Positions 1 to 64,000 of a DNA stretch of 64,000 nt are shown here, in pieces (the stretch's first letter is position 1; every line of letters begins with the position of its first letter). The notes beneath the pieces are model-generated. The model saw only the letters and a list, made by a program, of their open reading frames with translations, had not been told where the DNA came from and ran no database searches. Source of the stretch: Elusimicrobiota bacterium (GTDB lineage Bacteria; Elusimicrobiota; Elusimicrobia; UBA1565; UBA9628); the NCBI GenBank assembly GCA_023249645.1, contig JAHFCF010000004.1, forward strand, positions 821 to 64,820, written 5' to 3'. Made by a program: the position numbers and the translations under genes.

Positions 1-437
1 GCGTTGAGCACGACCTCGCGCAGGAAGCGCGCGAAGAGTAGCCCGCCGAAGAGGATCAGGAGCGCGCCGATGAGGATGGGCAAAAAAAGCGCGAAGCGCT
101 CCAGGAGCTCCGAGACGACGGTCAGATTGACCGCGTTGGCCGCCGAGACGATGAAGATGAAGAGGATGAACCAGTAGATGAGGAAGGAAAGGACATAGGA
201 GAGGGACTTGCCCATGCCCAGGCGCGCCAGGATCTCATTGATGCCGATCTTGCTGGTATAATCGTCGAGCTTGGCAGCCGTGAGGGCGCGGTCGCAGACC
301 GTGCGCAGGGCCCGCGCGATGAACATGCCCAGAAGCAGCAGAAGCAGGGCCGCCGCCATGCCGGGGATATGCGTGATAAGGCGATTATAGGCGTCGACGA
401 ATGGGTTTGTCATCGGGTCCAATGATGTGTTGTTCAT
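1..437 (-). CDS. Partial (N-terminal part) membrane protein, mechanosensitive-channel-like with 'conserved TM helix' type hydrophobic repeats; runs off the window edge
   Basis: Reverse-strand ATG at 435-437 gives MNNTSLDPMTNPFVDAYNRL.. followed by several hydrophobic helices; open to position 1. Not in ORF track because truncated. Confidence 0.4.
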   Translation of the reverse strand, partial: MNNTSLDPMTNPFVDAYNRLITHIPGMAAALLLLLLGMFIARALRTVCDRALTAAKLDDYTSKIGINEILARLGMGKSLSYVLSFLIYWFILFIFIVSAANAVNLTVVSELLERFALFLPILIGALLILFGGLLFARFLREVVLN

Positions 438-497
438 GGCGCTATTCTAGCACAAATGGGGTCAGGCCTTGAGTTTTGACTGAACGGCGGGATGGAT

Positions 498-986
498 CTA
501 CGAGGATTTCCAGGCGTGCTCTGAGACCACTTTTTCGAGTTGCTTCGTGGGCGTTGCCGCTGGTTTTTGTGAGGGTCCCTGATCGCCTTGGGTCGATGGC
601 GGGGCTAGATGGTTCGAACCTTTTGCCGTGCCTTGAGCGCCAGATCCTTGTGTCTGCTGGTGCTGGAGACCTTGGCTTCCTGCGATGATCACTGTAGCGG
701 CTTTATTGGCATCAGCATTGCTGATGGCGCTGGAGAGTGTTTTTGCACTTATGGCGGAGGTATCTTTTCTGTCCATGTTTTCAGGTGTGACTGCCGAGGC
801 ATCTGGTGAGGGAGCCAGTTGCTCGGCGGTCAGACGAGCGCATTTTTCAGCCGAGTCTGGGTTCTCTAACGCAAACAGGCATTGATCGAAGTCCTTGGAG
901 GGGGTGGGGATGGCTTGCGTCTGGAGTGGCCAGGCCAGCAGCAAGGCGGCGGTCAATCCGCTCAAAGGATAAGGATGAACTTTCAT
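498..986 (-). CDS. Hypothetical secreted low-complexity (Ala/Thr/Gln/Ser-rich) protein
   Basis: Internal Met of the 205-aa ORF (MKVHPYPLSGLTAALLLAWPLQTQA) is a clear signal peptide; rest is low complexity. Confidence 0.4.
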   Translation of the reverse strand: MKVHPYPLSGLTAALLLAWPLQTQAIPTPSKDFDQCLFALENPDSAEKCARLTAEQLAPSPDASAVTPENMDRKDTSAISAKTLSSAISNADANKAATVIIAGSQGLQHQQTQGSGAQGTAKGSNHLAPPSTQGDQGPSQKPAATPTKQLEKVVSEHAWKSS

Positions 987-1134
987 GGTTTTCTCGGTGC
1001 GCCATAGTGTAGACTGAAAACTCCATTTTCGCCATAGGTCTTTAGGCCTATACGCTCCTAGGTCCAAGGGCCTATTTTCCAAGTCGCCAAATTCTGTTGC
1101 GCCGTCCGTTTCCATATGCTACCATCACCGCCCG

Positions 1135-2604
1135 ATGATTCGATTCGGCACGGGCGGTTGGCGAAGCCTGCTTTCCGACGAGTTCACATTCCCCAACGTC
1201 CGGAAGGTGGCGCACGTCATCTCCGCTTTGGTCAAGGAACATCCCGACTACGGCGTCAACTCGCCGGACTACAAGGCTTTCCTGGGATCATCGAAGCCTG
1301 GCCCCGTCCCCCTGGTCGTCGTCGGTTATGACACGCGCTTCCTCTCCGATGAATGCGCCCGCGAACTCTGCGCCGTCTTCGCCTTGGACGGCGTCAAGAC
1401 CATCCTCTCATCGACGGACCTGCCCACTCCGGCCGTGGCGGCCGCCATCGTGGCCAAAAAAGCCATCGGCGGCCTCATGATCACGGGCTCTCAGAGTCCC
1501 GCCGCCTACAACGGCATCAAATGGATGCCCTTCTGGGGAGGGGCGGCCACGCCGGCCGTCACCGAGGACATCGAGCGCCGCGTGGAGCTTCTGGGCTCGC
1601 AGACGATCAAGACCATGTCCGTGGCCTTGCAGGAATCCTGGATCGAGACCACCGATCTGCGGCCCCTTTATTTCAGGCAACTTTCGTCTCTTTTGGATGT
1701 GAAGGCCATCCGCAAGGCAAGGCTCAAGGTCGCTGTCGATGTCATGCATGGCTCGGCCCGCCATTATCTGCGGCCCCTTCTGGAGAGCCTGGGCGTTGCG
1801 GTCGTCGCCCTGCATGAGAACCGCGACGTCCTCTTCGGCGGATGCGCGCCGGAGCCCTCGCCATCCTCTCTGACGGAGCTCTCTCAACTGGTAGTCAAGA
1901 AGAGACTGGCCTTGGGGCTGGCCTGCGACGGCGACGGCGACCGATTCGGCATCCTTGACGCGGGGGGGCGCTGGATCTCTCCCAATGAGGTTCTGGCCCT
2001 GGCATTGGATCACCTGGTGACCCATCGAGGCTTGACGGGCAAGGTGGCCCGCAACGTGATGACGTCCCATTTCGTGGATGCCGTGGCCAAATCCCACGGC
2101 CTGGAAGTGCGCGAAACGCCGGTCGGCTTCAAATTCATCGGAGACTTGATGCGCACCGGGCAGTTCCTTTTAGGTGGCGAAGAGTCCGCGGGGCTCGCGG
2201 TCCGCGGCCACGTTCCAGATAAGGACGGCGTCTTGGCCTGTCTCTTGATGCTGGAGCTGGTCGCTTGCGCCCGCCGACCCCTCACGGAGGTACGCAGCGC
2301 GCTTTTCAAGCGCGTTGGGGCCTTCCATTCCACCCGTCAGGACTTCGTCATGGCCAAGCCGCGAGAGATCCAGGAGCTCGACGAGAGGCTGCGCCTCAAG
2401 CCGCCCTTGGACTTAGCCGGCGGCTCGGTCTGGCGCATCGACCAGTCCGATGGGTTCAAGTTCATCTTCCGCGACGGCAGCTGGCTGGGGCTGCGTTCCT
2501 CCGGCACGGAGCAGGTGTTCCGCCTCTACGCCGAGGCGCATGACCCCAAGAGGCTCGCCGCCCTGGTCGCCGCTGGAAAACAGCTTCTGCAGGGGAGATT
2601 CTGA
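1135..2604 (+). CDS. Phosphoglucomutase/phosphomannomutase family (alpha-D-phosphohexomutase)
   Basis: N-terminal FGTGGWR, GYDTRF, DGDGDR metal-binding loop, GGEESAG; active-site serine loop reads TGSQSPAAYNG instead of canonical T-A-S-H-N-P. Confidence 0.85.
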   Translation: MIRFGTGGWRSLLSDEFTFPNVRKVAHVISALVKEHPDYGVNSPDYKAFLGSSKPGPVPLVVVGYDTRFLSDECARELCAVFALDGVKTILSSTDLPTPAVAAAIVAKKAIGGLMITGSQSPAAYNGIKWMPFWGGAATPAVTEDIERRVELLGSQTIKTMSVALQESWIETTDLRPLYFRQLSSLLDVKAIRKARLKVAVDVMHGSARHYLRPLLESLGVAVVALHENRDVLFGGCAPEPSPSSLTELSQLVVKKRLALGLACDGDGDRFGILDAGGRWISPNEVLALALDHLVTHRGLTGKVARNVMTSHFVDAVAKSHGLEVRETPVGFKFIGDLMRTGQFLLGGEESAGLAVRGHVPDKDGVLACLLMLELVACARRPLTEVRSALFKRVGAFHSTRQDFVMAKPREIQELDERLRLKPPLDLAGGSVWRIDQSDGFKFIFRDGSWLGLRSSGTEQVFRLYAEAHDPKRLAALVAAGKQLLQGRF

Positions 2605-3902
2605 TGGCTAAGATCGCTTCGATCCGCGCTTTGGAGATCCTGGATTCCCGCGGTTTTCCGACCGTGGAGACCGAGGTCCGCTTGGATGACGGGACCGCGG
2701 CCAGCGCGCTGGTGCCCAGCGGAGCGTCTACCGGCGAGCATGAGGCCGTGGAACTCAGAGACGGCGACAAGGCCCGGTTCAACGGCAAGGGTGTTTTGAA
2801 GGCCGTTTCTCATGTCGAAGGCCCCTTGCAGAAGCTCTTGAAGGGTACAGACCCTCGCGACCAGGCGGCGCTCGACAAGGCCTTGATCGCTGCGGACGGC
2901 ACCGCCAACAAGGGCAAGCTCGGCGCCAACGCGCTTTTGTCCGTCTCCATGGCCGCCTGCCGCGCCGCGGCGCTCTCGGCGAAGATGCCGCTCGTCAGCC
3001 ATCTGCGCAAGACTTTCGGTCTGCCTGAGGGGGAATGGCTCCTGCCGACGCCCATGCTCAATGTCATCAACGGCGGCAAGCACGCGGACAGCGGCTTGGA
3101 CGTGCAGGAATTCATGCTGGTTCCCGTGGGCTGCGGATCTTTCCATGAGGCCCTGCGCGCGGGAGCCGAGATCTATCAGGCTCTCAAGAAGATTTTAGTA
3201 GGAATGAAAATGACCGTCTCCGTCGGTGATGAGGGCGGCTTCGCTCCCCAGCTCAAGGACCATGCCTCGGCCTTGGATGTCCTGACCGACTCCATCGCCA
3301 AGGCCGGCTATGCCGGCAAGGTGCGTCTGGGACTCGATTCCGCGGCCAGCGAATTCTACAAAGACGGCGCCTATCGCTTCGAGGGAAAGCCGCGCACCGC
3401 GGCGGAGATGACGGAGATCTACGGCTCTTGGCAGAAGAAATACGGCATCATCTCTTACGAGGATCCCTTAGCCGAGGATGATTGGGACGGCTGGAAGCAC
3501 ATGACCGGCAAGCTCGGGACCGAGGTCCGCATCATCGGCGACGACCTCTTCGTGACCAACCCCGAACGCTTGAAGCGCGGCATCAAGGAGAAGACAGCCA
3601 ACTCCATCCTCATCAAGCTCAACCAGATCGGGACCGTGAGCGAGACCGTGGAGGCGATTAGGACCGCGCATGCGGCGGGCTACTCCACCGTCATCTCGCA
3701 CCGCTCCGGAGAGACCGAGGATGCCTTCATCGCGGATTTCGCCGTGGCCATGAATGCCGGAGCCATCAAGACCGGCGCGCCCTGCCGTTCGGAGAGGTTG
3801 GCCAAGTACAATCAGCTCCTGCGTCTAGAGCGCGACTTGGGCACGAAGGCCCGCTATGCCGGGGATGCGTGCTTCAAGCTGGCGTCTAAGACGGCGCGCT
3901 GA
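2604..3902 (+). CDS. eno: Enolase (phosphopyruvate hydratase)
   Basis: MAKIASIRALEILDSRGFPTVE..., SGASTGEHEA, full-length 432 aa with classic enolase motifs; start overlaps preceding stop (TGATG). Confidence 0.97.
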   Translation: MAKIASIRALEILDSRGFPTVETEVRLDDGTAASALVPSGASTGEHEAVELRDGDKARFNGKGVLKAVSHVEGPLQKLLKGTDPRDQAALDKALIAADGTANKGKLGANALLSVSMAACRAAALSAKMPLVSHLRKTFGLPEGEWLLPTPMLNVINGGKHADSGLDVQEFMLVPVGCGSFHEALRAGAEIYQALKKILVGMKMTVSVGDEGGFAPQLKDHASALDVLTDSIAKAGYAGKVRLGLDSAASEFYKDGAYRFEGKPRTAAEMTEIYGSWQKKYGIISYEDPLAEDDWDGWKHMTGKLGTEVRIIGDDLFVTNPERLKRGIKEKTANSILIKLNQIGTVSETVEAIRTAHAAGYSTVISHRSGETEDAFIADFAVAMNAGAIKTGAPCRSERLAKYNQLLRLERDLGTKARYAGDACFKLASKTAR

Positions 3903-3944
3903 GTCCGAGTTTTTGGCCGGCCCATGCTTCTCGTCTCATTGTGA

Positions 3945-3950
3945 TATAAT
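3945..3950 (+). promoter_or_regulatory. Candidate extended -10 (TGaTATAAT) promoter element upstream of ftsB
   Basis: tgaTATAAT at 3942-3950, ~20 nt upstream of ftsB start in an AT-rich 70-nt gap. Confidence 0.3.
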
Positions 3951-3971
3951 TTAATTTCTATTCTCTCTCCC

Positions 3972-4268
3972 ATGAACATCTCGTCTCAGGTCACCTGGCT
4001 GCGCGTCCGATGGATCAAGGTTTTGGCGACCATCGGCCTCCTCGCCGTCTTTTTCGGCGGACGCGGTTTCCGCAGCCTGACGGCCAATTGGCTCGAGCTG
4101 CGCCGGCTGCGCCGCGAGATCGCCCAGCTGGAAGCCGCCAACACGAAGGCCGAGGCGCGCTTGAAGGAGCTCAAGGGCAACGACACGGCCTTGGAGCGGG
4201 AAGTCCGCAAGGTCGGTTTCCTCAAATCCGGAGAGATCGAATACCGTTTTGAGCCTCCCAAGCATTGA
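3972..4268 (+). CDS. ftsB: Cell division protein FtsB/DivIC family (septum formation initiator)
   Basis: 98 aa, N-terminal TM helix followed by coiled-coil (LELRRLRREIAQLEAANTKAEARLKELK); position immediately after eno as in many proteobacteria. Confidence 0.8.
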   Translation: MNISSQVTWLRVRWIKVLATIGLLAVFFGGRGFRSLTANWLELRRLRREIAQLEAANTKAEARLKELKGNDTALEREVRKVGFLKSGEIEYRFEPPKH

Positions 4269-4861
4269 ACCCGCCCATGGCTGATATTTTTCTCAGACAA
4301 TTGGCCGTCGGGCCGATGCAGAATTTCTCCTATCTCGTCGGCGCGGCTGCCGGCCAGGAATGCGTGGTCGTGGATCCGGGATGGGACGCTGAAAAGATCC
4401 TCGCCTCCGCTCGCTCCGAGGGGCGCCGCATCGCGGCGATCCTGCTGACCCACGGGCATTTCGACCATCTCGGGGCTCTCAAGGAGCTCTCGCGCGCGGT
4501 TCCCGTTCCCGTGATCTCTTCTCAGGGCAAGGACCAGGATGCGGCCTTCGCCGGTCTGGAATTGCGGTTCCTGCATACCCCCGGGCATACCCCTGATTCC
4601 CAGTGCATCCTGGCCGCGGGCCAGCTCTTCACCGGGGACACCCTTTTCCTTGACTGCTGCGGCCGCACGGACCTGCCAGGATCGAGCCCCGCCCAGATGC
4701 ACCAGAGCCTGCGGCGTCTGGCGGAGTTGCCTGCGCCGACGATGATCTGGCCCGGCCATGATTACGGACCCAAGCCTTCCGCGACCTTGGGCGAAGTCCT
4801 CCAGTTCAACCCCTATCTGGCGGCCGCCACCCTGCAGGATTTCCTCAAACTGGAGGGATGA
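4265..4861 (+). CDS. MBL-fold metallo-hydrolase (glyoxalase II-like)
   Basis: THGHFDHLGAL, HTPGHTPDS, GDTLF, HDYG motifs; ATGA overlap with ftsB stop and with lgt start. Confidence 0.75.
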   Translation: MNPPMADIFLRQLAVGPMQNFSYLVGAAAGQECVVVDPGWDAEKILASARSEGRRIAAILLTHGHFDHLGALKELSRAVPVPVISSQGKDQDAAFAGLELRFLHTPGHTPDSQCILAAGQLFTGDTLFLDCCGRTDLPGSSPAQMHQSLRRLAELPAPTMIWPGHDYGPKPSATLGEVLQFNPYLAAATLQDFLKLEG

Positions 4862-5652
4862 TGCAGCCTGTCTTGTTTTCTTTTTTGGGCTGGCGCTTCT
4901 ACAGCTACGGCCTGCTGATCGCTGTGGGCGGTCTGGCTGCGTACCGGCTCTGGCATTCGCAGCGGCGCTCGATGGGCCTGCGCAGCGACGAAGATTTTTG
5001 GCTCCTGCTCAATTTCCTCTTTTTGGGCGGATTCATCGGCGGCCGGATCCTTTATCTCGTGGAATATGTTCCTTATAGATGGCCTGAGCTCAAGGCGGCG
5101 CTCTTCTCCTTCAACAGCGGCTTTTCCGTGCTGGGGGCTTTCGGCGGGGTCGTGGCCGCTGTCTGGGTATTCGCTTGCTGGCGCCGATGCGGATTCCTGA
5201 GCATGCTCGATCACGTGTGCCTGGGCGCCGCGCTGTGGCATGTCTTCGGCCGCCTGGGCTGTTTTGCCGCCGGCTGCTGCTATGGACGGCCAACAGTCCG
5301 TGCCTGGGGCGTGCGGTTCACGGATCCGTCGTCCATGGTTCCCGTCGGCCTGCGGGGCGTCGCTCTGCATCCGACCCAGCTTTATGAAGCTGCCGGCGAA
5401 CTGCTGATTTTCCTGTGCCTATGGTTAGCGGTGCGGCCGTGTCTGGAGCGAGGACAGATTAAGCCTGGTTTTTTGACCGGAGCTTATTTCCTGGCTTACA
5501 GCATCCTGCGCTTCTCCTTGGAGTTCTGGCGCGGCGACACGGCGCCGGGCCTCGTTGGTTTATCCGCTGGACAGATTCTATCCCTTGGACTCGGATTCGC
5601 GGGCCTTGGACTGATCCTATGGAGGCGTGAAGCGCCATGCATCCTGTCCTGA
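4858..5652 (+). CDS. lgt: Prolipoprotein diacylglyceryl transferase (Lgt), paralog 1
   Basis: Multi-TM protein with GGRILY, HPTQLYE, RFSLEFWRGD Lgt-family blocks; signature region reads GRLGCFAAGCCYGRPT. Confidence 0.85.
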   Translation: MMQPVLFSFLGWRFYSYGLLIAVGGLAAYRLWHSQRRSMGLRSDEDFWLLLNFLFLGGFIGGRILYLVEYVPYRWPELKAALFSFNSGFSVLGAFGGVVAAVWVFACWRRCGFLSMLDHVCLGAALWHVFGRLGCFAAGCCYGRPTVRAWGVRFTDPSSMVPVGLRGVALHPTQLYEAAGELLIFLCLWLAVRPCLERGQIKPGFLTGAYFLAYSILRFSLEFWRGDTAPGLVGLSAGQILSLGLGFAGLGLILWRREAPCILS

Positions 5653-6422
5653 TCCAATACGGAGTCTTCAAGCTCCCCACCTACGGGGTCTTCGTCGCCC
5701 TGGGCTATCTGGCGGGCATCCTGTGGCTGCAGAGCCGCCGGCAGGAGATGGGCCTCGATGAGACGAAGTTCTGGCGCCTCATCTATGTCCTCTTCTTCGG
5801 CGCCATCGCCGGGGGAAAGCTCATGTACTGGGCCGTCTCCTATCGCGAGATCGTTTCCGGCCGGCTTTCCCTGTTCGGCGATCTGCGCTATGGCTTCGTC
5901 TTCTTCGGCGGCGTTCTGGGCGCGGCGGCGCTGGCCTGGGTCGCGAAATGGTGGCTCGGCTTCGAGTTCCTCTCCCTGGCTGATTATTTCAGCGCGGTTC
6001 TGCCCTTGGGTCATGCGGTGGGACGCCTGGGTTGTTTGGCGGCCGGGTGTTGCTATGGCCGGCCGACGACCCTGCCTTGGGGCGTTGTTCTGGGCGGAGA
6101 TCCGGCGAGTTCCACGCCTCTCGAACTCTGGGGAGTGCCGCTGCATCCCACGCAGATCTATGAGTCGCTGGCCAATCTCCTCATCTGGCTCTTTTTAGCT
6201 TTTGCCCTCCTGCCGAAGGTCACAAGTCGCCGCCTGAGAGCAGGAACCGTTTTCTTCTCCTACGCGATCCTCTACGGCTCGGCGCGCTTTGTCATCGAGT
6301 TCTTCCGTTACGATGACCGCGGGGCGTCGCTCTACCCCTTTTCCATCTCGCAGTGGATTTCCCTGGCCGCCATCTTCCTGGCGGCCGGCTTGCTGATGAA
6401 GCGGGGAGTCAAGGCCCGATGA
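5637..6422 (+). CDS. lgt: Prolipoprotein diacylglyceryl transferase (Lgt), paralog 2 (tandem duplicate)
   Basis: Same architecture: GGKLMY, HPTQIYE, RFVIEFFRYDD; signature GRLGCLAAGCCYGRPT; overlaps paralog 1 by 16 nt. Confidence 0.85.
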   Translation: MHPVLIQYGVFKLPTYGVFVALGYLAGILWLQSRRQEMGLDETKFWRLIYVLFFGAIAGGKLMYWAVSYREIVSGRLSLFGDLRYGFVFFGGVLGAAALAWVAKWWLGFEFLSLADYFSAVLPLGHAVGRLGCLAAGCCYGRPTTLPWGVVLGGDPASSTPLELWGVPLHPTQIYESLANLLIWLFLAFALLPKVTSRRLRAGTVFFSYAILYGSARFVIEFFRYDDRGASLYPFSISQWISLAAIFLAAGLLMKRGVKAR

Positions 6423-7363
6423 ACACTCTCCGGGAGCGTTTTATCTGCGAGGAGCTGGGAACTCGTCTCGATAAATTCCTGGCCCTTCGCCTGCCGCGCT
6501 TGAGCCGCGGCCATGTCCAAAGGCTCATCGCCCAGGGGCTGGTGCGGGTGAACGGCCGGACGGCCGAGAGCGACAGGAAACTGGACGCCGGCGACGTGGT
6601 GGAGATGGATCAAAAGCCTGAGAGTTGGGAGGAGCCCTTCGGCTCCTTCGAGGATTGGGTCCTCCATGAAGACAAGCATCTGCTGGTTCTGAACAAGCCC
6701 GCGGGATTGCTCATGCATCCCTTGGGGACCAGCTGGCTCGCCGAGCCGGGGGCCGCCTCCTTCGAGAGGGAGCCGAACCTGGCCGGACTTCTTTTCAAGC
6801 ACCGGCCCCAGGTCGTGCAAACCGGCACGCCCCGTTGCGGCATCGTCCATCGTCTCGACCGCTTCACGAGCGGGGTCCTGCTCGTGGCCAAGACCCCGGC
6901 AGCCTCCGAGGACCTGGTCCGCCAGTTCAAGGACAGGAGCATCGCCAAGACCTATCGCGCCGTGGTCCGCGGCGCGTGGTCGGGCCGCCGCGCTTCGGTG
7001 GACGCGCCGATCGGGCGCAGGCCCGGCCATCGCCGCATCATTGCCACGCAGTTCGGCAAAAAGGCTTCCACCGGATTCACGCTTTTGGAGTCGTGCCCCG
7101 GCGGAGCCTTGGTCGAGGCAAAGCCTTTGACCGGCCGCACGCATCAGATCCGGGCGCACCTTCAGCTGTTGGGGCACCCGGTCATGGGGGATGAGGAATT
7201 CGATCGGAGCGGCGCGGGGAGTCTGGCCGCGCCGCGCCTGATGCTGCATGCCTATCGGATCGAATGCGCCCACCCGGTCTCTGGTCGACGGCTCTCCTTC
7301 CTCGCTCGCATCCCTCGCGACATGCGTGAGTTCTGGAGACTCTGCCGGGGGCAGGGGGCATGA
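6419..7363 (+). CDS. RluA-family 23S rRNA/tRNA pseudouridine synthase (RluD/RluC-like, S4 domain + catalytic domain)
   Basis: S4-like N-terminus (LDKFLALRL..RGHVQRLIAQGLVRVNG), catalytic HRLDRFTSGVLLVAKT motif; ATG at 6419 overlaps lgt2 stop (ATGA). Confidence 0.85.
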   Translation: MNTLRERFICEELGTRLDKFLALRLPRLSRGHVQRLIAQGLVRVNGRTAESDRKLDAGDVVEMDQKPESWEEPFGSFEDWVLHEDKHLLVLNKPAGLLMHPLGTSWLAEPGAASFEREPNLAGLLFKHRPQVVQTGTPRCGIVHRLDRFTSGVLLVAKTPAASEDLVRQFKDRSIAKTYRAVVRGAWSGRRASVDAPIGRRPGHRRIIATQFGKKASTGFTLLESCPGGALVEAKPLTGRTHQIRAHLQLLGHPVMGDEEFDRSGAGSLAAPRLMLHAYRIECAHPVSGRRLSFLARIPRDMREFWRLCRGQGA

Positions 7364-7381
7364 CGCGCGGCTCCGTGCAAG

Positions 7382-7395
7382 GATGATTTTTGTCA
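7382..7395. promoter_or_regulatory. ATGAT-N4-GTCAT inverted-repeat box upstream of Rieske/cyt b/multiheme operon
   Basis: ATGATttttGTCAT at 7382-7395 in AT-rich 115-nt intergenic gap; same box architecture recurs at 11641, 11663, 24934, 58689. Confidence 0.3.
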
Positions 7396-7479
7396 TTTTT
7401 CTTGAGCGCGATTATAACTATGATGCATCTTGAGGATATGGAACAATTTCCTTTATTCCCCGCCGGGAGGGCTTGAGTC

Positions 7480-7914
7480 GTGGAATCCATGACCCGCAAA
7501 AGATTCTTGAACCTGCTCCTGGGCGGCGGCGTGCTGGGCTGCCTCGGCTCGGTGATCTATCCCGTCCTGCGTTATCTGCTGCCGCCCGAACAGGTGGAGG
7601 CCGAGCCGGACACGCTGAAGGCCGGGACGATGAAGGATTTTCCCATCGGAGCCAGCAAGATCTTCAAGTTCGGCCGCCAACCCGTCATCGTGATCCGCGA
7701 CGTCAAGGGCGTCTTCCACGCCTTGACCGCGACGTGCACGCATCTCGACTGCATCGTACAATACAGCAAGGAAGCGGACCTGATCTGGTGCGCCTGCCAT
7801 AATGGGAAATACGATCTGAGCGGCAAGAACATCTCGGGTCCGCCGCCCCGGCCGCTGCAGGCGTTCACGGTGAGCGTCAAGGGCGAGGATGTCCTGGTGG
7901 TGAGGACGGCATGA
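7480..7914 (+). CDS. Rieske [2Fe-2S] subunit of a cytochrome bc/b6f-type complex
   Basis: CTHLDC...CACHNGKY Rieske boxes, N-terminal RKRFLN Tat-like signal; GGAGG RBS 9 nt upstream of GTG 7480. Confidence 0.9.
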   Translation: MESMTRKRFLNLLLGGGVLGCLGSVIYPVLRYLLPPEQVEAEPDTLKAGTMKDFPIGASKIFKFGRQPVIVIRDVKGVFHALTATCTHLDCIVQYSKEADLIWCACHNGKYDLSGKNISGPPPRPLQAFTVSVKGEDVLVVRTA

Positions 7915-8969
7915 ACGTTCTCAGCGGCCAGCTGCTGGATTGGGTCGATGAAAGGCTGCATGTGCGCCCGCTCATCGAGATGGCCCGGCATAAGGCCGTG
8001 CCGGTGCACCGGGGCAGCGTTTTCTATTACGCGGGCGGGGTCTGTCTCTTCCTTTTTATCCTGCAGGTGGCTTCGGGCATCCTCCTCTTGATGTACTATC
8101 GCGTGGGGGCCGACTCTTCCTATGAGAGCGTCCGGTACATCTCCGCGAAGGTGTCCTTCGGCTGGCTCATCCGTTCGGTCCACAGCTGGGGCGCCAACAT
8201 CATGATCTTCTTCGTGCTCACGCATATGTTCAGCGTCTTCCTGATGAAGGCCTTCCGCAATCCCCGGGAACTGACCTGGATGTCCGGCTGCGTCCTTTTG
8301 GGCCTGTCCATGGCTTTCGGATTCAGCGGGTATCTTCTGCCCTGGAACGAGCTGGCCTTCTTCGCCACGAAAGTGGGGACCGACATCATCGGCCAGGTCC
8401 CTCTCGTCGGCCATTGGATGCTCAAGATCGTCCGCGGCGGCGACGAGGTCACGGGGGCGACGCTTTCGCGATTCTTCGGCCTTCACGTGGCCGTGCTTCC
8501 GGCGCTGCTGTCTGTGACCATCGGGCTGCATCTGACTTTCGTGCAGATCCAGGGCATGGCCGAGGTGCGAGAGGCCAAGAAGACCATGCCTTTCTTCCCG
8601 AATTTCTTCCTGCGGGACGCCATGCTCTGGTTGGTGGTCTTGAACGCGGTCGCGATCCTGTCGGTCTTCTTCCCCTGGGAATTGGGCAAGAAGGCCGAGG
8701 CCTTGTCTTCGGCGCCGGCCGGCATCAAGCCTGAATGGTATTTCCTGTCGCAGTACCAGTTCCTCAAGCTCCTGCCGCCGCGCATCCTCCTGATCCCCGG
8801 CGAGCTCTGGGGGATCATGGTGCTCGGTACGACCGGAGGCCTTTTGTTCCTGACGCCCTTCTGGGAGAAAGCCTTGCCTGAAGAGAGGAAAGAGATCGTC
8901 GTCCGCCTGCTCGGTTGGGGAGGCCTGGCCGTGCTCCTGGCCATGACCCTGTGGGGGTACCTCTCATGA
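7911..8969 (+). CDS. Cytochrome b (fused cytochrome b6 / subunit IV type) of the bc complex
   Basis: 352 aa, multiple TM helices with conserved His pairs, PEWYF motif; ATGA overlap with Rieske gene. Confidence 0.9.
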   Translation: MNVLSGQLLDWVDERLHVRPLIEMARHKAVPVHRGSVFYYAGGVCLFLFILQVASGILLLMYYRVGADSSYESVRYISAKVSFGWLIRSVHSWGANIMIFFVLTHMFSVFLMKAFRNPRELTWMSGCVLLGLSMAFGFSGYLLPWNELAFFATKVGTDIIGQVPLVGHWMLKIVRGGDEVTGATLSRFFGLHVAVLPALLSVTIGLHLTFVQIQGMAEVREAKKTMPFFPNFFLRDAMLWLVVLNAVAILSVFFPWELGKKAEALSSAPAGIKPEWYFLSQYQFLKLLPPRILLIPGELWGIMVLGTTGGLLFLTPFWEKALPEERKEIVVRLLGWGGLAVLLAMTLWGYLS

Positions 8970-10201
8970 GGCGCGTGGCGATGACCGTCCTGCTCTCGAT
9001 GCTCACGGCGGGCCCGGCTGCGGCCGTCCAGAACCAATGCGCCGTCTGCCATGCGACTTTGGGCGAGAAGCATCAGGCCATCCTCAAAGCCTTCGACAAC
9101 GACATCCACCGGGAGCGGGGGCTGTCCTGCGATTCCTGCCACGGCGGCAACCCGGCTCTCGACGATGCGGCGGCGGCCATGAGTCCGGATGCGGGCTTTG
9201 TGGGCGCGCCCTCCAAGGCGGACATGCCCAAGTTCTGCGGAAAATGCCATTCCAATCCTGCTTACATGAAGAAGTTCAACCCCTCTCTCCCCGTCGACCA
9301 GGAGCTGACGTACTACACCAGCGTCCATGGACAGAGGCTCAAGGCCGGCGATGCCGCTGTGGCCGCCTGCGCGGACTGCCACATCGCGCACTCCATCAGG
9401 CCGGCCAAGGATCCCACATCCTCCGTCTATGTGAAGAACATCCCGCAGACCTGCGGCAAGTGTCACTCGAATGTCCAGCTGATGGCTCCCTACAAGATCC
9501 CCACCGATCAGCTCGCCCAGTACACCAGCAGCGTGCATGGCAAGGCTCTCTTTGAGAAAGGCGATACCGCCGCTCCGGTCTGCACCACCTGCCACGGCAA
9601 CCACGGAGCCGTCCCGCCGGGCGTCGAGAACATCGGCCAGGTCTGCGGCATGTGCCACGTGCACAACGCGGAGTTCTTCCAGTCCAGCCCCATGGCCAAG
9701 CCCTGGGCCAAACGCAAGTTCCACATGTGCGCCACCTGCCATCATGAGCACGACATCCAGCACCCGACCGCGCAGCTGCTTTCGCCGGACAACGGCATCT
9801 GCATGAAATGCCACAGTCCTTCATCCCCGCAGATCGCGGTCGCTTCCGCCATGCAGAAGAAGCTGGAGTCCATCGAGGACGCTTACCAGCGCGCCCAGAA
9901 GGACATTCTCGCGGCCGAGGAGAAGGGCATGGACATGGCCGAGGCTCGCGATCTTTGGGACGCCTCGCGCATGGCCATGTACCAGTCCAAGACGGCGATC
10001 CATCATTTCAGCGCGGCGAGTGTGGCCGAGGTGGCTGATCCGGGGATCCAGAACGCGGAGAAGGCCGATCAGGCGGCCAAGGATGCGGCGGCGGATTTCC
10101 AGAACCGCCGCATCGGTCTCGGGGTCGCCAGCCTGTTCATCACCTTCCTGGTGGTGGTCATCTACCTCAAGATCAAGGACTTCGAATCGTCCCAGGGCTG
10201 A
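8966..10201 (+). CDS. Nonaheme c-type cytochrome, C-terminally membrane anchored, third subunit of the Rieske/cyt b complex
   Basis: Signal peptide, 9 CxxCH motifs (CAVCH, CDSCH, CGKCH, CADCH, CGKCH, CTTCH, CGMCH, CATCH, CMKCH), C-terminal TM helix; ATGA overlap with cyt b. Confidence 0.85.
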   Translation: MRRVAMTVLLSMLTAGPAAAVQNQCAVCHATLGEKHQAILKAFDNDIHRERGLSCDSCHGGNPALDDAAAAMSPDAGFVGAPSKADMPKFCGKCHSNPAYMKKFNPSLPVDQELTYYTSVHGQRLKAGDAAVAACADCHIAHSIRPAKDPTSSVYVKNIPQTCGKCHSNVQLMAPYKIPTDQLAQYTSSVHGKALFEKGDTAAPVCTTCHGNHGAVPPGVENIGQVCGMCHVHNAEFFQSSPMAKPWAKRKFHMCATCHHEHDIQHPTAQLLSPDNGICMKCHSPSSPQIAVASAMQKKLESIEDAYQRAQKDILAAEEKGMDMAEARDLWDASRMAMYQSKTAIHHFSAASVAEVADPGIQNAEKADQAAKDAAADFQNRRIGLGVASLFITFLVVVIYLKIKDFESSQG

Positions 10202-10208
10202 TCGCTTC

Positions 10209-11630
10209 GTGAATCGGCACGAGAGGCTGGTCGTTCTCATCTGGGTCGCTGGCTCCTTGGCCGGATGCGCCGCCCCTTTGATGCAGGCGTCGACGAAGGG
10301 GGATGCCGAGGCCGCCAGGGCCTGGCTCGACAAGGGTGCGGACCCCGACGTGCGCGGAGGGTATCGCCATGGGGAGACCGCCCTCATGGCCGCCGCGGCG
10401 GGGGGGCATCTCCCCGTCGTCAAGCTTCTCGTGGAACGAGGAGCGAAGGTCAACGCCGCCGGCGATCGCGGAGAAACCGCTCTGATGCGGGCCGTGCATC
10501 ATGGATACCTGCCCATCGTCCAATACCTGATCGAGAAAGGCGCGGACGTCAATCACAAAGGGATACAGGGTACGACCGCCCTGCATTATGCGGCCTGGAG
10601 CAGCCGTGACGAGATCGTCCAATGCCTCTTGGACCATGGCGCTGACGTCAACGCCGCCGACGAGATGACGATCGGCCGTACGCCTCTGGGCCTGGCGGCC
10701 TATTTCGGCGATCAGGCCGTGGCGCAAGTTCTTCTGAGTCGCGGTGCGGATGCGCGCATCCTTGCGGCCAACGGCAAGCTGCCGGCGGAGCTCGCGACCC
10801 AGCGGGGCCATGGGGAGATCTCCCAAATGATCCGGCGCGCCATGGCCGGAGAATTACCCCAGGCGGCGGCATCGGCCCCGGCCTCCTTTTCCGATGAAGA
10901 CATGCCCCAATACCATCTCCGCCAGAAGCCGGACAATTACGCCGTTGTGGTGGGAGTCTCGAACTATGCGGGCCTGCCTCAGGCGCCTTTCGCGCGCCAC
11001 GATGCCCAAGCCGTGCGCGATCATCTCGCCGCCCTGGGCACCCCGCTCGACCACATCCTGTTTCTGACCGACAACGAGTCCACCCGGGCTGGTCTGGTCA
11101 AAACCCTGGAGGCGCGCCTTCCCCGTCTTGCTCAGGAACGCTCCACGGTTTTTTTCTATTTTTCAGGGCACGCGCTTCTCGAACCCAAGACCGGACGCAT
11201 CTTTTTGGCGCCCATGGATGGCGACGCCGAATTCCTTGAAGAGACGGCCTACCCGCTGGAGCGCCTCTCTCAGGATTTGGGAGGGCTCAAGGCGGCTCGC
11301 GTCCTGGCGATGTTGGAATGGGACTTCCCAGGAGTCCAGGAGCCGTCAGTCTCAACTCCAGCGCCCATGGGGAAAATCCTGGCATGGACATCTTCTCGTC
11401 CTGGGGAGTTTTCCGGTACGCTCCCGGAGCAGAGCCATGGGGCATTCACCTACTTCCTGCTGCGCGGTCTCAATGGCGCGGGCCAAGACGGCGCCGGCGC
11501 AATCACGGCCCGAGCCCTCTACGATTATGCATCGGCGCACGTGCAGGAGACAGCGCGCCGGCTCGGCCGCGAGCAGACTCCTCAATGGTCGGCCGTTTCC
11601 GCTGGAGCGGATTCTCTGAGATTCCGCTAG
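10209..11630 (+). CDS. Lipoprotein with ankyrin repeats fused to a caspase-like (peptidase C14) domain
   Basis: GTG start gives lipobox LAGC; >=5 ankyrin repeats (GETALMxAxxxGHLxxVxxLxxxGAxVN); C-terminal YAVVVGVSNY...FFYFSGHA caspase His-Gly block. Confidence 0.75.
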   Translation: MNRHERLVVLIWVAGSLAGCAAPLMQASTKGDAEAARAWLDKGADPDVRGGYRHGETALMAAAAGGHLPVVKLLVERGAKVNAAGDRGETALMRAVHHGYLPIVQYLIEKGADVNHKGIQGTTALHYAAWSSRDEIVQCLLDHGADVNAADEMTIGRTPLGLAAYFGDQAVAQVLLSRGADARILAANGKLPAELATQRGHGEISQMIRRAMAGELPQAAASAPASFSDEDMPQYHLRQKPDNYAVVVGVSNYAGLPQAPFARHDAQAVRDHLAALGTPLDHILFLTDNESTRAGLVKTLEARLPRLAQERSTVFFYFSGHALLEPKTGRIFLAPMDGDAEFLEETAYPLERLSQDLGGLKAARVLAMLEWDFPGVQEPSVSTPAPMGKILAWTSSRPGEFSGTLPEQSHGAFTYFLLRGLNGAGQDGAGAITARALYDYASAHVQETARRLGREQTPQWSAVSAGADSLRFR

Positions 11631-11640
11631 TTTTTTAAAC
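11607..11640 (+). terminator. Weak candidate intrinsic terminator after ankyrin-caspase gene
   Basis: agcgga-(11 nt)-tccgct stem followed by TAGTTTTTT. Confidence 0.25.
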
Positions 11641-11676
11641 ATGACAAATATCATCTTTAACCTTGATGTCTGTCAT
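11641..11676. promoter_or_regulatory. Two tandem ATGAY-N4-RTCAT boxes upstream of the Cyc2-like gene
   Basis: ATGACaaatATCAT (11641-11654) and TTGATgtctGTCAT (11663-11676), 70-100 nt upstream of start at 11743. Confidence 0.3.
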
Positions 11677-11742
11677 TCTCTTGAAAAATAGGAATTGTTA
11701 GATTCTTCAGCCGTTGAATTTTAAAAACAATCAGGGGGAAAC

Positions 11743-13092
11743 ATGCCAGAAGCACAAGGAACCGGGAGCAAAAAATTCGGAGTCGGCTTTATTCTCTTTT
11801 CGGTGCTTTTCACAGCCTGGCTTGTTCCGCCTCTGTATCGCGGGATCCAAGGGATCTGCCCCATGCGGCCGGGCCTTATTAAGGAAGCAGGGGCTGTCCC
11901 TGGCTTCGCCCGCAAATACGGCCTGAGCTGCTCACAGTGCCACACGGCCTGGCCCCTCCTCAATGATTACGGCCGGCAGTTCAAGCTCAACGGCTATGTG
12001 CGCGAACCGGGAAGCAAGGAAGGAGTTTTGGAAGGGTCGGGAGGGTATTGGACTGAGAAGATATTCCCCTGGGGCGTGGTGGCGCGTTCGCGGCCCTATG
12101 ACAAGAACACGACCGTCGACAGGGAGTTCCGCTTCCAACCTATCCAGGACGCGGACTTCTTCGTCGCTGGCGGGGACGCGGCCAAGCATATCTCCTGGTT
12201 CGGAGAGGTCGACGCCAACAACACGACCGACACGGCCTTCAGCGTGAACATGGCCGACATCCAAGCGGGCTACCATCCTAGCCAGTACCTCAACATCATC
12301 GCCGCCCGCCGCGGTTTCTTCGTCATGGATCCCTACCAGAACATCTCCAACTTCGGCAGCCCGACGATCACGGGACGCGCCATCGCCGGAGGCCAGACCG
12401 ACCAGGGCAACCTCTCGGGCAACGTGATGGACCAGACCACCCAGACCATGTTGGCTTTCGGTGAGGTGGACAAAGAGGGATTGGGAGCGCTCTACTACGC
12501 CGCGGGCATGTCGGCCGGAAACGCCAACGACACCGGCACGAGCGCCAAGGCCGGCAACCTGCGCCTGGCCTACGACACGCTCAAGGGCCTCGAGATCGGG
12601 GCCTTCGGCAGCTCGGGACGCGAATACAACGGGCTGGTGGATCAGAACGGCAACCAAGACCGGGTCAAGTTCACCAAATACGGGCTCGACTACACGCTCG
12701 AGGCCAAGGGCTTTGTCAGCCGCGGCGCCTGTCTCGTGTCCAACGAAAAGGACGAACAGTTGGCCAACTCAACGGTGGAGGTGGATGAGAACGGCAATCC
12801 CGTGATCAAGTCCACCACCAAGGCCGCCTATGCCGAACTTCTCTATGTCTATAAGAGGCAGGGCGACACGTTCCCGTTCCTCGTGCCCTTGGTGCGCGAG
12901 AACTGGTACACGACCTTCAACGGCAAGAGGAGCTTCAACTACGTCACGGCCCAGCTGGCCCATTACTTCGCTCCCAACATGAAGGGATTCGTGGAATGGT
13001 CCGGAGACACCAAGCAGGACTTGCAGGGCGTCAATAACGTGAGCTCTGCCAAGAGTTCGCGGTGGAGCCTGCAGTTCGAATTGGGCTTCTAG
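11743..13092 (+). CDS. Candidate Cyc2-like fused monoheme cytochrome c / outer-membrane beta-barrel porin
   Basis: Signal peptide, single CxxCH (CSQCH) within first ~70 aa, then ~380 aa of alternating amphipathic beta-strand-like sequence ending in ...LQFELGF (C-terminal Phe typical of OM barrels). Confidence 0.6.
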   Translation: MPEAQGTGSKKFGVGFILFSVLFTAWLVPPLYRGIQGICPMRPGLIKEAGAVPGFARKYGLSCSQCHTAWPLLNDYGRQFKLNGYVREPGSKEGVLEGSGGYWTEKIFPWGVVARSRPYDKNTTVDREFRFQPIQDADFFVAGGDAAKHISWFGEVDANNTTDTAFSVNMADIQAGYHPSQYLNIIAARRGFFVMDPYQNISNFGSPTITGRAIAGGQTDQGNLSGNVMDQTTQTMLAFGEVDKEGLGALYYAAGMSAGNANDTGTSAKAGNLRLAYDTLKGLEIGAFGSSGREYNGLVDQNGNQDRVKFTKYGLDYTLEAKGFVSRGACLVSNEKDEQLANSTVEVDENGNPVIKSTTKAAYAELLYVYKRQGDTFPFLVPLVRENWYTTFNGKRSFNYVTAQLAHYFAPNMKGFVEWSGDTKQDLQGVNNVSSAKSSRWSLQFELGF

Positions 13093-13111
13093 TCCGACAG
13101 GAGTTCTGTTC

Positions 13112-13639
13112 ATGAAAGGACGAGGCATCGCCGGAGGTCTGGCCATTGCGGCCGTGCTGTGGGGCGCGGGAGAGCTCCGGTCTCAGGATGAGGAGGTCAA
13201 GACATTCCCTTTCGACAAGGGTCCTGAGACCATCGACGTGTCGAGCTATCCCAAGGAACAGCAGGACAACTATCCGGTCTTCGCCGAGAAGTGCTCCAAA
13301 TGCCACACCCTGGCGCGGCCGATCAACTCGCCCTTCGCCCTGCCCGAGGAGTGGGATGCCTACGTCCACAAGATGCAGCACAAGAAGCGTTCAGGCGTGG
13401 ACGCTGACAGCGCCAAGACGATCATCGACTTCCTATCCTATGACTCCTCCGTGCGCAAGAAGGAGATCCTCGCCAAAAAGATCCAGGAGAAGAAGGACGG
13501 CAAGTACGACCTGCAGGCGGTGATGGACGCCGCCGAGAAGCAGGCCCAGACGGCGGCCCCGAAAGATGAATCGCAGCCCAAGGAAGCCGATAAATCTGCA
13601 GCGCCACAAAAGGCGGAGACTCCTAAAAAAGGCGACTGA
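13112..13639 (+). CDS. Periplasmic monoheme c-type cytochrome with Lys-rich C-terminal tail
   Basis: Signal peptide, single CSKCH motif, 175 aa; 20 nt downstream of Cyc2-like gene. Confidence 0.6.
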   Translation: MKGRGIAGGLAIAAVLWGAGELRSQDEEVKTFPFDKGPETIDVSSYPKEQQDNYPVFAEKCSKCHTLARPINSPFALPEEWDAYVHKMQHKKRSGVDADSAKTIIDFLSYDSSVRKKEILAKKIQEKKDGKYDLQAVMDAAEKQAQTAAPKDESQPKEADKSAAPQKAETPKKGD

Positions 13640-13758
13640 CTCTCATTTTTCATCTGACGACGCAAAAGTTTTTTCAAATAGAAGCTGTGCCTTGGAAAAA
13701 GTTCCCCATGGCGACTTGCGGAACGAAAAGTGCTTATTATTTCATCATTTCTTCGATG

Positions 13759-13782
13759 TTTACTTTCAGCGCTGAAAGTAAA
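13759..13782. promoter_or_regulatory. 24-bp perfect palindrome (TTTACTTTCAGC|GCTGAAAGTAAA) upstream of actA; candidate operator
   Basis: Perfect inverted repeat in the 236-nt AT-rich gap before ACIII operon, ~26 nt upstream of a TATAAT (13808-13813). Confidence 0.35.
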
Positions 13783-13875
13783 AACAAAAAAATCTTTCAA
13801 TTTTCAGTATAATTTCATCCCGAGGTCGCCATTTTTTTAGACAATCGGATTTTTAAGACCATTTCACTGGCAGCC

Positions 13876-14928
13876 GTGGTCTTTCTTCGGCTGACCACTC
13901 CGGCCTTGGCCGCGAAGGCTCCTTCCCAGATCCAAAAATCAGCCGCCCTTTTCATCATGAAATGCGCCAAGTGCCACACGATCGGCGCCGGCGACCGCGT
14001 GGGGCCGGATCTGAGGGGGGCCGCTGACAGGCATGAACGCGAGTGGCTCGTGAAATTCATCATGAGTCCGGGAGTCTTTCTGGCCTCTGACCCCGCGGCC
14101 CAGAAACTTCTGGAAAAATACAACGGCGTACGCATGGAGGAGACGCATCTGGCTCGCGCGGACGTGGAAGGCATCCTGGAATATCTCAAGGCCGCCAGCG
14201 CCGGCGGATTGTCCTCGCAGGCGCCTCTTGCCGTCGAGGAAGAGCCCATGCGTCTCAAAGTCCGAATGCCGGAGGAGGGTTTCTCCGTCTTCTGGCCGGG
14301 GCTGGCGTTCCTTTTCCTTCTTTTGGCAGCGGCGGCGGCGCTTTGGCAATTTAGAGGCCATCGGCCGGCGATAGCCCTCTTGTTCGTCTGCGCTGCACTC
14401 GCCTATTGGACCTTCGGCGGCCGGCGCTACTATCACCTTTTGGGGAATCAGCAGGGCTATGAGCCGGTCCAGCCCATCGCTTTCTCCCACGCGCGCCACG
14501 CCGGGAGCCTGGGCATCGCCTGCCTCTACTGCCATTATGCGGCGGAAAGAAGCGATGTGGCGGCCGTGCCTGCGGTCAACGTCTGCATGAATTGCCACGG
14601 CGCCGTGCGCAAGGCTTTCTCTGCCAAGACCCCTTCCCCCGAGATCGCCAAGCTGCTTGCCGTCTGGGAGAAGCATGAGGCCTCGATCCCCTGGGTCAGG
14701 GTGCATCAGCTGCCGGATTACGTCCATTTCACGCACAGGATCCACGTCAACAATAATATCCAGTGCCAGGAATGCCACGGCCCCGTGGAGACGATGGAGC
14801 GCGTCCGGCAGGCCAGCGCGCTCTCCATGGGCTGGTGCATCGCCTGCCATCGCCTCAAGACGGGCGACGCGCCGTCGCACTGGAAGCGCGCCAGCGGGCC
14901 GCTGGACTGTGCGGCCTGCCATTGGTGA
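13876..14928 (+). CDS. actA: Alternative complex III subunit ActA, hexaheme (extra N-terminal class I monoheme domain + pentaheme domain, two TM helices)
   Basis: CAKCH...GP.L class-I domain, two hydrophobic helices, then CLYCH, CMNCH, CQECH, CIACH, CAACHW; GTG start. Confidence 0.85.
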   Translation: MVFLRLTTPALAAKAPSQIQKSAALFIMKCAKCHTIGAGDRVGPDLRGAADRHEREWLVKFIMSPGVFLASDPAAQKLLEKYNGVRMEETHLARADVEGILEYLKAASAGGLSSQAPLAVEEEPMRLKVRMPEEGFSVFWPGLAFLFLLLAAAAALWQFRGHRPAIALLFVCAALAYWTFGGRRYYHLLGNQQGYEPVQPIAFSHARHAGSLGIACLYCHYAAERSDVAAVPAVNVCMNCHGAVRKAFSAKTPSPEIAKLLAVWEKHEASIPWVRVHQLPDYVHFTHRIHVNNNIQCQECHGPVETMERVRQASALSMGWCIACHRLKTGDAPSHWKRASGPLDCAACHW

Positions 14929-14936
14929 GAGAGAAC

Positions 14937-17813
14937 ATGCACGAGCCACCCCAGGACCCATTCAACGCCGGCGACAGCCTGACGCGGCGCGACTTCCTCA
15001 AGCTCCTCTCGACCAGCTTCGCGGCGCTCTCCCTGGTCGGCTGCAAACTGCGCCCGCCCAAGGAAAAGATCATCCCCTTCCTCCAACAGCCCGAGGAGTC
15101 GGTTCCCGGGCTGGCGTCCTGGTATGCCTCGACATGTTCCGGCTGCCCGGCCGCCTGCGGCGTGCTCGCCAAGAGCCGTGACGGCCGCCCCATCAAGCTG
15201 GAGGGAAATCCCGACCATCCTCTCTCTCGCGGCGGGCTCTGCGCGCGCGGCCAGGCCACGGTGCTCGACCTTTACGACTCCCAGAGGCTCCGGACGCCTT
15301 GGCAGGGCGCCTCTCCCATCTCCTGGGCCCAGGCGGATGCGGCCATCATCGCCAAGCTTAAGAAGTCCGACGCGATCCGGATCGTCAGCCGCACGGTCAG
15401 CAGCCCCTCGCTTCTGGCCGCCCTGGAAAAGTTCAAGCAGCGCTTTCCCGCCGCGCGACACATCGTCTACGAGCCCCTGTCGAGCTCGGCCATCGTGGAG
15501 GCCCACCACCGAACCCACGGCCAGGCCGTTCTGCCTCATTATCACTTCGACCGCGCGCGGGTGATCGTCAGCTTTGACGCGGATTTCCTGGGGACCTGGA
15601 TCTCCCCGGTCGAGTTCATCAAGGATTGGTCCGCCAACCGCCGCCTGGACAAGGAGCGCGGGCTCATGTCCTGGCACGCCCAATTCGAGCCCCGCCTCTC
15701 CTTGACCGGGACCAACGCGGATCTGCGCCGCCCGCTCAAGCCCTCCCAGGAATTCGCCACGTTGGCGGCCTTGGGCCGCATGGTCGCCCGTCGGGTGGGC
15801 TGGCAGGGCCCACTGCCCCCGGAGGAGGGGGCCCCCGGCGTGGCTGAGAGCCTCTTGGAGCACACCGCCGGCATGCTCACGGACGCCAAGCGGCGCAGCC
15901 TGGTCGTCAGCGGCTCCCAGGACCCTGACGCGCAGATGCTCGTCAATTGGATCAATGTCCTGCTGGACAATTACGGCTCCACCCTGGACATCGAGCGTCC
16001 CTCCCGGCAGAACCGCAGCGACGATGCGGCGATGGATCAGTTGATCGAAGAGATGAAGCGCGGCCAGGTCTCGGCCCTCCTGTGCCTGGACGCCAACCCC
16101 GCCTATGACCACCCGCGGGCCGCGGATTTTGTCCGCGCCATGGGCCGGGTGCAGCTTTCAATCGCCCTGGCCGACCGCAAAGACGAGACAGCCGCCCTCT
16201 GCGGTTTCCTCTGTCCGCTCTCCCACAGCCTGGAGTCTTGGGGCGATGCCGAGCCCGTGCCCGGCGTCCTGAGCCTGCAGCAGCCGCTGCTCTCCCCGAT
16301 CTTCGAGAGCCGCTCGGCTCTGGAGACCCTGCTGCGCTGGTCCGGCCAGAGCGTGAGCGCCTATGACTTCGTCAAGGAGCATTGGCGCCAGAACGTTTTT
16401 TCTCGCCGCAAAGGGAAGCAGGGCTTCACTTCTTTCTGGGATGAGGCCCTGCGGCGAGGGGCCGTCACGGTCGCGGCCGCTGCCTTGCCTGCCGGTCGAT
16501 TCGTCCCGGACGCGCTCTCCCGCCTGAAGCCTGCGCGACGTCCGGCCAAATCAGGCGACTTTGAGCTGGTGCCCTATGCCAGCACGGCCCTGGGAGATGG
16601 ACGCCAGGCCAACAATCCCTGGCTGCAGGAACTGCCGGATCCGATGTCCAGGGTCAGTTGGGGCAATTACGCCTCATTTTCCCCCGGCGACGCCCAAAGG
16701 CTTGGTCTGGAGGAGGGACGCGTGGTCCGGCTTTCGGTCCCCGGTCGGCAGGCGGAACTCCCCGTCCACATCCAGACGGGCCAGGCCGAAGGCGTGGTGG
16801 CAGCGGCCCTGGGCTATGGCCGCAAGAACGCGGGCCCCATCGCCGCCAACCATCCCATGGTCAAGATGCTGCCTTTGGAACGGGATCTTCTGGGTGGGGC
16901 CGACCTCTATGCCTGGCTCAAGACCCAGACCGTTTCCGTGACCGTGACTCCGGGACGCAGTCCCCTGGCCAAGGTCCAGATCTACGATTCCCTGACCGAT
17001 CCCCTGATGGGCCAGAAGCGTCCTTTTGTCCGCGAGACCACCCTGCAGGAGTACGTCCAGGACCCGCGCAGTGGCAATCCTGAAGTTCCTGAGGAGAAGG
17101 GTCTGTGGCCTCGCCATGAATACAAGGGACACAAATGGGGCATGGCCGTGGATCTCAATTCCTGCATGGGCTGCGGGGCCTGCGTCGTGGGCTGCCAGGC
17201 GGAGAACAACGTCCCGGTGGTCGGCAAGGCCGAGGTGCGCAAGAGCCGGGACATGGCGTGGATACGCATCGACCGCTACTATGAGGATGATCGGACGTCC
17301 TTCCAGCCCATCCTCTGCCAGCACTGCGACAACGCCCCCTGCGAGACCGTCTGCCCGGTCTTGGCCAGCGTCCACTCCACGGAGGGGCTCAGCATGCAGG
17401 TCTACAACCGCTGCGTGGGAACCCGCTACTGCAGCAACAACTGCCCCTACAAGGTGCGCCGCTTCAACTGGTTCGACTACGCGCACCAGGACCTGGTGCA
17501 GAACATGGCGCTCAACCCGGACGTCACGGTGCGATCGCGCGGCGTCATGGAGAAATGCTCCTTCTGCGTGCAGAGGATCTACTCGGCTAAATTCCAGGCC
17601 AAGCAGGAGGGGCGCCAGCTCAAGGACGGGGACGTCATCCCCGCCTGCGCCCAGAGCTGTCCGGCCGACGCCCTGGTCTTCGGGGATTTGAACGATCCCA
17701 ACAGCCGGGTCTCCCGCTTGGCGCGGGATTCGCGCAGCTATCGGGTGCTGGCCGAACTCGGCGTGGGACCGTCCATCTTCTACAGGACCAAGGTCCGTAA
17801 TCGGAGGGTCTAG
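14937..17813 (+). CDS. actB: Alternative complex III subunit ActB (molybdopterin-oxidoreductase-like domain fused to 4x[4Fe-4S] ferredoxin domain)
   Basis: Tat signal TRRDFLK, CSGCPAACG cluster, C-terminal CMGCGACVVGC / CQHCDNAPC / CSNNCPY ferredoxin motifs; ~958 aa. Confidence 0.9.
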   Translation: MHEPPQDPFNAGDSLTRRDFLKLLSTSFAALSLVGCKLRPPKEKIIPFLQQPEESVPGLASWYASTCSGCPAACGVLAKSRDGRPIKLEGNPDHPLSRGGLCARGQATVLDLYDSQRLRTPWQGASPISWAQADAAIIAKLKKSDAIRIVSRTVSSPSLLAALEKFKQRFPAARHIVYEPLSSSAIVEAHHRTHGQAVLPHYHFDRARVIVSFDADFLGTWISPVEFIKDWSANRRLDKERGLMSWHAQFEPRLSLTGTNADLRRPLKPSQEFATLAALGRMVARRVGWQGPLPPEEGAPGVAESLLEHTAGMLTDAKRRSLVVSGSQDPDAQMLVNWINVLLDNYGSTLDIERPSRQNRSDDAAMDQLIEEMKRGQVSALLCLDANPAYDHPRAADFVRAMGRVQLSIALADRKDETAALCGFLCPLSHSLESWGDAEPVPGVLSLQQPLLSPIFESRSALETLLRWSGQSVSAYDFVKEHWRQNVFSRRKGKQGFTSFWDEALRRGAVTVAAAALPAGRFVPDALSRLKPARRPAKSGDFELVPYASTALGDGRQANNPWLQELPDPMSRVSWGNYASFSPGDAQRLGLEEGRVVRLSVPGRQAELPVHIQTGQAEGVVAAALGYGRKNAGPIAANHPMVKMLPLERDLLGGADLYAWLKTQTVSVTVTPGRSPLAKVQIYDSLTDPLMGQKRPFVRETTLQEYVQDPRSGNPEVPEEKGLWPRHEYKGHKWGMAVDLNSCMGCGACVVGCQAENNVPVVGKAEVRKSRDMAWIRIDRYYEDDRTSFQPILCQHCDNAPCETVCPVLASVHSTEGLSMQVYNRCVGTRYCSNNCPYKVRRFNWFDYAHQDLVQNMALNPDVTVRSRGVMEKCSFCVQRIYSAKFQAKQEGRQLKDGDVIPACAQSCPADALVFGDLNDPNSRVSRLARDSRSYRVLAELGVGPSIFYRTKVRNRRV

Positions 17814-17819
17814 AGACCG

Positions 17820-19196
17820 ATGTCTGAAAAACATTTCTCAGTCCTGCGCGTGCCACTCGTCGACGGCGACAAGGATTGCCGGCAGGTCACCCGGGACATC
17901 TGCGCTCCCCTTCAAGTCGGCCCCACCCGCCTTTGGTACATCAGCTTCGCCGCCGCCGTGACGGCCTTGCTCATCGGCGTGACCGCGGTCACGGATCAGA
18001 TCTGGACCGGCATCGGGACCTGGGGCCTCAATAAGACGGTCGGCTGGTCCTGGGACATCACCAACTTCGTGTTCTGGGTCGGCATCGGCCATGCCGGCAC
18101 GCTCATCTCCGCCATCCTTTTCCTCTTCCGTCAGCACTGGCGCACCTCCATCAACCGTTCGGCCGAGGCCATGACCATCTTCGCCGTCATGTGCGCCGGA
18201 GTCTTCCCCGTCATCCACATGGGTCGGCCCTGGCTGGCCTATTGGGTCCTGCCCTATCCCAACCCCATGGGGCCTCTGTGGGTCAACTTCCGCTCCCCCT
18301 TGCTGTGGGATGTCTTCGCCATCAGCACCTATTTCACCATCTCGCTGACCTTTTGGTACGTGGGCCTTCTGCCGGACCTGGCCACCGCGGCCCGGGAGGT
18401 CGCCGAGCCTTGGCGGCGGCGCCTGTACAGCTGGCTGAGCCTCGGCTGGGACGGCTCCCAGAGGACCTGGTCCCACTACGAGAAGCTTTATCTGCTGCTG
18501 GCCGGACTGGCCACGCCGCTGGTCTTCTCCGTGCACACCATCGTCAGCTTCGACTTCGCCACCTCGATCGTCCCCGGCTGGCACACGACGATCTTCCCTC
18601 CCTACTTCGTCTGCGGCGCGATCTTCTCGGGCTTCGCGATGGTGCTCAGCCTCATGCTCATCGCGCGCCGGGTCATGAACTTCGAGGACTACATCACCCT
18701 GCGCCACATCGACGCGATGTGCAAGATCACGCTTCTCACCTCGCTCATCGTCGCTCTGGCTTACTCGACCGAGCTCTTCACCGCCTGGTACAGCGTCAAC
18801 CCTTACGAACGCTTCGCCTTCCTCAACCGCATCGAGGGCCCCTACCACTGGTTTTATCTGGTGATGATGACCTGCAACGTGGCCGTTCCCCAGGCCCTTT
18901 GGTCCAAGCGCGTGCGCACCACGCCCTGGGTGGTGTTTCTCATCTCGATCGCCATCAATATCGGCATGTGGCTGGAGCGCTTCGTGATCATCACGGTGTC
19001 CCTGCACCGGGATTTCCTGCCTTCCAGCTGGACGATGTACCATCCGACCTATATCGAGATCGCCACCTTCATCGGCAGCTTCGGACTCTTCTTCACCTGC
19101 TTCCTCCTTTTCTGCCGCCTGCTGCCGATGATCGCGATCAGCGAGATCAAGGGCGTGCTCCATCACGCGCGCCGCGCCCCGGGGGACGAGTCATGA
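17820..19196 (+). CDS. actC: Alternative complex III subunit ActC (NrfD/PsrC-family quinol-interacting membrane subunit)
   Basis: 458 aa polytopic membrane protein, NrfD-like; position after ActB. Confidence 0.9.
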
Positions 19197-19711
19197 ACCG
19201 CCTCTGGGTGGGGATCTTCGACTCGCACGAGCATCTGTTGCGCGCGACGCGCTTGGCCCGCCAGCGCGGCTTGACGATCCACGATACCTATGCGCCCTTC
19301 CCCATCCACGGCATGGATGAGGCCATGGGCCTGGAGCCGTCGCCCCTGGGATGGTTGTGCTTTCTCTTCGCCATGACAGGTCTGACCTTGGCGCTCTCAT
19401 TCCAATACTGGGTCTCGGTCTTCGACTGGCCCATGAACATCGGCGGAAAATCCTACAATGCCTCGCCCGCGCTGCTGCCCATCGCCTTCGAGTTCACCGT
19501 CCTGTGCGCCGGATTGGGCAGCGTGGCGGCCTTCCTGTTCCTGCGCCGGCTCTCCCCGGGCAAAAAGCCGGCCCTGGGCGGCTTGGGCGCTCTCGATGAC
19601 CGATTCCTGCTGGCCCTCCAGGCCGGGCCCGAGGCCTCCGCCGAAGAACTGCGCCGTTTCCTGCAGACGCAGGGGGCCTTGGATATTCACGAGGTGGCGC
19701 CAGACTCATGA
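19193..19711 (+). CDS. actD: Alternative complex III subunit ActD (DUF3341-type membrane subunit)
   Basis: [26 protein letters not shown]... with two TM helices; ATGA overlap with actC stop; only the in-frame 3' part of ORF 18191..19711 is real. Confidence 0.8.
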
Positions 19712-22056
19712 GGCGAAATCCCCTGCTGGCGGCAGGCCTTCTGCTCGCGGCGGCTGTCCTCACCTTCCTTCTGGCCGCCCGCCGCGACCTTAAGGAGCCG
19801 CACATCCACCTTTTCAGCGACATGATCACTTCTCCCGCCTACCACTCCCAAAGGCCCAATCCGGTTTTTCGCGACGGCCAGACCCAGCAGGCGCCGCCTC
19901 CCGGGACGATCCCCAGGGGATTTACGCCGTTTCATTACGGACCAGGCAGCGATGAGCGCGAGCGCGCCGGCAACGAGCTCAAGAACCCATTGGTGCCCAG
20001 CTATGAGGTCATGACTCGGGGCAAACATGTTTTTGAGAATTTCTGCGCCCATTGCCACGGACTCAAGGGGCGCGGCGATGGGCCCGTGGCCAGGGCTTTC
20101 CCTTCTTTTTCCTTTCCGGTCGCCAGCCAATCAGCCTACGCGCTCAAGGATGGGACTCTGTTCCACATCATCACCTGGGGCCGCAACCTCATGCCCTCGC
20201 ACTCTTCCCAGCTCTCCCAGGCGGATCGCTGGCAGCTCATCTATTATCTGCGCGACCTGCAGCGCCAGGAGATCGTGCGCCTGGGACCTCTGGCCGCCAT
20301 CCCCGAGGATCCGCGCCGGCGGGGCCTGGTCTCCAGGGATTACGGGCGCGAGCTCTTCGCCCAGAACTGCGCGGGCTGCCACGGGGAGGAGGGCCGCCAT
20401 CCCTTGCCGGGCATCCCCACCCTCCATGCTCCCAGCGTGCTGGCCATCGCCGAGGACAGCTATTATTGGGACATCATCAACCATGGGCGCCGCGGCACCC
20501 AGATGCAGGCTTGGAAGGATATCCTGACCGCCAGCCAGATCCAAAGCCTGATCGCCTATATCCGCTCATGGGCGACGCCGGTGACGGAACTCACCAAGAT
20601 CCTGGCTCAGCGCGGCGACTCCCAGCGCGGGCAGACGCTTTTTGCCCGGCAGTGCGCCGGCTGTCATGGAGCCGACGGCCGGGGAGGCATCGGGATCTCG
20701 CTCAAGGCCCCTTCGTTCATGGCGATCGTCTCGGATCAGTTCCTGCGCGACACCATCGCCATGGGCCGTGAGCACACGGCCATGCCCTCTTCCTATGATT
20801 TCAAGCCCGCGGATATCGCGGATATCATCGCGTACTTCCGCAGCTGGTCCGAGGCCGCTGCTGCCTATGTGGATGTGGCGCCCCTGATTTCGGCTGCTTC
20901 GGCATCGAACGGAGCCAAGCTCTTTCAGGCCCGATGCGCGGGCTGTCATGGAGCCAAGGGGGAAGGCGGGATCGGATCGCGGCTCAACAGCGACGGCTTT
21001 TTGGCCATGGCTGACAATAAATTCCTCTATCGCGTGATCGTGGAAGGCCGGCCCGGCACCGAGATGCCCGCCTGGCGCTTCCTCTCAGCCACCGAGCTCG
21101 CCGGGCTCATCGCCCAGATCCGCGCGTGGCAGAAGTCTCCCTCCGTGGTTTTGTCCACCGGGCCGGTCAAGGGCCGCTCTGAGTTCGGCGAAGTCCTCTA
21201 TCAGAAGGAATGCATCAAGTGCCACAGGGCCGGCGGGGCCGGCGATCTGGGAACGCAGATCGGCAATCCCGCCCTCCTGTCACAGGTCAGCGACCAGTTC
21301 CTTTGGCGGACGATCGCCTATGGCAAGAAGGGCACGGAGATGCAGGGCTTCCTCAAGAGGACGCGCAACCCGCTGCCCGAGGAGGATATCGGCCATCTCG
21401 TCGCCTATCTGCGGCAGATGCAAAAAAATCCGCCGCAGGAACTGCTCAAACGAACCTATTCCTGGGCCTCAGCAGCGGACGGAAAAAAAGTTTTCGAGGG
21501 TAAGGGCAAGTGCTTCAAGTGCCACGGGCTCCATGGGGAAGGCGGCAGCGGACCTTCCTTGGGAGGTCCCGGATTTCAGAGAGTGGCTTCAGCCGGCTTC
21601 ATCGCGGCCACGCTGGTGCTGGGCCGCGACAACACGGAAATGAAATCCTATGTCCGCGGCGGCGATGTCCAGCTCGGCGAGGAAGACATCGAGAACGTCT
21701 CGACCTATGTCCGCGGCTTCGAGAAGAATCCGCCTGCCGCGCCCCGGCAGGTGGACCGCTCCGAGATCCAGGTCAAGGCAGGACGCGCTCTCTTCCTGCA
21801 GAACTGCGCCAAGTGCCATGGCCGGCAGGGGCAGGGCTTGCACGGTAAGAAGGAGGGCGAGTTCGCGCCTTCCCTGAACAACGTGGATTTCCTCAGGGCG
21901 GCCGATGACAACTTCCTGCTGGCCACCATCGCCCTGGGCAGGCCCGGTACGCCCATGCCGTCCTTCGCCAAGGGCGACGTCGCAGTCCAACCGCTCCAGG
22001 CCGAGCAGATCCGCCAGGTGGTGGCGTTCATCCGGTCCTGGGAGAGGGGAAAGTGA
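19708..22056 (+). CDS. actE: ActE-like cytochrome c subunit extended by six additional class I monoheme cytochrome c domains (7 CxxCH total)
   Basis: N-terminal TM anchor and ActE-like region with CAHCHG, then CAGCHGEEG, CAGCHGADGRGG, CAGCHGAKGEGG, CIKCHRAGGAGD, CFKCHGLHGEGG, CAKCHGRQGQG each followed by G(T)xMP Met-ligand motif; ATGA overlap with actD. Confidence 0.85.
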   Translation: MRRNPLLAAGLLLAAAVLTFLLAARRDLKEPHIHLFSDMITSPAYHSQRPNPVFRDGQTQQAPPPGTIPRGFTPFHYGPGSDERERAGNELKNPLVPSYEVMTRGKHVFENFCAHCHGLKGRGDGPVARAFPSFSFPVASQSAYALKDGTLFHIITWGRNLMPSHSSQLSQADRWQLIYYLRDLQRQEIVRLGPLAAIPEDPRRRGLVSRDYGRELFAQNCAGCHGEEGRHPLPGIPTLHAPSVLAIAEDSYYWDIINHGRRGTQMQAWKDILTASQIQSLIAYIRSWATPVTELTKILAQRGDSQRGQTLFARQCAGCHGADGRGGIGISLKAPSFMAIVSDQFLRDTIAMGREHTAMPSSYDFKPADIADIIAYFRSWSEAAAAYVDVAPLISAASASNGAKLFQARCAGCHGAKGEGGIGSRLNSDGFLAMADNKFLYRVIVEGRPGTEMPAWRFLSATELAGLIAQIRAWQKSPSVVLSTGPVKGRSEFGEVLYQKECIKCHRAGGAGDLGTQIGNPALLSQVSDQFLWRTIAYGKKGTEMQGFLKRTRNPLPEEDIGHLVAYLRQMQKNPPQELLKRTYSWASAADGKKVFEGKGKCFKCHGLHGEGGSGPSLGGPGFQRVASAGFIAATLVLGRDNTEMKSYVRGGDVQLGEEDIENVSTYVRGFEKNPPAAPRQVDRSEIQVKAGRALFLQNCAKCHGRQGQGLHGKKEGEFAPSLNNVDFLRAADDNFLLATIALGRPGTPMPSFAKGDVAVQPLQAEQIRQVVAFIRSWERGK

Positions 22057-23216
22057 TGAGCGAGAGAGAGGGGATTTTTCGTCCGGATCAAAGGACCGTT
22101 CTGCGGCTCTGCATCGCAGCGGGCCTGGCGGCTTTTGCGGTCGGCCTGTGGAGGGCTCCCCACCGCGCCTGGGCCGGCCTGCTGCTCGGCAATTTTTATT
22201 TTCTGTCTTTGGCCCTGGCGGGAGCCGTCTTCCTGGCCGTGCAATATGCCGCCGGCGCCGGCTGGTTTGCCCTCTTGAAGCGCATCCCCGAGGCCATGAC
22301 CGCCTATCTGCCCGTCGGCGCAGGGCTGGTGGGCTTGCTGGGTCTCTGCGGGCTGCGGGATCTCTATGTTTGGGCCAACCCGGCCACGGCTTCCAATGAC
22401 CCGATCCTGCTGGCCAAGGCGGCGTTCCTCAATGTCCCCGGCTATCTCCTCACGGCCGCGGTCTGCCTGCTCCTCTGGCATTTCTTGATCCGAGGACTCG
22501 TGGCCAATTCCCAAGCCCAGGATGACAACGGCGATCTGGCTTATACGGCCAAGAACGCCCGGTTGTCCTGCATCTTTTTAGTCGTGTTCGCGCTGACTTT
22601 TTCCCTGGTGAGCATGCAATGGCTCATGTCCCTGGAGCCGCACTGGTACAGCACGATCTATCCCTGGTATCTGTTCGGGGGGATCTTCGTCAATGCCGTC
22701 GCCGTCATGACCCTGCTGCTCCTGCTTTTGCGCCATCGGGGGCTGCTGCCGGAGGTGCGCGCCGGGCACCTGCATGATCTCGGAGAATATCTCTTCGCGT
22801 TCAGCGCGTTGTGGGCTTATCTCTGGTTCTCGCAATACCTCCTGATCTGGTATTCCAACATCCCTGAAGAAACCGTTCACTATGCGGCACGCTTTGGTCC
22901 GGGTTGGAACATCCTCTTCTGGGCCAACCCCGTGGTCAACTTCATTGTTCCCTTCATCCTTCTGCTGGAGGAGAGGAGCAAGAAAGACGAGCGGAGGCTT
23001 TTGGCCGCGACGCTGGTTTTGATCGCAGGCCACTGGCTGGATCTCTACCTGCTTGTTTTTCCAGCGATCCTTCCCCGTCCGCTCCTGGGATTCATCGAAC
23101 TCGGGATGTTTTTGGGTTTGGCGGCCGCCTTTCTTTTGCGATTCGATCAGGCCTTTCGCCGAGCCCCGCCGATCCCGTCGCGGGATCCTTTTTTAGGCGA
23201 AAGCCTGCATCATTAG
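22056..23216 (+). CDS. actF: Alternative complex III subunit ActF (second NrfD-like membrane subunit)
   Basis: ~386 aa polytopic membrane protein; start ATG 22056 overlaps actE stop by 1 nt (or GTG 22053). Confidence 0.85.
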   Translation: MSEREGIFRPDQRTVLRLCIAAGLAAFAVGLWRAPHRAWAGLLLGNFYFLSLALAGAVFLAVQYAAGAGWFALLKRIPEAMTAYLPVGAGLVGLLGLCGLRDLYVWANPATASNDPILLAKAAFLNVPGYLLTAAVCLLLWHFLIRGLVANSQAQDDNGDLAYTAKNARLSCIFLVVFALTFSLVSMQWLMSLEPHWYSTIYPWYLFGGIFVNAVAVMTLLLLLLRHRGLLPEVRAGHLHDLGEYLFAFSALWAYLWFSQYLLIWYSNIPEETVHYAARFGPGWNILFWANPVVNFIVPFILLLEERSKKDERRLLAATLVLIAGHWLDLYLLVFPAILPRPLLGFIELGMFLGLAAAFLLRFDQAFRRAPPIPSRDPFLGESLHH

Positions 23217-24863
23217 TTAAGGCTTGAGCACCGCGCCGTCCGGGTGGCATTCCAGGCATTTGGCTCGGAAATCATGCTTGAGCGGCACGCGCTTGTGCGC
23301 GCCGATGTCGTGGCAGCTCACGCAGCCCATCATGTCGGTGTGGGCTTTATGCGGCATGGTCTTGCCGGCGAAGCGCACCGTTTCCGGAGGAACTTTCACC
23401 CCGATGCGGCCGTGGCATTGCAGGGCGCAATAGCTGCCGGAAAGCAGGGGCTCAGAGGAGATGTCGGGAAGATCGGCGTGGAGTTCTCTTCCCGCTTCGT
23501 CGAGGCTGCGGTCCAGAGTGCGCAACAGGACCGAGGCAAGGTAGATGTTGTGCGGGCCGTGGGCTGCTTGCAGGAAGGCGCGTAGACGCTCCGCCCGCTT
23601 CACGGCTGCTGCAGCCGCTGGCTGCGGGGTCTTCTCCAAGGCTGAGCGCGCGGCCGCGATCTTGTCGCCGGTCTTGGTCATGGCGGAATCGAGTTCCGCG
23701 CGCATCTCCTCCAGGATCCCCTGGAATTTGGCGCCGTGGCACTTGACGCAGGATTCGGGGGAAGGCTTCATAGTGTGGCCGCGAAAATCCGTGTCCGGTC
23801 CGGTCTCCGCCTGGTAGTGGCAGCCGTTGCAGTCCACATGGGCCAGATACATGGGGCTGGCCAGCTCCGGCAGGCCCACGGCCAGGTCCGGTCTCAACTT
23901 TCCGCAATAGAGCTGCAGCTGAGCCAAGTGCTTGTCCTCATGGCAGAGGCTGCAGTCGAAGACCAGGGTCGGCGGATGTCCGGCTGGAGCGGCGGCCGGC
24001 GCCGCGGCGGCGGCCGCGCCGGGCAGCTTGAGCGGCTGCTCTTGGGTCTGGAACCCATGCCGGATCTCTTCGTGGCAATGGAAGCAGGCGATGTTGTGCT
24101 TGGTGACGTGGTTTTCGTGGATGAATGGGATATCGCCGTAGCGGGCGAGATTCTCAGGCTGGTTGTGGCAGAGCAGGCAGCGTTCCTGCGGGGCTTTGCC
24201 CTTGCCCTGCACGGCTTCGAGATGGCAGTTCTGGCAGGAGACTCCCTGCCGGGTGACGAAGTCGCGGTGATTGTAGGTCATGTTGCCGAGCTGGAACGAT
24301 TTTTTCGGGAGATCGTGGCAGCCCAGGCAGCCCCCGATGGGCTTGAGTTCCTTGCCCTCTCCGCGCCCGCGGAAATGGCACAGGAAACAGGTATCATAGG
24401 TCACTTCGATATGCTTGCCGACCACGACTTGGGAATGGCAGGAGACGCATCGCAGCTGCCGGCCGCGGCGGGTTTCGGTGATGTGCGGCCGATGATCGAA
24501 GTGGATCCCGCTCTTGGTGAGCACCTTGCCTTGCAGCAGGCGCGTGGCGTGGCAGCCGGAGCGCAAACAGGAAGAGTCCTCGACCTCGGCAAAGGGCTTG
24601 GAGGAGTAGGTGCGGGTCACGTATTTGACTACCTGGGAGAGGGCCTGGAACTTCTTCCAGAGCAGGGTCCGGTGCGAGCTGGGGGGGTAATGACACTCCA
24701 CGCAGGCGATGTGATTGTGCTTGGAGGAGTGCCAGGCTTGGTAATAGGGCTCCATGATGTGACAGGAGCGGCAGAAGGAGGGGCTTGTGGAGTATTTGAC
24801 CAGACCGGCCATGATCAGAAGGACGGCCAGGCCCAGGCCGGCCAGCATCCGGATTGGTTTCAT
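23217..24863 (-). CDS. Membrane-anchored NapC/NirT/NrfH-family multiheme cytochrome c (13 CxxCH + 2 variant CX3-4CH motifs), ImcH-like
   Basis: N-terminal TM helix followed by FCRSCHIMEPYYQAWHSSKH...CVECH (NapC/NirT signature start), then CVSCH, CFLCH, CLGCH, CQNCH, CLLCH, CFHCH, CSLCH, CNGCH, CVKCH, CVSCH, CLECH plus CLRSGCH and CALQCH. Confidence 0.8.
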   Translation of the reverse strand: MKPIRMLAGLGLAVLLIMAGLVKYSTSPSFCRSCHIMEPYYQAWHSSKHNHIACVECHYPPSSHRTLLWKKFQALSQVVKYVTRTYSSKPFAEVEDSSCLRSGCHATRLLQGKVLTKSGIHFDHRPHITETRRGRQLRCVSCHSQVVVGKHIEVTYDTCFLCHFRGRGEGKELKPIGGCLGCHDLPKKSFQLGNMTYNHRDFVTRQGVSCQNCHLEAVQGKGKAPQERCLLCHNQPENLARYGDIPFIHENHVTKHNIACFHCHEEIRHGFQTQEQPLKLPGAAAAAAPAAAPAGHPPTLVFDCSLCHEDKHLAQLQLYCGKLRPDLAVGLPELASPMYLAHVDCNGCHYQAETGPDTDFRGHTMKPSPESCVKCHGAKFQGILEEMRAELDSAMTKTGDKIAAARSALEKTPQPAAAAAVKRAERLRAFLQAAHGPHNIYLASVLLRTLDRSLDEAGRELHADLPDISSEPLLSGSYCALQCHGRIGVKVPPETVRFAGKTMPHKAHTDMMGCVSCHDIGAHKRVPLKHDFRAKCLECHPDGAVLKP

Positions 24864-24933
24864 GATTTTTTGCCTTTGTAATTAGATAGCATATCGCGAG
24901 AGAAAACATGCATGACTTATGTTTTATATAAAT

Positions 24934-24947
24934 ATGACATTTGTCAT
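24934..24947. promoter_or_regulatory. Perfect ATGACatttGTCAT box in divergent region between the NapC-like cytochrome gene and gltA
   Basis: 14-bp box of ATGAY-N4-RTCAT type in 137-nt AT-rich divergent promoter region. Confidence 0.3.
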
Positions 24948-25000
24948 TTTTTTGGACAGGTGATTAGCAATATCATTGGAGAGCAGTCCCAGGAGGCATT

Positions 25001-26289
<1,289 letters not shown>

Positions 26290-26293
<4 letters not shown>

Positions 26294-28098
26294 TCAAGAA
26301 CTTGCAGCTGCAGAAGTGGGTCGAGGAGATGGCCGGGATGTGTCATCCGGACCGCGTGGTCTGGCTCGATGGTTCGTTGGCGGAGCGCCAGCGGCTCGAG
26401 GACGAGGCGGTCACCGGCGGAGATCTGGTGCGGCTCAATGCGCAGAAGCTCCCGGGTTGCTTCTTCCACCGCTCGCAGAGCAACGATGTGGCCCGCACAG
26501 AGCACCTGACCTTTATCTGCACGCGGAACAAGGACGATGCCGGCCCCACGAACAATTGGATGTCCCCGGCGGAAGGCTACCGCCGCGCCGCCGAGATCTT
26601 TAAGGATTCCATGAAGGGGCGCACGATGTACGTCATCCCGTTCTCCATGGGTCCGGTGGCCTCTCCGTTTTCGAAGATCGGCGTCCAGCTGACCGACAGC
26701 GTCTACGTGGCGCTCAACATGCGCATCATGACGCGGGTCGGCAGCGCGGTGCTCGAGAAGCTGGGCGCGGACGGGGCTTTCACCCGCTGCCTGCACGGCA
26801 AGGCGCAGCTCGATCCCGAAAAGCGGCTCATCCTGCATTTTCCCGAGGACAACGCGGTCTGGAGCGTGGGTTCAGGCTACGGGGGCAACGCGCTTTTGGG
26901 CAAGAAATGCCTCTCCCTGCGCATCGCCGGCTGGCTGGCGAGGCAGGAAGGCTGGCTGGCGGAGCACATGCTCATCACGGGCATCGAGCACAAGGACGGC
27001 CGCATCGAGTACGTGGCCGCGGCTTTCCCGAGCGCCTGCGGCAAGACCAACCTGGCCATGCTGATCCCTCCGGAGATCCTGAAGGCCAAGGGCGTGCGTT
27101 ACTGGACCGTGGGAGACGACATCGCGTGGCTCCGAGTCGGTCCGGACGGCCGCCTCTGGGCTGTCAATCCCGAAGCGGGATTCTTCGGCGTGGCTCCGGG
27201 GACGAACTCCAAGACCAATCAGAACGCGATCGCCACCATCCAGCGCAACACGATCTTCACCAATGTCCTCTTGGGCGACGACCTGACCGTCTGGTGGGAG
27301 GGAGGCGACGGCGCGCCGCCGGCGCATGGAACGGATTGGCAGGGCCGGCCCTGGCAGCCGGGCCGCAAGGATGAAAAAGGCGCCCCCATCCTCGGCGCTC
27401 ATCCCAACAGCCGCTTCACCGCCCCGGCCTCGCAATGCCCCTGCCTGTCTCCCCGGTGGGAGGACCCGCAGGGCGTGCCCATCTCCGCCATCGTCTTCGG
27501 CGGGCGCCGCGCGCGCGTGGCGCCGCTCGTCTATGAGGCCTTCGACTGGGCCCACGGGGTCTATGTCGGCGCCACCGTGGCCTCCGAGCGCACGGCCGCC
27601 CAGGTCGGTAAGCAGGGAGAGGTCCGGCGCGACCCCATGGCCATGCTGCCTTTCTGCGGCTACCACATAGCCGACTACTTCGCCCACTGGCTGGAGATGG
27701 GCAAAAAGATCCCGCATCCGCCCAAGATCTTCCATGTCAACTGGTTCAGGACGGGTGAAGACGGCCGCTTCCTGTGGCCCGGCTACGGCGAGAACGCCCG
27801 GGTCCTGGAATGGATCCTCGAGAGGTGTCGAGGCGAGGGCCAGGCCAAGAGCACGCCCATCGGGTATGTCCCGACTCCGGAGGCGCTGGACCTCGAGGGG
27901 CTCGATCTCTCAGCGTCCGCCCTGGAGGAATTGCTGGCGGTGCGTCCTCATGAGTGGGAGAAGGAAGCCGCGGATCATAAGACCTTCTTCGAATCGCTGG
28001 GCCCCAAGCTGCCTCTCGAGCTGAGAGGGCAGCAGGAAGCGTTGGTCGGGCGCCTGGGCGGTGTTGCCGGAGGGGGGACATGCAGACCGAGCCGCTGA
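26290..28098 (+). CDS. pckG: Phosphoenolpyruvate carboxykinase (GTP)
   Basis: ATG at 26290 (ATGA overlap with gltA stop); FPSACGKTNLAML kinase-1a motif, WMSPAEGY, ~602 aa. Confidence 0.93.
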
Positions 28099-28760
28099 TC
28101 GACGTCCACAACGCTTGCGACTGGATCCCTCCCCAGAACAAGGAACTCAAGGAGATGGCGGCGCTCCTCGAGGAGCGCCTCAAGCGCGACCCGAAGGATT
28201 TCTGGGCCTGGGACAACCTGGCCAACATGTGCTTCAGCGAGGGTTTCGTGCTCCACTCCATCGGGATCTACAAGAAGGCCTTGGAGATCCGGCCGGACCT
28301 CGCCGTGACCCATCTGCGCCTGGGCATCGCCTACTACCGGCTGGCCCGTTTGGAAGATGCCATCGCGGAGCTGGGCCAGGCTCTGAAATGCGATCCCAAG
28401 CTGGCCATGGCGCACTACTATCTGGGCTTCGCCCATTACCACAGCGGCAGCCCTGAAGAGTCGCTCAAGCACTTCCAGATGGTCCGCCAGATCAGCCCCG
28501 AGACCCGGATCGTGCATTACCATATGGCTGAGACCTACCTGCAGGAGGCTCGATTCCAAGAGGCGTTCGAGGTGCTCCAGGAGCTGGTCCGCTTCAGCCC
28601 CGGCTCCGCCACGGCTTGGTACAAGATGGGTCAGGCCCTCTTTGGGCTGCACGAGAACACGCAAGCGGTGAAGGCTTTCCGCAAGGCCTTGGACTGCAAC
28701 CCTTTGGACAAGCGTTCGGAGAACATGCTGGACTTGCTGACGAATGTCCCCGATGTCTGA
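28080..28760 (+). CDS. TPR repeat protein
   Basis: Repeated AxxYxxLGxAYxxxGxxxEA-like TPR units; 226 aa. Confidence 0.6.
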
Positions 28761-28794
28761 ATCCCCGACCCGCCGTCAGAGAGGAAAAACACCC

Positions 28795-30024
<1,230 letters not shown>

Positions 30025-30025
30025 T

Positions 30026-32719
30026 ATGGCCGGCGTTCTGAACAGCTTCCAGGCCCGAGGGACGCTCGCCTCCGGCCAGAAGACCTGGGAGATCTTCCGT
30101 CTCGAGGCCCTGGCGGGCCGCCACCCTATTGAGCGGCTGCCTTTCTGCCTGCGGGTCTTCCTGGAGAACCTTTTGCGGCACGAGGACGGCTCTCAGGTGA
30201 AAGAGGCGGACATTGCCGCCGTGGCCGACTGGTCGCGCACGCGCCGCGGCGGCACCGAGACCTCCTTCATGCCGGCGCGCGTCTTGATGCAGGATTTCAC
30301 CGGCGTTCCAGCCGTCGTCGACCTCGCCGCCCTACGCGACGCGGTGCGCCGCCTGGGAGGCGATCCCAAGCGCATCAACCCCCTCGTGCCTGTGGATCTC
30401 GTCATCGACCATTCGGTCCAGGTGGATCGGTTTGGAGATGCCCAAGCCTTTGCCTGCAACACCCGGCGCGAATACGAGCGCAATGGGGAGCGCTATGGCT
30501 TCCTCAAGTGGGGCCAGAAGGCCTTTGGGAATTTTTCCGTCGTGCCGCCGGAGAGCGGGATCGTGCACCAGGTCAACCTCGAGCACCTGGCGCGCGTGGT
30601 CTGGACCCGGGAGGTCGGTGGGCGGCGTCTGGCTTACCCGGACACGCTGGTGGGCACGGATTCCCATACCACGATGACCAACGGTCTGGGCGTTCTGAGC
30701 TGGGGGGTCGGAGGCATCGAGGCCGAGGCTGTCATGCTCGGTCAGCCCATCGCCATGCTCGTTCCCGAAGTCATCGGCGTCAGGCTGACCGGCCGCCTGG
30801 CCGAGGGAGTGACCGCGACCGATGTGGTCTTGACTGTGACGCAGATCTTGCGGCGAAAGGGTGTCGTGGAGAAGTTCGTGGAATTCTGCGGCCCCGGCGT
30901 CGGCACGCTCTCCCTGGCGGACCGCGCGACTCTGGCCAATATGGCGCCCGAGTACGGCGCCACGGTCGGATTCTTCCCCGTGGACTGCCAGACCCTGGAT
31001 TACCTGGCCATGACCGGCCGACAAGACGAGCTCATCCGCCTGGTCGAGGACTACAGCAAGGCCCAGGGTCTGTGGCGTTCCGATTCATCTCCGCAACCGG
31101 ATTTCACGGACGTCGTGGAGCTGGACCTGGACTCGATCCGTTCTTCCCTGGCCGGGCCCAGGCGTCCCTCCGAGCTCGTGGCCTTGGCCGAGTCGCGCAG
31201 CGCCTGGGAAGCGTCTTTGCCCAGCTTCTTGAAAGGTAATTCTGGAGCGGACCCGAAGGAGCGCGTTTCCATCGAGGTGGACGGCCGCCGCTGTGAAATC
31301 GGGCATGGGAGCGTGGTCATCGCGGCGATCACCTCCTGCACCAACACGTCCAACCCGGCGGCGATGATCGGGGCGGGGCTTCTCGCGAAGAAAGCCGTGG
31401 AGCGGGGGCTTGAGCGCGCGCCGTGGGTCAAGACCAGCTTGGCTCCCGGCTCCAAGGTGGCGATGGACTACTATCGGGAGGCCGGGCTGATCCATCCCCT
31501 GGAACGCTTGGGCTTCCATCTGGTGGGATTCGGCTGCACGACCTGCATCGGCAACTCAGGACCTTTGGCAGATCAGATCGTCGAGGCCGTCGTCCGCCGC
31601 AAATTGGTCGTGGCCGCCGTGCTCTCCGGCAACCGGAATTTCGAGGGGCGCATCCACCCTCACGTCAAGGCCAGCTACCTGGCTTCGCCCATGCTCGTGG
31701 TGGCCTATGCCCTGGCCGGCCGCATGGACTTAGACCTGGCCCAAGAACCCCTGGGGACCGCCCCGGATGGGCGTCTGGTCTTTCTGCGCGACATCTGGCC
31801 TTCCAACGAGGAGATCGCCAACGTTGTGAGCCGCTCTGTGAAAAAGGAGTTTTTCACGGCCCAGTACGCCTCTCTGGCCGAAGGCGACGAGCATTGGAAA
31901 TCCCTGCCAGCGGCCTCCGATGAGATCTATGCCTGGGATGCGGGTTCGACGTATGTCCGCCGGCCGCCTTATTTCGATGCTGGCGGTGGCTCGCCCCGGA
32001 CGCTGACGGATATCCGCGGCGCGCGGGCGCTGGCTTGGTTCGCCGATAGCGTCACCACCGACCATATCTCTCCCGCCGGCGATATCGCTCAGGGGTCGCC
32101 GGCAGGGCGCTATCTTCAGGAGCAGGGAGTATCCCCGAGGGATTTCAATTCCTATGGCGCGCGGCGGGGAAACCATGAGGTCATGATGCGCGGGACCTTC
32201 GCCAATATCCGCATCAAGAACCTCATGCTGCCCGGCGTGGAGGGAGGCGAGACTGTTCATCTGTCGGAAGGGACGCGGATGCCGATCTTCGACGCCGCCA
32301 TGCGCTATCAAACCGAGGGAATCGGGCTCGTCGTCCTCGCGGGTCGGGAGTACGGCTGCGGTTCTTCCAGGGATTGGGCGGCCAAGGGCCCGGCCCTTTT
32401 GGGCGTGCGCGCGGTGCTGGCCGTCAGTTTCGAGCGCATCCACCGCTCCAACCTCGTCGGGATGGGCATCCTGCCGCTGCAGTTCGCGCCGGGACAAGAC
32501 GCCGTCTCCTTGGGCCTGAGCGGCCGTGAACTCTTCGATATTGCCGGCAACGCCGCCGGTCTGACTCCCCGCCAGCGCGTGGAGGTCGTGGCGACGAAGC
32601 CTGACGGCACTTCAGCGCGCTTCGAGATGCTTGTCCGGGTCGATACGCCGGCTGAAATCCAGTATTACCGGCACGGAGGCATCCTGCCTTTCGTGCTCAG
32701 CCAGCTTCTGCGCCACTGA
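30026..32719 (+). CDS. acnA: Aconitate hydratase A
   Basis: 897 aa; VLMQDFTGVPAVVDLAA, TDSHTTM, SGNRNFEGR aconitase motifs. Confidence 0.95.
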   Translation: MAGVLNSFQARGTLASGQKTWEIFRLEALAGRHPIERLPFCLRVFLENLLRHEDGSQVKEADIAAVADWSRTRRGGTETSFMPARVLMQDFTGVPAVVDLAALRDAVRRLGGDPKRINPLVPVDLVIDHSVQVDRFGDAQAFACNTRREYERNGERYGFLKWGQKAFGNFSVVPPESGIVHQVNLEHLARVVWTREVGGRRLAYPDTLVGTDSHTTMTNGLGVLSWGVGGIEAEAVMLGQPIAMLVPEVIGVRLTGRLAEGVTATDVVLTVTQILRRKGVVEKFVEFCGPGVGTLSLADRATLANMAPEYGATVGFFPVDCQTLDYLAMTGRQDELIRLVEDYSKAQGLWRSDSSPQPDFTDVVELDLDSIRSSLAGPRRPSELVALAESRSAWEASLPSFLKGNSGADPKERVSIEVDGRRCEIGHGSVVIAAITSCTNTSNPAAMIGAGLLAKKAVERGLERAPWVKTSLAPGSKVAMDYYREAGLIHPLERLGFHLVGFGCTTCIGNSGPLADQIVEAVVRRKLVVAAVLSGNRNFEGRIHPHVKASYLASPMLVVAYALAGRMDLDLAQEPLGTAPDGRLVFLRDIWPSNEEIANVVSRSVKKEFFTAQYASLAEGDEHWKSLPAASDEIYAWDAGSTYVRRPPYFDAGGGSPRTLTDIRGARALAWFADSVTTDHISPAGDIAQGSPAGRYLQEQGVSPRDFNSYGARRGNHEVMMRGTFANIRIKNLMLPGVEGGETVHLSEGTRMPIFDAAMRYQTEGIGLVVLAGREYGCGSSRDWAAKGPALLGVRAVLAVSFERIHRSNLVGMGILPLQFAPGQDAVSLGLSGRELFDIAGNAAGLTPRQRVEVVATKPDGTSARFEMLVRVDTPAEIQYYRHGGILPFVLSQLLRH

Positions 32720-32748
32720 ACGCCACTCCCGAGTTCCGCAAGTGGATG

Positions 32749-32790
32749 GACTGTGTCCGGACATAGTCGCAACTCTTCGCGCGAAGAGTT
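32749..32790. repeat. Two adjacent GC-rich hairpins (20-bp near-palindrome + 20-bp perfect palindrome) between convergent acnA and cNMP-binding gene; candidate bidirectional terminator/REP-like element
   Basis: GACTgTGTCCGGACAtAGTC (32749-32768, 1 mismatch) and AACTCTTCGCGCGAAGAGTT (32771-32790, perfect). Confidence 0.35.
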
Positions 32791-32894
32791 CGTGGATAAC
32801 TTCTCGTTGGGAGCGATTCTGTCTTGAATAGGAAAGGGGGACGCGCGGCTTTCACTATCAGCTGGAGGTGAAACCGGGCGGCGTAGAACGGTGG

Positions 32895-33356
32895 TCAGAC
32901 TTTCCCGCAGATCCCCAGCAGTTGGAGCAGGGTCTCCTCGAGGCGCTGGGACATGATCAAAGAGAAGCGCTTGTGGAACTCATAGCCGAGAGTAGGATCC
33001 TTCTCGAACTTGCCGCGCAGGCATTTTCCGTCGAAGGAGAGGGCCAAGACCGTGTCCATGGCGCGCGCGGCCATGTGCCAGCGGTAGGGGGGGATGATCC
33101 AGGACCAGCCCAGGATCTCATTGACCCCCAGCGTCTGCACGATGACGTCGCGCGCCGCTGTCGGGATCTCCACGGCGACTTGTCCCTGCCGGATGAGATA
33201 GAAGCGGTCCGCGTTCTCGCCTTCCCGGAAAAGGAACTGGCCCGCGGAGAAGCGCGCGTTGGCCGCGCAGCCTGCCAAGAGCTCGAGGTAGGGTTCCTGG
33301 AGGCCCTTGAAGAAAGCCTGATTTTCAAGAACGCTCTTGAGGCTCTTCTTTTCCAA
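32895..33356 (-). CDS. Cyclic nucleotide-binding domain protein (no DNA-binding domain)
   Basis: 153 aa with cNMP-binding fold features (FLFREGENADRFYLIRQGQV), lacks C-terminal HTH. Confidence 0.7.
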   Translation of the reverse strand: MEKKSLKSVLENQAFFKGLQEPYLELLAGCAANARFSAGQFLFREGENADRFYLIRQGQVAVEIPTAARDVIVQTLGVNEILGWSWIIPPYRWHMAARAMDTVLALSFDGKCLRGKFEKDPTLGYEFHKRFSLIMSQRLEETLLQLLGICGKV

Positions 33357-33360
33357 GACG

Positions 33361-33744
33361 CTATTTCGCCGCGGCTACCTTTTTGTGGCAGTTCATGCAC
33401 TTGCTCACCGCGAAGATCTTCTTGTCTTTATCGATAGGCGAGGTCTTCACTCCATCGTGACAGAAGGCACAGAGCTTGCCGTCTTTCATGTCCTTCATCT
33501 TGAAACCGGCTTCACTGCGCTTCTGCGCAAAAAGAGGCTCCTTGCCTTCGTGGCATGCCGGGCAGCCTGATCGGTCGCCGTGGCTTTTATGTTGAAAAGT
33601 GACTGGCGCCATCTTGCCGACCTTGTCGAACACGATCTCTACCGGCGCCTTGGCCTTATCATCTGCGGCCAGGATCGGCTTCCCCACGAGGCAGCTTGCA
33701 GCCACCAAGACGACCATCACCAGATAAGAAGACATTCTTCGCAT
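33361..33744 (-). CDS. Periplasmic triheme cytochrome c7/c3-family (PpcA-like)
   Basis: Signal peptide then ~85-aa mature domain with CPACH, CAFCH, CMNCH and Lys-rich spacing typical of cytochrome c7. Confidence 0.8.
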   Translation of the reverse strand: MRRMSSYLVMVVLVAASCLVGKPILAADDKAKAPVEIVFDKVGKMAPVTFQHKSHGDRSGCPACHEGKEPLFAQKRSEAGFKMKDMKDGKLCAFCHDGVKTSPIDKDKKIFAVSKCMNCHKKVAAAK

Positions 33745-33767
33745 ACGAAGCCCTCCCTTACAGTAAT

Positions 33768-34850
33768 TTATACGCCGCACGGTGCAGCCACACGGGGTGC
33801 CGGCTCGCGGGACAGGATCTCGCAGAACTCGCCGGTCAGCGTTTCGGTGATCGCTTCCGCGGCCTGGATCTCTCCCTTGCGCTTGGCGAGGGTCTCGGCG
33901 ATGACGGCCTCAAGATGGTCGATGTTGTAGAGATGCACGCCTGGGATCTGCGCCGCTTCCGGGTCCACATTGCGGGGAACGCCCAGATCGATGACCAAGA
34001 GCGGTCGGCCCTGGCGGGTCTTGACCAGACCGGCGAGGCGTTCCTTGGTGACGAGATAGTGCGGGCAAGAGGTGGAGGCGATGATGACGTCCATCTCGCC
34101 GATGGCCGCCATGCCTTCCTCGAGACTGACGGCCTGCGCGCCGTATTGAGCGGCCAGGATCTGGCCCCTGCCGGAGTCGCGGTTGGCGATGGTAAGTCGC
34201 GTGCCCTTGCGCTCCAAGAGATGTTGGGCCGCGGTCTCCGCCATCTTGCCGGCGCCTACCAGAAGGATGCGGTGCTGGGTCGTGTCCGATGACAGGATCT
34301 TCTCGGCCATGGCCACGGCCGCGCCTCCGCAGCTGCAGATGCCTTGGGCGATTCCTGTCTGCGAGCGGACGTTCTTGCCCGCGGCGAAGGCGGCCTGGAA
34401 GAGCTTGTTGAGAAGCTTGTCCGTGTGGCGCGCTTGATGAGCCTGCTGGTAGGCGGTCTTTGTCTGCCCCAGGATCTGATGCTCTCCGACCACGATGGAA
34501 TCGAGTCCGGAAGACACCCGGAAGAGGTGCTGGACAGCAACCCGGCCGCGCCGGCTGAAGATGTGTCCAGCGCTTTCGGGACAGCGCTGGATGAAGAAGG
34601 CGCGCAGGAGGCTCTCGGCGACGTTGGCGTCTTTGGCGCTGGCGTAGCACTCCAGGCGGTTGCAGGTGGAGACTATGACCAAGCCGGCTAAGGAGCCTGC
34701 TTGGCGTAGCTGCTGGAGGACGGAGGGTAGCTGCTCTGGGGAAATGGAGAGGCGCTCTCGGACTTCCACCTTCGCCTCGCGGTGGCTCAGACCCACCAGG
34801 ACCAGATCGGACCAGGCGCTCAGCGGGCCCGACACGGATTCGGAGGCCAT
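33768..34850 (-). CDS. hemA: Glutamyl-tRNA reductase
   Basis: LVGLSHREAKVEVRERL, STCNRLECY active-site Cys, Rossmann GAGKMAE; 360 aa. Confidence 0.93.
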   Translation of the reverse strand: MASESVSGPLSAWSDLVLVGLSHREAKVEVRERLSISPEQLPSVLQQLRQAGSLAGLVIVSTCNRLECYASAKDANVAESLLRAFFIQRCPESAGHIFSRRGRVAVQHLFRVSSGLDSIVVGEHQILGQTKTAYQQAHQARHTDKLLNKLFQAAFAAGKNVRSQTGIAQGICSCGGAAVAMAEKILSSDTTQHRILLVGAGKMAETAAQHLLERKGTRLTIANRDSGRGQILAAQYGAQAVSLEEGMAAIGEMDVIIASTSCPHYLVTKERLAGLVKTRQGRPLLVIDLGVPRNVDPEAAQIPGVHLYNIDHLEAVIAETLAKRKGEIQAAEAITETLTGEFCEILSREPAPRVAAPCGV

Positions 34851-34871
34851 AAAAGGATTATACCATTTCCC

Positions 34872-36806
34872 TCAGAATTTGACATTGACGCCGGCATTGA
34901 CGACGCTGGCCCGGCCGCTGTTGCTCGAGTCGAACTTGTCGACCCAGTTGTCGATGCGGTAGCCGGCTCGTGCCGAGAGATGTTTGTACTTGGGCGGGGT
35001 GTACTCGACGGTCACGCTGCCGCGCGCGATGCGGATGTCGCGGGGCGTGTAGTCGCCGACGGCGCCCACGGTCGAAGCCCAGTGCATCGGCGTCTCTTCC
35101 TTTGACCAAGTATAGGAGCCGTTGCCCAGGACCACGAAGCCCATGGGGAGATTGATACGGCCATGTCCTCCGACCACGGTGTTTTTTTGGCGGTTGGACA
35201 TACCTCCCTCATGCCAGGCAATAGGGCTGGTCTGGGCCGCGACCAGGGTCGCTGCCGCGTTCCCAATGAAGCCGTTGGTGAAATAGCGGATGGTTTCATA
35301 AGAGGTGTCGGCTCCCACGCAGACCTTGTTGGTGGCCGCCCAATTCAAGCTGGCCCTGTAATCGTTGCGGCTCTCGGCATGGTTCCAGGGCATCTGGCTG
35401 CCCGTCCCGTCCATGTATTCCGTCGCGAGCACCATATCCACGCGCTGGGGGAGTGGCACCGTGATGGTCAGGCTGGCATCATTCTGCCGGTTGTTTTGAT
35501 TGCCGAAAGACGAATGGTTGGCTTGAAGGCGTTTGTAATCGGCATCAGCCTCGATCCCGAAGGGAAGCTCGGCTTTCGCGCCCACTCTGAAATTATGCCG
35601 CACATCGCTGTGGGCGGTCTGAGTGTTCTGTCCATTGGGCAGGACCAGGGTGCCGTCAGAGTAATACCCCACGGTTCCTTCGTTATAATCCCCATGGTCA
35701 CGGCGGTTGTCTATCTCTATCTTATAGGCCGCCGTCAGACGGACTGCTTCCACGGGTCTGTAGTTGGCGTTAAAGTCGCCCTTGAGGTTCGTCTTGTCCA
35801 TCTGGCTGCCATTGCCCTTGTTGCCGATAGGGCTGACGTAGCCGCTGTTCTCCTCGACTTGATAGGCGTTCAGATAGAGCTTCCCGGAGAGAGAAAGGTT
35901 CTGGCGGGCTTTGTAGGCCGCGTTGAGGGCTCCGACGATGGTGTTCCTCTTGTACCCGTTGCTCAGGTTTTCCCGCTGGCGGCCTGTCAAGGCCCCGGTC
36001 AGGCCCAGGTCCTTGCCCATATCCTGGCGGAATTTCAGTTCCGCGCCGGTCATCTGCTGCGCCCCAAAAATGGGTTTGAGCGTACTGTTGATGGCGTGGG
36101 TGTCTTTGGAAGTGTTGGAGTCATCTTTGAATTCGCTGTGCACGATGTCGAGGCTCACGGCGCCGTATTCATTGATGTTGGTCCCCAGGCCGATGATTAC
36201 GTCTCTCTTTGTATTGTTGACGTTGGCGGAGCCGAGCGTCGCGGTGCCTGAGGCGGTGCCCGGAGCCCTGGCCGCCATCGATCCGAATTTTTCCACGGTC
36301 CAGAACTCGGCGGATAACCACTGGGCTGCGTTCTCGGGATTGAGGAGGATCAGGTCGATGTCTGATTCCGTGCGCCGGACGACAAACTCCGTCGTGGTCG
36401 CGATATCCACGGTGGTGAAGTGGGTGGTCGGCTGCCAGGCTCCTTTGAGGATGATCCCGGTCCGGGCGTAGTCCTGGCGGTGGTGCATCGTGTCCACTTT
36501 CGCGCTGATCCTCAGGTTGTCTTGGTAGTCAGCGTTTAAAACACCGTTTTCTTCCGTGCTTCCGATATCCTTAAGCGAGAAATCAAAGAGTCCCTGCTTG
36601 CCCTGATTGGCGAGCTTGACGTCGCCGTGCATGTCTCGATAGAGCTTTCCGTCATATTCCTGGACACGGCCCCGGCTCTGTTCGAAGTCCAGATGAACAA
36701 AGCGCATGGCCACGGCATTGTCCGTGGCGGCAGCCGCATCTTCCTCGGCGCGTGCGGACCAGGCGCCGGCGCCCATCAGCAGGCCGATCAATAGGAATCG
36801 TGTCAT
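34872..36806 (-). CDS. Large outer-membrane beta-barrel protein, candidate MtrB/MtoB/PioB-type porin partner of the upstream decaheme cytochrome
   Basis: Signal peptide (MTRFLLIGLLMGAGAWSARA), ~640 aa of Gly/Asn/Tyr-rich alternating sequence, C-terminal ...VNVKF; immediately downstream of decaheme gene on the same strand. Confidence 0.5.
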   Translation of the reverse strand: MTRFLLIGLLMGAGAWSARAEEDAAAATDNAVAMRFVHLDFEQSRGRVQEYDGKLYRDMHGDVKLANQGKQGLFDFSLKDIGSTEENGVLNADYQDNLRISAKVDTMHHRQDYARTGIILKGAWQPTTHFTTVDIATTTEFVVRRTESDIDLILLNPENAAQWLSAEFWTVEKFGSMAARAPGTASGTATLGSANVNNTKRDVIIGLGTNINEYGAVSLDIVHSEFKDDSNTSKDTHAINSTLKPIFGAQQMTGAELKFRQDMGKDLGLTGALTGRQRENLSNGYKRNTIVGALNAAYKARQNLSLSGKLYLNAYQVEENSGYVSPIGNKGNGSQMDKTNLKGDFNANYRPVEAVRLTAAYKIEIDNRRDHGDYNEGTVGYYSDGTLVLPNGQNTQTAHSDVRHNFRVGAKAELPFGIEADADYKRLQANHSSFGNQNNRQNDASLTITVPLPQRVDMVLATEYMDGTGSQMPWNHAESRNDYRASLNWAATNKVCVGADTSYETIRYFTNGFIGNAAATLVAAQTSPIAWHEGGMSNRQKNTVVGGHGRINLPMGFVVLGNGSYTWSKEETPMHWASTVGAVGDYTPRDIRIARGSVTVEYTPPKYKHLSARAGYRIDNWVDKFDSSNSGRASVVNAGVNVKF

Positions 36807-36828
36807 GGCATTATCCTCGCTGTGTCCT

Positions 36829-37695
36829 TTAGTTTTTAAACGTCGACGACCTGTCAGAGCCATGGATCTCGAAATGGCAGTCCGTGCAGCGGACCTTCCC
36901 CGTGACGCGCGCCATGCTCGTCTGCGAATGTTCCTTCAGGTGGCAGCCCAAGCACAAGGCCGGCATGGCCTGCTTGAGGAGCCGGTCGTTGACCGAGCCA
37001 TGGACGGCATGGCAGTTGGTGCAACTGTCAGAAACCGGCGCATGCTCGAAAGCGAACGGGCCGACCTTCTCTGAATGGCACTTGGCGCAGAGCTCTATCA
37101 AGGAGTCGGCCTTGAGGTTGCCCTCGACGCCGCCGTGCGGGTTGTGGCAGGAGGTGCAGGTCATCTTCCCTTCCAAAACGGGATGGTGGGAGGGCAGGTT
37201 CATGTCGGTCTTCTGCCGGGTGTGGCACTTGAGGCAGGTCTCGGTCTCGCCTTTGACGAGCGAATAGCGGCCCTCGCCGTTGTGCACGCTGTGACACTTC
37301 AGGCAGTTGACGCCGTTCTGGTTGTGGGCGCCTGTCTTCCACATCATGAGGGCCTTGGTCTCTTTGTGGCAGTCGAGGCAGAACTCGGCGCCCTCCGAGG
37401 TCGTGAGCTTGTTGGGATTGCGGATCGTGGCGTAGCCGGGATTATCCTTGTCTCCGGCCGCGGCCGCGTGCAGAGAGCCCGCGCCGTGGCAGGATTCGCA
37501 TCCGTCCTTGAGCTTCTTGGCGGAGAGGGACTTGCGACCGTGGAAAGTCTTGGCGAAGTTTTCCGCGACTTCGCTGTGGCAGTTGGCGCAGACCTCCGCG
37601 CCCACCTTGGCGGCGGTTTCCGCGGCACGCGGCTGTCGCGCGATGAGGAGCGCGCAGGCCGCGGCGAGGATGAACGAAATTGTTGGAGTCCGCAT
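36829..37695 (-). CDS. Periplasmic decaheme c-type cytochrome, MtrA/MtoA/PioA-like
   Basis: Signal peptide + 10 CxxCH in ~290 aa (CANCH, CESCH, CLDCH, CLKCH, CLKCH, CTSCH, CAKCH, CTNCH, CLGCH, CTDCH). Confidence 0.8.
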   Translation of the reverse strand: MRTPTISFILAAACALLIARQPRAAETAAKVGAEVCANCHSEVAENFAKTFHGRKSLSAKKLKDGCESCHGAGSLHAAAAGDKDNPGYATIRNPNKLTTSEGAEFCLDCHKETKALMMWKTGAHNQNGVNCLKCHSVHNGEGRYSLVKGETETCLKCHTRQKTDMNLPSHHPVLEGKMTCTSCHNPHGGVEGNLKADSLIELCAKCHSEKVGPFAFEHAPVSDSCTNCHAVHGSVNDRLLKQAMPALCLGCHLKEHSQTSMARVTGKVRCTDCHFEIHGSDRSSTFKN

Positions 37696-37808
37696 TTTTG
37701 ATGTCCTCCGTAATTTATGATGAAACATTAAGATTAGTATGACAAAAAGGTCATTTTTTCACAATGACGGACATTATGGAAAAAGGATGACGTTCGCCGG
37801 TTAAATCA

Positions 37809-38564
37809 TCAAGGAACGACTTGATTTTCCGCAAGGACGAAATTGGCGATCCCATCCTGCAGATCGTGAGGACAAGTCGCTTGGCGCAGATGGGGTTCGT
37901 CCAGAAGACGTCCCTGGGAGCCCTCGATCTCGATGAAGCCTTTGTCTCGGAACTCGGCCAGGGCGCGGCTCACACCCTCCGGAGTCGTCCCCACGATCTG
38001 GGCCAGTTCCGTGCGCGTCTCCTTGAGGATGAATTTTTTGCCGCCGAGAGCCTGGCTGGCCCGGAGCAGGATCGCCGCCAGGCGCGCGTTGACCGAGCAG
38101 ACCGTGAGGCAGTGCATCTGCTCCTCGGCGCGTCCGAGTTCCCGCGCAAATCTCTGGAGAAGGAGCCGCAGCATCTCTTGGTCCTGCCCGAAGATGGTCC
38201 AAAAATGATTTTTTTCCAGGAAGCAGATGGTGGAGTCTTCCATCGCCTGCCCCGTGCAGGCATAGAGCCTGTCGGCGAAGAATGAGCGGTCTCCGAGAAG
38301 ATTCGGGGCGTCCACGATGCGCACGATCTGGCTGCGTCCGCTCGGGCTTTCCTTGAAGAGCTTGATGCGGCCACGGCAGATGAAATACACCCCTGTCGGC
38401 CGGTTGCCCTGGTAGAAGAGGATATTGCCCTTGCGGTAGGTGTTGGCCGTCATGAACTGCTGACCGCGCTTCCAGGCTTGCGCGGACACATGCTCAAAGA
38501 ATGGAAGACGACGGATGGGGCAGGAACGCCCCAGGTGGCTGCAGCAGTCTTTTTTATCCGGCAT
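37809..38564 (-). CDS. Crp/Fnr-family transcriptional regulator with N-terminal Cys cluster (Fnr-like)
   Basis: N-terminal DCCSHLGRSCP, cNMP-binding-like core, C-terminal HTH (TRTELAQIVGTTPEGVSRAL). Confidence 0.8.
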   Translation of the reverse strand: MPDKKDCCSHLGRSCPIRRLPFFEHVSAQAWKRGQQFMTANTYRKGNILFYQGNRPTGVYFICRGRIKLFKESPSGRSQIVRIVDAPNLLGDRSFFADRLYACTGQAMEDSTICFLEKNHFWTIFGQDQEMLRLLLQRFARELGRAEEQMHCLTVCSVNARLAAILLRASQALGGKKFILKETRTELAQIVGTTPEGVSRALAEFRDKGFIEIEGSQGRLLDEPHLRQATCPHDLQDGIANFVLAENQVVP

Positions 38565-39324
38565 AGGAGTGCAGGCCGCTCATGAGGTAGTTGACGCCGA
38601 AATAGGTGAAGAGGACGAAGGCGAAGCCGGCGACGGAGAACCAAGCCATGCTCCGGCCCTGCCAGCGGTGGGTGCGGCGCAGGTGGATGGCCGCGGTGTA
38701 GACGATCCAGGTGATGAGCGACCAAGTCTCCTTGGGGTCCCAGGACCAATAGGAGCCCCAGGCCTCGTTGGCCCAGACCGCTCCCAGGATGATGCCCGCG
38801 GTCAGCAGAAGATAGCCCAGCCCCATGGCCCGCTCGTTGAAGCGGTCCAGGGCTTGGTCCGTGTCGGTCGTGAGGTAAACGGCGGAGGCCAAAAAGGACA
38901 AGGCCAGGGCGGCGTAGGCCAGCATGATGACGCTCACGTGCAGGAGCAGCCAGTTGGAGCGCAGGGCCGGCACCAGCGGCGCGACCGTCGAATCCAGCAA
39001 GGCGCACAGTCCAAGCAAGGCCAGGCTCAGAGCGCTGATCGCCGGTCCCAGCCAGTCTCCGGGGGCCAGGCGATGGAAGCAGAAGGCCAGAGCCGTGATG
39101 CCCCACGACATGCTGACCAGCGACTCGAATTGATTCGCCAAAGGAACGTGGCCTGAAGCGCGCCAGCGATACATAAGGAAGAGTGTCTGCAGCAGCCAGG
39201 CCGCCGCCAGAGCCGCGTGGCCTGTCCGCCGCAAGCCGGGCTTCGCGAACATATAACCCGCCGCATAGAGGATCAGAGCCGCTAGGTAGAAGGCGAAGGA
39301 GAGATTGAGGAAGGTCGCGTTCAT
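38554..39324 (-). CDS. ccsA: Cytochrome c-type biogenesis protein CcsA (system II heme handling)
   Basis: WGSYWSWDPKETW WWD-domain motif, polytopic; internal Met MNATFLN chosen as start; ATGA overlap with ccsB stop. Confidence 0.9.
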   Translation of the reverse strand: MNATFLNLSFAFYLAALILYAAGYMFAKPGLRRTGHAALAAAWLLQTLFLMYRWRASGHVPLANQFESLVSMSWGITALAFCFHRLAPGDWLGPAISALSLALLGLCALLDSTVAPLVPALRSNWLLLHVSVIMLAYAALALSFLASAVYLTTDTDQALDRFNERAMGLGYLLLTAGIILGAVWANEAWGSYWSWDPKETWSLITWIVYTAAIHLRRTHRWQGRSMAWFSVAGFAFVLFTYFGVNYLMSGLHSYAG

Positions 39325-40352
39325 TTTTTCCTCCGGAGGAATGTCCACGTCAGTCCGACGGTGAGGAGAAGAAATCCGGCATAGACCAGCGGCACGCCAG
39401 GGTCCCGGCTGACCAGGAGGCTGGAATACTGGGGATTCTCGGGATCGTAGCCGGCTTGATAAAGGGTGTAGCCTCCCCAGCGCAGGGGCTGGTTGACCTC
39501 GATGGCGCGCCGCACGGCGACCCATCCGCCCTGGATGATGGCGACCTGGCTGTGGAACTGCTTGATCTTCCCGAAGGCGGGTTCGTAGGAGACTTGATAG
39601 CGGCTCTTGGCTTCTCCGTGGAAGTCAGGGAATCGGGCGAAGGCCCAGTGTTTTTCAGAGCCTTCACGGTCCGTGATCTCCAGGTGCAGGGCGGGATTCT
39701 GGGGCGCTGAGGAGCGCGTGGCCGGACCCTGGTTGTCGATGATGAAATCAGGGAAGTACTCTAAGACTTTGATCTGGATGGCTCCGGCGCGCAGCAGCGC
39801 CGTGGCGCCCGGCTGGACGTCGAACTTCTCGCTCCAACCCTCACGGCGGCTGGTCACGGTGAGGCTGTGCAGGCCGGAGTCATAGTACTCGATGCCGAAG
39901 TCCTCGAGCTTGACGGAGAAAGGCAGCCGGAAGCCCTGGGGGCCCTCGGTCATGTTCTTGCTTTCGCCCACGCTCAGGGGGAGGCTCCCGTGCAGGCCCA
40001 GGATCGCGCTGAGCATCCCTCCGATGAGGATCGTCAAGACCGCCAGGTGGGTCAAGAGCACGTCGAGGCGCAATCGCACACCGCGCGTAAGGAGAACGCC
40101 GTCGCGCGGTGCCTGGCCCTTTCCATACAGCCAGGCATGGATCTGGCGCTGCCAGGTGCAGAGGGTCAGGTTGATCCCCAAGAGGCCCAGGAGAGCCGTG
40201 AAGAGGAGGGAATGGTAGATGTCTATTTTGGGGAGCAGGGTCCCTGCCACGCAGAGGAGGAGCAAGGCGAGCAGGAGTCCATAAAGGAAGGGGGGTGAAG
40301 CCAGAAAGTCCAAGGCTTTGGAGACAGTGCCTTCCTTATTGTGATGGGTCAT
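39321..40352 (-). CDS. ccsB: Cytochrome c biogenesis protein CcsB/ResB (system II)
   Basis: 343 aa, N-terminal TM helices, large periplasmic domain, C-terminal TM; partnered with ccsA. Confidence 0.85.
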   Translation of the reverse strand: MTHHNKEGTVSKALDFLASPPFLYGLLLALLLLCVAGTLLPKIDIYHSLLFTALLGLLGINLTLCTWQRQIHAWLYGKGQAPRDGVLLTRGVRLRLDVLLTHLAVLTILIGGMLSAILGLHGSLPLSVGESKNMTEGPQGFRLPFSVKLEDFGIEYYDSGLHSLTVTSRREGWSEKFDVQPGATALLRAGAIQIKVLEYFPDFIIDNQGPATRSSAPQNPALHLEITDREGSEKHWAFARFPDFHGEAKSRYQVSYEPAFGKIKQFHSQVAIIQGGWVAVRRAIEVNQPLRWGGYTLYQAGYDPENPQYSSLLVSRDPGVPLVYAGFLLLTVGLTWTFLRRKK

Positions 40353-42195
40353 GTCGTTTCTGGTGTTCTAGCCGGGTCTTGCCGGTTATCCAGGCCCAGC
40401 TCATGGGGTAGACTTCGGGGTCGAAGATGGTCCAGTAGAGGTGCCAGACCAGGATGGCCAGGCAGGCGAGGACAGCTTCCATGAAGTGGATCAGCAGGCA
40501 TAGATCGATGAACCATTTGGACAGGAACCTCAGCGACAGCTCACGCCACCAGGCCACGCCGCCGGTGACAATCATGATGCCGCTGCCCCACATCAGGGCC
40601 CAGTATTCGGCCTTCTCGATGTAGTTGAAGCGGTCGAATTTTGGCGGGCCGCCGCGATGTAAGAGATTGTACCGCTGCAGTTGCAGAAAGTCCAGGAAGT
40701 CGCGCCAGCGCGGAGAGAGGGCCTTGAGCTCTCGGCGTCCTTCCGGGGTGGCCGTGAGCCAGTAGAGGTGATAGGCGCCCAACGTGAGGAAGATCACGGC
40801 GAAGAGGCGGTGCAGGAAGGCGCGCTGAGCCGCGCCCGCGGCGCCATGGAAGACAGCCTGAGCCCAGAAGGCTTCTGGGTATGTATGGCAGAATCCCGTG
40901 TAGGCCAGTCCGATGAACGAGACGAGAAGGATGAGATGCTGTATCCGCTCATTGCGGCTCATCCGCAGTTCCTTGGGATCGTGCGCGTGATCGGGGCCGA
41001 GGAGGAGTTTGCGCTTGTGGTCCAGAAAATTATGGAGGAGCATGCCGCCGATGGTCGCCAGGATGAGCCAGATGTAGATCTTGCGGACGGTCTGAAGCAC
41101 CGTCTCGCGGATGTCGCGCGAGGTCGTGGAGAAGGTCATGTGGACCTTCCCCAGATGGACCAGCTCTCCGGCGCGGCTGTGGCAGGCGCCGCAGGTTTTC
41201 TGGAGGTTCGCGGGATTGACCGATGAATCGGGGTCCGAGGAGGGCAGGATGTCATGATAGCGGTGGCAGGAGGCGCAGTTGGCTGAGGCCAGGTTGCCGG
41301 CCACGAAGGCTACTCCGTGGTAGCTGTCCAGGTAGGTCCGGGCGGGGTCGAGGGGCATGCCAAATTTGGCGATGAGCAGTTCCGAGCCGTGGCAGGCGCT
41401 GCAGGTCTTGACGATGGAGCCGGTGTAGACCATGGAACCGGGCTCCTTGTGGGCCGTGATGTTGTGCTCTCCGTGGCAATTCGTGCAGACCGGCGCGTCC
41501 TTGACCCCGGATGCGGACTTCACCCCGTGGATGGAGCGTGAATAAGCAGCCAGAGCTTTCGGGTGGCAGCGGCCGCAGGTTTGGGGGATGTTGAACTTGT
41601 AGGCGCGGCTTCGGGAGTTGTTGGAGAAGTTGAGATCATGCGCGCCGTGGCAGTCGATGCAGACCGCGGCCTTGGAATCTTGGTGTTCCAGCATGGCTTT
41701 CCCATGCACGCTCGCCGTGTAGGTGGAGAAAGGCTCTAGGCCGAACTTCCCTTTGAAGTCGAGCTTCTGGTGACAGCGGTTGCAGGTCATCGGGATGCGG
41801 GAGCGGGAGACCGGAGAGGATGGACCGGAGGTGCGGCTCATTTCATGAGGCGGGCCATGACAGGCGGCGCAGAGGGCGGCGCCCTTGTGGGTTTTTGCTA
41901 AGAGCTTGCCGTGGTCCGAGGAGTGGAGGACTTGCGATATTTTTTGGTGGCAGGCCTCGCAGGAGACCGGCGGTGCCTTGGGATCGTGGGGGACTTCCTC
42001 CTTGCCGGCGTGGCAGGAACTGCAGCCCAGGTCCTTGTGCACTGACTTTTGGAAGCGGGCCGCGTGTATCTGGGGCGCGCCGCTGGCGCGATCGGCATGG
42101 CAGGCCAGGCAGGACGCGTCATCTCCGGCCCATGCCGTGGTCGCGGCCCAGAGCATCCAGGCCACGGCGGAGCAGAACCGCGCCGGGGTCCTCAT
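40336..42195 (-). CDS. Fusion of an 11-heme periplasmic cytochrome c domain with a C-terminal HydC/FdnI-like di-heme cytochrome b membrane domain (CbcL-like quinol oxidoreductase)
   Basis: Signal peptide (MRTPARFCSAVAWMLWAATTAWA), 11 CxxCH, then 4-5 TM helices with conserved His (Ni/Fe-hydrogenase b-type cytochrome subunit-like); ATGA overlap with upstream regulator gene. Confidence 0.8.
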   Translation of the reverse strand: MRTPARFCSAVAWMLWAATTAWAGDDASCLACHADRASGAPQIHAARFQKSVHKDLGCSSCHAGKEEVPHDPKAPPVSCEACHQKISQVLHSSDHGKLLAKTHKGAALCAACHGPPHEMSRTSGPSSPVSRSRIPMTCNRCHQKLDFKGKFGLEPFSTYTASVHGKAMLEHQDSKAAVCIDCHGAHDLNFSNNSRSRAYKFNIPQTCGRCHPKALAAYSRSIHGVKSASGVKDAPVCTNCHGEHNITAHKEPGSMVYTGSIVKTCSACHGSELLIAKFGMPLDPARTYLDSYHGVAFVAGNLASANCASCHRYHDILPSSDPDSSVNPANLQKTCGACHSRAGELVHLGKVHMTFSTTSRDIRETVLQTVRKIYIWLILATIGGMLLHNFLDHKRKLLLGPDHAHDPKELRMSRNERIQHLILLVSFIGLAYTGFCHTYPEAFWAQAVFHGAAGAAQRAFLHRLFAVIFLTLGAYHLYWLTATPEGRRELKALSPRWRDFLDFLQLQRYNLLHRGGPPKFDRFNYIEKAEYWALMWGSGIMIVTGGVAWWRELSLRFLSKWFIDLCLLIHFMEAVLACLAILVWHLYWTIFDPEVYPMSWAWITGKTRLEHQKRHDPSQ

Positions 42196-42944
42196 TGGGG
42201 AGACTGTTCGAGGGAGATGTTTTCGAGGGCGGTCCGGTTGCGGACTTCGATGGCCTTTCCCGTGAGACGGATGAGGCCCCGGTTCTGGAAAGAGGAGAGG
42301 GTGCGGATCACGGTCTCCGGAGAGAGTCCGAGATTCTCCGCGATGTCCCGACGGCTGTAATGGAAATGGCCATGGCAAGGCAGGGCGGCCGCCGGCGCGG
42401 GCGGGGTGCGCAGCGAGATGAGGAAGTTCGCCAACCGGGCTTCGGCCGAGCGAAAGGCGAAACTAAAGACCCGGTCCATGCTCTGGCACATGTAGCGGCT
42501 GACCCGGCGCAGGAGCCGTTTGGGAAGCTCCGGCTCATGGGAGGCTAGGTAGTCCACGAGTTCGCGCGGCAGGAAGCAGACCACGGATTCGCGCATGGTT
42601 TCCGCCGAGGCGCAATAGGACTGTATGCCCAGGAAAGGAGCCTCGCCCACCAGGTCGCCGCAGGAGTGATACATGAGCGTCAGTTCGCGTCCGCGCTGGT
42701 CGGATTTGGTGATCTTGACGTCGCCGACGCAGAGGATGAAGATGCCTTGGGGCGTCTCGCCCTCCTGAAAGATGAACTGATGGGTCTTGTAGCGTCGCAT
42801 TTGGCGTTGGGTCCGGAAGTGTTTCATGGATTCGGGCGACAGAAAGTTGAAGAAGCAGCGCTTGCGGCAGTCGCAGTCGCGGCAATGCTCGGCCGGCTGG
42901 AAGGGACAGGACAGGGGAGATGTGGGGGTTCTTTTGTATCCCAT
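42192..42944 (-). CDS. Crp/Fnr-family transcriptional regulator with N-terminal Cys cluster (Fnr-like), paralog 2
   Basis: N-terminal CPFQPAEHCRDCDCRKRC, cNMP-binding-like core, C-terminal HTH (SRRDIAENLGLSPETVIRTL); stop overlaps start of CbcL-like gene. Confidence 0.8.
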   Translation of the reverse strand: MGYKRTPTSPLSCPFQPAEHCRDCDCRKRCFFNFLSPESMKHFRTQRQMRRYKTHQFIFQEGETPQGIFILCVGDVKITKSDQRGRELTLMYHSCGDLVGEAPFLGIQSYCASAETMRESVVCFLPRELVDYLASHEPELPKRLLRRVSRYMCQSMDRVFSFAFRSAEARLANFLISLRTPPAPAAALPCHGHFHYSRRDIAENLGLSPETVIRTLSSFQNRGLIRLTGKAIEVRNRTALENISLEQSPQ

Positions 42945-42969
42945 GCGGTCGCAATGATCCTTAATCAGA

Positions 42970-43842
42970 TTACAATATTTTTATGAGGTGGCGCAGGAAG
43001 GCGTTCGTGGCTTTGTCGTTGCGGTGCGCCTTGCGCACCAGGACTCCCAGGGGCCGGGACAGCTTCTGGTCGGCGAAGCGGCGCAGGCAGAGGCGATGGT
43101 CGTCGGCCACGGTCGGTTCAGGGACGATGGAGACGCCCATGCCGCTGGAGACCGCGCTTTTGATGGTCTCGATGTTGTCGAGCTCCAGGCGGAGCTTGGG
43201 GTGCGCGCCTTTTTTGCGAAGGATCCGGTCGATGGCCTTGCGCGTGGGCGTGCCGCGGTCGAAGGCGATGAAGTCGACTCCCGAGAGATCGCTCAGATTC
43301 AGCTCCGCCCGGCGGGCCAGGGGATGGCTGCGGGGCAGGATGAGGACGAGCTCTTCATCGCCGAGGGAGATGATCTCCAGATTCCGGCGCTTGACGGGAT
43401 AGGCCATGATGCTCAGGTCGCAGTGTCCGCGCAGGATGTCGTCGCAGATGCGGCTGGCCTTCTGGTAGTCGACCTCCACCTTGACCTCGGGATGGCTCTT
43501 GAGGAAATCCCGCAGGTAGCGCTGCAGGACATAGGGGCCCACGCTGTAGATGGCCGCGATGCGCAGCTTCTGCGCGGAGTCGGGCGCGATGGATCGCATG
43601 CGGGCGGTCATCTTCTCGTAGTCGGCCACCAGGCGTTTGGCCGTGCGGAAGAAGATCTTTCCGGCGGGGGTGAGCTTCAGATGCCGGCTGGTCCGGTCCA
43701 GGAGCGGACGGCCGAGGGACCTCTCGAGGTTCTTGAGCTGCTGGCTGACCGCGGACTGGGTGAGATAATTGAGCTGCGCCGCTTTGGAGAATGTCCCGGT
43801 CTCGATGAGATCACGGAAGATGCGCAGGCTTTCCAGATGCAT
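42970..43842 (-). CDS. LysR-family transcriptional regulator
   Basis: N-terminal HTH (LRIFRDLIETGTFSKAAQLNYLTQSAVSQQLKNLE) + substrate-binding domain; divergent from hdrC. Confidence 0.85.
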   Translation of the reverse strand: MHLESLRIFRDLIETGTFSKAAQLNYLTQSAVSQQLKNLERSLGRPLLDRTSRHLKLTPAGKIFFRTAKRLVADYEKMTARMRSIAPDSAQKLRIAAIYSVGPYVLQRYLRDFLKSHPEVKVEVDYQKASRICDDILRGHCDLSIMAYPVKRRNLEIISLGDEELVLILPRSHPLARRAELNLSDLSGVDFIAFDRGTPTRKAIDRILRKKGAHPKLRLELDNIETIKSAVSSGMGVSIVPEPTVADDHRLCLRRFADQKLSRPLGVLVRKAHRNDKATNAFLRHLIKIL

Positions 43843-43956
43843 GCAGGACAGTATACTAAAACTATTAGAAAGCCTTATAGAGGCATAAGGAGAAATCGTT
43901 AACGGCCGCAGGTGAGCGCATGATATGATGGACGCGACGCTGAGGAGGATCCTTCC

Positions 43957-44550
43957 ATGGCCCTGGAACAGACGATCAAATACGAGGCGGAGCGCGACAG
44001 GGATTTCGCCCGATGGGTGATGGACCAGAGCGGCGGAGACAACCTGCGGCACTGCATCCAGTGCGGGATCTGCAGCGCCACCTGTCCGTTATCCTTGTAT
44101 ATGGACTACACCCCGCGCCGTCTCATCAACCTGGCTCGGGAGGGCTTCAAGCAGGAGGTCTTAAGCTCGTTTACGATCTGGCTGTGCGCCAGCTGCTATG
44201 CCTGCCGGGTGGAGTGCCCCAAGAAGATCCAGGTGACGGACATCATGTACGCCTTGAAGCGCCGGGCCATCCAGGATGGCGTCTATCCGCGGCGCTTCCC
44301 CATCCCGGTGCTGGCGCGCGAGTTCGGGCGCATGATCTTCCTCTTCGGCCGCGTGAGCGAGACCCTGCTCGTCATCGACCTCTTCTTGCGCACCAGCTGG
44401 TTCAAGTTCCTGAGCATGACCGGCCTGGGCATGGACCTGCTGCGGACCGGCCGCATGTCGTTCCTTCCGGAGCGCATCCAGCGCCGCGCCGAGCTGCGCC
44501 AGGTCCTCGATGCTCTGGATGCCGAGGAGAAGAAGGAGGCGTCCCGATGA
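43957..44550 (+). CDS. hdrC: Heterodisulfide reductase subunit C-like (2x[4Fe-4S])
   Basis: CIQCGICSATCP and CASCYACRVECP ferredoxin motifs, 197 aa. Confidence 0.85.
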   Translation: MALEQTIKYEAERDRDFARWVMDQSGGDNLRHCIQCGICSATCPLSLYMDYTPRRLINLAREGFKQEVLSSFTIWLCASCYACRVECPKKIQVTDIMYALKRRAIQDGVYPRRFPIPVLAREFGRMIFLFGRVSETLLVIDLFLRTSWFKFLSMTGLGMDLLRTGRMSFLPERIQRRAELRQVLDALDAEEKKEASR

Positions 44551-45407
44551 GATATCTCTATTTTCCGGGCTGTTCTTTGAAGGGCACGGGCAGAGCCTAT
44601 GAAGAATCCCTGCTGGCGGTGTTCGGGGCCTTGGGCGTCGAACTCCAGGAGATCGACGATTGGAACTGCTGCGGCGCCACGGCCTACATGTCCGTGGACG
44701 AGACCAAGTCTTATGCCCTGGCCGGCCGCAACCTGGCATTGGCCGAGCGCGAGGACCTCGATGTGATCGCGCCTTGCAGCGCCTGCTACCTGGTCCTCAA
44801 TAAGACCCAGAAAGGACTCGCCGAGCACCCCGAGCTTCATCGCAAGGTGGTCAAGGCTCTGAAAGCCGGCGGGTTGGACTACAAGGGAACGGTCAGGGTC
44901 CGGCATCCTCTCGATGTTCTGGTCAATGACGTGGGCTTGGACAAGATCGCCGCGCTGATCAAGAACCCGATGAAGGGACATCGGTTCGCGACCTATTACG
45001 GCTGCCAGATCGTGCGGCCCTATGCGACTTTCGACGATCAGGACGATCCCATGACCATGGAGAAACTTCTCAAGGCTGCGGGCGCCGAATGCGTGAGTTA
45101 TCCCTTGAAGACCCGCTGCTGCGGCGGCAGCCTCACGGGGACGCTCCCCGAAGTGGGGCTGCGGCTGGCCTACATCCTCATTAAGGAAGCCAAGAAGCGC
45201 GGAGCCGAGGCGATCGTCACGGTCTGTCCGCTCTGCCAGTTCAATCTGGACGGCACCCAGGGACAGATCGCCAAGAAGTATGAGCGGGTCGATCTGCCCA
45301 TCGTCTATTTCACCCAGATCCTGGGGTTGGCTATGGGGATCTCCGCTTCAGAGCTGGGTCTCACGCGCGGGATCATCCCCGCCCAAGCCGTCCTGGCCGG
45401 GAGGTAA
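44547..45407 (+). CDS. hdrB: Heterodisulfide reductase subunit B-like (CCG domains)
   Basis: MRYLYFPGCSL..., two Cys-rich CCG-type domains (CCG, CPLCQFN); ATGA overlap with hdrC. Confidence 0.85.
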   Translation: MRYLYFPGCSLKGTGRAYEESLLAVFGALGVELQEIDDWNCCGATAYMSVDETKSYALAGRNLALAEREDLDVIAPCSACYLVLNKTQKGLAEHPELHRKVVKALKAGGLDYKGTVRVRHPLDVLVNDVGLDKIAALIKNPMKGHRFATYYGCQIVRPYATFDDQDDPMTMEKLLKAAGAECVSYPLKTRCCGGSLTGTLPEVGLRLAYILIKEAKKRGAEAIVTVCPLCQFNLDGTQGQIAKKYERVDLPIVYFTQILGLAMGISASELGLTRGIIPAQAVLAGR

Positions 45408-45410
45408 GCC

Positions 45411-47408
45411 ATGGAACATCCCCAAGAGAAGAACGGTCGGCCCCGCATCGGTTTCTACATCTGCCATTGCGGCTCCAACATCGCCAGCATGATCGACGTG
45501 GCTGAGGTCCAGCAATACATCGCCGCGCTCCCTGGCGTGAAAGTATCGCGCGATTACAAATATATGTGCTCGGATCCGGGCCAGGAGATGATCGCCCAGG
45601 ACATCCGCGAGCACAAGCTCGAACGCCTTGTCGTGGCCGCCTGCTCGCCGAACCTGCATGAGGAGACCTTCCGCAAGGCCGCGGTCAAGGGCGGTCTCAA
45701 TGCTTTCTATTTCCAGATGGTCAACATCCGCGAGCACGCCGCCTGGGTACACACGGATAGGAGATCCGCGACGGAAAAAACCAAGGATCTGGCCCGCGCC
45801 GCGGTCTATCGGGTGCACTTTCACAAGGCGCTCGAAAAGCGGCAGGTTCCGGTCAGCCCTGAGGTGCTTGTGGTGGGGGGAGGGATCGCCGGCATCCACG
45901 CGGCCCTGACCCTGGCCAACGCGGGCAAGAAGGTGACCTTGGTCGAGCGCGAGGCCACCATCGGCGGACACATGGCGATGTTCGACAAGACCTTCCCGAC
46001 TTTGGACTGCGCGGCCTGCATCCTCACGCCTAAGATGTCGGCGGTCAAGTCGCATCCAAACATCACGCTCTGGACCTATTCCGAGGTGGTCCAGGTGGAA
46101 GGATATGTCGGCAACTACAAGGTCACGGTCAAGCGAAAGCCGCGCTATATCAAGGAAGACCTCTGCGTCGGATGCATGGAGTGCATCGACGCCTGCGTGT
46201 TCAAGGAACCGAAGTTCTCCGACAAGTTCAACCAGGGCCTGGGCAAGCGCAAGCCCATCTACATCGACTTCCCACAGGCCACTCCCAAGGTCGTGCTGAT
46301 CGATCCGCAGACCTGCATCCAGTTCAAGACCGGCAAGTGCAAGAAGACCTGTGTTGAGTCATGCGACCGCGAGGCCATCGACTTTGCTCAGAAGGAGGAG
46401 ATGCGGGAGCTCCAGGTCGGCGCCATCGTGCTGGCCACGGGCTTTAAGACTTTCGACGCCAAGCGCGAGCCGCATTACGGCTACGGCCGCTACCCCGGCG
46501 TCTTCACGGCGCTCGAGATCGAGCGGCTGGTCAACGCCTCGGGCCCTACGGCCGGTGAGGTTGTTGGCAGAGATGGGAAGCACCCTCGGGCCGTGGGGAT
46601 CATCCACTGCGTGGGCTCGCGCGACGAGAAGACGAACAAGTGGTGCTCGCGGGTCTGCTGCATGTACTCCTTGAAGCTCGCGCACCTCATCCAGGAGCAT
46701 TCCGGCGCCGAGGTCTACAACTTCTACATCGACATGCGCGCGCCAGGCAAGGCTTATGAGGAATTCTACGACAAGCTCCTTGCCGAGGGCGTCCATTTCG
46801 TGCGCGGCCGCGTGGCCGAGGTCACGGACTGGGCCATGACTCCTGAAGAGGAGGGCCGACTCGTCCTGCGCGTGGAAGACACCTTGGCCGGCTTCGTGCG
46901 CCGCATCCCGGTCGACATGGTGGTCCTCTCCACGGGCCTCGAGCCCCAGGCGGACGCCCAGGCGGTCCGCCGTTGCTTCAACATCGGCTGCGGCAGCGAG
47001 GGCTTCTTTCAGGAGCGTCATCCCAAGCTCGCCCCGGTCAATACCTTCACGGACGGCATCTTCATCGCGGGCGCTTGCCAGGCGCCCAAGGACATCCCGG
47101 ACACCGTGGCCCAGGCCGGGGCCGCGGCGGCCGAGGCTCTGGTCCTCATCGATTCAGGCCATGTGGAGCTCGAGCCCAACACCTCGTACGTGGTGGAGGA
47201 GGAGTGCAGCGGCTGCAAATCCTGCGTGCCGCTGTGTCCCTACACCGCCATCTCCTTCGATGGGGAGAAGAAGAAGGCCATGATCAACGAGGTGCTCTGC
47301 AAGGGCTGCGGGGTCTGTGTCGCGGCCTGCCCGTCAGGCTCGATCAGGCAGAATCTGTTCGATGACGATGAGATCTTCAGCGAGATCGAGGGGGTCATGG
47401 CGAAATGA
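45411..47408 (+). CDS. hdrA: Heterodisulfide reductase subunit A (FAD, multiple FeS)
   Basis: 665 aa, VVGGGIAGIHAAL FAD motif, multiple CxxCxxCxxxCP clusters, N-terminal CHCGSN. Confidence 0.9.
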   Translation: MEHPQEKNGRPRIGFYICHCGSNIASMIDVAEVQQYIAALPGVKVSRDYKYMCSDPGQEMIAQDIREHKLERLVVAACSPNLHEETFRKAAVKGGLNAFYFQMVNIREHAAWVHTDRRSATEKTKDLARAAVYRVHFHKALEKRQVPVSPEVLVVGGGIAGIHAALTLANAGKKVTLVEREATIGGHMAMFDKTFPTLDCAACILTPKMSAVKSHPNITLWTYSEVVQVEGYVGNYKVTVKRKPRYIKEDLCVGCMECIDACVFKEPKFSDKFNQGLGKRKPIYIDFPQATPKVVLIDPQTCIQFKTGKCKKTCVESCDREAIDFAQKEEMRELQVGAIVLATGFKTFDAKREPHYGYGRYPGVFTALEIERLVNASGPTAGEVVGRDGKHPRAVGIIHCVGSRDEKTNKWCSRVCCMYSLKLAHLIQEHSGAEVYNFYIDMRAPGKAYEEFYDKLLAEGVHFVRGRVAEVTDWAMTPEEEGRLVLRVEDTLAGFVRRIPVDMVVLSTGLEPQADAQAVRRCFNIGCGSEGFFQERHPKLAPVNTFTDGIFIAGACQAPKDIPDTVAQAGAAAAEALVLIDSGHVELEPNTSYVVEEECSGCKSCVPLCPYTAISFDGEKKKAMINEVLCKGCGVCVAACPSGSIRQNLFDDDEIFSEIEGVMAK

Positions 47409-47920
47409 ATAAGAATTCAGAGTCCGTGCCTTCCGGGAAAGGAGAAAGTCTTCCCTCCAGGCACGGCGGGCCCATGCCCGCCGAGCCTAAGATCGTGGCG
47501 TTCTTCTGCAACTGGTGCACGTACACGGCCGCGGACCTGGCCGGCGTCTCGCGCCTGAAATACGCCCCCAATGTCCGCGTGATCAGGGTCATGTGCTCGG
47601 GCCGGGTGGACCCTCAGTTCGTCTTGGACGCCTTTGCGCGCGGGGCTGACGGGGTCCTGCTGGGCGGCTGCCATCCCGGCGACTGCCACTATGCGGAGGG
47701 CAACTACAAGACCCTTCGCCGTATGCGCATGTTGGCCCGCATGCTCAAGGACATGGGCATCCATGACGGCCGCTTCCGCCTGGAGTGGATCTCCGGAGCT
47801 GAGGGCGACAAGGTCAAGGCCGTGGTCAATGACATGACGGCCAAGGTGCGCGCCCTGGGTCCATTGAACATGCCCGATAGATTCAAGGAATGGGACAAGG
47901 AGATGGTCCATGCCCGATAA
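47405..47920 (+). CDS. mvhD: Methyl-viologen-reducing hydrogenase delta subunit (MvhD)
   Basis: IVAFFCNWCTYTAADLAG...MCSGRVDP...GGCHPGDCHY MvhD-family Cys pattern. Confidence 0.85.
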   Translation: MNKNSESVPSGKGESLPSRHGGPMPAEPKIVAFFCNWCTYTAADLAGVSRLKYAPNVRVIRVMCSGRVDPQFVLDAFARGADGVLLGGCHPGDCHYAEGNYKTLRRMRMLARMLKDMGIHDGRFRLEWISGAEGDKVKAVVNDMTAKVRALGPLNMPDRFKEWDKEMVHAR

Positions 47921-48875
47921 ACCCAAGGTCGCTTTTTACTGGTGCGCGTCCTGCGGAGGCTGCGAGGAGGCGGTCGTGGACCTGGCCGAGGACATCCTCA
48001 AGGTCGTGGAGGCCGTGGACATCGTTCTCTGGCCCGTGGCCATGGACTTCAAGAAGACCGACGTGGAAGCCCGGTCGGACAAATCCATCGTGGCCGCCTT
48101 CATCAACGGTGCGATCCGCACCTCCGAGCAGGAGGAGTGGGTGCGCCTTCTGCGCCGCAAGTCCCAGGTCGTGGTCTCTTTCGGCGCCTGCGCCAACTCC
48201 GGCGGCATCCCGGCTTTGGCCAATCAGTTCAAGAAGGAGGATATCCTCAAGTTCGTTTATGAAGATGCCCCTGGCATCGATAATCCCAAGAAAACCAGAC
48301 CGCAGCTTGAGAGCCAGGATGAGGGCCGCACCCTGACCCTGCCTGAGTTGCGCGCCATGGTCCGTTCTTTGGACCAGGTCATCGACGTGGACTATTACCT
48401 GCCCGGCTGTCCGCCGACCCCGAAGATCATCATGGCCGCGGTCGGAGCTTTGCTCTCCGGCAAGCTTCCCACCCGCGGGGCGGTACTTTCGCCGGATGTG
48501 GCGCTCTGCGAGGAGTGCCCCCGCAAGGATTCTAAGCCGGCCGACCTGGCTTTGACCGAGTTCAAACGGCCGCATCAGGTCCAGATCGATCCTGAAAAGT
48601 GCCTCTTGGCTCAGGGCCTAATCTGCATGGGCCCGGCGACCCGCGGCGGCTGCGAGGCGCTCTGCCCCGCGGGAAACATGGCCTGCACCGGCTGCTTCGG
48701 ACCGACCTCTCGGGTCAAGGACCAGGGGGCCAAGTTCGTCTCCTCGGTCTTCTCCAACATCGTGTCCAAAGAAGAAAAGGAGATCGACTCGGTCTTGGAC
48801 GGCATCCCGGACCCCATCGGGACCTTCTACCGTTACGGCCTCTCCAAGTGCCTCTTGCGGCGCAAGCTGAATTAG
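47910..48875 (+). CDS. mvhG: [NiFe] hydrogenase small subunit (MvhG-like)
   Basis: WCASCGGCEE proximal-cluster motif, GACANSGG, multiple distal FeS Cys. Confidence 0.8.
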   Translation: MPDKPKVAFYWCASCGGCEEAVVDLAEDILKVVEAVDIVLWPVAMDFKKTDVEARSDKSIVAAFINGAIRTSEQEEWVRLLRRKSQVVVSFGACANSGGIPALANQFKKEDILKFVYEDAPGIDNPKKTRPQLESQDEGRTLTLPELRAMVRSLDQVIDVDYYLPGCPPTPKIIMAAVGALLSGKLPTRGAVLSPDVALCEECPRKDSKPADLALTEFKRPHQVQIDPEKCLLAQGLICMGPATRGGCEALCPAGNMACTGCFGPTSRVKDQGAKFVSSVFSNIVSKEEKEIDSVLDGIPDPIGTFYRYGLSKCLLRRKLN

Positions 48876-48884
48876 GAGCCCATC

Positions 48885-50408
48885 ATGGAAAAAACAGCTC
48901 AAAAAGTCTGGGACCAGGCGCAAGGCCAGGCCAATGCGGATTATATGCGCCGCCGACGGGTCTCGATCGACCCCATCACCCGACTCGAAGGCCATGGGAA
49001 GATCGAGATCTTCCTGAACGACCAGGGCAATGTGGACCGGGCCTACCTCCAGATCCCGGAACTGCGGGGCTTCGAGGTGTTCAGCCAGGGCCGTCCGTCC
49101 GAGGACATGCCGCAGATCACTTCACGGATCTGCGGGGTCTGTCCCACGGCGCACCACATGGCCGCTGCCAAGGCTTTGGACGATCTCTACCAGGTGGAGT
49201 GCCACCCCGTCGGGCGCATGATCCGCGAGTTGGTCTACAACACCTTCATGCTCGAGGACCATGCCCTGCACGTGTACATCCTGGGAGGGCCGGATTTTAT
49301 TGTGGGCCCGGACGCGCCCAAGGAACTGCGCAATGTGGTGGGCGTCATCGGCAAGGTGGGCCTTGAAGTGGGCAAGAAGGTCATCTCCACGCGCCGGCGC
49401 CTGCGCAGCATCATCAACTACGCGGGCGGCAAGGTGATCCATCCGGTCCTGGGCCTGCCGGGCGGCGTGGCCAAGGGAATCTCTCCGGACCAGATCAAGG
49501 AATTCCAGGAGATCGCCAGGGACGGGCTGGAATTCGCCAAGTTCACGCTGCAGGTCTTCAAAGACATCGTCCTAAAGAACGATTCCTACGTGAAGCTCAT
49601 CACCTCAGATGCCTTCACCCACAAGACCTACTACATGGGTCTGGTGGATAAGAACAACAAGGTGAACTTCTATGACGGGGATGTGCGGGTCGTGACTCCC
49701 GAGGGCAAGGAGTATGCCCGATTCCCGATCCGGAAGTATCTGGAGCACATCTCAGAGCATGTGGAGCCTTGGAGCTACATCAAGTTCCCGTTCCTCAAAC
49801 AGGTGGGCTGGAAGGGTTTTGTGGAGGGGGGGACGAGCGGGGTCTATGCCGTGGCACCCATGGCCCGCTTGAACGCGGCCGAAGGCATGGCGACGCCTGA
49901 GGCCCAGAAGGCTTATGAAGAATATTTCAAGGTCCTGGGCGGAAAACCCGTCCATCACACATTGGCCAATCATTATGCCCGCGTGGTGGAGATGATCCAG
50001 GCGGCGGAGCGGATCGTCGAGCTGGTCCATGACCCGAAGATCACCTCGAAGGAATTCCGCACCATCCCGACCAAGACCCCGACCAAGGGTTTCGGCGCCG
50101 TGGAAGCGCCGAGGGGGACCTTGATCCATCATTACGAAACTGATGAGAAGGGTCTCATCCGCAAGGCGAACCTGATCGTGGCGACTTTGAACAACTCGGC
50201 CCGCATCGCCATGAGTGTGGACAAGGCGGCCAAGGGTTTGATCAAGGGCGGCCAAGTGAACGATGGATTGCTCAATCAAGTCGAGATGGCCTTTCGGGCT
50301 TATGATCCGTGCTTCGGCTGCGCCACGCACACGCTGCCGGGCGAGATGCCCTTGGTGGTGACCTTGCGCGATCTCCAAGGCGGGGTCATCCGGGAGATAC
50401 GCCGATAA
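48885..50408 (+). CDS. mvhA: [NiFe] hydrogenase large subunit (MvhA-like)
   Basis: RICGVCPTAH N-terminal and DPCFGCATH C-terminal Ni-binding motifs. Confidence 0.9.
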   Translation: MEKTAQKVWDQAQGQANADYMRRRRVSIDPITRLEGHGKIEIFLNDQGNVDRAYLQIPELRGFEVFSQGRPSEDMPQITSRICGVCPTAHHMAAAKALDDLYQVECHPVGRMIRELVYNTFMLEDHALHVYILGGPDFIVGPDAPKELRNVVGVIGKVGLEVGKKVISTRRRLRSIINYAGGKVIHPVLGLPGGVAKGISPDQIKEFQEIARDGLEFAKFTLQVFKDIVLKNDSYVKLITSDAFTHKTYYMGLVDKNNKVNFYDGDVRVVTPEGKEYARFPIRKYLEHISEHVEPWSYIKFPFLKQVGWKGFVEGGTSGVYAVAPMARLNAAEGMATPEAQKAYEEYFKVLGGKPVHHTLANHYARVVEMIQAAERIVELVHDPKITSKEFRTIPTKTPTKGFGAVEAPRGTLIHHYETDEKGLIRKANLIVATLNNSARIAMSVDKAAKGLIKGGQVNDGLLNQVEMAFRAYDPCFGCATHTLPGEMPLVVTLRDLQGGVIREIRR

Positions 50409-50884
50409 AATCCCGCACGGTCGTTCTGGCGTTGGGCAACGAGATCTTGGGCGATGATGCCGTGGGTTTCCATGCGGCCCGTCGGCTGCGCTCTGAGTTC
50501 GGCCCCGAGGTCGAGGTCGTTGAATCCGGCGAATCCGGCCTGGCTCTGCTCGACCATCTGGAAGGCTGCGAGAGGGCCGTCATCCTGGACGCTGTGGCTA
50601 CGGGAAAGTGTCCTGCAGGGACGATCCTCTCTTGGGATCGCGAGGATTTCAGGCGCTGCGTGGCTCCCAATCAGCATGCGGCCGGCCTGCCGCATATTCT
50701 AGAATTAGCTGAGCAGCTGGGCATGGGATTTCCTCGCCAGCTTCGGGTGGTGGCCATGGAGGTCCAGGATCCGACGATCTTCAGGGAGAGTCTGACTCCG
50801 GAGGCTCAAAAGGCCCTCCCGGATCTCGTGGCCGAGGCCCGACGCATCCTGGCTGCGTGGGGGCATTCGCCATGCACGAACTAG
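50405..50884 (+). CDS. Hydrogenase maturation endopeptidase (HycI/HybD/FrhD family); start codon unclear
   Basis: VVLALGNEILGDDAVG...LLDHLEGCERAVILDAV protease-family blocks; no canonical ATG/GTG near motif, start may be TTG ~50432 or upstream overlapping mvhA. Confidence 0.6.
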   Translation: MKSRTVVLALGNEILGDDAVGFHAARRLRSEFGPEVEVVESGESGLALLDHLEGCERAVILDAVATGKCPAGTILSWDREDFRRCVAPNQHAAGLPHILELAEQLGMGFPRQLRVVAMEVQDPTIFRESLTPEAQKALPDLVAEARRILAAWGHSPCTN

Positions 50885-51279
50885 GGATCATCAAGCAGAT
50901 CGTCTCTACGGTCTGCGACCAGCTTTCCGAGCAGAAGATCAAGTCTCGCGGCGCGGTCAAAAAGATCAGCTTCAAGATCGGCGCGCTGGAGCTTCACGGC
51001 CAGGAATCCTTCCGCCAGATGTTCGGCGTCGAGTCCCAAGGCACGCCTTTGGAGGGCGCATATCTGGTTTTGACTGTCGTGCCGGCCGCGATCAAGTGTT
51101 CGTGCGGTCACGAAGGTCCGGCTGGGGGCGTGGATCATCATTCGGACATGCCCATCGCCGAGTGTCCTTCCTGCGACAAGGTCTGCCGCGTGGAGGGGGG
51201 GCGCGGCGTGGAAGCAATCGATCTGGAAGTGGAAGAGCCGGCTGTGAAGAAGCCCCGCCGAACCGCCAAGAAGTCTTGA
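50872..51279 (+). CDS. hypA: Hydrogenase nickel insertion protein HypA
   Basis: MHELGI start, CSCGHEG...CPSCDKVC zinc-finger pairs. Confidence 0.8.
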   Translation: MHELGIIKQIVSTVCDQLSEQKIKSRGAVKKISFKIGALELHGQESFRQMFGVESQGTPLEGAYLVLTVVPAAIKCSCGHEGPAGGVDHHSDMPIAECPSCDKVCRVEGGRGVEAIDLEVEEPAVKKPRRTAKKS

Positions 51280-51292
51280 ATTGTTTCTTTGC

Positions 51293-51838
51293 TTATCCTT
51301 GTCCAGTTTCATCTGGTACCCTGAAGCCTATTTGCTTGGGTGGATCTTCAGGTTGGGTTAGGATTTCTCGGATGGTATCGAAGAGGGACTGTATCTGTTC
51401 GTCATGGCCGGTTACTTGGTGCTCAATTTTCTCGAGTTTTGCGAGCGCCAGAGCTAGATCTTTATGGGTGTTTACCAGCTGGCGCAGACGGTTGAACACG
51501 CGGACGATCTGAATGCTGGCCGTAACGGCGACCGGGCTATTAAGAACGAAGGCCGCGGCAACAGCGCCGTGCTCGGTGAAGGCATAAGGCAATTTTCTGT
51601 ACCCGCCATGTCGTGCACTTGATGTCGCAAATTGCGACATCAAGTTCTTGAACTCTGCCCGGTTCAGTTGAAACATGAAATCATCCGGGAACCTGGATTT
51701 ATTGCGTTTGATTTGTTCGTTGAGGCGAGCGGTTGAAACGCCATAGAGATCGGCGAGGTCCCGATCCAACATGACTTTTTGTCCTCGGATGATGGAGATG
51801 CGGCGCTCTATGAAGTCGATTTTAATGAGTTCTTTCAT
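51293..51838 (-). CDS. ORF6N-domain (KilA-N-like) DNA-binding protein; low-GC, likely horizontally acquired
   Basis: IRGQKVMLDRDLADLYGVSTARLNEQIKRNKSRFPDDFMFQLNRAEF...KLPYAFTEHG is the typical ORF6N block; GC of the gene (~50%) clearly below flanks. Confidence 0.75.
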   Translation of the reverse strand: MKELIKIDFIERRISIIRGQKVMLDRDLADLYGVSTARLNEQIKRNKSRFPDDFMFQLNRAEFKNLMSQFATSSARHGGYRKLPYAFTEHGAVAAAFVLNSPVAVTASIQIVRVFNRLRQLVNTHKDLALALAKLEKIEHQVTGHDEQIQSLFDTIREILTQPEDPPKQIGFRVPDETGQG

Positions 51839-51893
51839 TTGAATCCCCCTGACTATATACGATTGACCCCCTCATTTAGTTCCCGCATGATGC

Positions 51894-51928
51894 GGAATTG
51901 GAGGTCATAAATTATGACCTCCAATTCC
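51894..51928. repeat. 35-nt perfect hairpin (16-bp stem, 3-nt loop) immediately upstream of the ORF6N gene
   Basis: GGAATTGGAGGTCATA-aat-TATGACCTCCAATTCC. Confidence 0.5.
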
Positions 51929-51974
51929 CTGTGTGATGGTGGGATGCTATCGCGTTTTGCGATACCAGGGCCTA

Positions 51975-52910
51975 TTAAAATTTAAGATTAGGCCGGAAGA
52001 TGAGCTGGCCGCTGGAAGGGATGCGGTAGGTTTCCAGGTTGCCTGAATACTTGTCCCTGCTGTTCCAAAGATAACCGAAGCCCACGCTCAGGATGGCCTT
52101 GTGCCAGGTCAGAGGCCAGTTTTTCTCCATGAGGAAGGTGTGGCCCACGGCGTGGAGGTCGTGTTGGTCGAGGTCGATGCGGTATTCGAAGGCGCTTGAA
52201 AGCAGCCATGACCAGCGCGTGCTCTTGAAGTCGGTCCGATCGCGGCGCAAGCCGATGTAATAGGTGTCGAGGATGTTGCTGTTGTCGTGGAGCTTGGCCC
52301 CGAAGCGGTAGCTCCATTTCAGGCGGCGGTTTTTCGTTTCCTGATCGCCCTTGATCTTGGCCTCAACCTCGATCCAGTGGTCCGGGATGAGGCGATTGGA
52401 GAGGATGTGGTAGTCCCCGCAGCTGGCCAGATACCCCACATAGCCGCGCTCGCGGTGCCCCCGGACTTTGCGGCCCTCGGAATAGTCGATCACCTTGCCG
52501 AAGAACGCGGTGAAAGCCCACGGCTCTTCGAAGCCGGCGGTCAGGGCCTCGACGATATTCGCGCTGGGGGAGGTCTGGGCGTGGTCATAGAAGGAGGGTT
52601 CATTCTGGCGGATGAGGACCCCTGCCAATGGCATGGGGTTGACGCTGGCCTCCAGCACCATGAAGCGCGGGACCAGGGCGTGGGCGAGCATGTCGCGGTA
52701 GGTGTTGAGCTCGGGTTTTTCCACGTCGTTCTCATCGGCTCCAGCCACGAAGGGCACAGTCAAGGACAGCGGGGTGTAGTAGGGGTCGAGCTCCAGATCG
52801 AGGCTCGTCTTCCCCAACGCGCGGGCATCGCTGGCAGTCAGGAGTAGGGCCGCGGCCCAAAGCAAGTTTCGGCGCACAGGGTGAGGACTATCCTGTGACT
52901 CGGATGTCAC
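51975..52910 (-). CDS. Hypothetical outer-membrane/secreted protein (C-terminal Phe)
   Basis: Signal-like N-terminus (LLWAAALLLTASDARA), Tyr/Trp-rich, ends ...FRPNLKF. Confidence 0.45.
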   Translation of the reverse strand: MTSESQDSPHPVRRNLLWAAALLLTASDARALGKTSLDLELDPYYTPLSLTVPFVAGADENDVEKPELNTYRDMLAHALVPRFMVLEASVNPMPLAGVLIRQNEPSFYDHAQTSPSANIVEALTAGFEEPWAFTAFFGKVIDYSEGRKVRGHRERGYVGYLASCGDYHILSNRLIPDHWIEVEAKIKGDQETKNRRLKWSYRFGAKLHDNSNILDTYYIGLRRDRTDFKSTRWSWLLSSAFEYRIDLDQHDLHAVGHTFLMEKNWPLTWHKAILSVGFGYLWNSRDKYSGNLETYRIPSSGQLIFRPNLKF

Positions 52911-52925
52911 GAGGGCTAGGTCCTA

Positions 52926-53903
52926 CTAGTACTTGCCGTTATAGCCAAACCCCACGGTCATGCCCGTGATTATCTTGGCATTATGGTCGGCATTCATGCT
53001 GTTGCTGGGGGCGGGCCCTAGGACCTTCCCAGAGCTGTAATAGGTGGCGATGACAACCGCCCTTGCCAACGGTAGGACGTTGACGGATATTGCTCCTTGT
53101 CCGGAAATCGCTTGATTTCCGTAGACAACAATGCGGCCGTTCACTGTCGTGCTGAATCGTTTGTTCGGTTCACCGAACCGGCCCAGCACCTCGATCCCGA
53201 CGGCCGGTGTTGTCGCTGAAGTGGAGTGTGTTTGGAGGCTGGGGCCGTACGACTCCCATCGGCAGTATTGGCCGCCGGTCACCTGGGTACATATCCAGTT
53301 TCTCCCTCCAGAAGAGTAAGAACAATTCCCATCAACGCCGACATCGCAGCCTTTTTGAAGGTGGGTGATGCCGGCACCGCCGATGGCCTCCACATAAACG
53401 AGATTTTTATCTGTCTCATCGCCTAGCTGCTTGCCTGCGGCCAAGCCCAGCAGAACGCCAGTGAAGCCCTTTTCTCCCTGTCCTTTCAATAAGTCCAAGT
53501 TGTTCTGGCCTGAGCCGGTCTTCATGGAGTCAATGGCCGCCTTGAGCGCGACGTAGCCGCGGTTATGACCGCGTCCGGCTAAGCCGAATTCCGCATCCGC
53601 CGAGTACGTCTGGCCAACACCTCCCGCTGCGCCTACGAACCTGCCGCCAACGCCTCCGACGAATGTGGCGAAGTCGTCCCAACTTCCCTTAAAATGCCCC
53701 TCAACCATCCCGCCCGCTTGAGGCGAAGCGCTGCCGTCTTGGGTTCCCGCGGTGGGTTTTACGGGGACATTCCACCCAGCGATAGACCCGCCCTGAAGGT
53801 CAAGGAGCACACCATCACCCTCAAAGGCCCAGGTGCCGCTTGAGAAAATAGCTGCCGACAGCATCAGCGCGCCGACAGAAAAAATCAATCTATTCTGTTT
53901 CAT
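52926..53903 (-). CDS. Hypothetical Gly-rich secreted/outer-membrane protein
   Basis: Signal peptide (MKQNRLIFSVGALMLSAAIFSSGTWA), Gly-rich repeats, ends ...GYNGKY. Confidence 0.4.
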   Translation of the reverse strand: MKQNRLIFSVGALMLSAAIFSSGTWAFEGDGVLLDLQGGSIAGWNVPVKPTAGTQDGSASPQAGGMVEGHFKGSWDDFATFVGGVGGRFVGAAGGVGQTYSADAEFGLAGRGHNRGYVALKAAIDSMKTGSGQNNLDLLKGQGEKGFTGVLLGLAAGKQLGDETDKNLVYVEAIGGAGITHLQKGCDVGVDGNCSYSSGGRNWICTQVTGGQYCRWESYGPSLQTHSTSATTPAVGIEVLGRFGEPNKRFSTTVNGRIVVYGNQAISGQGAISVNVLPLARAVVIATYYSSGKVLGPAPSNSMNADHNAKIITGMTVGFGYNGKY

Positions 53904-54060
53904 CCGAGTCGATCTCCTTGTTCGTGGGATGCTTCCCACCTTGCCTACAGGATTCTAGCAGAGCCGCGCTCGGCCGATATGGGTCTTTAGGGCAGAAAAA
54001 TAGAAGTCTTTAGACCCACTCCGCGTGGGACTTTCGACCTATGCTGTTTTTTGAGGGGGG

Positions 54061-54546
54061 TTATCCAGCGACCCGGATGCTGGTGATCTCGTCGTTCTGG
54101 CGGATCGCGTCCACGACGTCTTGGCCGGAGGTCACCTGGCCGAAGACCGTATGCACGCCGTCCAAATGCGGCGTGGGCACATGCGTGATGAAGAACTGCG
54201 AGCCGTTGGAGCAATGGCCGGAGAGTTTTTCACCCGAGGCCCGGTCGTGCTCGCAGCTCCCCGCGTGCGCCATGGACAAAGCGCCCTTCGTGTGTTTCAA
54301 GCCCGGCCGGATCTCGCAGTCCGTGGCATAGCCCGGACCGCCCGTGCCCACGCGCGGCCCGCCCGCGCGGCTCAAGGGGTCGCCGCCCTGGATCATGAAA
54401 TCCTCGATCACCCGATGCCACTTCTGGCCGTCGTAGAACTTCTTATTGGCCAGCTTCTCGAAATTTTCGATGGTCTTGGGGCATTCCTTGTCGAAGAGCT
54501 TGATCACGATGTTGCCGCGGCTGGTGACGATGGTCGCTATTTTCAT
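54061..54546 (-). CDS. ppiB: Peptidyl-prolyl cis-trans isomerase, cyclophilin type
   Basis: [30 protein letters not shown] cyclophilin motifs. Confidence 0.9.
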
Positions 54547-54578
54547 GAGATGAGCGTAGCAAATTATGGTCTTTTGAA

Positions 54579-55049
54579 TTAAGGGAGTTTTCGGAAGTAT
54601 GTCTTCACGACTTGTGGAGATTCAGCGCAGACCCATGCGGAAAAGCCTTTTTTGACCGCCAAGTCCACCAGGGGGGCCGGAGGGAACGGGGTCGTCACTT
54701 CAAGCAGCATGCCGGATGGAAGTGCCTCCATTTCCAAAAGCACGGCATCCATGGGCCGCTCTCCTTTCTCAATCAGGGGTCGAGCGTCGAACCTCCGTGC
54801 GATTCTGGCCCTATCGAGCCAGGCCGGAGGGTTCGCTGCGCCGCCAGCCTCAGCCACGTCCGCGTCCGGCAGACCCGTGGCCCGGCGTAGTGTGTTGATG
54901 AGATGCGCCAGCCCGATTCCTCCCGCATCGGCCACTTGGCGCAGGGTGGCCACTTTCGCGATGGTTTTACGAAGGATGGGGTTGCGAAGTTTCTGGAAAT
55001 GCGGGGAAAGTGCCATGAGCGTTTCCTCAAGCTCTGGATAGGCCTCCAA
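54579..55049 (-). CDS. Hypothetical protein (DUF1858/DUF2249-like two-domain protein)
   Basis: 156 aa, no catalytic motifs recognised; sits between ppiB and the DUF438-like gene. Confidence 0.4.
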
Positions 55050-55099
55050 AAGCTCGGCCAGCCGCGTCTCCGGGGTGATGGATATGGGAGGCTGCGCGC

Positions 55100-56344
55100 T
55101 CAGGGATTCTTCCTCCCGTAGCTGAGCAGGCGCTGCTCGCCTTCAAGTCGGCGCAGAGCCGTTATATCCCGAGTGACCTCCAGCACGCCTAGGTAGCCCC
55201 CGTCTTTGCCGCGCACCGCCAAATACTCGATGTGAATGAATTTTCCTTTGAAATTGATCCAAAACGAGGCGCGAGATTCGCGTCCAGCCTTGAAGTCGTC
55301 CAGTATTTTCTCGACGACGTGGACGGAGGCGGGCGGATGGCAGTTTTGGACCTGGCGCCCCAGAATGGCTTCGTTGCGGTCGAATATCCTATCCGCGCCC
55401 TGAGTAAAGTAGCGCACGGTGTCGTCTTTGTCCACAAAGGTCAGATCGAATGGGAGTGTGTGGAGGATGGCGGTGAGCTCTTCGAGCGAGAGGCTGCCGC
55501 TGGGCATAAGCAGCGCGCCGGTTGGCGCGGCCATCTTTTTTGGACCAGCTGCCGGACCGCGGACCGCGGACCCCGGTTCGGGAGGGATCAAGCAATAGCC
55601 GACCTCCGGGCTTTGGCGGTCGACCTCTGCCCACTCCATTTCAGTGAGGCTGTCGAGGCTCATGGGGAACAGGATGTTCTCTTCTTTATAGATCATTTCC
55701 TCGACAGCGGCCAAGGCCGGCTCGACGGCGAGCTTGGCCGCGGCTTGGAAGCCGCCGCTATCCGAGTCCGCCGCGGCCGCGAGGGCTTCGCGGGCTGCCC
55801 GGAGAAGGGCGCGAGCCTCATCGTGCTTGCCCCACATCACCTTCGAGGGACCTTGGATGCCGTGCCTCTCCAAGAAGGGAAAAAGAAGATACTCTTTGCG
55901 CCGATAATGTTTGTCCACCTCCGCCACTGCGTCCAGGCGGGCTTTAAGAGCTGAGGCGAAGTCCCTTGCCGCAGCCGTCTCAGGCTGCGAGGCGAGGGCC
56001 GCAAGCAGGCTCTTGGCCGCGGAGGTTTCCCGCTCGATAGCCCGGTTCTCGGAGAGGAAAACGGAGACCGGGTGCCCCGGGGGAGGCTGCGGAGCCGGGC
56101 TCTTCTTGACCAGGCCTTTGAGCGCCTGGCTATGCACGTCGCAGAGCTTCTGGATCTCGGTGACGGGCATGCCATCGGCCAGCAGTTCCTGCTCCACCTG
56201 CACCACGAGCTCGTAAGGCACCTCGCCCAACAGGCGCGCGAGTTGGACGCGCACTGCCTCGGGGGCCTCGCCTTTGTGGAGCTGGAGGATCATGTGCTTG
56301 AGCAAAACTCGTTTCCTTCGTGCGTCATCTGTGAGCTCGCTCAT
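55100..56344 (-). CDS. DUF438 / hemerythrin-like / PAS-like domain protein (nitrosative-stress associated)
   Basis: Domain-like blocks only; immediately downstream of qNOR on same strand. Confidence 0.45.
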   Translation of the reverse strand: MSELTDDARRKRVLLKHMILQLHKGEAPEAVRVQLARLLGEVPYELVVQVEQELLADGMPVTEIQKLCDVHSQALKGLVKKSPAPQPPPGHPVSVFLSENRAIERETSAAKSLLAALASQPETAAARDFASALKARLDAVAEVDKHYRRKEYLLFPFLERHGIQGPSKVMWGKHDEARALLRAAREALAAAADSDSGGFQAAAKLAVEPALAAVEEMIYKEENILFPMSLDSLTEMEWAEVDRQSPEVGYCLIPPEPGSAVRGPAAGPKKMAAPTGALLMPSGSLSLEELTAILHTLPFDLTFVDKDDTVRYFTQGADRIFDRNEAILGRQVQNCHPPASVHVVEKILDDFKAGRESRASFWINFKGKFIHIEYLAVRGKDGGYLGVLEVTRDITALRRLEGEQRLLSYGRKNP

Positions 56345-56381
56345 GACACCCTCCGACGCTGCGCGTGCTGCTGTAGCTTCC

Positions 56382-58661
56382 TTAGAGTTTGATGCCCAGT
56401 CGGTCCCAGACCGACTCCCCATCCTGAATGGCAGCGGCCTTGAGGTGCGGGTAGGTCGTGAACAGGAAGTATGCCAGGGGCAGGACTCCCAGAACGATGA
56501 TGATGGTATCCGGTATGATGCGCAGGTTGCCTAGCAGCTGAACCCCGCCGCGTTCGAAGAAGGAAGCATCCCGCGCGGCCCAGAGGCCCTGCGTGTAGCT
56601 TGTCCAGGCCTGTGCGATGCCCACTGGGAAGAGTGTTCCCAGTGCCATGGCCATGAGCCCGCCGTTCATCCCCCAGAAGGAGACCTTCAGGAGCTTGTCG
56701 TTCCAGACCGAGTCCTTGACCATGCCGCGCCAGGAGAACAGCAGCAGCCCGATGGAGAGCTGGCCGTAGACCCCGAAGAGAGCGGTATGCGCGTGGTTCA
56801 TGGTCAGGTAGGTGCCGTGCTCGAAGTAGTTGACGATGGGCAGGTTGATGAGGAACCCGAACACTCCGGCGCCCAGGAAGTTCCAGAAGGACGACGCCAC
56901 CAGGAAGTACATGGGCCAGCGGTAGGGGAAGCTCTCCCCGTGCCTGCGGACCGCGCGGAACTCCATCATGCCCCTCACGACCAGGCCGAAGAGAGGCACC
57001 GGCTCCAAAGATGAGAACACCGAGCCCAGGGCCAGCCACAAGGATGGGCCGCCGTACCAGTAATAATGGTGCGCGGTGCCCAGGATGCCGGTGAGGAACA
57101 CCAGGGCGGCGGTGAAGTACCCGACCATCAGGGCGGAGCGGGCTGAGGCCAACCCCATGCTCACCAAGAGCAGCGAGATGACGCCCACCCCGAAGAACTC
57201 GAATATGCTCTCCACCCAGATGTGCACCACGAACCAACGCCAATAGTCGGCGATGCTGAGGTGGGTTCCCTTGCCGTAGAAAAGCCCGAACCCGAAGAAG
57301 GCCACCACCAGAACGGCGCTGAACACGTAAAAGCCGACCAGGGAGCTGTATTCGCTGTTCTCGCGGTTGATCACATGCCGGCCCACGGCCCGGTACACGA
57401 TGAGCAGCCAGGCGATGAGGCCGCCGAAGAGCAGGATCTGCCAGACCCGGCCCAGTTCCAAGTATTCCCAGCCTTGATGCCCGAACCAGAACCAGAGGTT
57501 CCCGAGCAGGCCCTTGATGCCCAAGAGCTCTCCGGTCAGGCTGCCCACGGCGACCAGGACCACGGCGGCGAAGAGGCCGTGGACGAGCAGGCGCTGGTTC
57601 TTCGGTTCGCGGCCGCCAACGATGGGAGCTAGGTAGATGGCTGAGGCGATCCAGGTCGTGGCGATCCAAAAGATAGCCAGCTGCAAGTGCCAGGATTTGG
57701 CCACGCTATAGGGGATGAGCTTGCCGACGACCGGCAGATAGAACGTTCCTGGATGCACGGTGTAGTGGGCCAAGAGTCCGCCGAAGGTGGTCTGCAGAAG
57801 CAGCAACGAGATGACCACCAAAAAGAACTTGGCCGCCGCCACCTGACTGCCGGTCAGAGGCGTGCGGATGAGTTTCTCAGCCAGGGCTGGCCCCGCGGGA
57901 TCGCCGTACCAGATGTGGTAGTGGTGGATGAAAAAGATGAATAGGCCAAGGACCAGGAACAAGGACAATATGCCGCCCAGGCTCCAGAGGTAGACCTCCG
58001 CGGTGGGCACGTTGCCCGCAGCGCGGTCGGCCGGCCAATTGTTCGTGTAGGAGTAATCCTTGCCAGGGCGGTTGGTGGAAGCGGCCCAGGCGGTCCAAAA
58101 GAAGAAGCGGCCAAGCTGCAGGCGCTCCTCCGCTGTGGGCACGGCGCCAGGCAGGATGCCGTAGCGCTGAGCGCCGTTGGCGAAGGTATCCTCCCAGTGG
58201 CTGCATACGTCCGTCAAAGCAGCGTTCTGCTCCGCGGACAAGGCGAGGGTGTCCTTGTCGGCGTCATAGCGGTTCTCTCGGATGATGCGCCGCGTCTTCA
58301 TGTCCACCGCGTCGCGCTGGTCCTCGGCGAGCTCCGCGTAGGACTTCGCGTAGGTCTGCGTCGCGACCTGTCCCCGGACCGATTCGACGATGATGTGCAA
58401 GGTTGCGGCGGAGAACTCCGGTCCGCGCTGTGAGCCGTGTCCCCAGACGCTGCCGTGGTCCATCAGGCCGTAGCGCTGGAATACGCCCTGGCCGACCATG
58501 ATGTCAGCTTTGGCGAACAGGGCTTGCCCCGAAGCGGCAAGCACCTGGCCCGGATACGGCGGCACTCGGTTCGCCATATGCGCGCCGCCCGCCAGCAGTC
58601 CTCCCAAAGCGATGAAGAAACTCAATATTGCCGCCCGCCTCAGATTTTTGACTGTCATCAC
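56382..58661 (-). CDS. norZ: Quinol-dependent nitric oxide reductase large subunit (qNOR, NorZ)
   Basis: 759 aa: N-terminal periplasmic extension + 12-14 TM heme-copper-oxidase-like core with conserved His (HHYHIWYG, HHYYWYG). Confidence 0.9.
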   Translation of the reverse strand: MMTVKNLRRAAILSFFIALGGLLAGGAHMANRVPPYPGQVLAASGQALFAKADIMVGQGVFQRYGLMDHGSVWGHGSQRGPEFSAATLHIIVESVRGQVATQTYAKSYAELAEDQRDAVDMKTRRIIRENRYDADKDTLALSAEQNAALTDVCSHWEDTFANGAQRYGILPGAVPTAEERLQLGRFFFWTAWAASTNRPGKDYSYTNNWPADRAAGNVPTAEVYLWSLGGILSLFLVLGLFIFFIHHYHIWYGDPAGPALAEKLIRTPLTGSQVAAAKFFLVVISLLLLQTTFGGLLAHYTVHPGTFYLPVVGKLIPYSVAKSWHLQLAIFWIATTWIASAIYLAPIVGGREPKNQRLLVHGLFAAVVLVAVGSLTGELLGIKGLLGNLWFWFGHQGWEYLELGRVWQILLFGGLIAWLLIVYRAVGRHVINRENSEYSSLVGFYVFSAVLVVAFFGFGLFYGKGTHLSIADYWRWFVVHIWVESIFEFFGVGVISLLLVSMGLASARSALMVGYFTAALVFLTGILGTAHHYYWYGGPSLWLALGSVFSSLEPVPLFGLVVRGMMEFRAVRRHGESFPYRWPMYFLVASSFWNFLGAGVFGFLINLPIVNYFEHGTYLTMNHAHTALFGVYGQLSIGLLLFSWRGMVKDSVWNDKLLKVSFWGMNGGLMAMALGTLFPVGIAQAWTSYTQGLWAARDASFFERGGVQLLGNLRIIPDTIIIVLGVLPLAYFLFTTYPHLKAAAIQDGESVWDRLGIKL

Positions 58662-58693
58662 GTATCCCCCTTTCAGATATTCAAGAGCATGAC

Positions 58694-58710
58694 TGCTATC
58701 AATGATAGCA
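58694..58710. promoter_or_regulatory. 17-bp palindrome TGCTATCAaTGATAGCA in divergent norZ / rrf2-hcp promoter region; candidate Rrf2 (NsrR-like) operator
   Basis: Perfect 8-bp arms; overlaps an ATGACtgctATCAA box (58689-58702); TATAAT at 58723-58728. Confidence 0.4.
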
Positions 58711-58731
58711 TAATAGTACTATAATACCACA

Positions 58732-59124
58732 ATGAAGATCTTGAATATGTCGCAGGGAGCCGTACTCGGCCTTCACGCGGTCATGTGCCTCTCCAAAAGC
58801 GACGGCCAGCCCGTCACCACGCAGGAGGCGGCCGAGCTGCTGAAAGTCTCTCCGGCGCACCTGTCCAAGATATTCCAGCGTCTGGGCAAGGCCGGCCTGG
58901 TAAAAGCCTTGCGGGGTCCGAGCGGGGGTTATCTGCTGCAGAAGGCGCCTTCTGCCATCCGTCTTCGAGACGTGTTCGAGGCCCTTGAAGGCCCTTTCCC
59001 CATGAACCGTTGTCTGTTGTCTCGGCCGCGCTGCGCTTGGGACAAGTGCATGCTGGGGACCATGCTCCAGGACGTCCATCAGATCGTGGCTCGCCAGTTC
59101 GAAAAAAGATTATCTGATCTTTAA
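58732..59124 (+). CDS. Rrf2-family transcriptional regulator (NsrR/IscR-like, three-Cys cluster ligands)
   Basis: N-terminal wHTH (VTTQEAAELLKVSPAHLSKIFQRL), C-terminal CLLSRPRCAWDKC. Confidence 0.85.
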   Translation: MKILNMSQGAVLGLHAVMCLSKSDGQPVTTQEAAELLKVSPAHLSKIFQRLGKAGLVKALRGPSGGYLLQKAPSAIRLRDVFEALEGPFPMNRCLLSRPRCAWDKCMLGTMLQDVHQIVARQFEKRLSDL

Positions 59125-59140
59125 AGGGTATAATATGTAA

Positions 59141-60799
59141 ATGTTCTGTTATCAATGCGAGCAGACGGCCAAGGGAACGGGATGCACGGTGGCGGGGGTG
59201 TGCGGAAAGGACGCCACGACGGCCAGTCTGCAGGATCTGACGGTCTATGCCACGAAGGGCCTTGCCATGGTCGCGCATCGGGCGCGCCGGCTCGGGGTCA
59301 AGGATGCGGAGATCGACCGCTTCGTCCTTGAGGCTCTCTTCACCACAGTGACCAATGTCAATTTCGACCCAGAGCGGGTGCGCGGTTTCATCCTGCGCGC
59401 GGTCAGCCTGCGCGAGAAGGCCAAGGCCCTTTATAAGGCAGCCTGCGGCCGCCAGGGGGAGACCCCTGAGGAGTTCTCCGGGCCGGCGGTCTTCACCCCA
59501 GCCGCGGATGTGTCAGGGATGGTCAATCAGGCCGTTCGCATCGGCATCCTGAAAAGGAAGGAAGCCAGCGGTGAGGACGTCACCGGTCTGGAGGAGCTCT
59601 TGACCTACGGCTTGAAGGGCATGGCGGCTTACGCGGACCATGCCTTGATCCTCGGCCAGCAATCCGAGGAGGTCTTCGCTTTCTTCCATAAGGCTCTGGA
59701 CTATCTGGCGCAGTCCAACAAGACCGCCGGCGATCTGCTGGCCTGGTGTCTGCGCTGCGGGGAGATAAATCTCAAGGTCATGGAGCTTCTCGATCGGGCC
59801 AACACCGGCGCCTATGGCCAACCAGTTCCGACGACGGTGCGCGTCGAGCCCATCCAGGGCAAGGCCATCGTGGTTTCGGGGCATGATCTGAAGGACTTGG
59901 AACAGCTTCTCAAGCAGACTGAGGGCAAAGGCATCAATGTCTATACCCACGGTGAGATGCTGCCGGCCCACGCCTATCCGGGCCTCAAAAAATACAAGCA
60001 TCTCGTGGGCAACTACGGCGGGGCTTGGCAGGACCAGAAAAGGGAGTTTGCCGCCTTTCCCGGCGCCGTGCTCATGACCACCAACTGCATCCAGAAGCCT
60101 GAGGAGTCTTATAAAGGAAGGATATTCACGAGCGGTCTGGTGGCTTGGCCGGGCGTCACTCATATTAAGGAAGGGGACTTCTCGACCGTGATCCAGGCGG
60201 CCTTGGCGGCCACGGGGTTCACGACGGATGGGCCGGACAAGACCATCCTGGTCGGTTTCGGGCACAACGCGGTCTTGGGCGTGGCGCCTCAGGTGATCGA
60301 GGCGGTCCAGGCCGGCAAGATCCGCCGCTTCTATCTCATCGGAGGCTGCGATGGGGCCAAGAGCGGCCGCAACTACTACACGGACTTCGCCCGGGCCGTG
60401 CCCAAGGACTGCGTGATCCTGACCTTGGCTTGCGGCAAGTACCGGTTCAACAAGCTCGACTTCGGAGATATCGGGGGTATCCCGAGGCTCTTGGATTGCG
60501 GCCAATGCAACGACGCCTACTCGGCGATCAAGATCGCCGTAGCCTTGGCCGGGGCCTTTAAGTGCGGAGTCAATGACCTGCCCTTGTCCATGATCCTCTC
60601 CTGGTACGAGCAAAAAGCCGTGGTCATCCTCCTGACCCTGCTCTCCTTAGGCATCAAGAATATCCGCCTGGGGCCGAGCCTGCCGGCCTTTGTGACGCCC
60701 AGCGTGCTCAAGATCCTGGTGGAGAAATTCGCCATCAAGCCCGTCTCGACTGCGGCCCAAGACCTCGAGGCGACGCTGGCGATGTCTGTTCAGGCTTAA
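59141..60799 (+). CDS. hcp: Hybrid cluster protein / hydroxylamine reductase
   Basis: MFCYQCEQTAKGTGCTVAGVCGK N-terminal cubane Cys motif, 552 aa. Confidence 0.95.
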   Translation: MFCYQCEQTAKGTGCTVAGVCGKDATTASLQDLTVYATKGLAMVAHRARRLGVKDAEIDRFVLEALFTTVTNVNFDPERVRGFILRAVSLREKAKALYKAACGRQGETPEEFSGPAVFTPAADVSGMVNQAVRIGILKRKEASGEDVTGLEELLTYGLKGMAAYADHALILGQQSEEVFAFFHKALDYLAQSNKTAGDLLAWCLRCGEINLKVMELLDRANTGAYGQPVPTTVRVEPIQGKAIVVSGHDLKDLEQLLKQTEGKGINVYTHGEMLPAHAYPGLKKYKHLVGNYGGAWQDQKREFAAFPGAVLMTTNCIQKPEESYKGRIFTSGLVAWPGVTHIKEGDFSTVIQAALAATGFTTDGPDKTILVGFGHNAVLGVAPQVIEAVQAGKIRRFYLIGGCDGAKSGRNYYTDFARAVPKDCVILTLACGKYRFNKLDFGDIGGIPRLLDCGQCNDAYSAIKIAVALAGAFKCGVNDLPLSMILSWYEQKAVVILLTLLSLGIKNIRLGPSLPAFVTPSVLKILVEKFAIKPVSTAAQDLEATLAMSVQA

Positions 60800-60812
60800 G
60801 TAGAATACACCC

Positions 60813-60998
60813 ATGAAACTCTCCATAAAAGTCGCGGCAGCGTTCCTGTCGGTGGTTTCTCTGGCGCATCTGCTCAGGCTGGTGATGCGATGGCCCATCA
60901 CGATCAACGGCCTGGAGGTCCCTCTGTGGCTGAGCGCTCCGGCCTTCCTGGTGACCGGGGCTCTGGCCCTTTGGCTCTGGCAGGACCATAAGGTCTGA
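60813..60998 (+). CDS. Small hypothetical 2-TM membrane protein
   Basis: 61 aa, two hydrophobic helices; weak. Confidence 0.25.
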   Translation: MKLSIKVAAAFLSVVSLAHLLRLVMRWPITINGLEVPLWLSAPAFLVTGALALWLWQDHKV

Positions 60999-61029
60999 GT
61001 CTTTTGTCGGGTTCCTGGGCAAACAGACC

Positions 61030-62088
61030 ATGTCCATCGGATATTTTTCTTTGGCAGCACTGGCCGTTGTCATGGGGTTGGTGCTTTTCCTACCGTTCTC
61101 CGTCAAAAAGGTGGAGGAGGAACTGGAAGCCTTCCTCTTCGTTGTGGGAGCGCTGGCAGTCACGGTCTCGGGTCGTTGGAGTTTGCAGCTGGTCCGGGAA
61201 TCTGTCATCGAACCGATCAAAATCGCATCCGCCGTCCTGATCGGAGGAGTTTTATTTCGTATGGCTCGCTCCCGCATCCATCGGGCGGTCCTGTCGATCG
61301 AGCGATCCTTGGGCTTGCCCTTGGCCATGGCCGCCATTATTCTCATCCTGGGATTAAGCTCAAGCTTCATTACTGCCATCATTGCCGCGCTCATCCTGGC
61401 CGAGGTCGTGACTGCCTTGAAGCTCGAGCGCCGCTATGAGCTGCGCTTCGTTGTCTGCGCCTGCTATGCCATCGGACTGGGTGCAGCCTTGACTCCTCTG
61501 GGCGAGCCACTCTCCACCATCGTGGCGTCTAAACTCCAAGGCCCGCCGCACTATGCTGATTTTTTCTATTTGGCCCGGCTCCTGGCTTGGTGGATCGTGC
61601 CAGGCATCGCGCTTGTCGCCGGGATCGGCGCCTGGAAGGTCGGCAGGCCTGTCCAGAGCCGGGAGACGCTTCGGGAAGACAAGAGGGAAGACTTTCAGGA
61701 TATCGTCCTCCGAGCCGGGAAGGTCTACCTTTTTGTCATGTCCCTGGTGTTTCTGGGAGCTGGTCTGGCTCCTCTGGCGGAGCAGGCCACGGCCCTGGCC
61801 CCTGACTGGGCTCTATTCTGGCTCAACTCCCTCTCCGCGGTCCTAGATAATGCCACTCTAGCCGCGGCCGAGGTGGTTCCTTCTATGAGTGGTACGAAGA
61901 TAACCTATGCGCTCCTGGGTTTGCTGATCTCAGGCGGCATGCTCATCCCGGGAAACATCCCCAACATCATCAGTGCAACCAAACTCGACATCCGCAGCCG
62001 GGAATGGGCTGTGGTGGCGATCCCGTTGGGTTTGGTGATGATGGCAGGCTGTTTCGTCTCGCTGCTCTGCCTGCACGCTACTTTTTGA
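61030..62088 (+). CDS. Polytopic membrane protein (DUF1646-like putative transporter)
   Basis: 352 aa, ~10 TM helices. Confidence 0.5.
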   Translation: MSIGYFSLAALAVVMGLVLFLPFSVKKVEEELEAFLFVVGALAVTVSGRWSLQLVRESVIEPIKIASAVLIGGVLFRMARSRIHRAVLSIERSLGLPLAMAAIILILGLSSSFITAIIAALILAEVVTALKLERRYELRFVVCACYAIGLGAALTPLGEPLSTIVASKLQGPPHYADFFYLARLLAWWIVPGIALVAGIGAWKVGRPVQSRETLREDKREDFQDIVLRAGKVYLFVMSLVFLGAGLAPLAEQATALAPDWALFWLNSLSAVLDNATLAAAEVVPSMSGTKITYALLGLLISGGMLIPGNIPNIISATKLDIRSREWAVVAIPLGLVMMAGCFVSLLCLHATF

Positions 62089-63727
62089 GTTCCAGCGCAG
62101 CTTGGCGTTTCGTCCAGTCATAAAGGCGGCGCACCTCTTCTGTCCGTTCGCCGCTCTGCAGGGCTCGCTCGTAATAAGTTAAGGCTTCCCTATATTTCTT
62201 CTGCTGCGACAGCGCCACGCCCATGTTCGCGTTGGCTTCCACGTCGTTGGGAGCGATTCGAAGCCCGCGTCGGAGCCAGTCTTCGGCGGAGGCGAGGCGG
62301 CCTTGTTCGATCTCGATCTGGCCGATGGCGCTGTAGGACTTCGGCTGGCTCGGATCGATGCGCACGGCCTCGAGGAAATGCTCCAGAGCCTCGCCGTGGC
62401 GTTTTTGCTTCTCCAAGACGGTCGCCAGATTGAACTGGGCCACGGCATTGGGCGGCGTGACCGCGATGGCTCGCTGCCAAACGGTCTCATCATTTTCCCA
62501 GGTGCCGGTCTGGATGAAAGTCATCATGCCCAAAATGCCTAACAGAGAGATCGCCAGCGGCTTGAGCAGGAGGGGGGAGGCCAGCTTGCGGATCTCCCAG
62601 GCGAGGGCGATGAAGACGCCGATGAGCGGGATGTAGGTGTATCGGTCCGCCATGGCGTGTCCGCCCACCTGGATGAGGCCGGCCATGGGTAGGAGCGTGA
62701 TGATGTACCACAGCCACCCGAAAAGAAGATGGGGTCGTGCCTTGGAATTTTTTATGGCGATGAAAGTCAGGCCGAGCAGTAAGATTGCAGCGGCTGTAGC
62801 TTCCCAATGCGGCAAAGAGGCCCCTGGATGGGGATAGAACACGGCCAGCCCCACGGGCCAGAGCATCTTGCCCAGGTAGGAGACATAGGCCACGAGAGCG
62901 TTGGATAGCCGAACGCTGAAAGAAAGATTCTGCAGTTGAGAGATGGCCCCGACGGAGCCCTGGGCCCATAGGGTCGCGAGCCCCAGGGCGAGGGACATTC
63001 CGAAGAGAGGGATCTTTTCGCAGAGCAATCTTCCAGCTCCGAGCGAGCGGCGGTCGAGCGGCCAATAATCGAGCAGGAGCAAGGCGATGGGAAGCGTCAC
63101 GGCCACTGGTTTTGACATGAGGCTCAATCCAAAGGCTGCGGCGACGGCAAGATAATTTTTCATGTTCGGCGTGCGCGCATAGCGGACATAGGCCAGTAGG
63201 CTCAAGAGCCAGAAGAAGGCGCATAAAACATCCTTGCGCGAGCTGATCCAGGCGACGGACTCGACGTGCAGGGGGTGAATGGCGAAGAGCCCGGCGACGA
63301 AAGCCGCGCATCCTCTCGCGCCTGTCAGCCTTTGAAGGAGGATGAAAAGAAGGAGGGTGTTGGCGACATGAAAGAGGACGTTGGTCAGGTGATAGCCGCA
63401 TGGGTTGGAGGCGCTCAGGTCATGGTCGAGCATGAGCGAGAGCATGGTCAAAGGGTGCCAGTTGCCTGCCGCGGTCCCAGTGAAGGCCCAGCGCGCGCTC
63501 TCGCTGGTGAGGCCCGCCGCCACGTCAGGGTTCTGCGTCACGTAGGGCTCATCGTCCATGGCGATGAAGCCGAGGCTTGGCGCGCGGCTGTAGGCGGCGA
63601 AAGTCGCCAGCGCTAAGGCCGCGCAGAGCATCAGGGTGGAAGAAAACGAGGATTTCCCGGGAGGATGGATGTCTTTGCGAACGGTTTTCATCTCGGCGAT
63701 ATCATACCAGGCTTGGAGGGGAATCAC
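62078..63727 (-). CDS. Membrane protein with C-terminal TPR repeats (PMT/TMTC-like glycosyltransferase family 39-like)
   Basis: ~11 TM helices N-terminally, 3-4 TPR units C-terminally (AIGQIEIEQGRLASAEDWLRRGLRIAPND...). Confidence 0.55.
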   Translation of the reverse strand: MIPLQAWYDIAEMKTVRKDIHPPGKSSFSSTLMLCAALALATFAAYSRAPSLGFIAMDDEPYVTQNPDVAAGLTSESARWAFTGTAAGNWHPLTMLSLMLDHDLSASNPCGYHLTNVLFHVANTLLLFILLQRLTGARGCAAFVAGLFAIHPLHVESVAWISSRKDVLCAFFWLLSLLAYVRYARTPNMKNYLAVAAAFGLSLMSKPVAVTLPIALLLLDYWPLDRRSLGAGRLLCEKIPLFGMSLALGLATLWAQGSVGAISQLQNLSFSVRLSNALVAYVSYLGKMLWPVGLAVFYPHPGASLPHWEATAAAILLLGLTFIAIKNSKARPHLLFGWLWYIITLLPMAGLIQVGGHAMADRYTYIPLIGVFIALAWEIRKLASPLLLKPLAISLLGILGMMTFIQTGTWENDETVWQRAIAVTPPNAVAQFNLATVLEKQKRHGEALEHFLEAVRIDPSQPKSYSAIGQIEIEQGRLASAEDWLRRGLRIAPNDVEANANMGVALSQQKKYREALTYYERALQSGERTEEVRRLYDWTKRQAALELKK

Positions 63728-63775
63728 AATTTCCTGAAAAATGGTATAATGGTTTCAGAGAAGTCGGAGGATCCC

Positions 63776-63946
63776 ATGGCATACAAGATCAGTGAAAAAT
63801 GCAACGCCTGCGGCACCTGCTTTGATACCTGCCCTTCCGAGGCTATTGTGAAGGGCGATCCGCGCTATCAGATCGACGCCGAGAAGTGCATCGACTGCGC
63901 GGCTTGCGAGTCGGCCTGCCCCGAAAGCGCCATCGCTGCCGCCTGA
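63776..63946 (+). CDS. 2x[4Fe-4S] ferredoxin
   Basis: CNACGTCFDTCP and CIDCAACESACP motifs in 56 aa from MAYKISEK. Confidence 0.8.
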   Translation: MAYKISEKCNACGTCFDTCPSEAIVKGDPRYQIDAEKCIDCAACESACPESAIAAA

Positions 63947-64000
63947 GCCTAGCAGATCCTCGGCAGGGCCTCGCCGCTGGGCGCGTCGAGGATGCGTTCC

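Follow-up and report, generated by a model that had tools for sequence, protein, structure and literature searches.

A probable, divergent MtrAB-type porin–cytochrome gene pair in groundwater Elusimicrobiota

Through porin–cytochrome conduits, Gram-negative cells are able to respire solids beyond uptake or to feed on them, and the distribution of such conduits shapes how the cycling of iron, manganese, and humic matter in aquifers is read. The MtrCAB complex of Shewanella (PDB 6r2q) combines the decaheme cytochrome MtrA and the barrel MtrB with a surface decaheme, MtrC or OmcA, whereas MtoAB of Sideroxydans and Gallionella and PioAB of Rhodopseudomonas palustris consist of two components with no surface cytochrome. 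The Pcc and Ext complexes of Geobacter (OmaB-OmbB-OmcB and ExtABCD) likewise place a multiheme cytochrome of the periplasm within a barrel of the outer membrane, as is expected for the gene pair described here; they use 8-heme or other cytochromes, MtrB-unrelated barrels of about 20–21 strands, and outer lipoprotein cytochromes, and the present pair shares none of these cytochrome, barrel, and lipoprotein features. We found no published account of an MtrAB-type conduit in Elusimicrobiota. Respiration of oxygen and nitrogen oxides is described in the main survey of Elusimicrobia genomes (bioRxiv 10.1101/765248), which does not mention iron, extracellular electron transfer, or porins, and the only related published line that we found is a table entry of two CbcL/MtoC homologs in the Elusimicrobia phylum (PMC6295460).

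We analyzed a 64-kb stretch of DNA from an Elusimicrobiota bacterium (hereafter, the window). An earlier note on this DNA, made from the sequence alone, had claimed two genes at 34872–37695, and these coordinates are exactly those of two reading frames on the minus strand. The first gene (36829–37695) encodes a periplasmic decaheme c-type cytochrome of the MtrA/MtoA/DmsE family. The claim of exactly ten CxxCH motifs held (residues 36, 66, 106, 131, 154, 180, 203, 225, 248, and 270), while the claimed length of 289 aa is corrected to 288 aa, counted from the second Met; a longer frame of 299 aa opens at 37728. The protein has 21 His and 21 Cys in total, and its N-terminus (MRTPTISFILAAACALLIARQPRAAE) resembles a Sec signal with no canonical lipobox, as judged by eye. 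A PDB search by sequence matched it to MtrA (6r2q_A, E 1.7e-42), and all ten heme motifs align one-to-one with those of Shewanella baltica MtrA, as expected from the MtrA-like spacing that had been proposed. The identity to MtrA in the structural alignment is 33%. The cytochrome is shorter than Shewanella MtrA (288 versus 333 aa) and, unlike PioA, has no long N-terminal extension. Among 41 homologs, nine His outside the motifs are invariant and a tenth is present in the majority; these residues are candidate distal heme ligands. The AF2 model, built without hemes, has a pLDDT of 85, and its sole significant match among PDB folds is 6r2q_A (E 3.8e-13, TM 0.65/0.70), contrary to the idea that the decaheme might belong to an unrelated cytochrome type. 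The decaheme is of the MtrA type in both family and fold.

The second gene (34872–36806, minus strand) follows after a gap of exactly 22 nt, the distance given previously, with a ribosome-binding site, GAGGA, 8 nt ahead of its ATG. Its product is a predicted outer-membrane β-barrel of the MtrB/PioB superfamily, 644 aa in length (about 645 had been claimed), which begins with MTRFLLIGLLMGAGAWSARA, carries a signal peptide, and terminates in VNVKF, with the expected C-terminal Phe. The composition (A 10.1, G 9.3, N 7.8, T 7.6, and Y 3.9%) agrees with the description of the barrel as Gly- and Asn-rich but not as Tyr-rich, since Tyr is not especially enriched. The HMM search against the MtrA and MtrB families proposed in the earlier note succeeded with one protein of the two: the decaheme scored 233.3 bits against TIGR03508 (the NCBIfam DmsE family), above the curated cut-off of 192.2, whereas the barrel scored 21.7–22.0 bits against PF11854 (Pfam MtrB_PioB) and fell short of the gathering threshold of 23. 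Searches of the PDB by sequence found nothing relevant, MtrB included, with either the single barrel sequence (best E 0.7, a RAGE fragment) or a 44-sequence profile of the barrel family (best E 0.16, a TPR protein), and phmmer with the barrel did not retrieve MtrB.

Because the sequence-to-structure searches failed to reach MtrB, a comparison of folds was needed. The top Foldseek match of the predicted barrel was MtrB (E 2.2e-18), with the next match ten orders of magnitude worse, and the two superpose over 533 residues at 3.2 Å with an identity of only 12–15%. In the DSSP assignment of the model, short periplasmic turns alternate with long extracellular loops, and we read 26 strands, the number anticipated for an MtrB-type barrel. 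The modeled barrel thus appears as large as MtrB, with a lumen predicted to be wide enough for a decaheme. At the level of the family, 28 of the 44 members match PF11854 at E<0.01 (best 1.8e-10), and when the 44-sequence family was compared by hhalign with six proteins above the PF11854 threshold (33–59 bits), the probability was 99.9% and the E 1.4e-32 over 586 columns; the motif (V/Q)EYDG(K/R) is common to both sets. The Foldseek and hhalign results favor the MtrB/PioB-type porin that had been proposed over a small barrel. In contrast to Shewanella MtrB, the barrel contains no CxxC motif because it has a single Cys in the whole protein. Since the Pfam score is below threshold and no PDB sequence match was obtained, the link to MtrB depends on structure prediction and on profile homology through intermediates, by which the barrel is MtrB-like in family and fold.

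The two genes are strictly paired in the Elusimicrobiota genomes that we compared. Among 13 species-representative loci, all from Elusimicrobiota MAGs and mostly from groundwater or aquifer sediment, 12 possess an ORF with ten CxxCH motifs 32–100 nt upstream of the barrel gene on the same strand, and in the remaining locus the upstream cytochrome ORF is split. The same order was seen in the related loci L003, L005, L006, L007, L008, and L009. The pairing bears on a reading in which no complex is formed, the decaheme being a soluble periplasmic carrier and the barrel an unrelated diffusion or uptake channel next door. Such a reading could draw on the barrel scores below the curated Pfam and NCBIfam thresholds and on the label "hypothetical" that the barrel bears throughout public records; however, the strict short-distance pairing across Elusimicrobiota species and the full-length profile homology to MtrB_PioB proteins argue against it, as does the structural comparison, in which MtrB outscores the 22-strand TonB-dependent transporters by a wide margin. 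A domain search of the barrel found neither a plug nor a TonB-box domain. We therefore regard separate functions of the two proteins as highly improbable. Family, fold, and the pairing in 12 of the 13 loci support the earlier assignment of the decaheme-then-porin order, which is also that of Shewanella, to the MtrAB/MtoAB/PioAB arrangement, and the two genes very likely encode a divergent complex of this type. By analogy with these complexes, the decaheme would thread into the lumen of the barrel, so that ten bis-His hemes would span the outer membrane.

A surface decaheme of the MtrC/OmcA type was found neither among the seven multiheme ORFs of the window, extending to 64 kb the earlier statement that no MtrC-like gene is adjacent, nor in the related loci examined (L003, L005–L009, and the 13 species-representative loci). 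Matches to PF22113 in the window were faint and below threshold (E about 1e-3). A 9-heme protein (8915–10201) was considered as the missing surface cytochrome and rejected, as a membrane anchor lies at its C-terminus and its gene sits after a cytochrome b gene. The locus in this respect differs from Shewanella MtrCAB and resembles MtoAB and PioAB. With no MtrC-like cytochrome, the terminal heme of the decaheme itself would contact the outside. What it contacts could also be a dedicated extracellular terminal reductase, such as a surface molybdoenzyme encoded elsewhere, in which case the pair would be a DmsEF-like conduit and would not reach minerals directly. The decaheme does pass the "DmsE family" model, its homologs carry that name in public annotation, and MtrAB-type cores are modular (PMC8805035). 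However, the genes next to the pair, both in the window and in the related loci examined, include no exported catalytic subunit, whether DmsAB-like or of another kind, and the sole molybdopterin protein of the window is part of an ACIII-like cluster. A DmsEF-like role is consequently unlikely in our view.

The genes around the pair, on the minus strand, provide insight into how such a conduit might be assembled and connected. The gene at 33768–34850 encodes a short glutamyl-tRNA reductase, HemA (360 aa; TIGR01035, 321 bits, positions 2–333 of 416), which catalyzes the first step of heme synthesis, and hemA is also near the decaheme–barrel pair in L003, L005, L007, L008, and L009. A c7-type, PpcA-like triheme periplasmic cytochrome (33361–33744; 127 aa, three CxxCH; TIGR04257, 49.3 bits, cut-off 40) takes the place of the class-I monoheme MtoD or the HiPIP PioC of the MtoAB and PioAB systems. 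The genes at 38554–39324 and 39321–40352 encode CcsB, a subunit of the System II cytochrome c heme lyase (256 aa; TIGR03144, 238 bits, cut-off 188), and its ResB/CcsA-partner in System II cytochrome c biogenesis (PF05140 ResB, 120 bits). The gene at 40336–42195 encodes a protein of 619 aa that joins a signal peptide and a periplasmic c domain with 11 CxxCH to a membrane domain of the HydC/FdnI cytochrome b type (PF01292 Ni_hydr_CYTB, 49 bits; TIGR01583, 44.7 bits). This architecture fits the CbcL/MtoC/MtrH inner-membrane cytochromes, a likeness judged from sequence by the published definition of the family, the range of which is 3–23 hemes (PMC6295460). The presence of such a c/b fusion within the cluster is shared with mtoAB-mtoC clusters (PMC6295460), and the inner-membrane partner is thus CbcL-like here and not CymA as in Shewanella. 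The genes for the CbcL-like protein, ResB, CcsB, HemA, and the c7 cytochrome lie on one strand and overlap or are closely spaced.

The electron path, as well as the regulation and the direction of flow considered below, we infer as follows. The decaheme would be exported by Sec and receive its ten hemes via the ResB/CcsB System II of the same cluster, with the adjacent hemA supplying heme precursor. The CbcL/MtoC-like fusion would link the quinol pool, and the c7-type triheme cytochrome would shuttle electrons across the periplasm. A possible second link to the quinol pool is a NapC/NirT-anchored 13-heme cytochrome of 548 aa (23217–24863, minus strand; PF03264 at the N-terminus, 13 CxxCH), the gene of which sits 10 kb from the pair. 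Along its full length it shares 55% identity with the product of 2126–3817 in L005, inside the decaheme–barrel island of that locus. A 500-aa NapC/NirT-like protein of L008 was rejected as its ortholog, since the match is restricted to 86 N-terminal residues.

The cluster also encodes two Crp/Fnr-family regulators. The one directly upstream of the decaheme (37809–38564, minus strand; cNMP_binding and HTH_Crp_2) shows 52–55% identity to its positional counterparts in L003, L005, L007, and L009, and was rejected as an oxygen-sensing FNR because the orthologs do not conserve its N-terminal cysteines. The other (42192–42944, minus strand) is the first gene of the same-strand cluster and is FNR-like (Fnr model, 88.8 bits, below cut-off), with an N-terminal CxxCxCxxxC that putatively binds a cluster. 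Upstream of the decaheme, a 113-nt gap contains a palindrome, ATGAC-N6-GTCAT (37739–37754), which is a candidate Crp/Fnr-family operator and overlaps the −35 hexamer of a σ70-like, promoter-like site (37745–37717, minus strand). A second palindrome, ATGAC-N4-GTCAT (24934–24947), lies 71 nt upstream of the 13-heme cytochrome gene. These are the two sites of the form ATGAC-N4-6-GTCAT in the 64 kb, against 0.10 expected, and both precede multiheme cytochrome genes. The equivalent position in relatives holds ATGAC-N4-GTCAT (L008) or TTGAT-N4-ATCAA (L003 and L007). The canonical FNR box, TTGAT-N4-ATCAA with up to one mismatch, is absent from the cluster promoters in the window, its single match there being within a coding region and at chance level; we accordingly claim the ATGAC/GTCAT palindromes and no classical FNR site. 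One or both regulators probably control expression of the pair.

As for direction, we give about an even chance to outward flow, in which extracellular Fe(III)/Mn(IV), chelated metals, or humic substances would serve as electron acceptors for anaerobic respiration. The CbcL-like and c7-triheme partners are those of the Geobacter-type reductive chain and count for outward flow. We also lean outward because the top-scoring NCBIfam models are those of Geobacter sulfurreducens OmcK (GSU2203; NF041028, 248.5 bits with the decaheme) and GSU2204 (NF041027, 24.3 bits with the barrel), because an FNR-like regulator heads the cluster, and because the TCA-cycle enzymes and NiFe hydrogenase of the window are electron sources. 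The two scores are nevertheless below the cut-offs of 325 and 350, respectively, and the barrel falls outside the GSU2204 family, which is defined by a CxxCH and a selenocysteine that it lacks. GSU2204 is an MtrB/PioB-family barrel (PMC13188914), and both it and OmcK are reported to be up-regulated on iron oxides (PMC4070692), which likewise counts for outward flow.

The same conduit could instead take up electrons as MtoAB and PioAB do, with Fe(II), reduced minerals, or humics oxidized at the outer heme and the electrons passed either through periplasmic cytochromes, with terminal oxidases, qNOR, or ACIII as acceptors, or in reverse via the CbcL/MtoC-like protein into quinones. We hold this to be possible at a lower probability. 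The MtrC-less layout of the window and the related loci is that of the Fe(II)-oxidizing systems, the CbcL family takes in MtoC of iron oxidizers (PMC6295460), and ACIII and qNOR, both encoded in the window, are potential sinks for incoming electrons. In L003 and L007, moreover, the pair adjoins Rieske/cytochrome b and class-I c-type cytochromes, resembling clusters of iron oxidizers and RBG-1 (PMC3903129), and in L003 an MtoD-like monoheme class-I cytochrome immediately follows the barrel. In contrast, the periplasmic partner in the window is of the c7 type and not a class-I monoheme, and the closest named models come from the Fe(III) reducer Geobacter. The 64 kb showed no genes for carbon fixation, a weak point as it concerns the window and not the whole genome. 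The host, unlike those of MtoAB and PioAB, is likely heterotrophic and not a known iron oxidizer. MtrAB-type conduits are reversible, so gene layout alone is not diagnostic of direction, and phylogeny does not separate oxidizing from reducing homologs (PMC8805035).

The decaheme–barrel pair offers a specific and testable candidate system for the exchange of electrons between Elusimicrobiota and their surroundings. Because the barrel is annotated as hypothetical and Pfam matches are lacking for most of its more distant relatives, HMM screens that require both MtrA and MtrB would miss this clade; the 44-sequence alignment of the barrel family could extend such screens. We tentatively suggest that groundwater Elusimicrobiota may possess a phylum-specific, MtrC-less MtrAB clade as their own route of electron exchange with iron minerals or humic matter. 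At its strongest, the suggestion is that electrons from Fe(II) would be taken up and passed to ACIII, oxidases, or qNOR. If true, a phylum known as fermentative or as respiring oxygen and nitrate would be an unrecognized player in subsurface iron cycling.

The earlier note had described a cytochrome-porin pair at 34872–37695, and these coordinates match exactly two reading frames, those of the decaheme cytochrome (36829–37695) and the outer-membrane barrel protein (34872–36806). The description was accurate apart from the strand, which is the minus strand, and a length that was off by one residue. The decaheme frame encodes 288 residues counted from the second Met, with a hydrophobic signal at the N-terminus and, as had been claimed, exactly ten CxxCH motifs (residues 36, 66, 106, 131, 154, 180, 203, 225, 248, and 270). 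Its membership of the MtrA family was borne out by a score of 233.3 bits (curated cut-off 192.2) on TIGR03508, the NCBIfam model for DmsE/MtrA decahemes, far above those on the NrfB and NrfH models (at most 56 bits). The highest raw score was given by the Geobacter OmcK (GSU2203) model (248.5 bits, under its cut-off of 325). A sequence search against all PDB chains returned MtrA from the solved Shewanella Mtr complex (6r2q chain A) as the top match (E 1.7e-42), with the ten heme motifs aligned in order; this chain carries a wrong label in the PDB file. Besides the motif His, nine further His residues are invariant among 41 homologs, most of which also have a tenth, the count expected for ten bis-His hemes. 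MtrA was also the sole significant PDB fold match of the AlphaFold model (pLDDT 85; E 3.8e-13, TM 0.65/0.70).

The barrel gene follows after 22 nt, a gap that holds a GAGGA ribosome-binding site, and encodes 644 residues. The protein has a single Cys and, in agreement with the earlier note, begins with a signal peptide, ends in Phe, and is rich in Gly (9.3%) and Asn (7.8%). By itself, the barrel stayed under every curated threshold, both the gathering score of Pfam MtrB_PioB (PF11854; 21.7–22.0 bits versus 23) and the cut-off of the NCBIfam GSU2204 family (24 bits versus 350). Of its 44 family members, 28 match PF11854 at E<0.01. Neither sequence nor profile searches of the PDB gave a match. 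Among 1.84 billion representative proteins searched with the profile, no more than 74 relatives turned up, and six of the ten most distant ones scanned exceed the MtrB_PioB threshold (33–59 bits). Profile-profile comparison of the barrel family with these six proteins gave a probability of 99.9% (E 1.4e-32, 586 columns), and both groups have the motifs (V/Q)EYDG(K/R) near the N-terminus and DW-D--D--N-G---------F at the C-terminus. With the family alignment as input, AlphaFold gave a confident, all-beta model (pLDDT 82.7, pTM 0.75), for which Foldseek placed MtrB (6r2q chain B) first (E 2.2e-18, TM 0.71), by a wide margin over 22-strand TonB-dependent transporters (E 1.7e-8, TM 0.45). In our reading of its DSSP string, short periplasmic turns of 2–7 residues alternate with longer extracellular loops, which suggests 26 trans-membrane strands with both termini in the periplasm. 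This is the strand number of MtrB, and the earlier note had given about 26 for MtrB-type barrels. The profile homology through PF11854, the confident all-beta model, and the top structural match led us to place the barrel with MtrB.

Homologs of the barrel (40–49% identity) are annotated as 'hypothetical protein' and come almost entirely from metagenome-assembled genomes (MAGs) of Elusimicrobia/Elusimicrobiota; those of the decaheme, from the same genomes, are named 'DmsE family decaheme c-type cytochrome'. The window itself matches an ENA contig and a Logan contig identically, and the source genomes of the homologs point to Elusimicrobiota as its phylum. When 185,579 species, each represented by a single genome, were scanned with the barrel family, 14 loci came up, all labelled Elusimicrobiota and many from groundwater or aquifer sediment. 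Among the 13 of sufficient length, 12 have a same-strand ORF whose end lies 32–100 nt upstream of the barrel and which contains exactly ten CxxCH motifs; in the remaining one, the upstream ORF is split (3+6 motifs). One of the 14, L017 (CALRXP010000077.1), carries the pair under the label Candidatus Endomicrobium trichonymphae, a name that belongs to a symbiont with a reduced genome living inside termite-gut protists; the label of this MAG looks doubtful. L007 (GCA_028714015.1, an Elusimicrobia MAG) has two tandem pairs at 5877–12058 followed by Rieske/cytochrome b genes.

In the window, the pair belongs to a cluster of ten genes on one strand, running from 42944 down to 32895. The first encodes an FNR-like regulator whose N-terminus bears a CxxCxCxxxC motif, and the second a 619-residue protein that joins 11 CxxCH motifs to a cytochrome b domain of the HydC/FdnI type, the defining architecture of the CbcL/MtoC/MtrH quinol oxidoreductases (PMC6295460). 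These are followed by ResB and CcsB (System II heme attachment), a second Crp/Fnr regulator (37809–38564, minus strand), the decaheme, the barrel, a short HemA (33768–34850, minus strand), a c7-type triheme cytochrome (over the TIGR04257 cut-off), and a stand-alone cNMP-binding protein. A core of hemA, Crp/Fnr regulator, decaheme, and barrel, with System II genes close by, recurs in six related loci (L003 and L005–L009). Inner-membrane quinol-linked modules also occur there: CbcL-like in L005 and L008, NapC/NirT-like in L003, L005, and L009, and Rieske/cytochrome b in L003 and L007. The HemA has 360 residues and spans positions 2–333 of the 416-position TIGR01035 model; a similarly short hemA (348–371 residues) lies near the pair in five of five relatives (L003, L005, L007, L008, and L009). 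A strong promoter-like site (TG-TATAAT, 34885–34857) directly precedes hemA.

The 113-nt gap before the decaheme contains an ATGAC-N6-GTCAT palindrome (37739–37754) overlapping a sigma-70-like -35 hexamer. Two ATGAC-N4-6-GTCAT sites were observed in the 64 kb against 0.10 expected; the second (ATGAC-N4-GTCAT, 24934–24947) lies 71 nt upstream of a 13-heme cytochrome gene (23217–24863, minus strand), whose 548-residue product has 13 CxxCH motifs, two longer variants of the motif, and a membrane anchor of the NapC/NirT type. An ortholog (55% identical) sits within the L005 island. Ahead of the decaheme, ATGAC-N4-GTCAT is found in L008, the closest syntenic locus, perfect TTGAT-N4-ATCAA in L003 and L007, and a one-mismatch version in L009. 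As candidate sites, these palindromes fit control by a Crp/Fnr-family protein. The decaheme-adjacent regulator is 52–55% identical to its same-position counterparts in L003, L005, L007, and L009. The FNR-type N-terminal cysteine cluster is not conserved among these five proteins; an MHC--(V/A)C motif and a C-terminal ACLH shared by all the orthologs hint at another sensing mode, perhaps of redox state or heme.

The analysis shows to which family and fold each protein belongs, that the two are paired in a conserved manner, and what the cluster contains. The interpretation with most support is a wire of two components across the outer membrane, like MtrAB, MtoAB, and PioAB. By analogy with 6r2q, the cytochrome would be inserted into the barrel. 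Electrons would pass between the quinol pool and the CbcL-like cytochrome, perhaps also the 13-heme one, between these and the c7 triheme shuttle, and then between the shuttle, the decaheme within the barrel, and the cell exterior. Published trees do not separate oxidizing from reducing MtrAB homologs, and MtrCAB can be operated backward (PMC8805035). We give outward flow about an even chance, leaning on partners of the Geobacter reductive type, on the nearest named models, Geobacter OmcK/GSU2203 and MtrB/PioB-family GSU2204 (PMC13188914), both reportedly up-regulated on iron oxides (PMC4070692), on the FNR-like regulator at the head of the cluster, and on the TCA-cycle enzymes and NiFe hydrogenase encoded in the window. 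Electron uptake through the conduit seems less likely, with several features in its favor. A surface cytochrome is absent: as the earlier note had observed, no obvious MtrC-like gene adjoins the pair, and no MtrC/OmcA-type protein was found among the window's seven multiheme ORFs or in the six related loci. Moreover, the MtoC of iron oxidizers belongs to the CbcL family, the neighbors of the pair in relatives include Rieske/cytochrome b and class-I cytochromes, an arrangement like that of the RBG-1 cluster (PMC3903129), and the window has Alternative Complex III (ACIII) and a quinol-type NO reductase.

The ACIII-like cluster (13876–22056, plus strand) comprises a 6-CxxCH cytochrome, a 1016-residue molybdopterin/FeS protein, NrfD, ActD, and, as its last gene, a 782-residue protein with seven class-I cytochrome c domains. 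It is directly followed by ORF 22053–23216, one of four sizeable ORFs (311–449 residues; the others at 11743–13092, 51975–52910, and 52926–53939) that have no Pfam match. The NO reductase, which includes a NorB cytochrome c-like domain, lies in a nitric-oxide-related region (55100–60799) together with a DUF438/hemerythrin/PAS protein and a hybrid-cluster protein. Heterodisulfide-reductase-like proteins (CCG domain; FAD/FeS HdrA-like) precede the small and large NiFe hydrogenase subunits at 43957–50408 (plus strand). At 7911–10201 (plus strand), a cytochrome b gene overlaps that of a 9-heme c-type cytochrome with a C-terminal membrane anchor, seemingly a membrane bc-type module in its own right; the 9-heme protein (8915–10201) was rejected as a surface cytochrome because it is membrane-anchored and comes after the cytochrome b gene. 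The window also encodes a 536-residue protein (10020–11630, plus strand) with several ankyrin repeats and then a caspase-like Peptidase_C14 domain, a pairing unusual in bacteria, and two lgt genes for prolipoprotein diacylglyceryl transferase, which lie in tandem and overlap (4858–5652 and 5637–6422, plus strand).

This type of conduit is well known, and its cytochrome half is already auto-annotated publicly. What is new is the recognition of the unannotated neighbor as a divergent MtrB/PioB barrel, whose small clade was found in Elusimicrobiota alone, and the link of the pair to a conserved hemA/Crp-Fnr/System II island. Iron, extracellular electron transfer, and porins go unmentioned in the principal genomics paper on Elusimicrobia (bioRxiv 10.1101/765248). 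The literature searched, which excludes most subscription journals, yielded no link between the phylum and MtrA, MtoA, or MtrB, an absence that is no proof; the sole related entry was a table count of two CbcL/MtoC homologs in the phylum (PMC6295460). While the mechanism is no surprise, the annotation is solid and useful, and it offers a testable lead for subsurface iron cycling.

Follow-up and report, generated by a model that had tools for sequence, protein, structure and literature searches.

We found that the 619-aa product of a cbcL-like gene in the 64,000-nt stretch of DNA analysed here (the window), which probably stems from an uncultured Elusimicrobiota bacterium, is, as judged from its sequence, a CbcL/MtoC/MtrH-family protein and would act in the inner membrane as a quinol:periplasmic-cytochrome oxidoreductase, and the best overall explanation is that it probably feeds an MtrAB-type conduit in the outward direction. 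The gene belongs to a string that runs from lysR to hemA, a c7 cytochrome gene and a cNMP-binding protein gene, all on the minus strand, and the whole string looks like an electron conduit of the Mto/Mtr type from the quinone pool to the outer membrane. The original prediction overlooked the lysR gene upstream as well as the mtrA-type, mtrB-type, hemA and c7 cytochrome genes downstream. The features of the string are:

42970..43842, minus strand: LysR-family regulator, 290 aa (PF00126, PF03466), the first gene of the string
42192..42944, minus strand: crp1, Crp/Fnr regulator of the Fnr type with Cys residues clustered near the N-terminus, 250 aa (PF00027, PF13545)
42195-40336, minus strand: cbcL-like cytochrome gene, ATG at 42195, TAA at 40336, 619 aa
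39321..40352, minus strand: ccsB/resB, system II cytochrome c biogenesis, 343 aa (PF05140, E=1.3e-34)
38554..39324, minus strand: ccsA/resC-type heme handling protein, 256 aa (PF01578, E=1e-49)
37809..38564, minus strand: crp2, Crp/Fnr-family regulator, 251 aa from the first ATG
37696..37808, minus strand: intergenic region of 113 nt with several candidate control sites
36829..37695, minus strand: MtrA/DmsE-family periplasmic decaheme cytochrome, 288 aa, 10 CxxCH (TIGR03508)
34872..36806, minus strand: MtrB-fold outer-membrane beta-barrel porin, 644 aa (AlphaFold, Foldseek)
33768..34850, minus strand: hemA, glutamyl-tRNA reductase, first step of heme synthesis, 360 aa (PF05201, PF01488)
33361..33744, minus strand: c7-type triheme periplasmic cytochrome, 127 aa, three CxxCH (PF14522, E=5e-10)
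32895..33356, minus strand: cNMP-binding-domain protein without HTH, 153 aa (PF00027 only), the last gene of the string

The cytochrome starts with a signal peptide, which is followed by a periplasmic c domain with 11 hemes, a linker transmembrane (TM) helix and a four-helix FdnI-type di-heme b domain. By inspection, its N-terminus (MRTPARFCSAVAWMLWAATTAWA, ending before GDD) looks like a Sec signal peptide; it agrees with the N-termini of 34 homologs, and M1 is at least 90% conserved. The protein harbors exactly 11 CxxCH motifs (residues 29, 58, 79, 109, 138, 179, 207, 237, 265, 307 and 335); variants of the types CxxxCH and CxxxxCH were not found in its 619 residues. Both the signal peptide and the motif count are as originally predicted, while the length is 619 rather than 620 aa. 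An alignment of 35 sequences shows another 11 His of the c domain to be invariant, which together with the 11 CxxCH is consistent with eleven bis-His c hemes; the hemes of CbcL are bis-His, and CbcL reduces PpcA (PMC9129911). The c and b parts form one ORF in both of two independently made assemblies, and the Pfam listings of the 120 best homologs nearly all pair c-heme families with PF01292, which rules out that the fusion is a sequencing error hiding two separate ORFs.

The b domain is covered by a PF01292 (Ni_hydr_CYTB) match that spans residues 412-593 and scores 49.5 bits, the cut-off being 30.1. Counting the linker, five TM helices are seen both by hydropathy and in the AlphaFold model (pLDDT 79), whose top fold match in the PDB is 1kqf_C (probability 1.00, target-normalised TM 0.68), followed by HyaC. 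A profile of the C-terminal domain also matches FdnI (1kqf_C, E=1.5e-8), and each of the four His has a counterpart there: H420, H462, H570 and H585, invariant in the 35-sequence alignment, pair with H18, H57, H155 and H169, the four ligands of the two b hemes in E. coli FdnI. The predicted FdnI-type di-heme domain with 4-5 TM helices is thus borne out, its ligand His being intact. In addition, an invariant (N/S)YIEK..YW motif aligns with residues 110-118 of FdnI (the profile alignment puts YIEK at residues 109-114), which line the cytoplasmic-side menaquinone pocket in the Fdn-N structure, and the loop charges agree with the FdnI topology. By analogy to FdnI alone, the quinone would be menaquinone and the quinol site would face the cytoplasm.

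The CbcL/MtoC/MtrH family has been described in 15 phyla, Elusimicrobia and Omnitrophica among them, with 3-23 hemes; its genes often cluster with mtrAB/mtoAB, and its published list contains an 11-heme Omnitrophica member (PMC6295460), whose motif spacing is nearly the same as that in our cytochrome. The family being already known, the 11-heme member studied here is a fairly ordinary, well-documented example. Among its relatives, found in at least 597 species genomes, no form is as common as that with 11 hemes, and 110 of the 120 best homologs carry exactly 11 CxxCH, so the contrast of 11 hemes with the nine of CbcL, which had been pointed out, is of little note. The resemblance to CbcL itself stands as far as the c/b fusion and homology over both domains are concerned: a 9-heme gene of the CbcL clade aligns in two segments, one of 477 aa at 25% identity (E=9e-27) and one of 96 aa at 32%, although this stand-in for CbcL comes from a metagenome, is frameshifted and was identified by way of a fragment that OCR had read poorly. 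However, identity to the CbcL clade is just 25-32%, and the closest functional analogue is MtoC/MtrH, not Geobacter CbcL, given the MtrA/MtrB-type pair further along the string.

The mtrA-type product scores 233.3 bits against TIGR03508 (cut-off 192.2), and ten CxxCH were counted in it. The porin has an all-beta AlphaFold model (pLDDT 78.6), for which Foldseek ranks chain B of the PDB entry 'Structure of the Mtr complex' first (6r2q_B; E=1.1e-19, TM 0.71; next 0.48), and its match to PF11854 is weak (E=8.7e-5). The cluster cbcL-resB-ccsA-mtrA-mtrB-hemA-c7-cNMP is conserved in two Elusimicrobiota relatives (L003 and L004). The ccsA product scores 239.5 bits against a TIGR03144 cut-off of 187.6 and contains a WWD-type motif (WGSYWSWDPKETW). 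The ccsBA pair had been called dedicated; since it shares the string with the housekeeping gene hemA, this term cannot be kept, and the pair may be the organism's general system II.

The genes from crp1 to crp2 (crp1-cbcL-ccsB-ccsA-crp2) succeed each other at distances of -4, -17, -4 and -11 nt. The crp1 stop and the cbcL-like start share a 4-nt ATGA at 42195-42192 (CCCCAATGAGG), cbcL overlaps ccsB by 17 nt, ccsB and ccsA share another 4-nt ATGA with GGAGG before it, and ccsA overlaps crp2 by 11 nt if the first ATG of crp2 is used, its start being ambiguous (251 aa in one gene call and 214 aa in another). The three overlaps between crp1 and ccsA were all anticipated by the original prediction, which placed the second Fnr-like gene just downstream. 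The gene calls of L003 and L004 give cbcL/ccsB overlaps of 17 and 20 nt, with a similar ResB N-terminus. No convincing terminator was found on the coding strand. Going by gene geometry only, the string would be co-transcribed and translationally coupled. Neither a Shine-Dalgarno (SD) sequence nor an AU-rich leader was found ahead of the ATG of the cbcL-like gene; lacking an SD, it would most likely be translated by re-initiation after crp1.

It is also conceivable, if somewhat unlikely, that the coupling has no functional meaning, with a promoter inside crp1 or lysR, independent translation of the cytochrome and an overlap due to compact packing. Overlaps of 4 nt are the commonest class between co-directional bacterial genes. 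Moreover, this stop/start overlap of a crp and a cytochrome gene occurs only in this genome among 87 loci, and 21 of the other 85 loci have a co-oriented crp gene upstream with gaps of at least 125 nt in every case (tblastn coordinates). The cytochrome start in L003 has no SD either, therefore the gene can initiate without one; there, a spacer of about 90 nt between crp and the cytochrome gene carries an FNR-like box and a -10-like TATAGT, both lost here. Independent translation is nevertheless disfavored by the lack of the two leader elements and of any promoter-like site within crp1 close to the junction, and four overlaps in a row argue for a single translated unit. Comparison of the loci indicates that the crp1/cbcL overlap is a derived loss of a promoter-bearing spacer. 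The coupling geometry, originally called unusual, was found in none of the other loci, but the association of regulator and cytochrome itself recurs, Crp/Fnr genes accompanying the cytochrome gene in 27 of 85 related loci.

The upstream regulator is Fnr-like, as had been proposed: Cys 21, 24, 30 and 123 of crp1 are spaced as Cys20/23/29/122 of E. coli FNR and are kept in the L003 and L004 orthologs, and residues 18-244 of the protein align with the Fnr model PRK11161, at 88.8 bits and thus below its 228-bit cut-off. Crp2 shares 25% identity with crp1 and has Cys7/8/15/114 and an E--SR recognition helix (EGVSR). The region upstream of the mtrA-type gene contains a candidate FNR-like box (ATAATGTCCGTCAT, 37777-37764) with one mismatch to ATGAC-N4-RTCAT and two to the strict palindrome, a perfect palindrome ATGAC-N6-GTCAT (37754-37739), a sigma-70-like promoter TTGTCA-17-CATCAT (37745-37717), and GGAGG ahead of the start. 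No FNR-like box was found upstream of lysR or crp1; lysR lies 25 nt upstream of crp1, is divergent from hdrC, and has a palindrome (CTTATGCCTCTATAAG) in its upstream region. The window contains 16 FNR-like boxes against 4.3 expected. Boxes of the ATGAC-N4-GTCAT type precede several cytochrome operons, and the three exact ATGAC-N4-RTCAT matches are all intergenic and lie ahead of the Rieske/cyt b operon, a gene for a 13-heme cytochrome and ORF 11743. In L003, L004 and an Omnitrophota locus (L006), genes of the crp, cbcL-like and mtrA-like kinds are likewise preceded by such a box, which is 4.6-fold enriched in upstream windows. Expression is probably tied to O2 or redox state by the two Fnr-type regulators, of which one has the complete FNR Cys set, acting through these candidate boxes.

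In the proposed mechanism, menaquinol would be oxidised near the cytoplasmic b heme, and electrons would cross the membrane via the two b hemes and pass along the 11 c hemes to the MtrA-type decaheme inside the MtrB-type barrel, directly or via the c7 triheme, and thence out of the cell, to Fe(III), Mn(IV) or humics for example. CcsB/ccsA and hemA would supply and attach the hemes, 24 across the cbcL-like, mtrA-type and c7 cytochromes.

The same wire could run inward, as an MtoC-type quinone reductase taking electrons from Fe(II), reduced humics, a mineral or cathode, or a partner cell via MtrAB and c7 to the quinone pool, which we regard as improbable. No MtrC-like extracellular cytochrome was found in the cluster, and the arrangement of MtrA and MtrB resembles the Fe(II)-oxidising mtoAB/pioAB clusters as much as the reducing ones; MtoC belongs to the family, and a published survey finds no sequence feature separating its oxidising from its reducing members (PMC6295460). 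The structural template FdnI itself works inward, and with a cytoplasmic-side quinone site the reversed flow would consume cytoplasmic protons as in Fdn-N. On the other hand, no hallmark of Fe(II) oxidisers (such as Cyc2 or MtoD) turned up within the stretches that were inspected, the genes nearby for an Hdr/Mvh-type hydrogenase, the TCA cycle and PEPCK say nothing about direction, and electron flow from Fe(II) to menaquinone would be thermodynamically uphill. Still less credible is a general distributor of electrons from quinol to soluble periplasmic reductases or other multihemes, for which the position beside mtrAB, ccsBA and hemA would be a mere heme/cytochrome neighbourhood. HemA is indeed a housekeeping gene, other respiratory cytochrome operons in the window carry the same FNR-like box, and the L006 cytochrome gene lies beside a Rieske/cyt b (bc) complex, other multiheme cytochromes and a NIR_SIR sulfite/nitrite reductase-type gene. 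An mtrA-like gene was detected near the cytochrome gene in at least 22 of 85 related loci and not in the other 63, but the former count is a lower bound, since tblastn at 25-40% identity under-detects divergent mtrA/mtrB. Besides, the linkage of cbcL-like and mtrAB-like genes is kept in the closest relatives and also across phyla, an acidobacterial locus carrying, just upstream of the cytochrome gene, a gene for an MtrA-like decaheme and an ORF of 790 aa that has no Pfam match.

For CbcL, a cytoplasmic-side quinol site has been argued (bioRxiv 10.1101/2022.08.31.506072). If this is true here, electron export through the MtrAB-type conduit would be non-electrogenic or pmf-consuming, as argued for CbcL. 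As the cytochrome is found away from mtrAB in many relatives, the family may feed several periplasmic pathways.

The fused cytochrome (the window protein) is encoded by a single ORF running from an ATG at 42195 to a TAA at 40336 on the minus strand, corresponding to 619 aa, and it lies in the middle of an 11-gene string that extends from 43842 to 32895. All genes of the finding are on the minus strand.

Genes of the same-strand string, from 43842 to 32895 (coordinates, strand, what it is, junction with the next gene)
First gene of the string, minus strand: lysR; 25-nt gap before crp1
42192-42944, minus strand: crp1, a Crp/Fnr gene; overlaps the cytochrome gene by 4 nt (ATGA)
40336-42195, minus strand: fused c/b cytochrome gene (cbcL-like); overlaps ccsB by 17 nt
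39321-40352, minus strand: ccsB, resB-type gene; overlaps ccsA by 4 nt (ATGA, with GGAGG upstream)
38554-39324, minus strand: ccsA, resC-type gene; overlaps crp2 by 11 nt if the first ATG is used
37809-38564, minus strand: crp2, a second Crp/Fnr gene; 113-nt gap before the decaheme gene
36829-37695, minus strand: decaheme cytochrome gene of the MtrA/DmsE family; 22-nt gap before the porin gene
34872-36806, minus strand: porin gene of MtrB fold; 21-nt gap before hemA
Next gene, minus strand: hemA; 23-nt gap before the c7 triheme gene
Next gene, minus strand: c7 triheme cytochrome gene; 4-nt gap before the last gene
32895-33356, minus strand: cNMP-binding protein gene; end of the string

The original prediction that one product combines a signal peptide, 11 CxxCH motifs and a fusion of c-heme and b-heme domains is confirmed by the ORF, the motif count and the Pfam matches. 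Exactly 11 CxxCH motifs are found at residues 29-339, while the protein contains no CxxxCH or CxxxxCH variants; multiheme c families in Pfam cover the first ~340 residues, and PF01292 (Ni_hydr_CYTB, the HydC/FdnI family) matches residues 412-593 with 49.5 bits against a cut-off of 30.1. The N-terminus, MRTPARFCSAVAWMLWAATTAWA/GDD, resembles a Sec signal peptide by inspection and matches those of 34 aligned homologs, M1 being at least 90% conserved. In an alignment of 35 sequences, in which the homologs are 42-69% identical to the window protein, the 11 CxxCH and 11 further His residues of the periplasmic part are invariant, which is what eleven bis-His hemes would give. A search of the PDB with the whole protein sequence returned only a marginal multiheme match. 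We rejected a sequencing or assembly artefact as the cause of the fusion, since two assemblies made separately contain the identical single ORF and the listed homologs share the fusion. We likewise rejected a longer ORF of 680 aa starting from a TTG at 42378, since both the homologs and the signal peptide begin at the ATG.

In the membrane part, exactly four His residues are invariant among the 35 sequences, namely, H420, H462, H570 and H585. A profile of the C-terminal 220 residues matches E. coli FdnI (PDB 1KQF chain C) with an E-value of 1.5e-8, and all four residues align in register with FdnI H18, H57, H155 and H169, the axial ligands of hemes bC and bP in the Fdn-N structure; the concern that the membrane domain might lack the conserved ligands is thus not borne out. 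Of the folds in the PDB, the one that best matches the AlphaFold model (mean pLDDT 79, with large parts of the membrane domain above 90) is 1kqf_C (probability 1.00, TM 0.68 normalised to FdnI), followed by hydrogenase-1 cytochrome b. Hydropathy, the model and the loop charges agree on five TM helices: a linker helix brings the chain back to the cytoplasm, four helices with the FdnI topology follow, and the C-terminus lies 34 aa past H585. The four-helix di-heme b fold and its four axial His are therefore shared with FdnI, but FdnI is a separate subunit fed by an FeS subunit, whereas the partner of the b domain here is a covalently fused 11-heme c domain, joined to it via the extra TM helix. 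Ahead of TM3, the family has its most conserved motif, (N/S)YIEK-x-EYW, whose counterpart in the alignment is FdnI residues 110-118; these presumably line the cytoplasmic-side menaquinone/HQNO pocket in the Fdn-N structure, suggesting that this region may be the equivalent of the quinone pocket.

These features place the window protein in the broad CbcL/MtoC/MtrH family defined by Zhong and Shi (2018; PMC6295460), but outside the Geobacter CbcL orthologous group, from which it is set apart by its 11 hemes (instead of 9), a longer c domain, five TM helices and low identity. According to that survey, the family spans 15 phyla, already including two Elusimicrobia and three Omnitrophica proteins; its members have 3-23 CxxCH, mostly six TM helices (four or five in a few), conserved His in the membrane part, and homology to CbcL, MtoC or MtrH, with 28.6-100% identity within the family, and their genes often cluster with mtrAB/mtoAB. 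The window protein has five helices instead of the usual six, which does not exclude it, since the survey itself lists five-TM members. In Table S2 of the survey, nine CxxCH and six TM helices are given both for GSU0274 (619 aa) and for MtoC and MtrH (655-673 aa), while Omnitrophica WOR_2 OGX07562.1 (649 aa) has 11 CxxCH and six TM helices. The last protein, which like ours comes from a candidate phylum, has an extra C-terminal TM helix, but its CxxCH spacing (26/21/30/28/45/28/30/25/30/28) is almost the same as that of the window protein (29/21/30/29/41/28/30/28/42/28).

The likeness to CbcL (GSU0274) itself extends to a single polypeptide of 619 aa with a signal peptide, a periplasmic bis-His multiheme c domain and a C-terminal HydC/FdnI-type di-heme b membrane domain, without FeS, flavin or Mo subunits. 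On the other hand, the Desulfuromonadales CbcL group is characterised by nine CxxCH, a periplasmic domain of ~250 aa and at least 57.6% identity, none of which is found in the window protein: it has 11 CxxCH, a periplasmic domain of ~335 aa, five predicted TM helices rather than six, no C-terminal extra helix, an origin in a different phylum, and 25-32% identity as measured to a CbcL-clade gene, L088. Its gene also differs in being flanked by Fnr-type regulator genes and ccsBA, and then by mtrAB-like genes. CbcL proper is a menaquinol oxidase needed for low-potential (below -0.1 V) extracellular acceptors, and Geobacter cbcL is reported to be expressed constitutively. Accordingly, the CbcL-type identity originally proposed holds for the architecture and the family, but not for the Geobacter CbcL group, and the count of 11 versus 9 hemes put forward as a peculiarity of this protein is rather the norm for its clade, as exactly 11 CxxCH are present in 110 of the 120 best homologs.

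The 9-heme gene L088 served as a proxy for the CbcL clade; it is frameshifted, and was recognised via an unreliable OCR fragment of the supplementary alignment of PMC9129911, a search with which gave only two short ORFs, one of them leading to L088. The tblastn matches of the window protein to this gene span both domains (25% over 477 aa, E=9e-27; 32% over 96 aa, E=9e-11). Frameshifts, probably due to errors in long reads, split the gene (L088 3600-7524) so that gene calling gives at least five ORFs; its immediate downstream neighbour is a 482-aa NapC/NirT-type (ImcH-like) gene, and genes for ATP synthase are found on its upstream side.

More than 5,000 proteins match the window protein with an E-value below 1e-5, and a scan of one genome per species confirmed relatives in at least 597 species genomes. 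The best 80 of these relatives are from Elusimicrobiota, Omnitrophota, Kiritimatiellales, Verrucomicrobiota, Latescibacterota, KSB1, a Gemmatimonas MAG and Acidobacteriaceae, the peat and soil Acidobacteriaceae being the dominant group, and all of these best 80 genome loci are closer to the window protein than are GSU0274, Daro_1404, Galf_2006 and Rfer_4073. For the cytochrome as well as the porin, the closest relatives that carry a name are Elusimicrobiota MAGs, which makes an uncultured Elusimicrobiota genome the likely source; the plasmid collection yielded no match. Directly upstream of the ~620-aa gene, four related loci carry a larger fusion paralog (L004 5276-8026, L007 5132-7876, L008 6963-8780 and L009 51-1856; 916 aa in L004 and 914 aa in L007; 29-32% identity), probably the Elusimicrobia form with ~20 CxxCH in Table S2 of Zhong and Shi; it is absent from the window.

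The operon context originally described, with a regulator, ccsBA and a second regulator as neighbours of the cytochrome gene, is correct but incomplete, as the 11-gene string also contains a decaheme and a porin gene. The decaheme protein passes TIGR03508 (DmsE/MtrA) with 233.3 bits against a cut-off of 192.2, and has 10 CxxCH. The 644-aa porin stays below the threshold of PF11854 (MtrB_PioB; 21.7 versus 23 bits), a family listed among the precomputed matches of its ortholog in L004, an orthologous locus of a relative. Its AlphaFold model, built with 34 homologs, is an all-beta barrel (pLDDT 78.6), whose best PDB match is 6r2q_B from 'Structure of the Mtr complex' of Shewanella (E=1.1e-19, TM 0.71), which we take to be MtrB, while the next fold match reaches a TM of 0.48. 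The porin is 13% identical to Shewanella MtrB; 46 sequence relatives of it are detectable in a collection of 5.8 billion proteins, and those with a source name, a minority of the 46, are all from Elusimicrobia/Elusimicrobiota, which suggests a phylum-specific, highly diverged MtrB lineage. As in MtrAB and MtoAB/PioAB, a decaheme of the DmsE/MtrA family thus adjoins a beta-barrel of ~650 aa. The string harbors no extracellular MtrC/OmcA-type decaheme gene; such a protein belongs to the Mtr type only, the Mto and Pio types having none.

The conservation of this gene order was borne out in relatives: an Elusimicrobiota relative at 70% identity has the complete order cytochrome-resB-ccsA-decaheme-porin-hemA-c7-cNMP, and another at 66% has it up to the end of its contig, while more distant relatives have parts of the same string in shuffled order. 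In the window, no Rfam family was found at 32500-44200, and a terminator scan gave sites no more numerous than in shuffled sequence. MtoC/MtrH proteins, named in Dechloromonas aromatica (Daro_1404), Gallionella (Galf_2006) and Rhodoferax ferrireducens (Rfer_4073), have genes that cluster with those of an MtrA/MtoA-type decaheme and an MtrB/MtoB-type porin (PMC6295460), the equivalents of which lie at 37695-34872 here; however, these clusters carry mtoD or cymA, instead of which the string has the c7 triheme gene, ccsBA, hemA and the Crp/Fnr genes. Since a decaheme and an MtrB-fold porin are encoded in the string and their order is conserved, the closest analogue of the locus is an Mto/Mtr-type cluster (an MtoC/MtrH-like protein plus MtrAB, without MtrC) and not the stand-alone cbcL of Geobacter.

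The two genes following the cytochrome gene are predicted to encode System II (CcsBA/ResBC) proteins side by side: ccsB matches PF05140 (E=1.3e-34), and ccsA matches PF01578 (E=1e-49) and TIGR03144 (239.5 bits versus a cut-off of 187.6), with the WWD-type motif WGSYWSWDPKETW present. No other ccs genes were seen in the examined parts of the 64-kb window. These genes had been regarded as a maturation pair dedicated to the cytochrome; however, the cytochrome gene has ccsBA nearby in 12 of 85 loci, from three phyla, and hemA is frequently there too; a general heme/cytochrome neighbourhood would account for this pattern just as well as a dedicated pair would.

The predicted overlaps at the crp1/cytochrome (ATGA), cytochrome/ccsB and ccsB/ccsA junctions are all real in the junction sequences, and both assemblies show the same arrangement. 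For cytochrome/ccsB, the gene calls of the orthologous loci of two relatives, L003 and L004, also contain overlaps (17 and 20 nt), and the ResB N-terminus (M-T-x-x-N-K) is similar there, which argues against an annotation accident; on the same grounds we rejected an alternative GTG start of ccsB that would leave no overlap. The overlap between the crp1 stop and the cytochrome start is another matter. The lack of a Shine-Dalgarno sequence before the cytochrome start (ccsA and the decaheme gene have GGAGG), together with the lack of a promoter-like site near the junction, makes translation of the cytochrome by re-initiation after crp1 plausible. How much of a respiratory protein is made would then depend on how much of a regulator is made, a mildly odd arrangement. 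However, this overlap occurs in the window genome only and in none of the 85 related loci. The orthologous regulator gene of L003 is three codons shorter at its 3' end and is followed by a 91-nt spacer carrying an FNR-like box (CATGACGGGAATCAT) and a -10-like TATAGT, and this spacer is gone in the window. Judged by this comparison, the overlap is probably a compaction peculiar to this lineage and not a property of the system as such; its significance had been overstated, and it has little to offer by itself.

As predicted, the regulator is of an Fnr-like type. Both crp1 and crp2 contain PF00027 and PF13545 (cNMP-binding sensor and Crp HTH), and crp1 has Cys21-x2-Cys24-x5-Cys30 plus Cys123, conserved in three orthologs. 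The cluster-binding Cys residues of E. coli FNR are Cys20, Cys23, Cys29 and Cys122, so that the spacing matches and the residues of crp1 are putative [4Fe-4S] ligands. In sequence, crp1 is thus convincingly Fnr-like, although it is an Fnr-type protein and not an FNR ortholog, as its PRK11161 score of 88.8 bits (48.6 for crp2) is far under the curated FNR cut-off of 228. In place of the E--SR of the FNR recognition helix, crp1 has ETVIR, while crp2 keeps it as EGVSR. The second regulator is 25% identical to crp1, and its Cys7/8/15/114 are spaced unlike those of FNR; its N-terminal Cys favour the longer start that overlaps ccsA.

The association of Crp/Fnr genes with the cytochrome gene is conserved, a co-oriented Crp/Fnr gene being near it in 27 of the 85 related loci, upstream in 21 of them. 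The typical arrangement in Acidobacteriaceae is a tandem Crp/Fnr pair, the second member of the aligned pairs being a Cys-bearing sensor domain of 163-170 aa without an HTH. Such HTH-less members of ~170 aa, with an N-terminal C-x2-C-x7-C and a cNMP-type domain, are found upstream of the cbcL-like gene at L018 8233-8745, L019 8152-8685, L033 4601-5110 and L024 4007-4486. The string in the window also ends with an HTH-less cNMP-domain protein (32895-33356; 153 aa), without the Cys motif.

A 14-bp palindrome of FNR geometry, ATGAC-N4-(G/A)TCAT, lies upstream of crp, cbcL-like and mtrA-like genes of L003, L004 and the Omnitrophota locus L006; the FNR site is TTGAT-N4-ATCAA, while the candidate box here is ATGAC-N4-GTCAT. 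With at most one mismatch, the box occurs 16 times in the window versus 4.3 expected, a number reached in none of 100 shuffles. The three exact matches are all intergenic: one is upstream of a Rieske/cytochrome b/9-heme operon, one upstream of an unknown ORF and one upstream of the gene for a 13-heme NapC/NirT-type cytochrome. Between crp2 and the decaheme gene, the 113-nt gap contains a weaker box (candidate at 37764-37777) and an N6 palindrome beside a promoter-like site, while the intergenic stretches upstream of lysR and crp1 in the window have no box at up to two mismatches. A Crp/Fnr regulon of respiratory cytochromes would be a reasonable reading of these patterns.

Several of these boxes have neighbours of their own interest. 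The box ATGACAAAAATCAT at 7383-7396 is roughly 90 nt upstream of the Rieske protein gene (plus strand), which is followed by genes for cytochrome b (7911-8969) and a 9-heme cytochrome (8915-10201) on the same strand; the order Rieske/cytochrome b/multiheme also precedes the cbcL-like gene in L006. In the region 11641-13092 (plus strand), two FNR-like boxes (11641-11654 and 11663-11676) are upstream of a 449-aa ORF without Pfam match. A perfect palindrome, ATGACATTTGTCAT at 24934-24947, lies ~70 nt upstream of the gene for a 548-aa NapC/NirT-type (PF03264) cytochrome with 13 CxxCH (23217-24863, minus strand). Homologs of this protein (48-60% identity) adjoin the cbcL-like gene in L004, L005, L007, L008 and L009, and a 511-aa NapC/NirT multiheme gene follows it in the acidobacterial loci L018 and L033; given this proximity, the 548-aa cytochrome could be an ImcH-like partner.

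Elsewhere in the window, an alternative-complex-III-like cluster (13876-23216, plus strand) encodes a 6-heme cytochrome, a 1016-aa molybdopterin-fold/FeS protein, an NrfD-type membrane protein and a 782-aa protein with seven class-I cytochrome c domains, among more ORFs. Divergent from lysR, at 43957-50408 (plus strand), an HdrCBA-like set is followed by [NiFe] hydrogenase genes of FlpD/MvhD, small-subunit and large-subunit types, with hypA beyond, which looks like an Mvh/Hdr-type electron-bifurcating module. A 536-aa protein encoded at 10020-11630 (plus strand) combines ankyrin repeats with a caspase (Peptidase_C14) domain, an unusual bacterial pairing.

The fused di-heme b/11-heme c protein, the triheme, the decaheme and the barrel are thus encoded together with genes for heme synthesis and attachment. 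In the model that we propose, the b domain would, like FdnI, have a site on the cytoplasmic side where electrons are exchanged with the quinone pool; the electrons would cross the membrane via hemes bC (H420/H585) and bP (H462/H570), and would then pass along the c hemes to the outer-membrane conduit, either directly or via the c7 protein. Such a path from the quinone pool to the outer membrane is, taken as a whole, fairly probable in our judgement. The purified c domain of CbcL is all bis-His and reduces PpcA, a c7 triheme (PMC9129911), and the low energy yield of CbcL has been attributed to a quinol site on the cytoplasmic side, as argued in bioRxiv 10.1101/2022.08.31.506072. As to the direction of flow, the missing MtrC resembles the clusters of Fe(II) oxidisers, and the family survey found no feature that separates oxidising from reducing members (PMC6295460); we somewhat favour outward over inward flow.

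The locus is a clean and complete example from a lineage of candidate-phylum type: a single strand carries the genes for the regulator, the quinol-linked bc cytochrome, the attachment and synthesis of heme, the outer-membrane conduit and the periplasmic shuttle. It offers a compact gene set for heterologous work. To our knowledge, inner-membrane gateways of extracellular electron transfer have been studied experimentally only in a few Proteobacteria and Desulfuromonadales, and our literature search on Elusimicrobia/Elusimicrobiota with extracellular electron transfer, MtrA or MtoA found nothing specific among the papers listed beyond the 2018 survey. What is new is modest: how broad the uncharacterised 11-heme clade is, and how repeatedly it goes together with Fnr-type sensors and an FNR-like box. 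A tentative and more far-reaching reading, which in its entirety we consider rather unlikely, is that this clade may form a conserved module, gated by oxygen or redox state, that connects the quinone pool with the cell surface and is separate from the Proteobacterial CbcL and MtoC clades. Its partners would be one or two Fnr-type sensor genes (some without a DNA-binding domain), a NapC/NirT-type multiheme cytochrome of ~500-550 aa and an MtrAB-type conduit, and it would be spread over uncultured Elusimicrobiota, Omnitrophota, peat Acidobacteriota and Verrucomicrobiota; in the window genome, the sensor gene would be translationally fused into the cytochrome operon, which would fix the ratio in which the regulator and its target are produced. 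Many of the at least 597 species-level genomes with the 11-heme protein are from peat and groundwater. If this protein works as in the model proposed above, Fnr-type oxygen control of respiration with minerals or humics (or of electron uptake) would be much commoner outside the model groups than is suggested by current surveys of iron genes.
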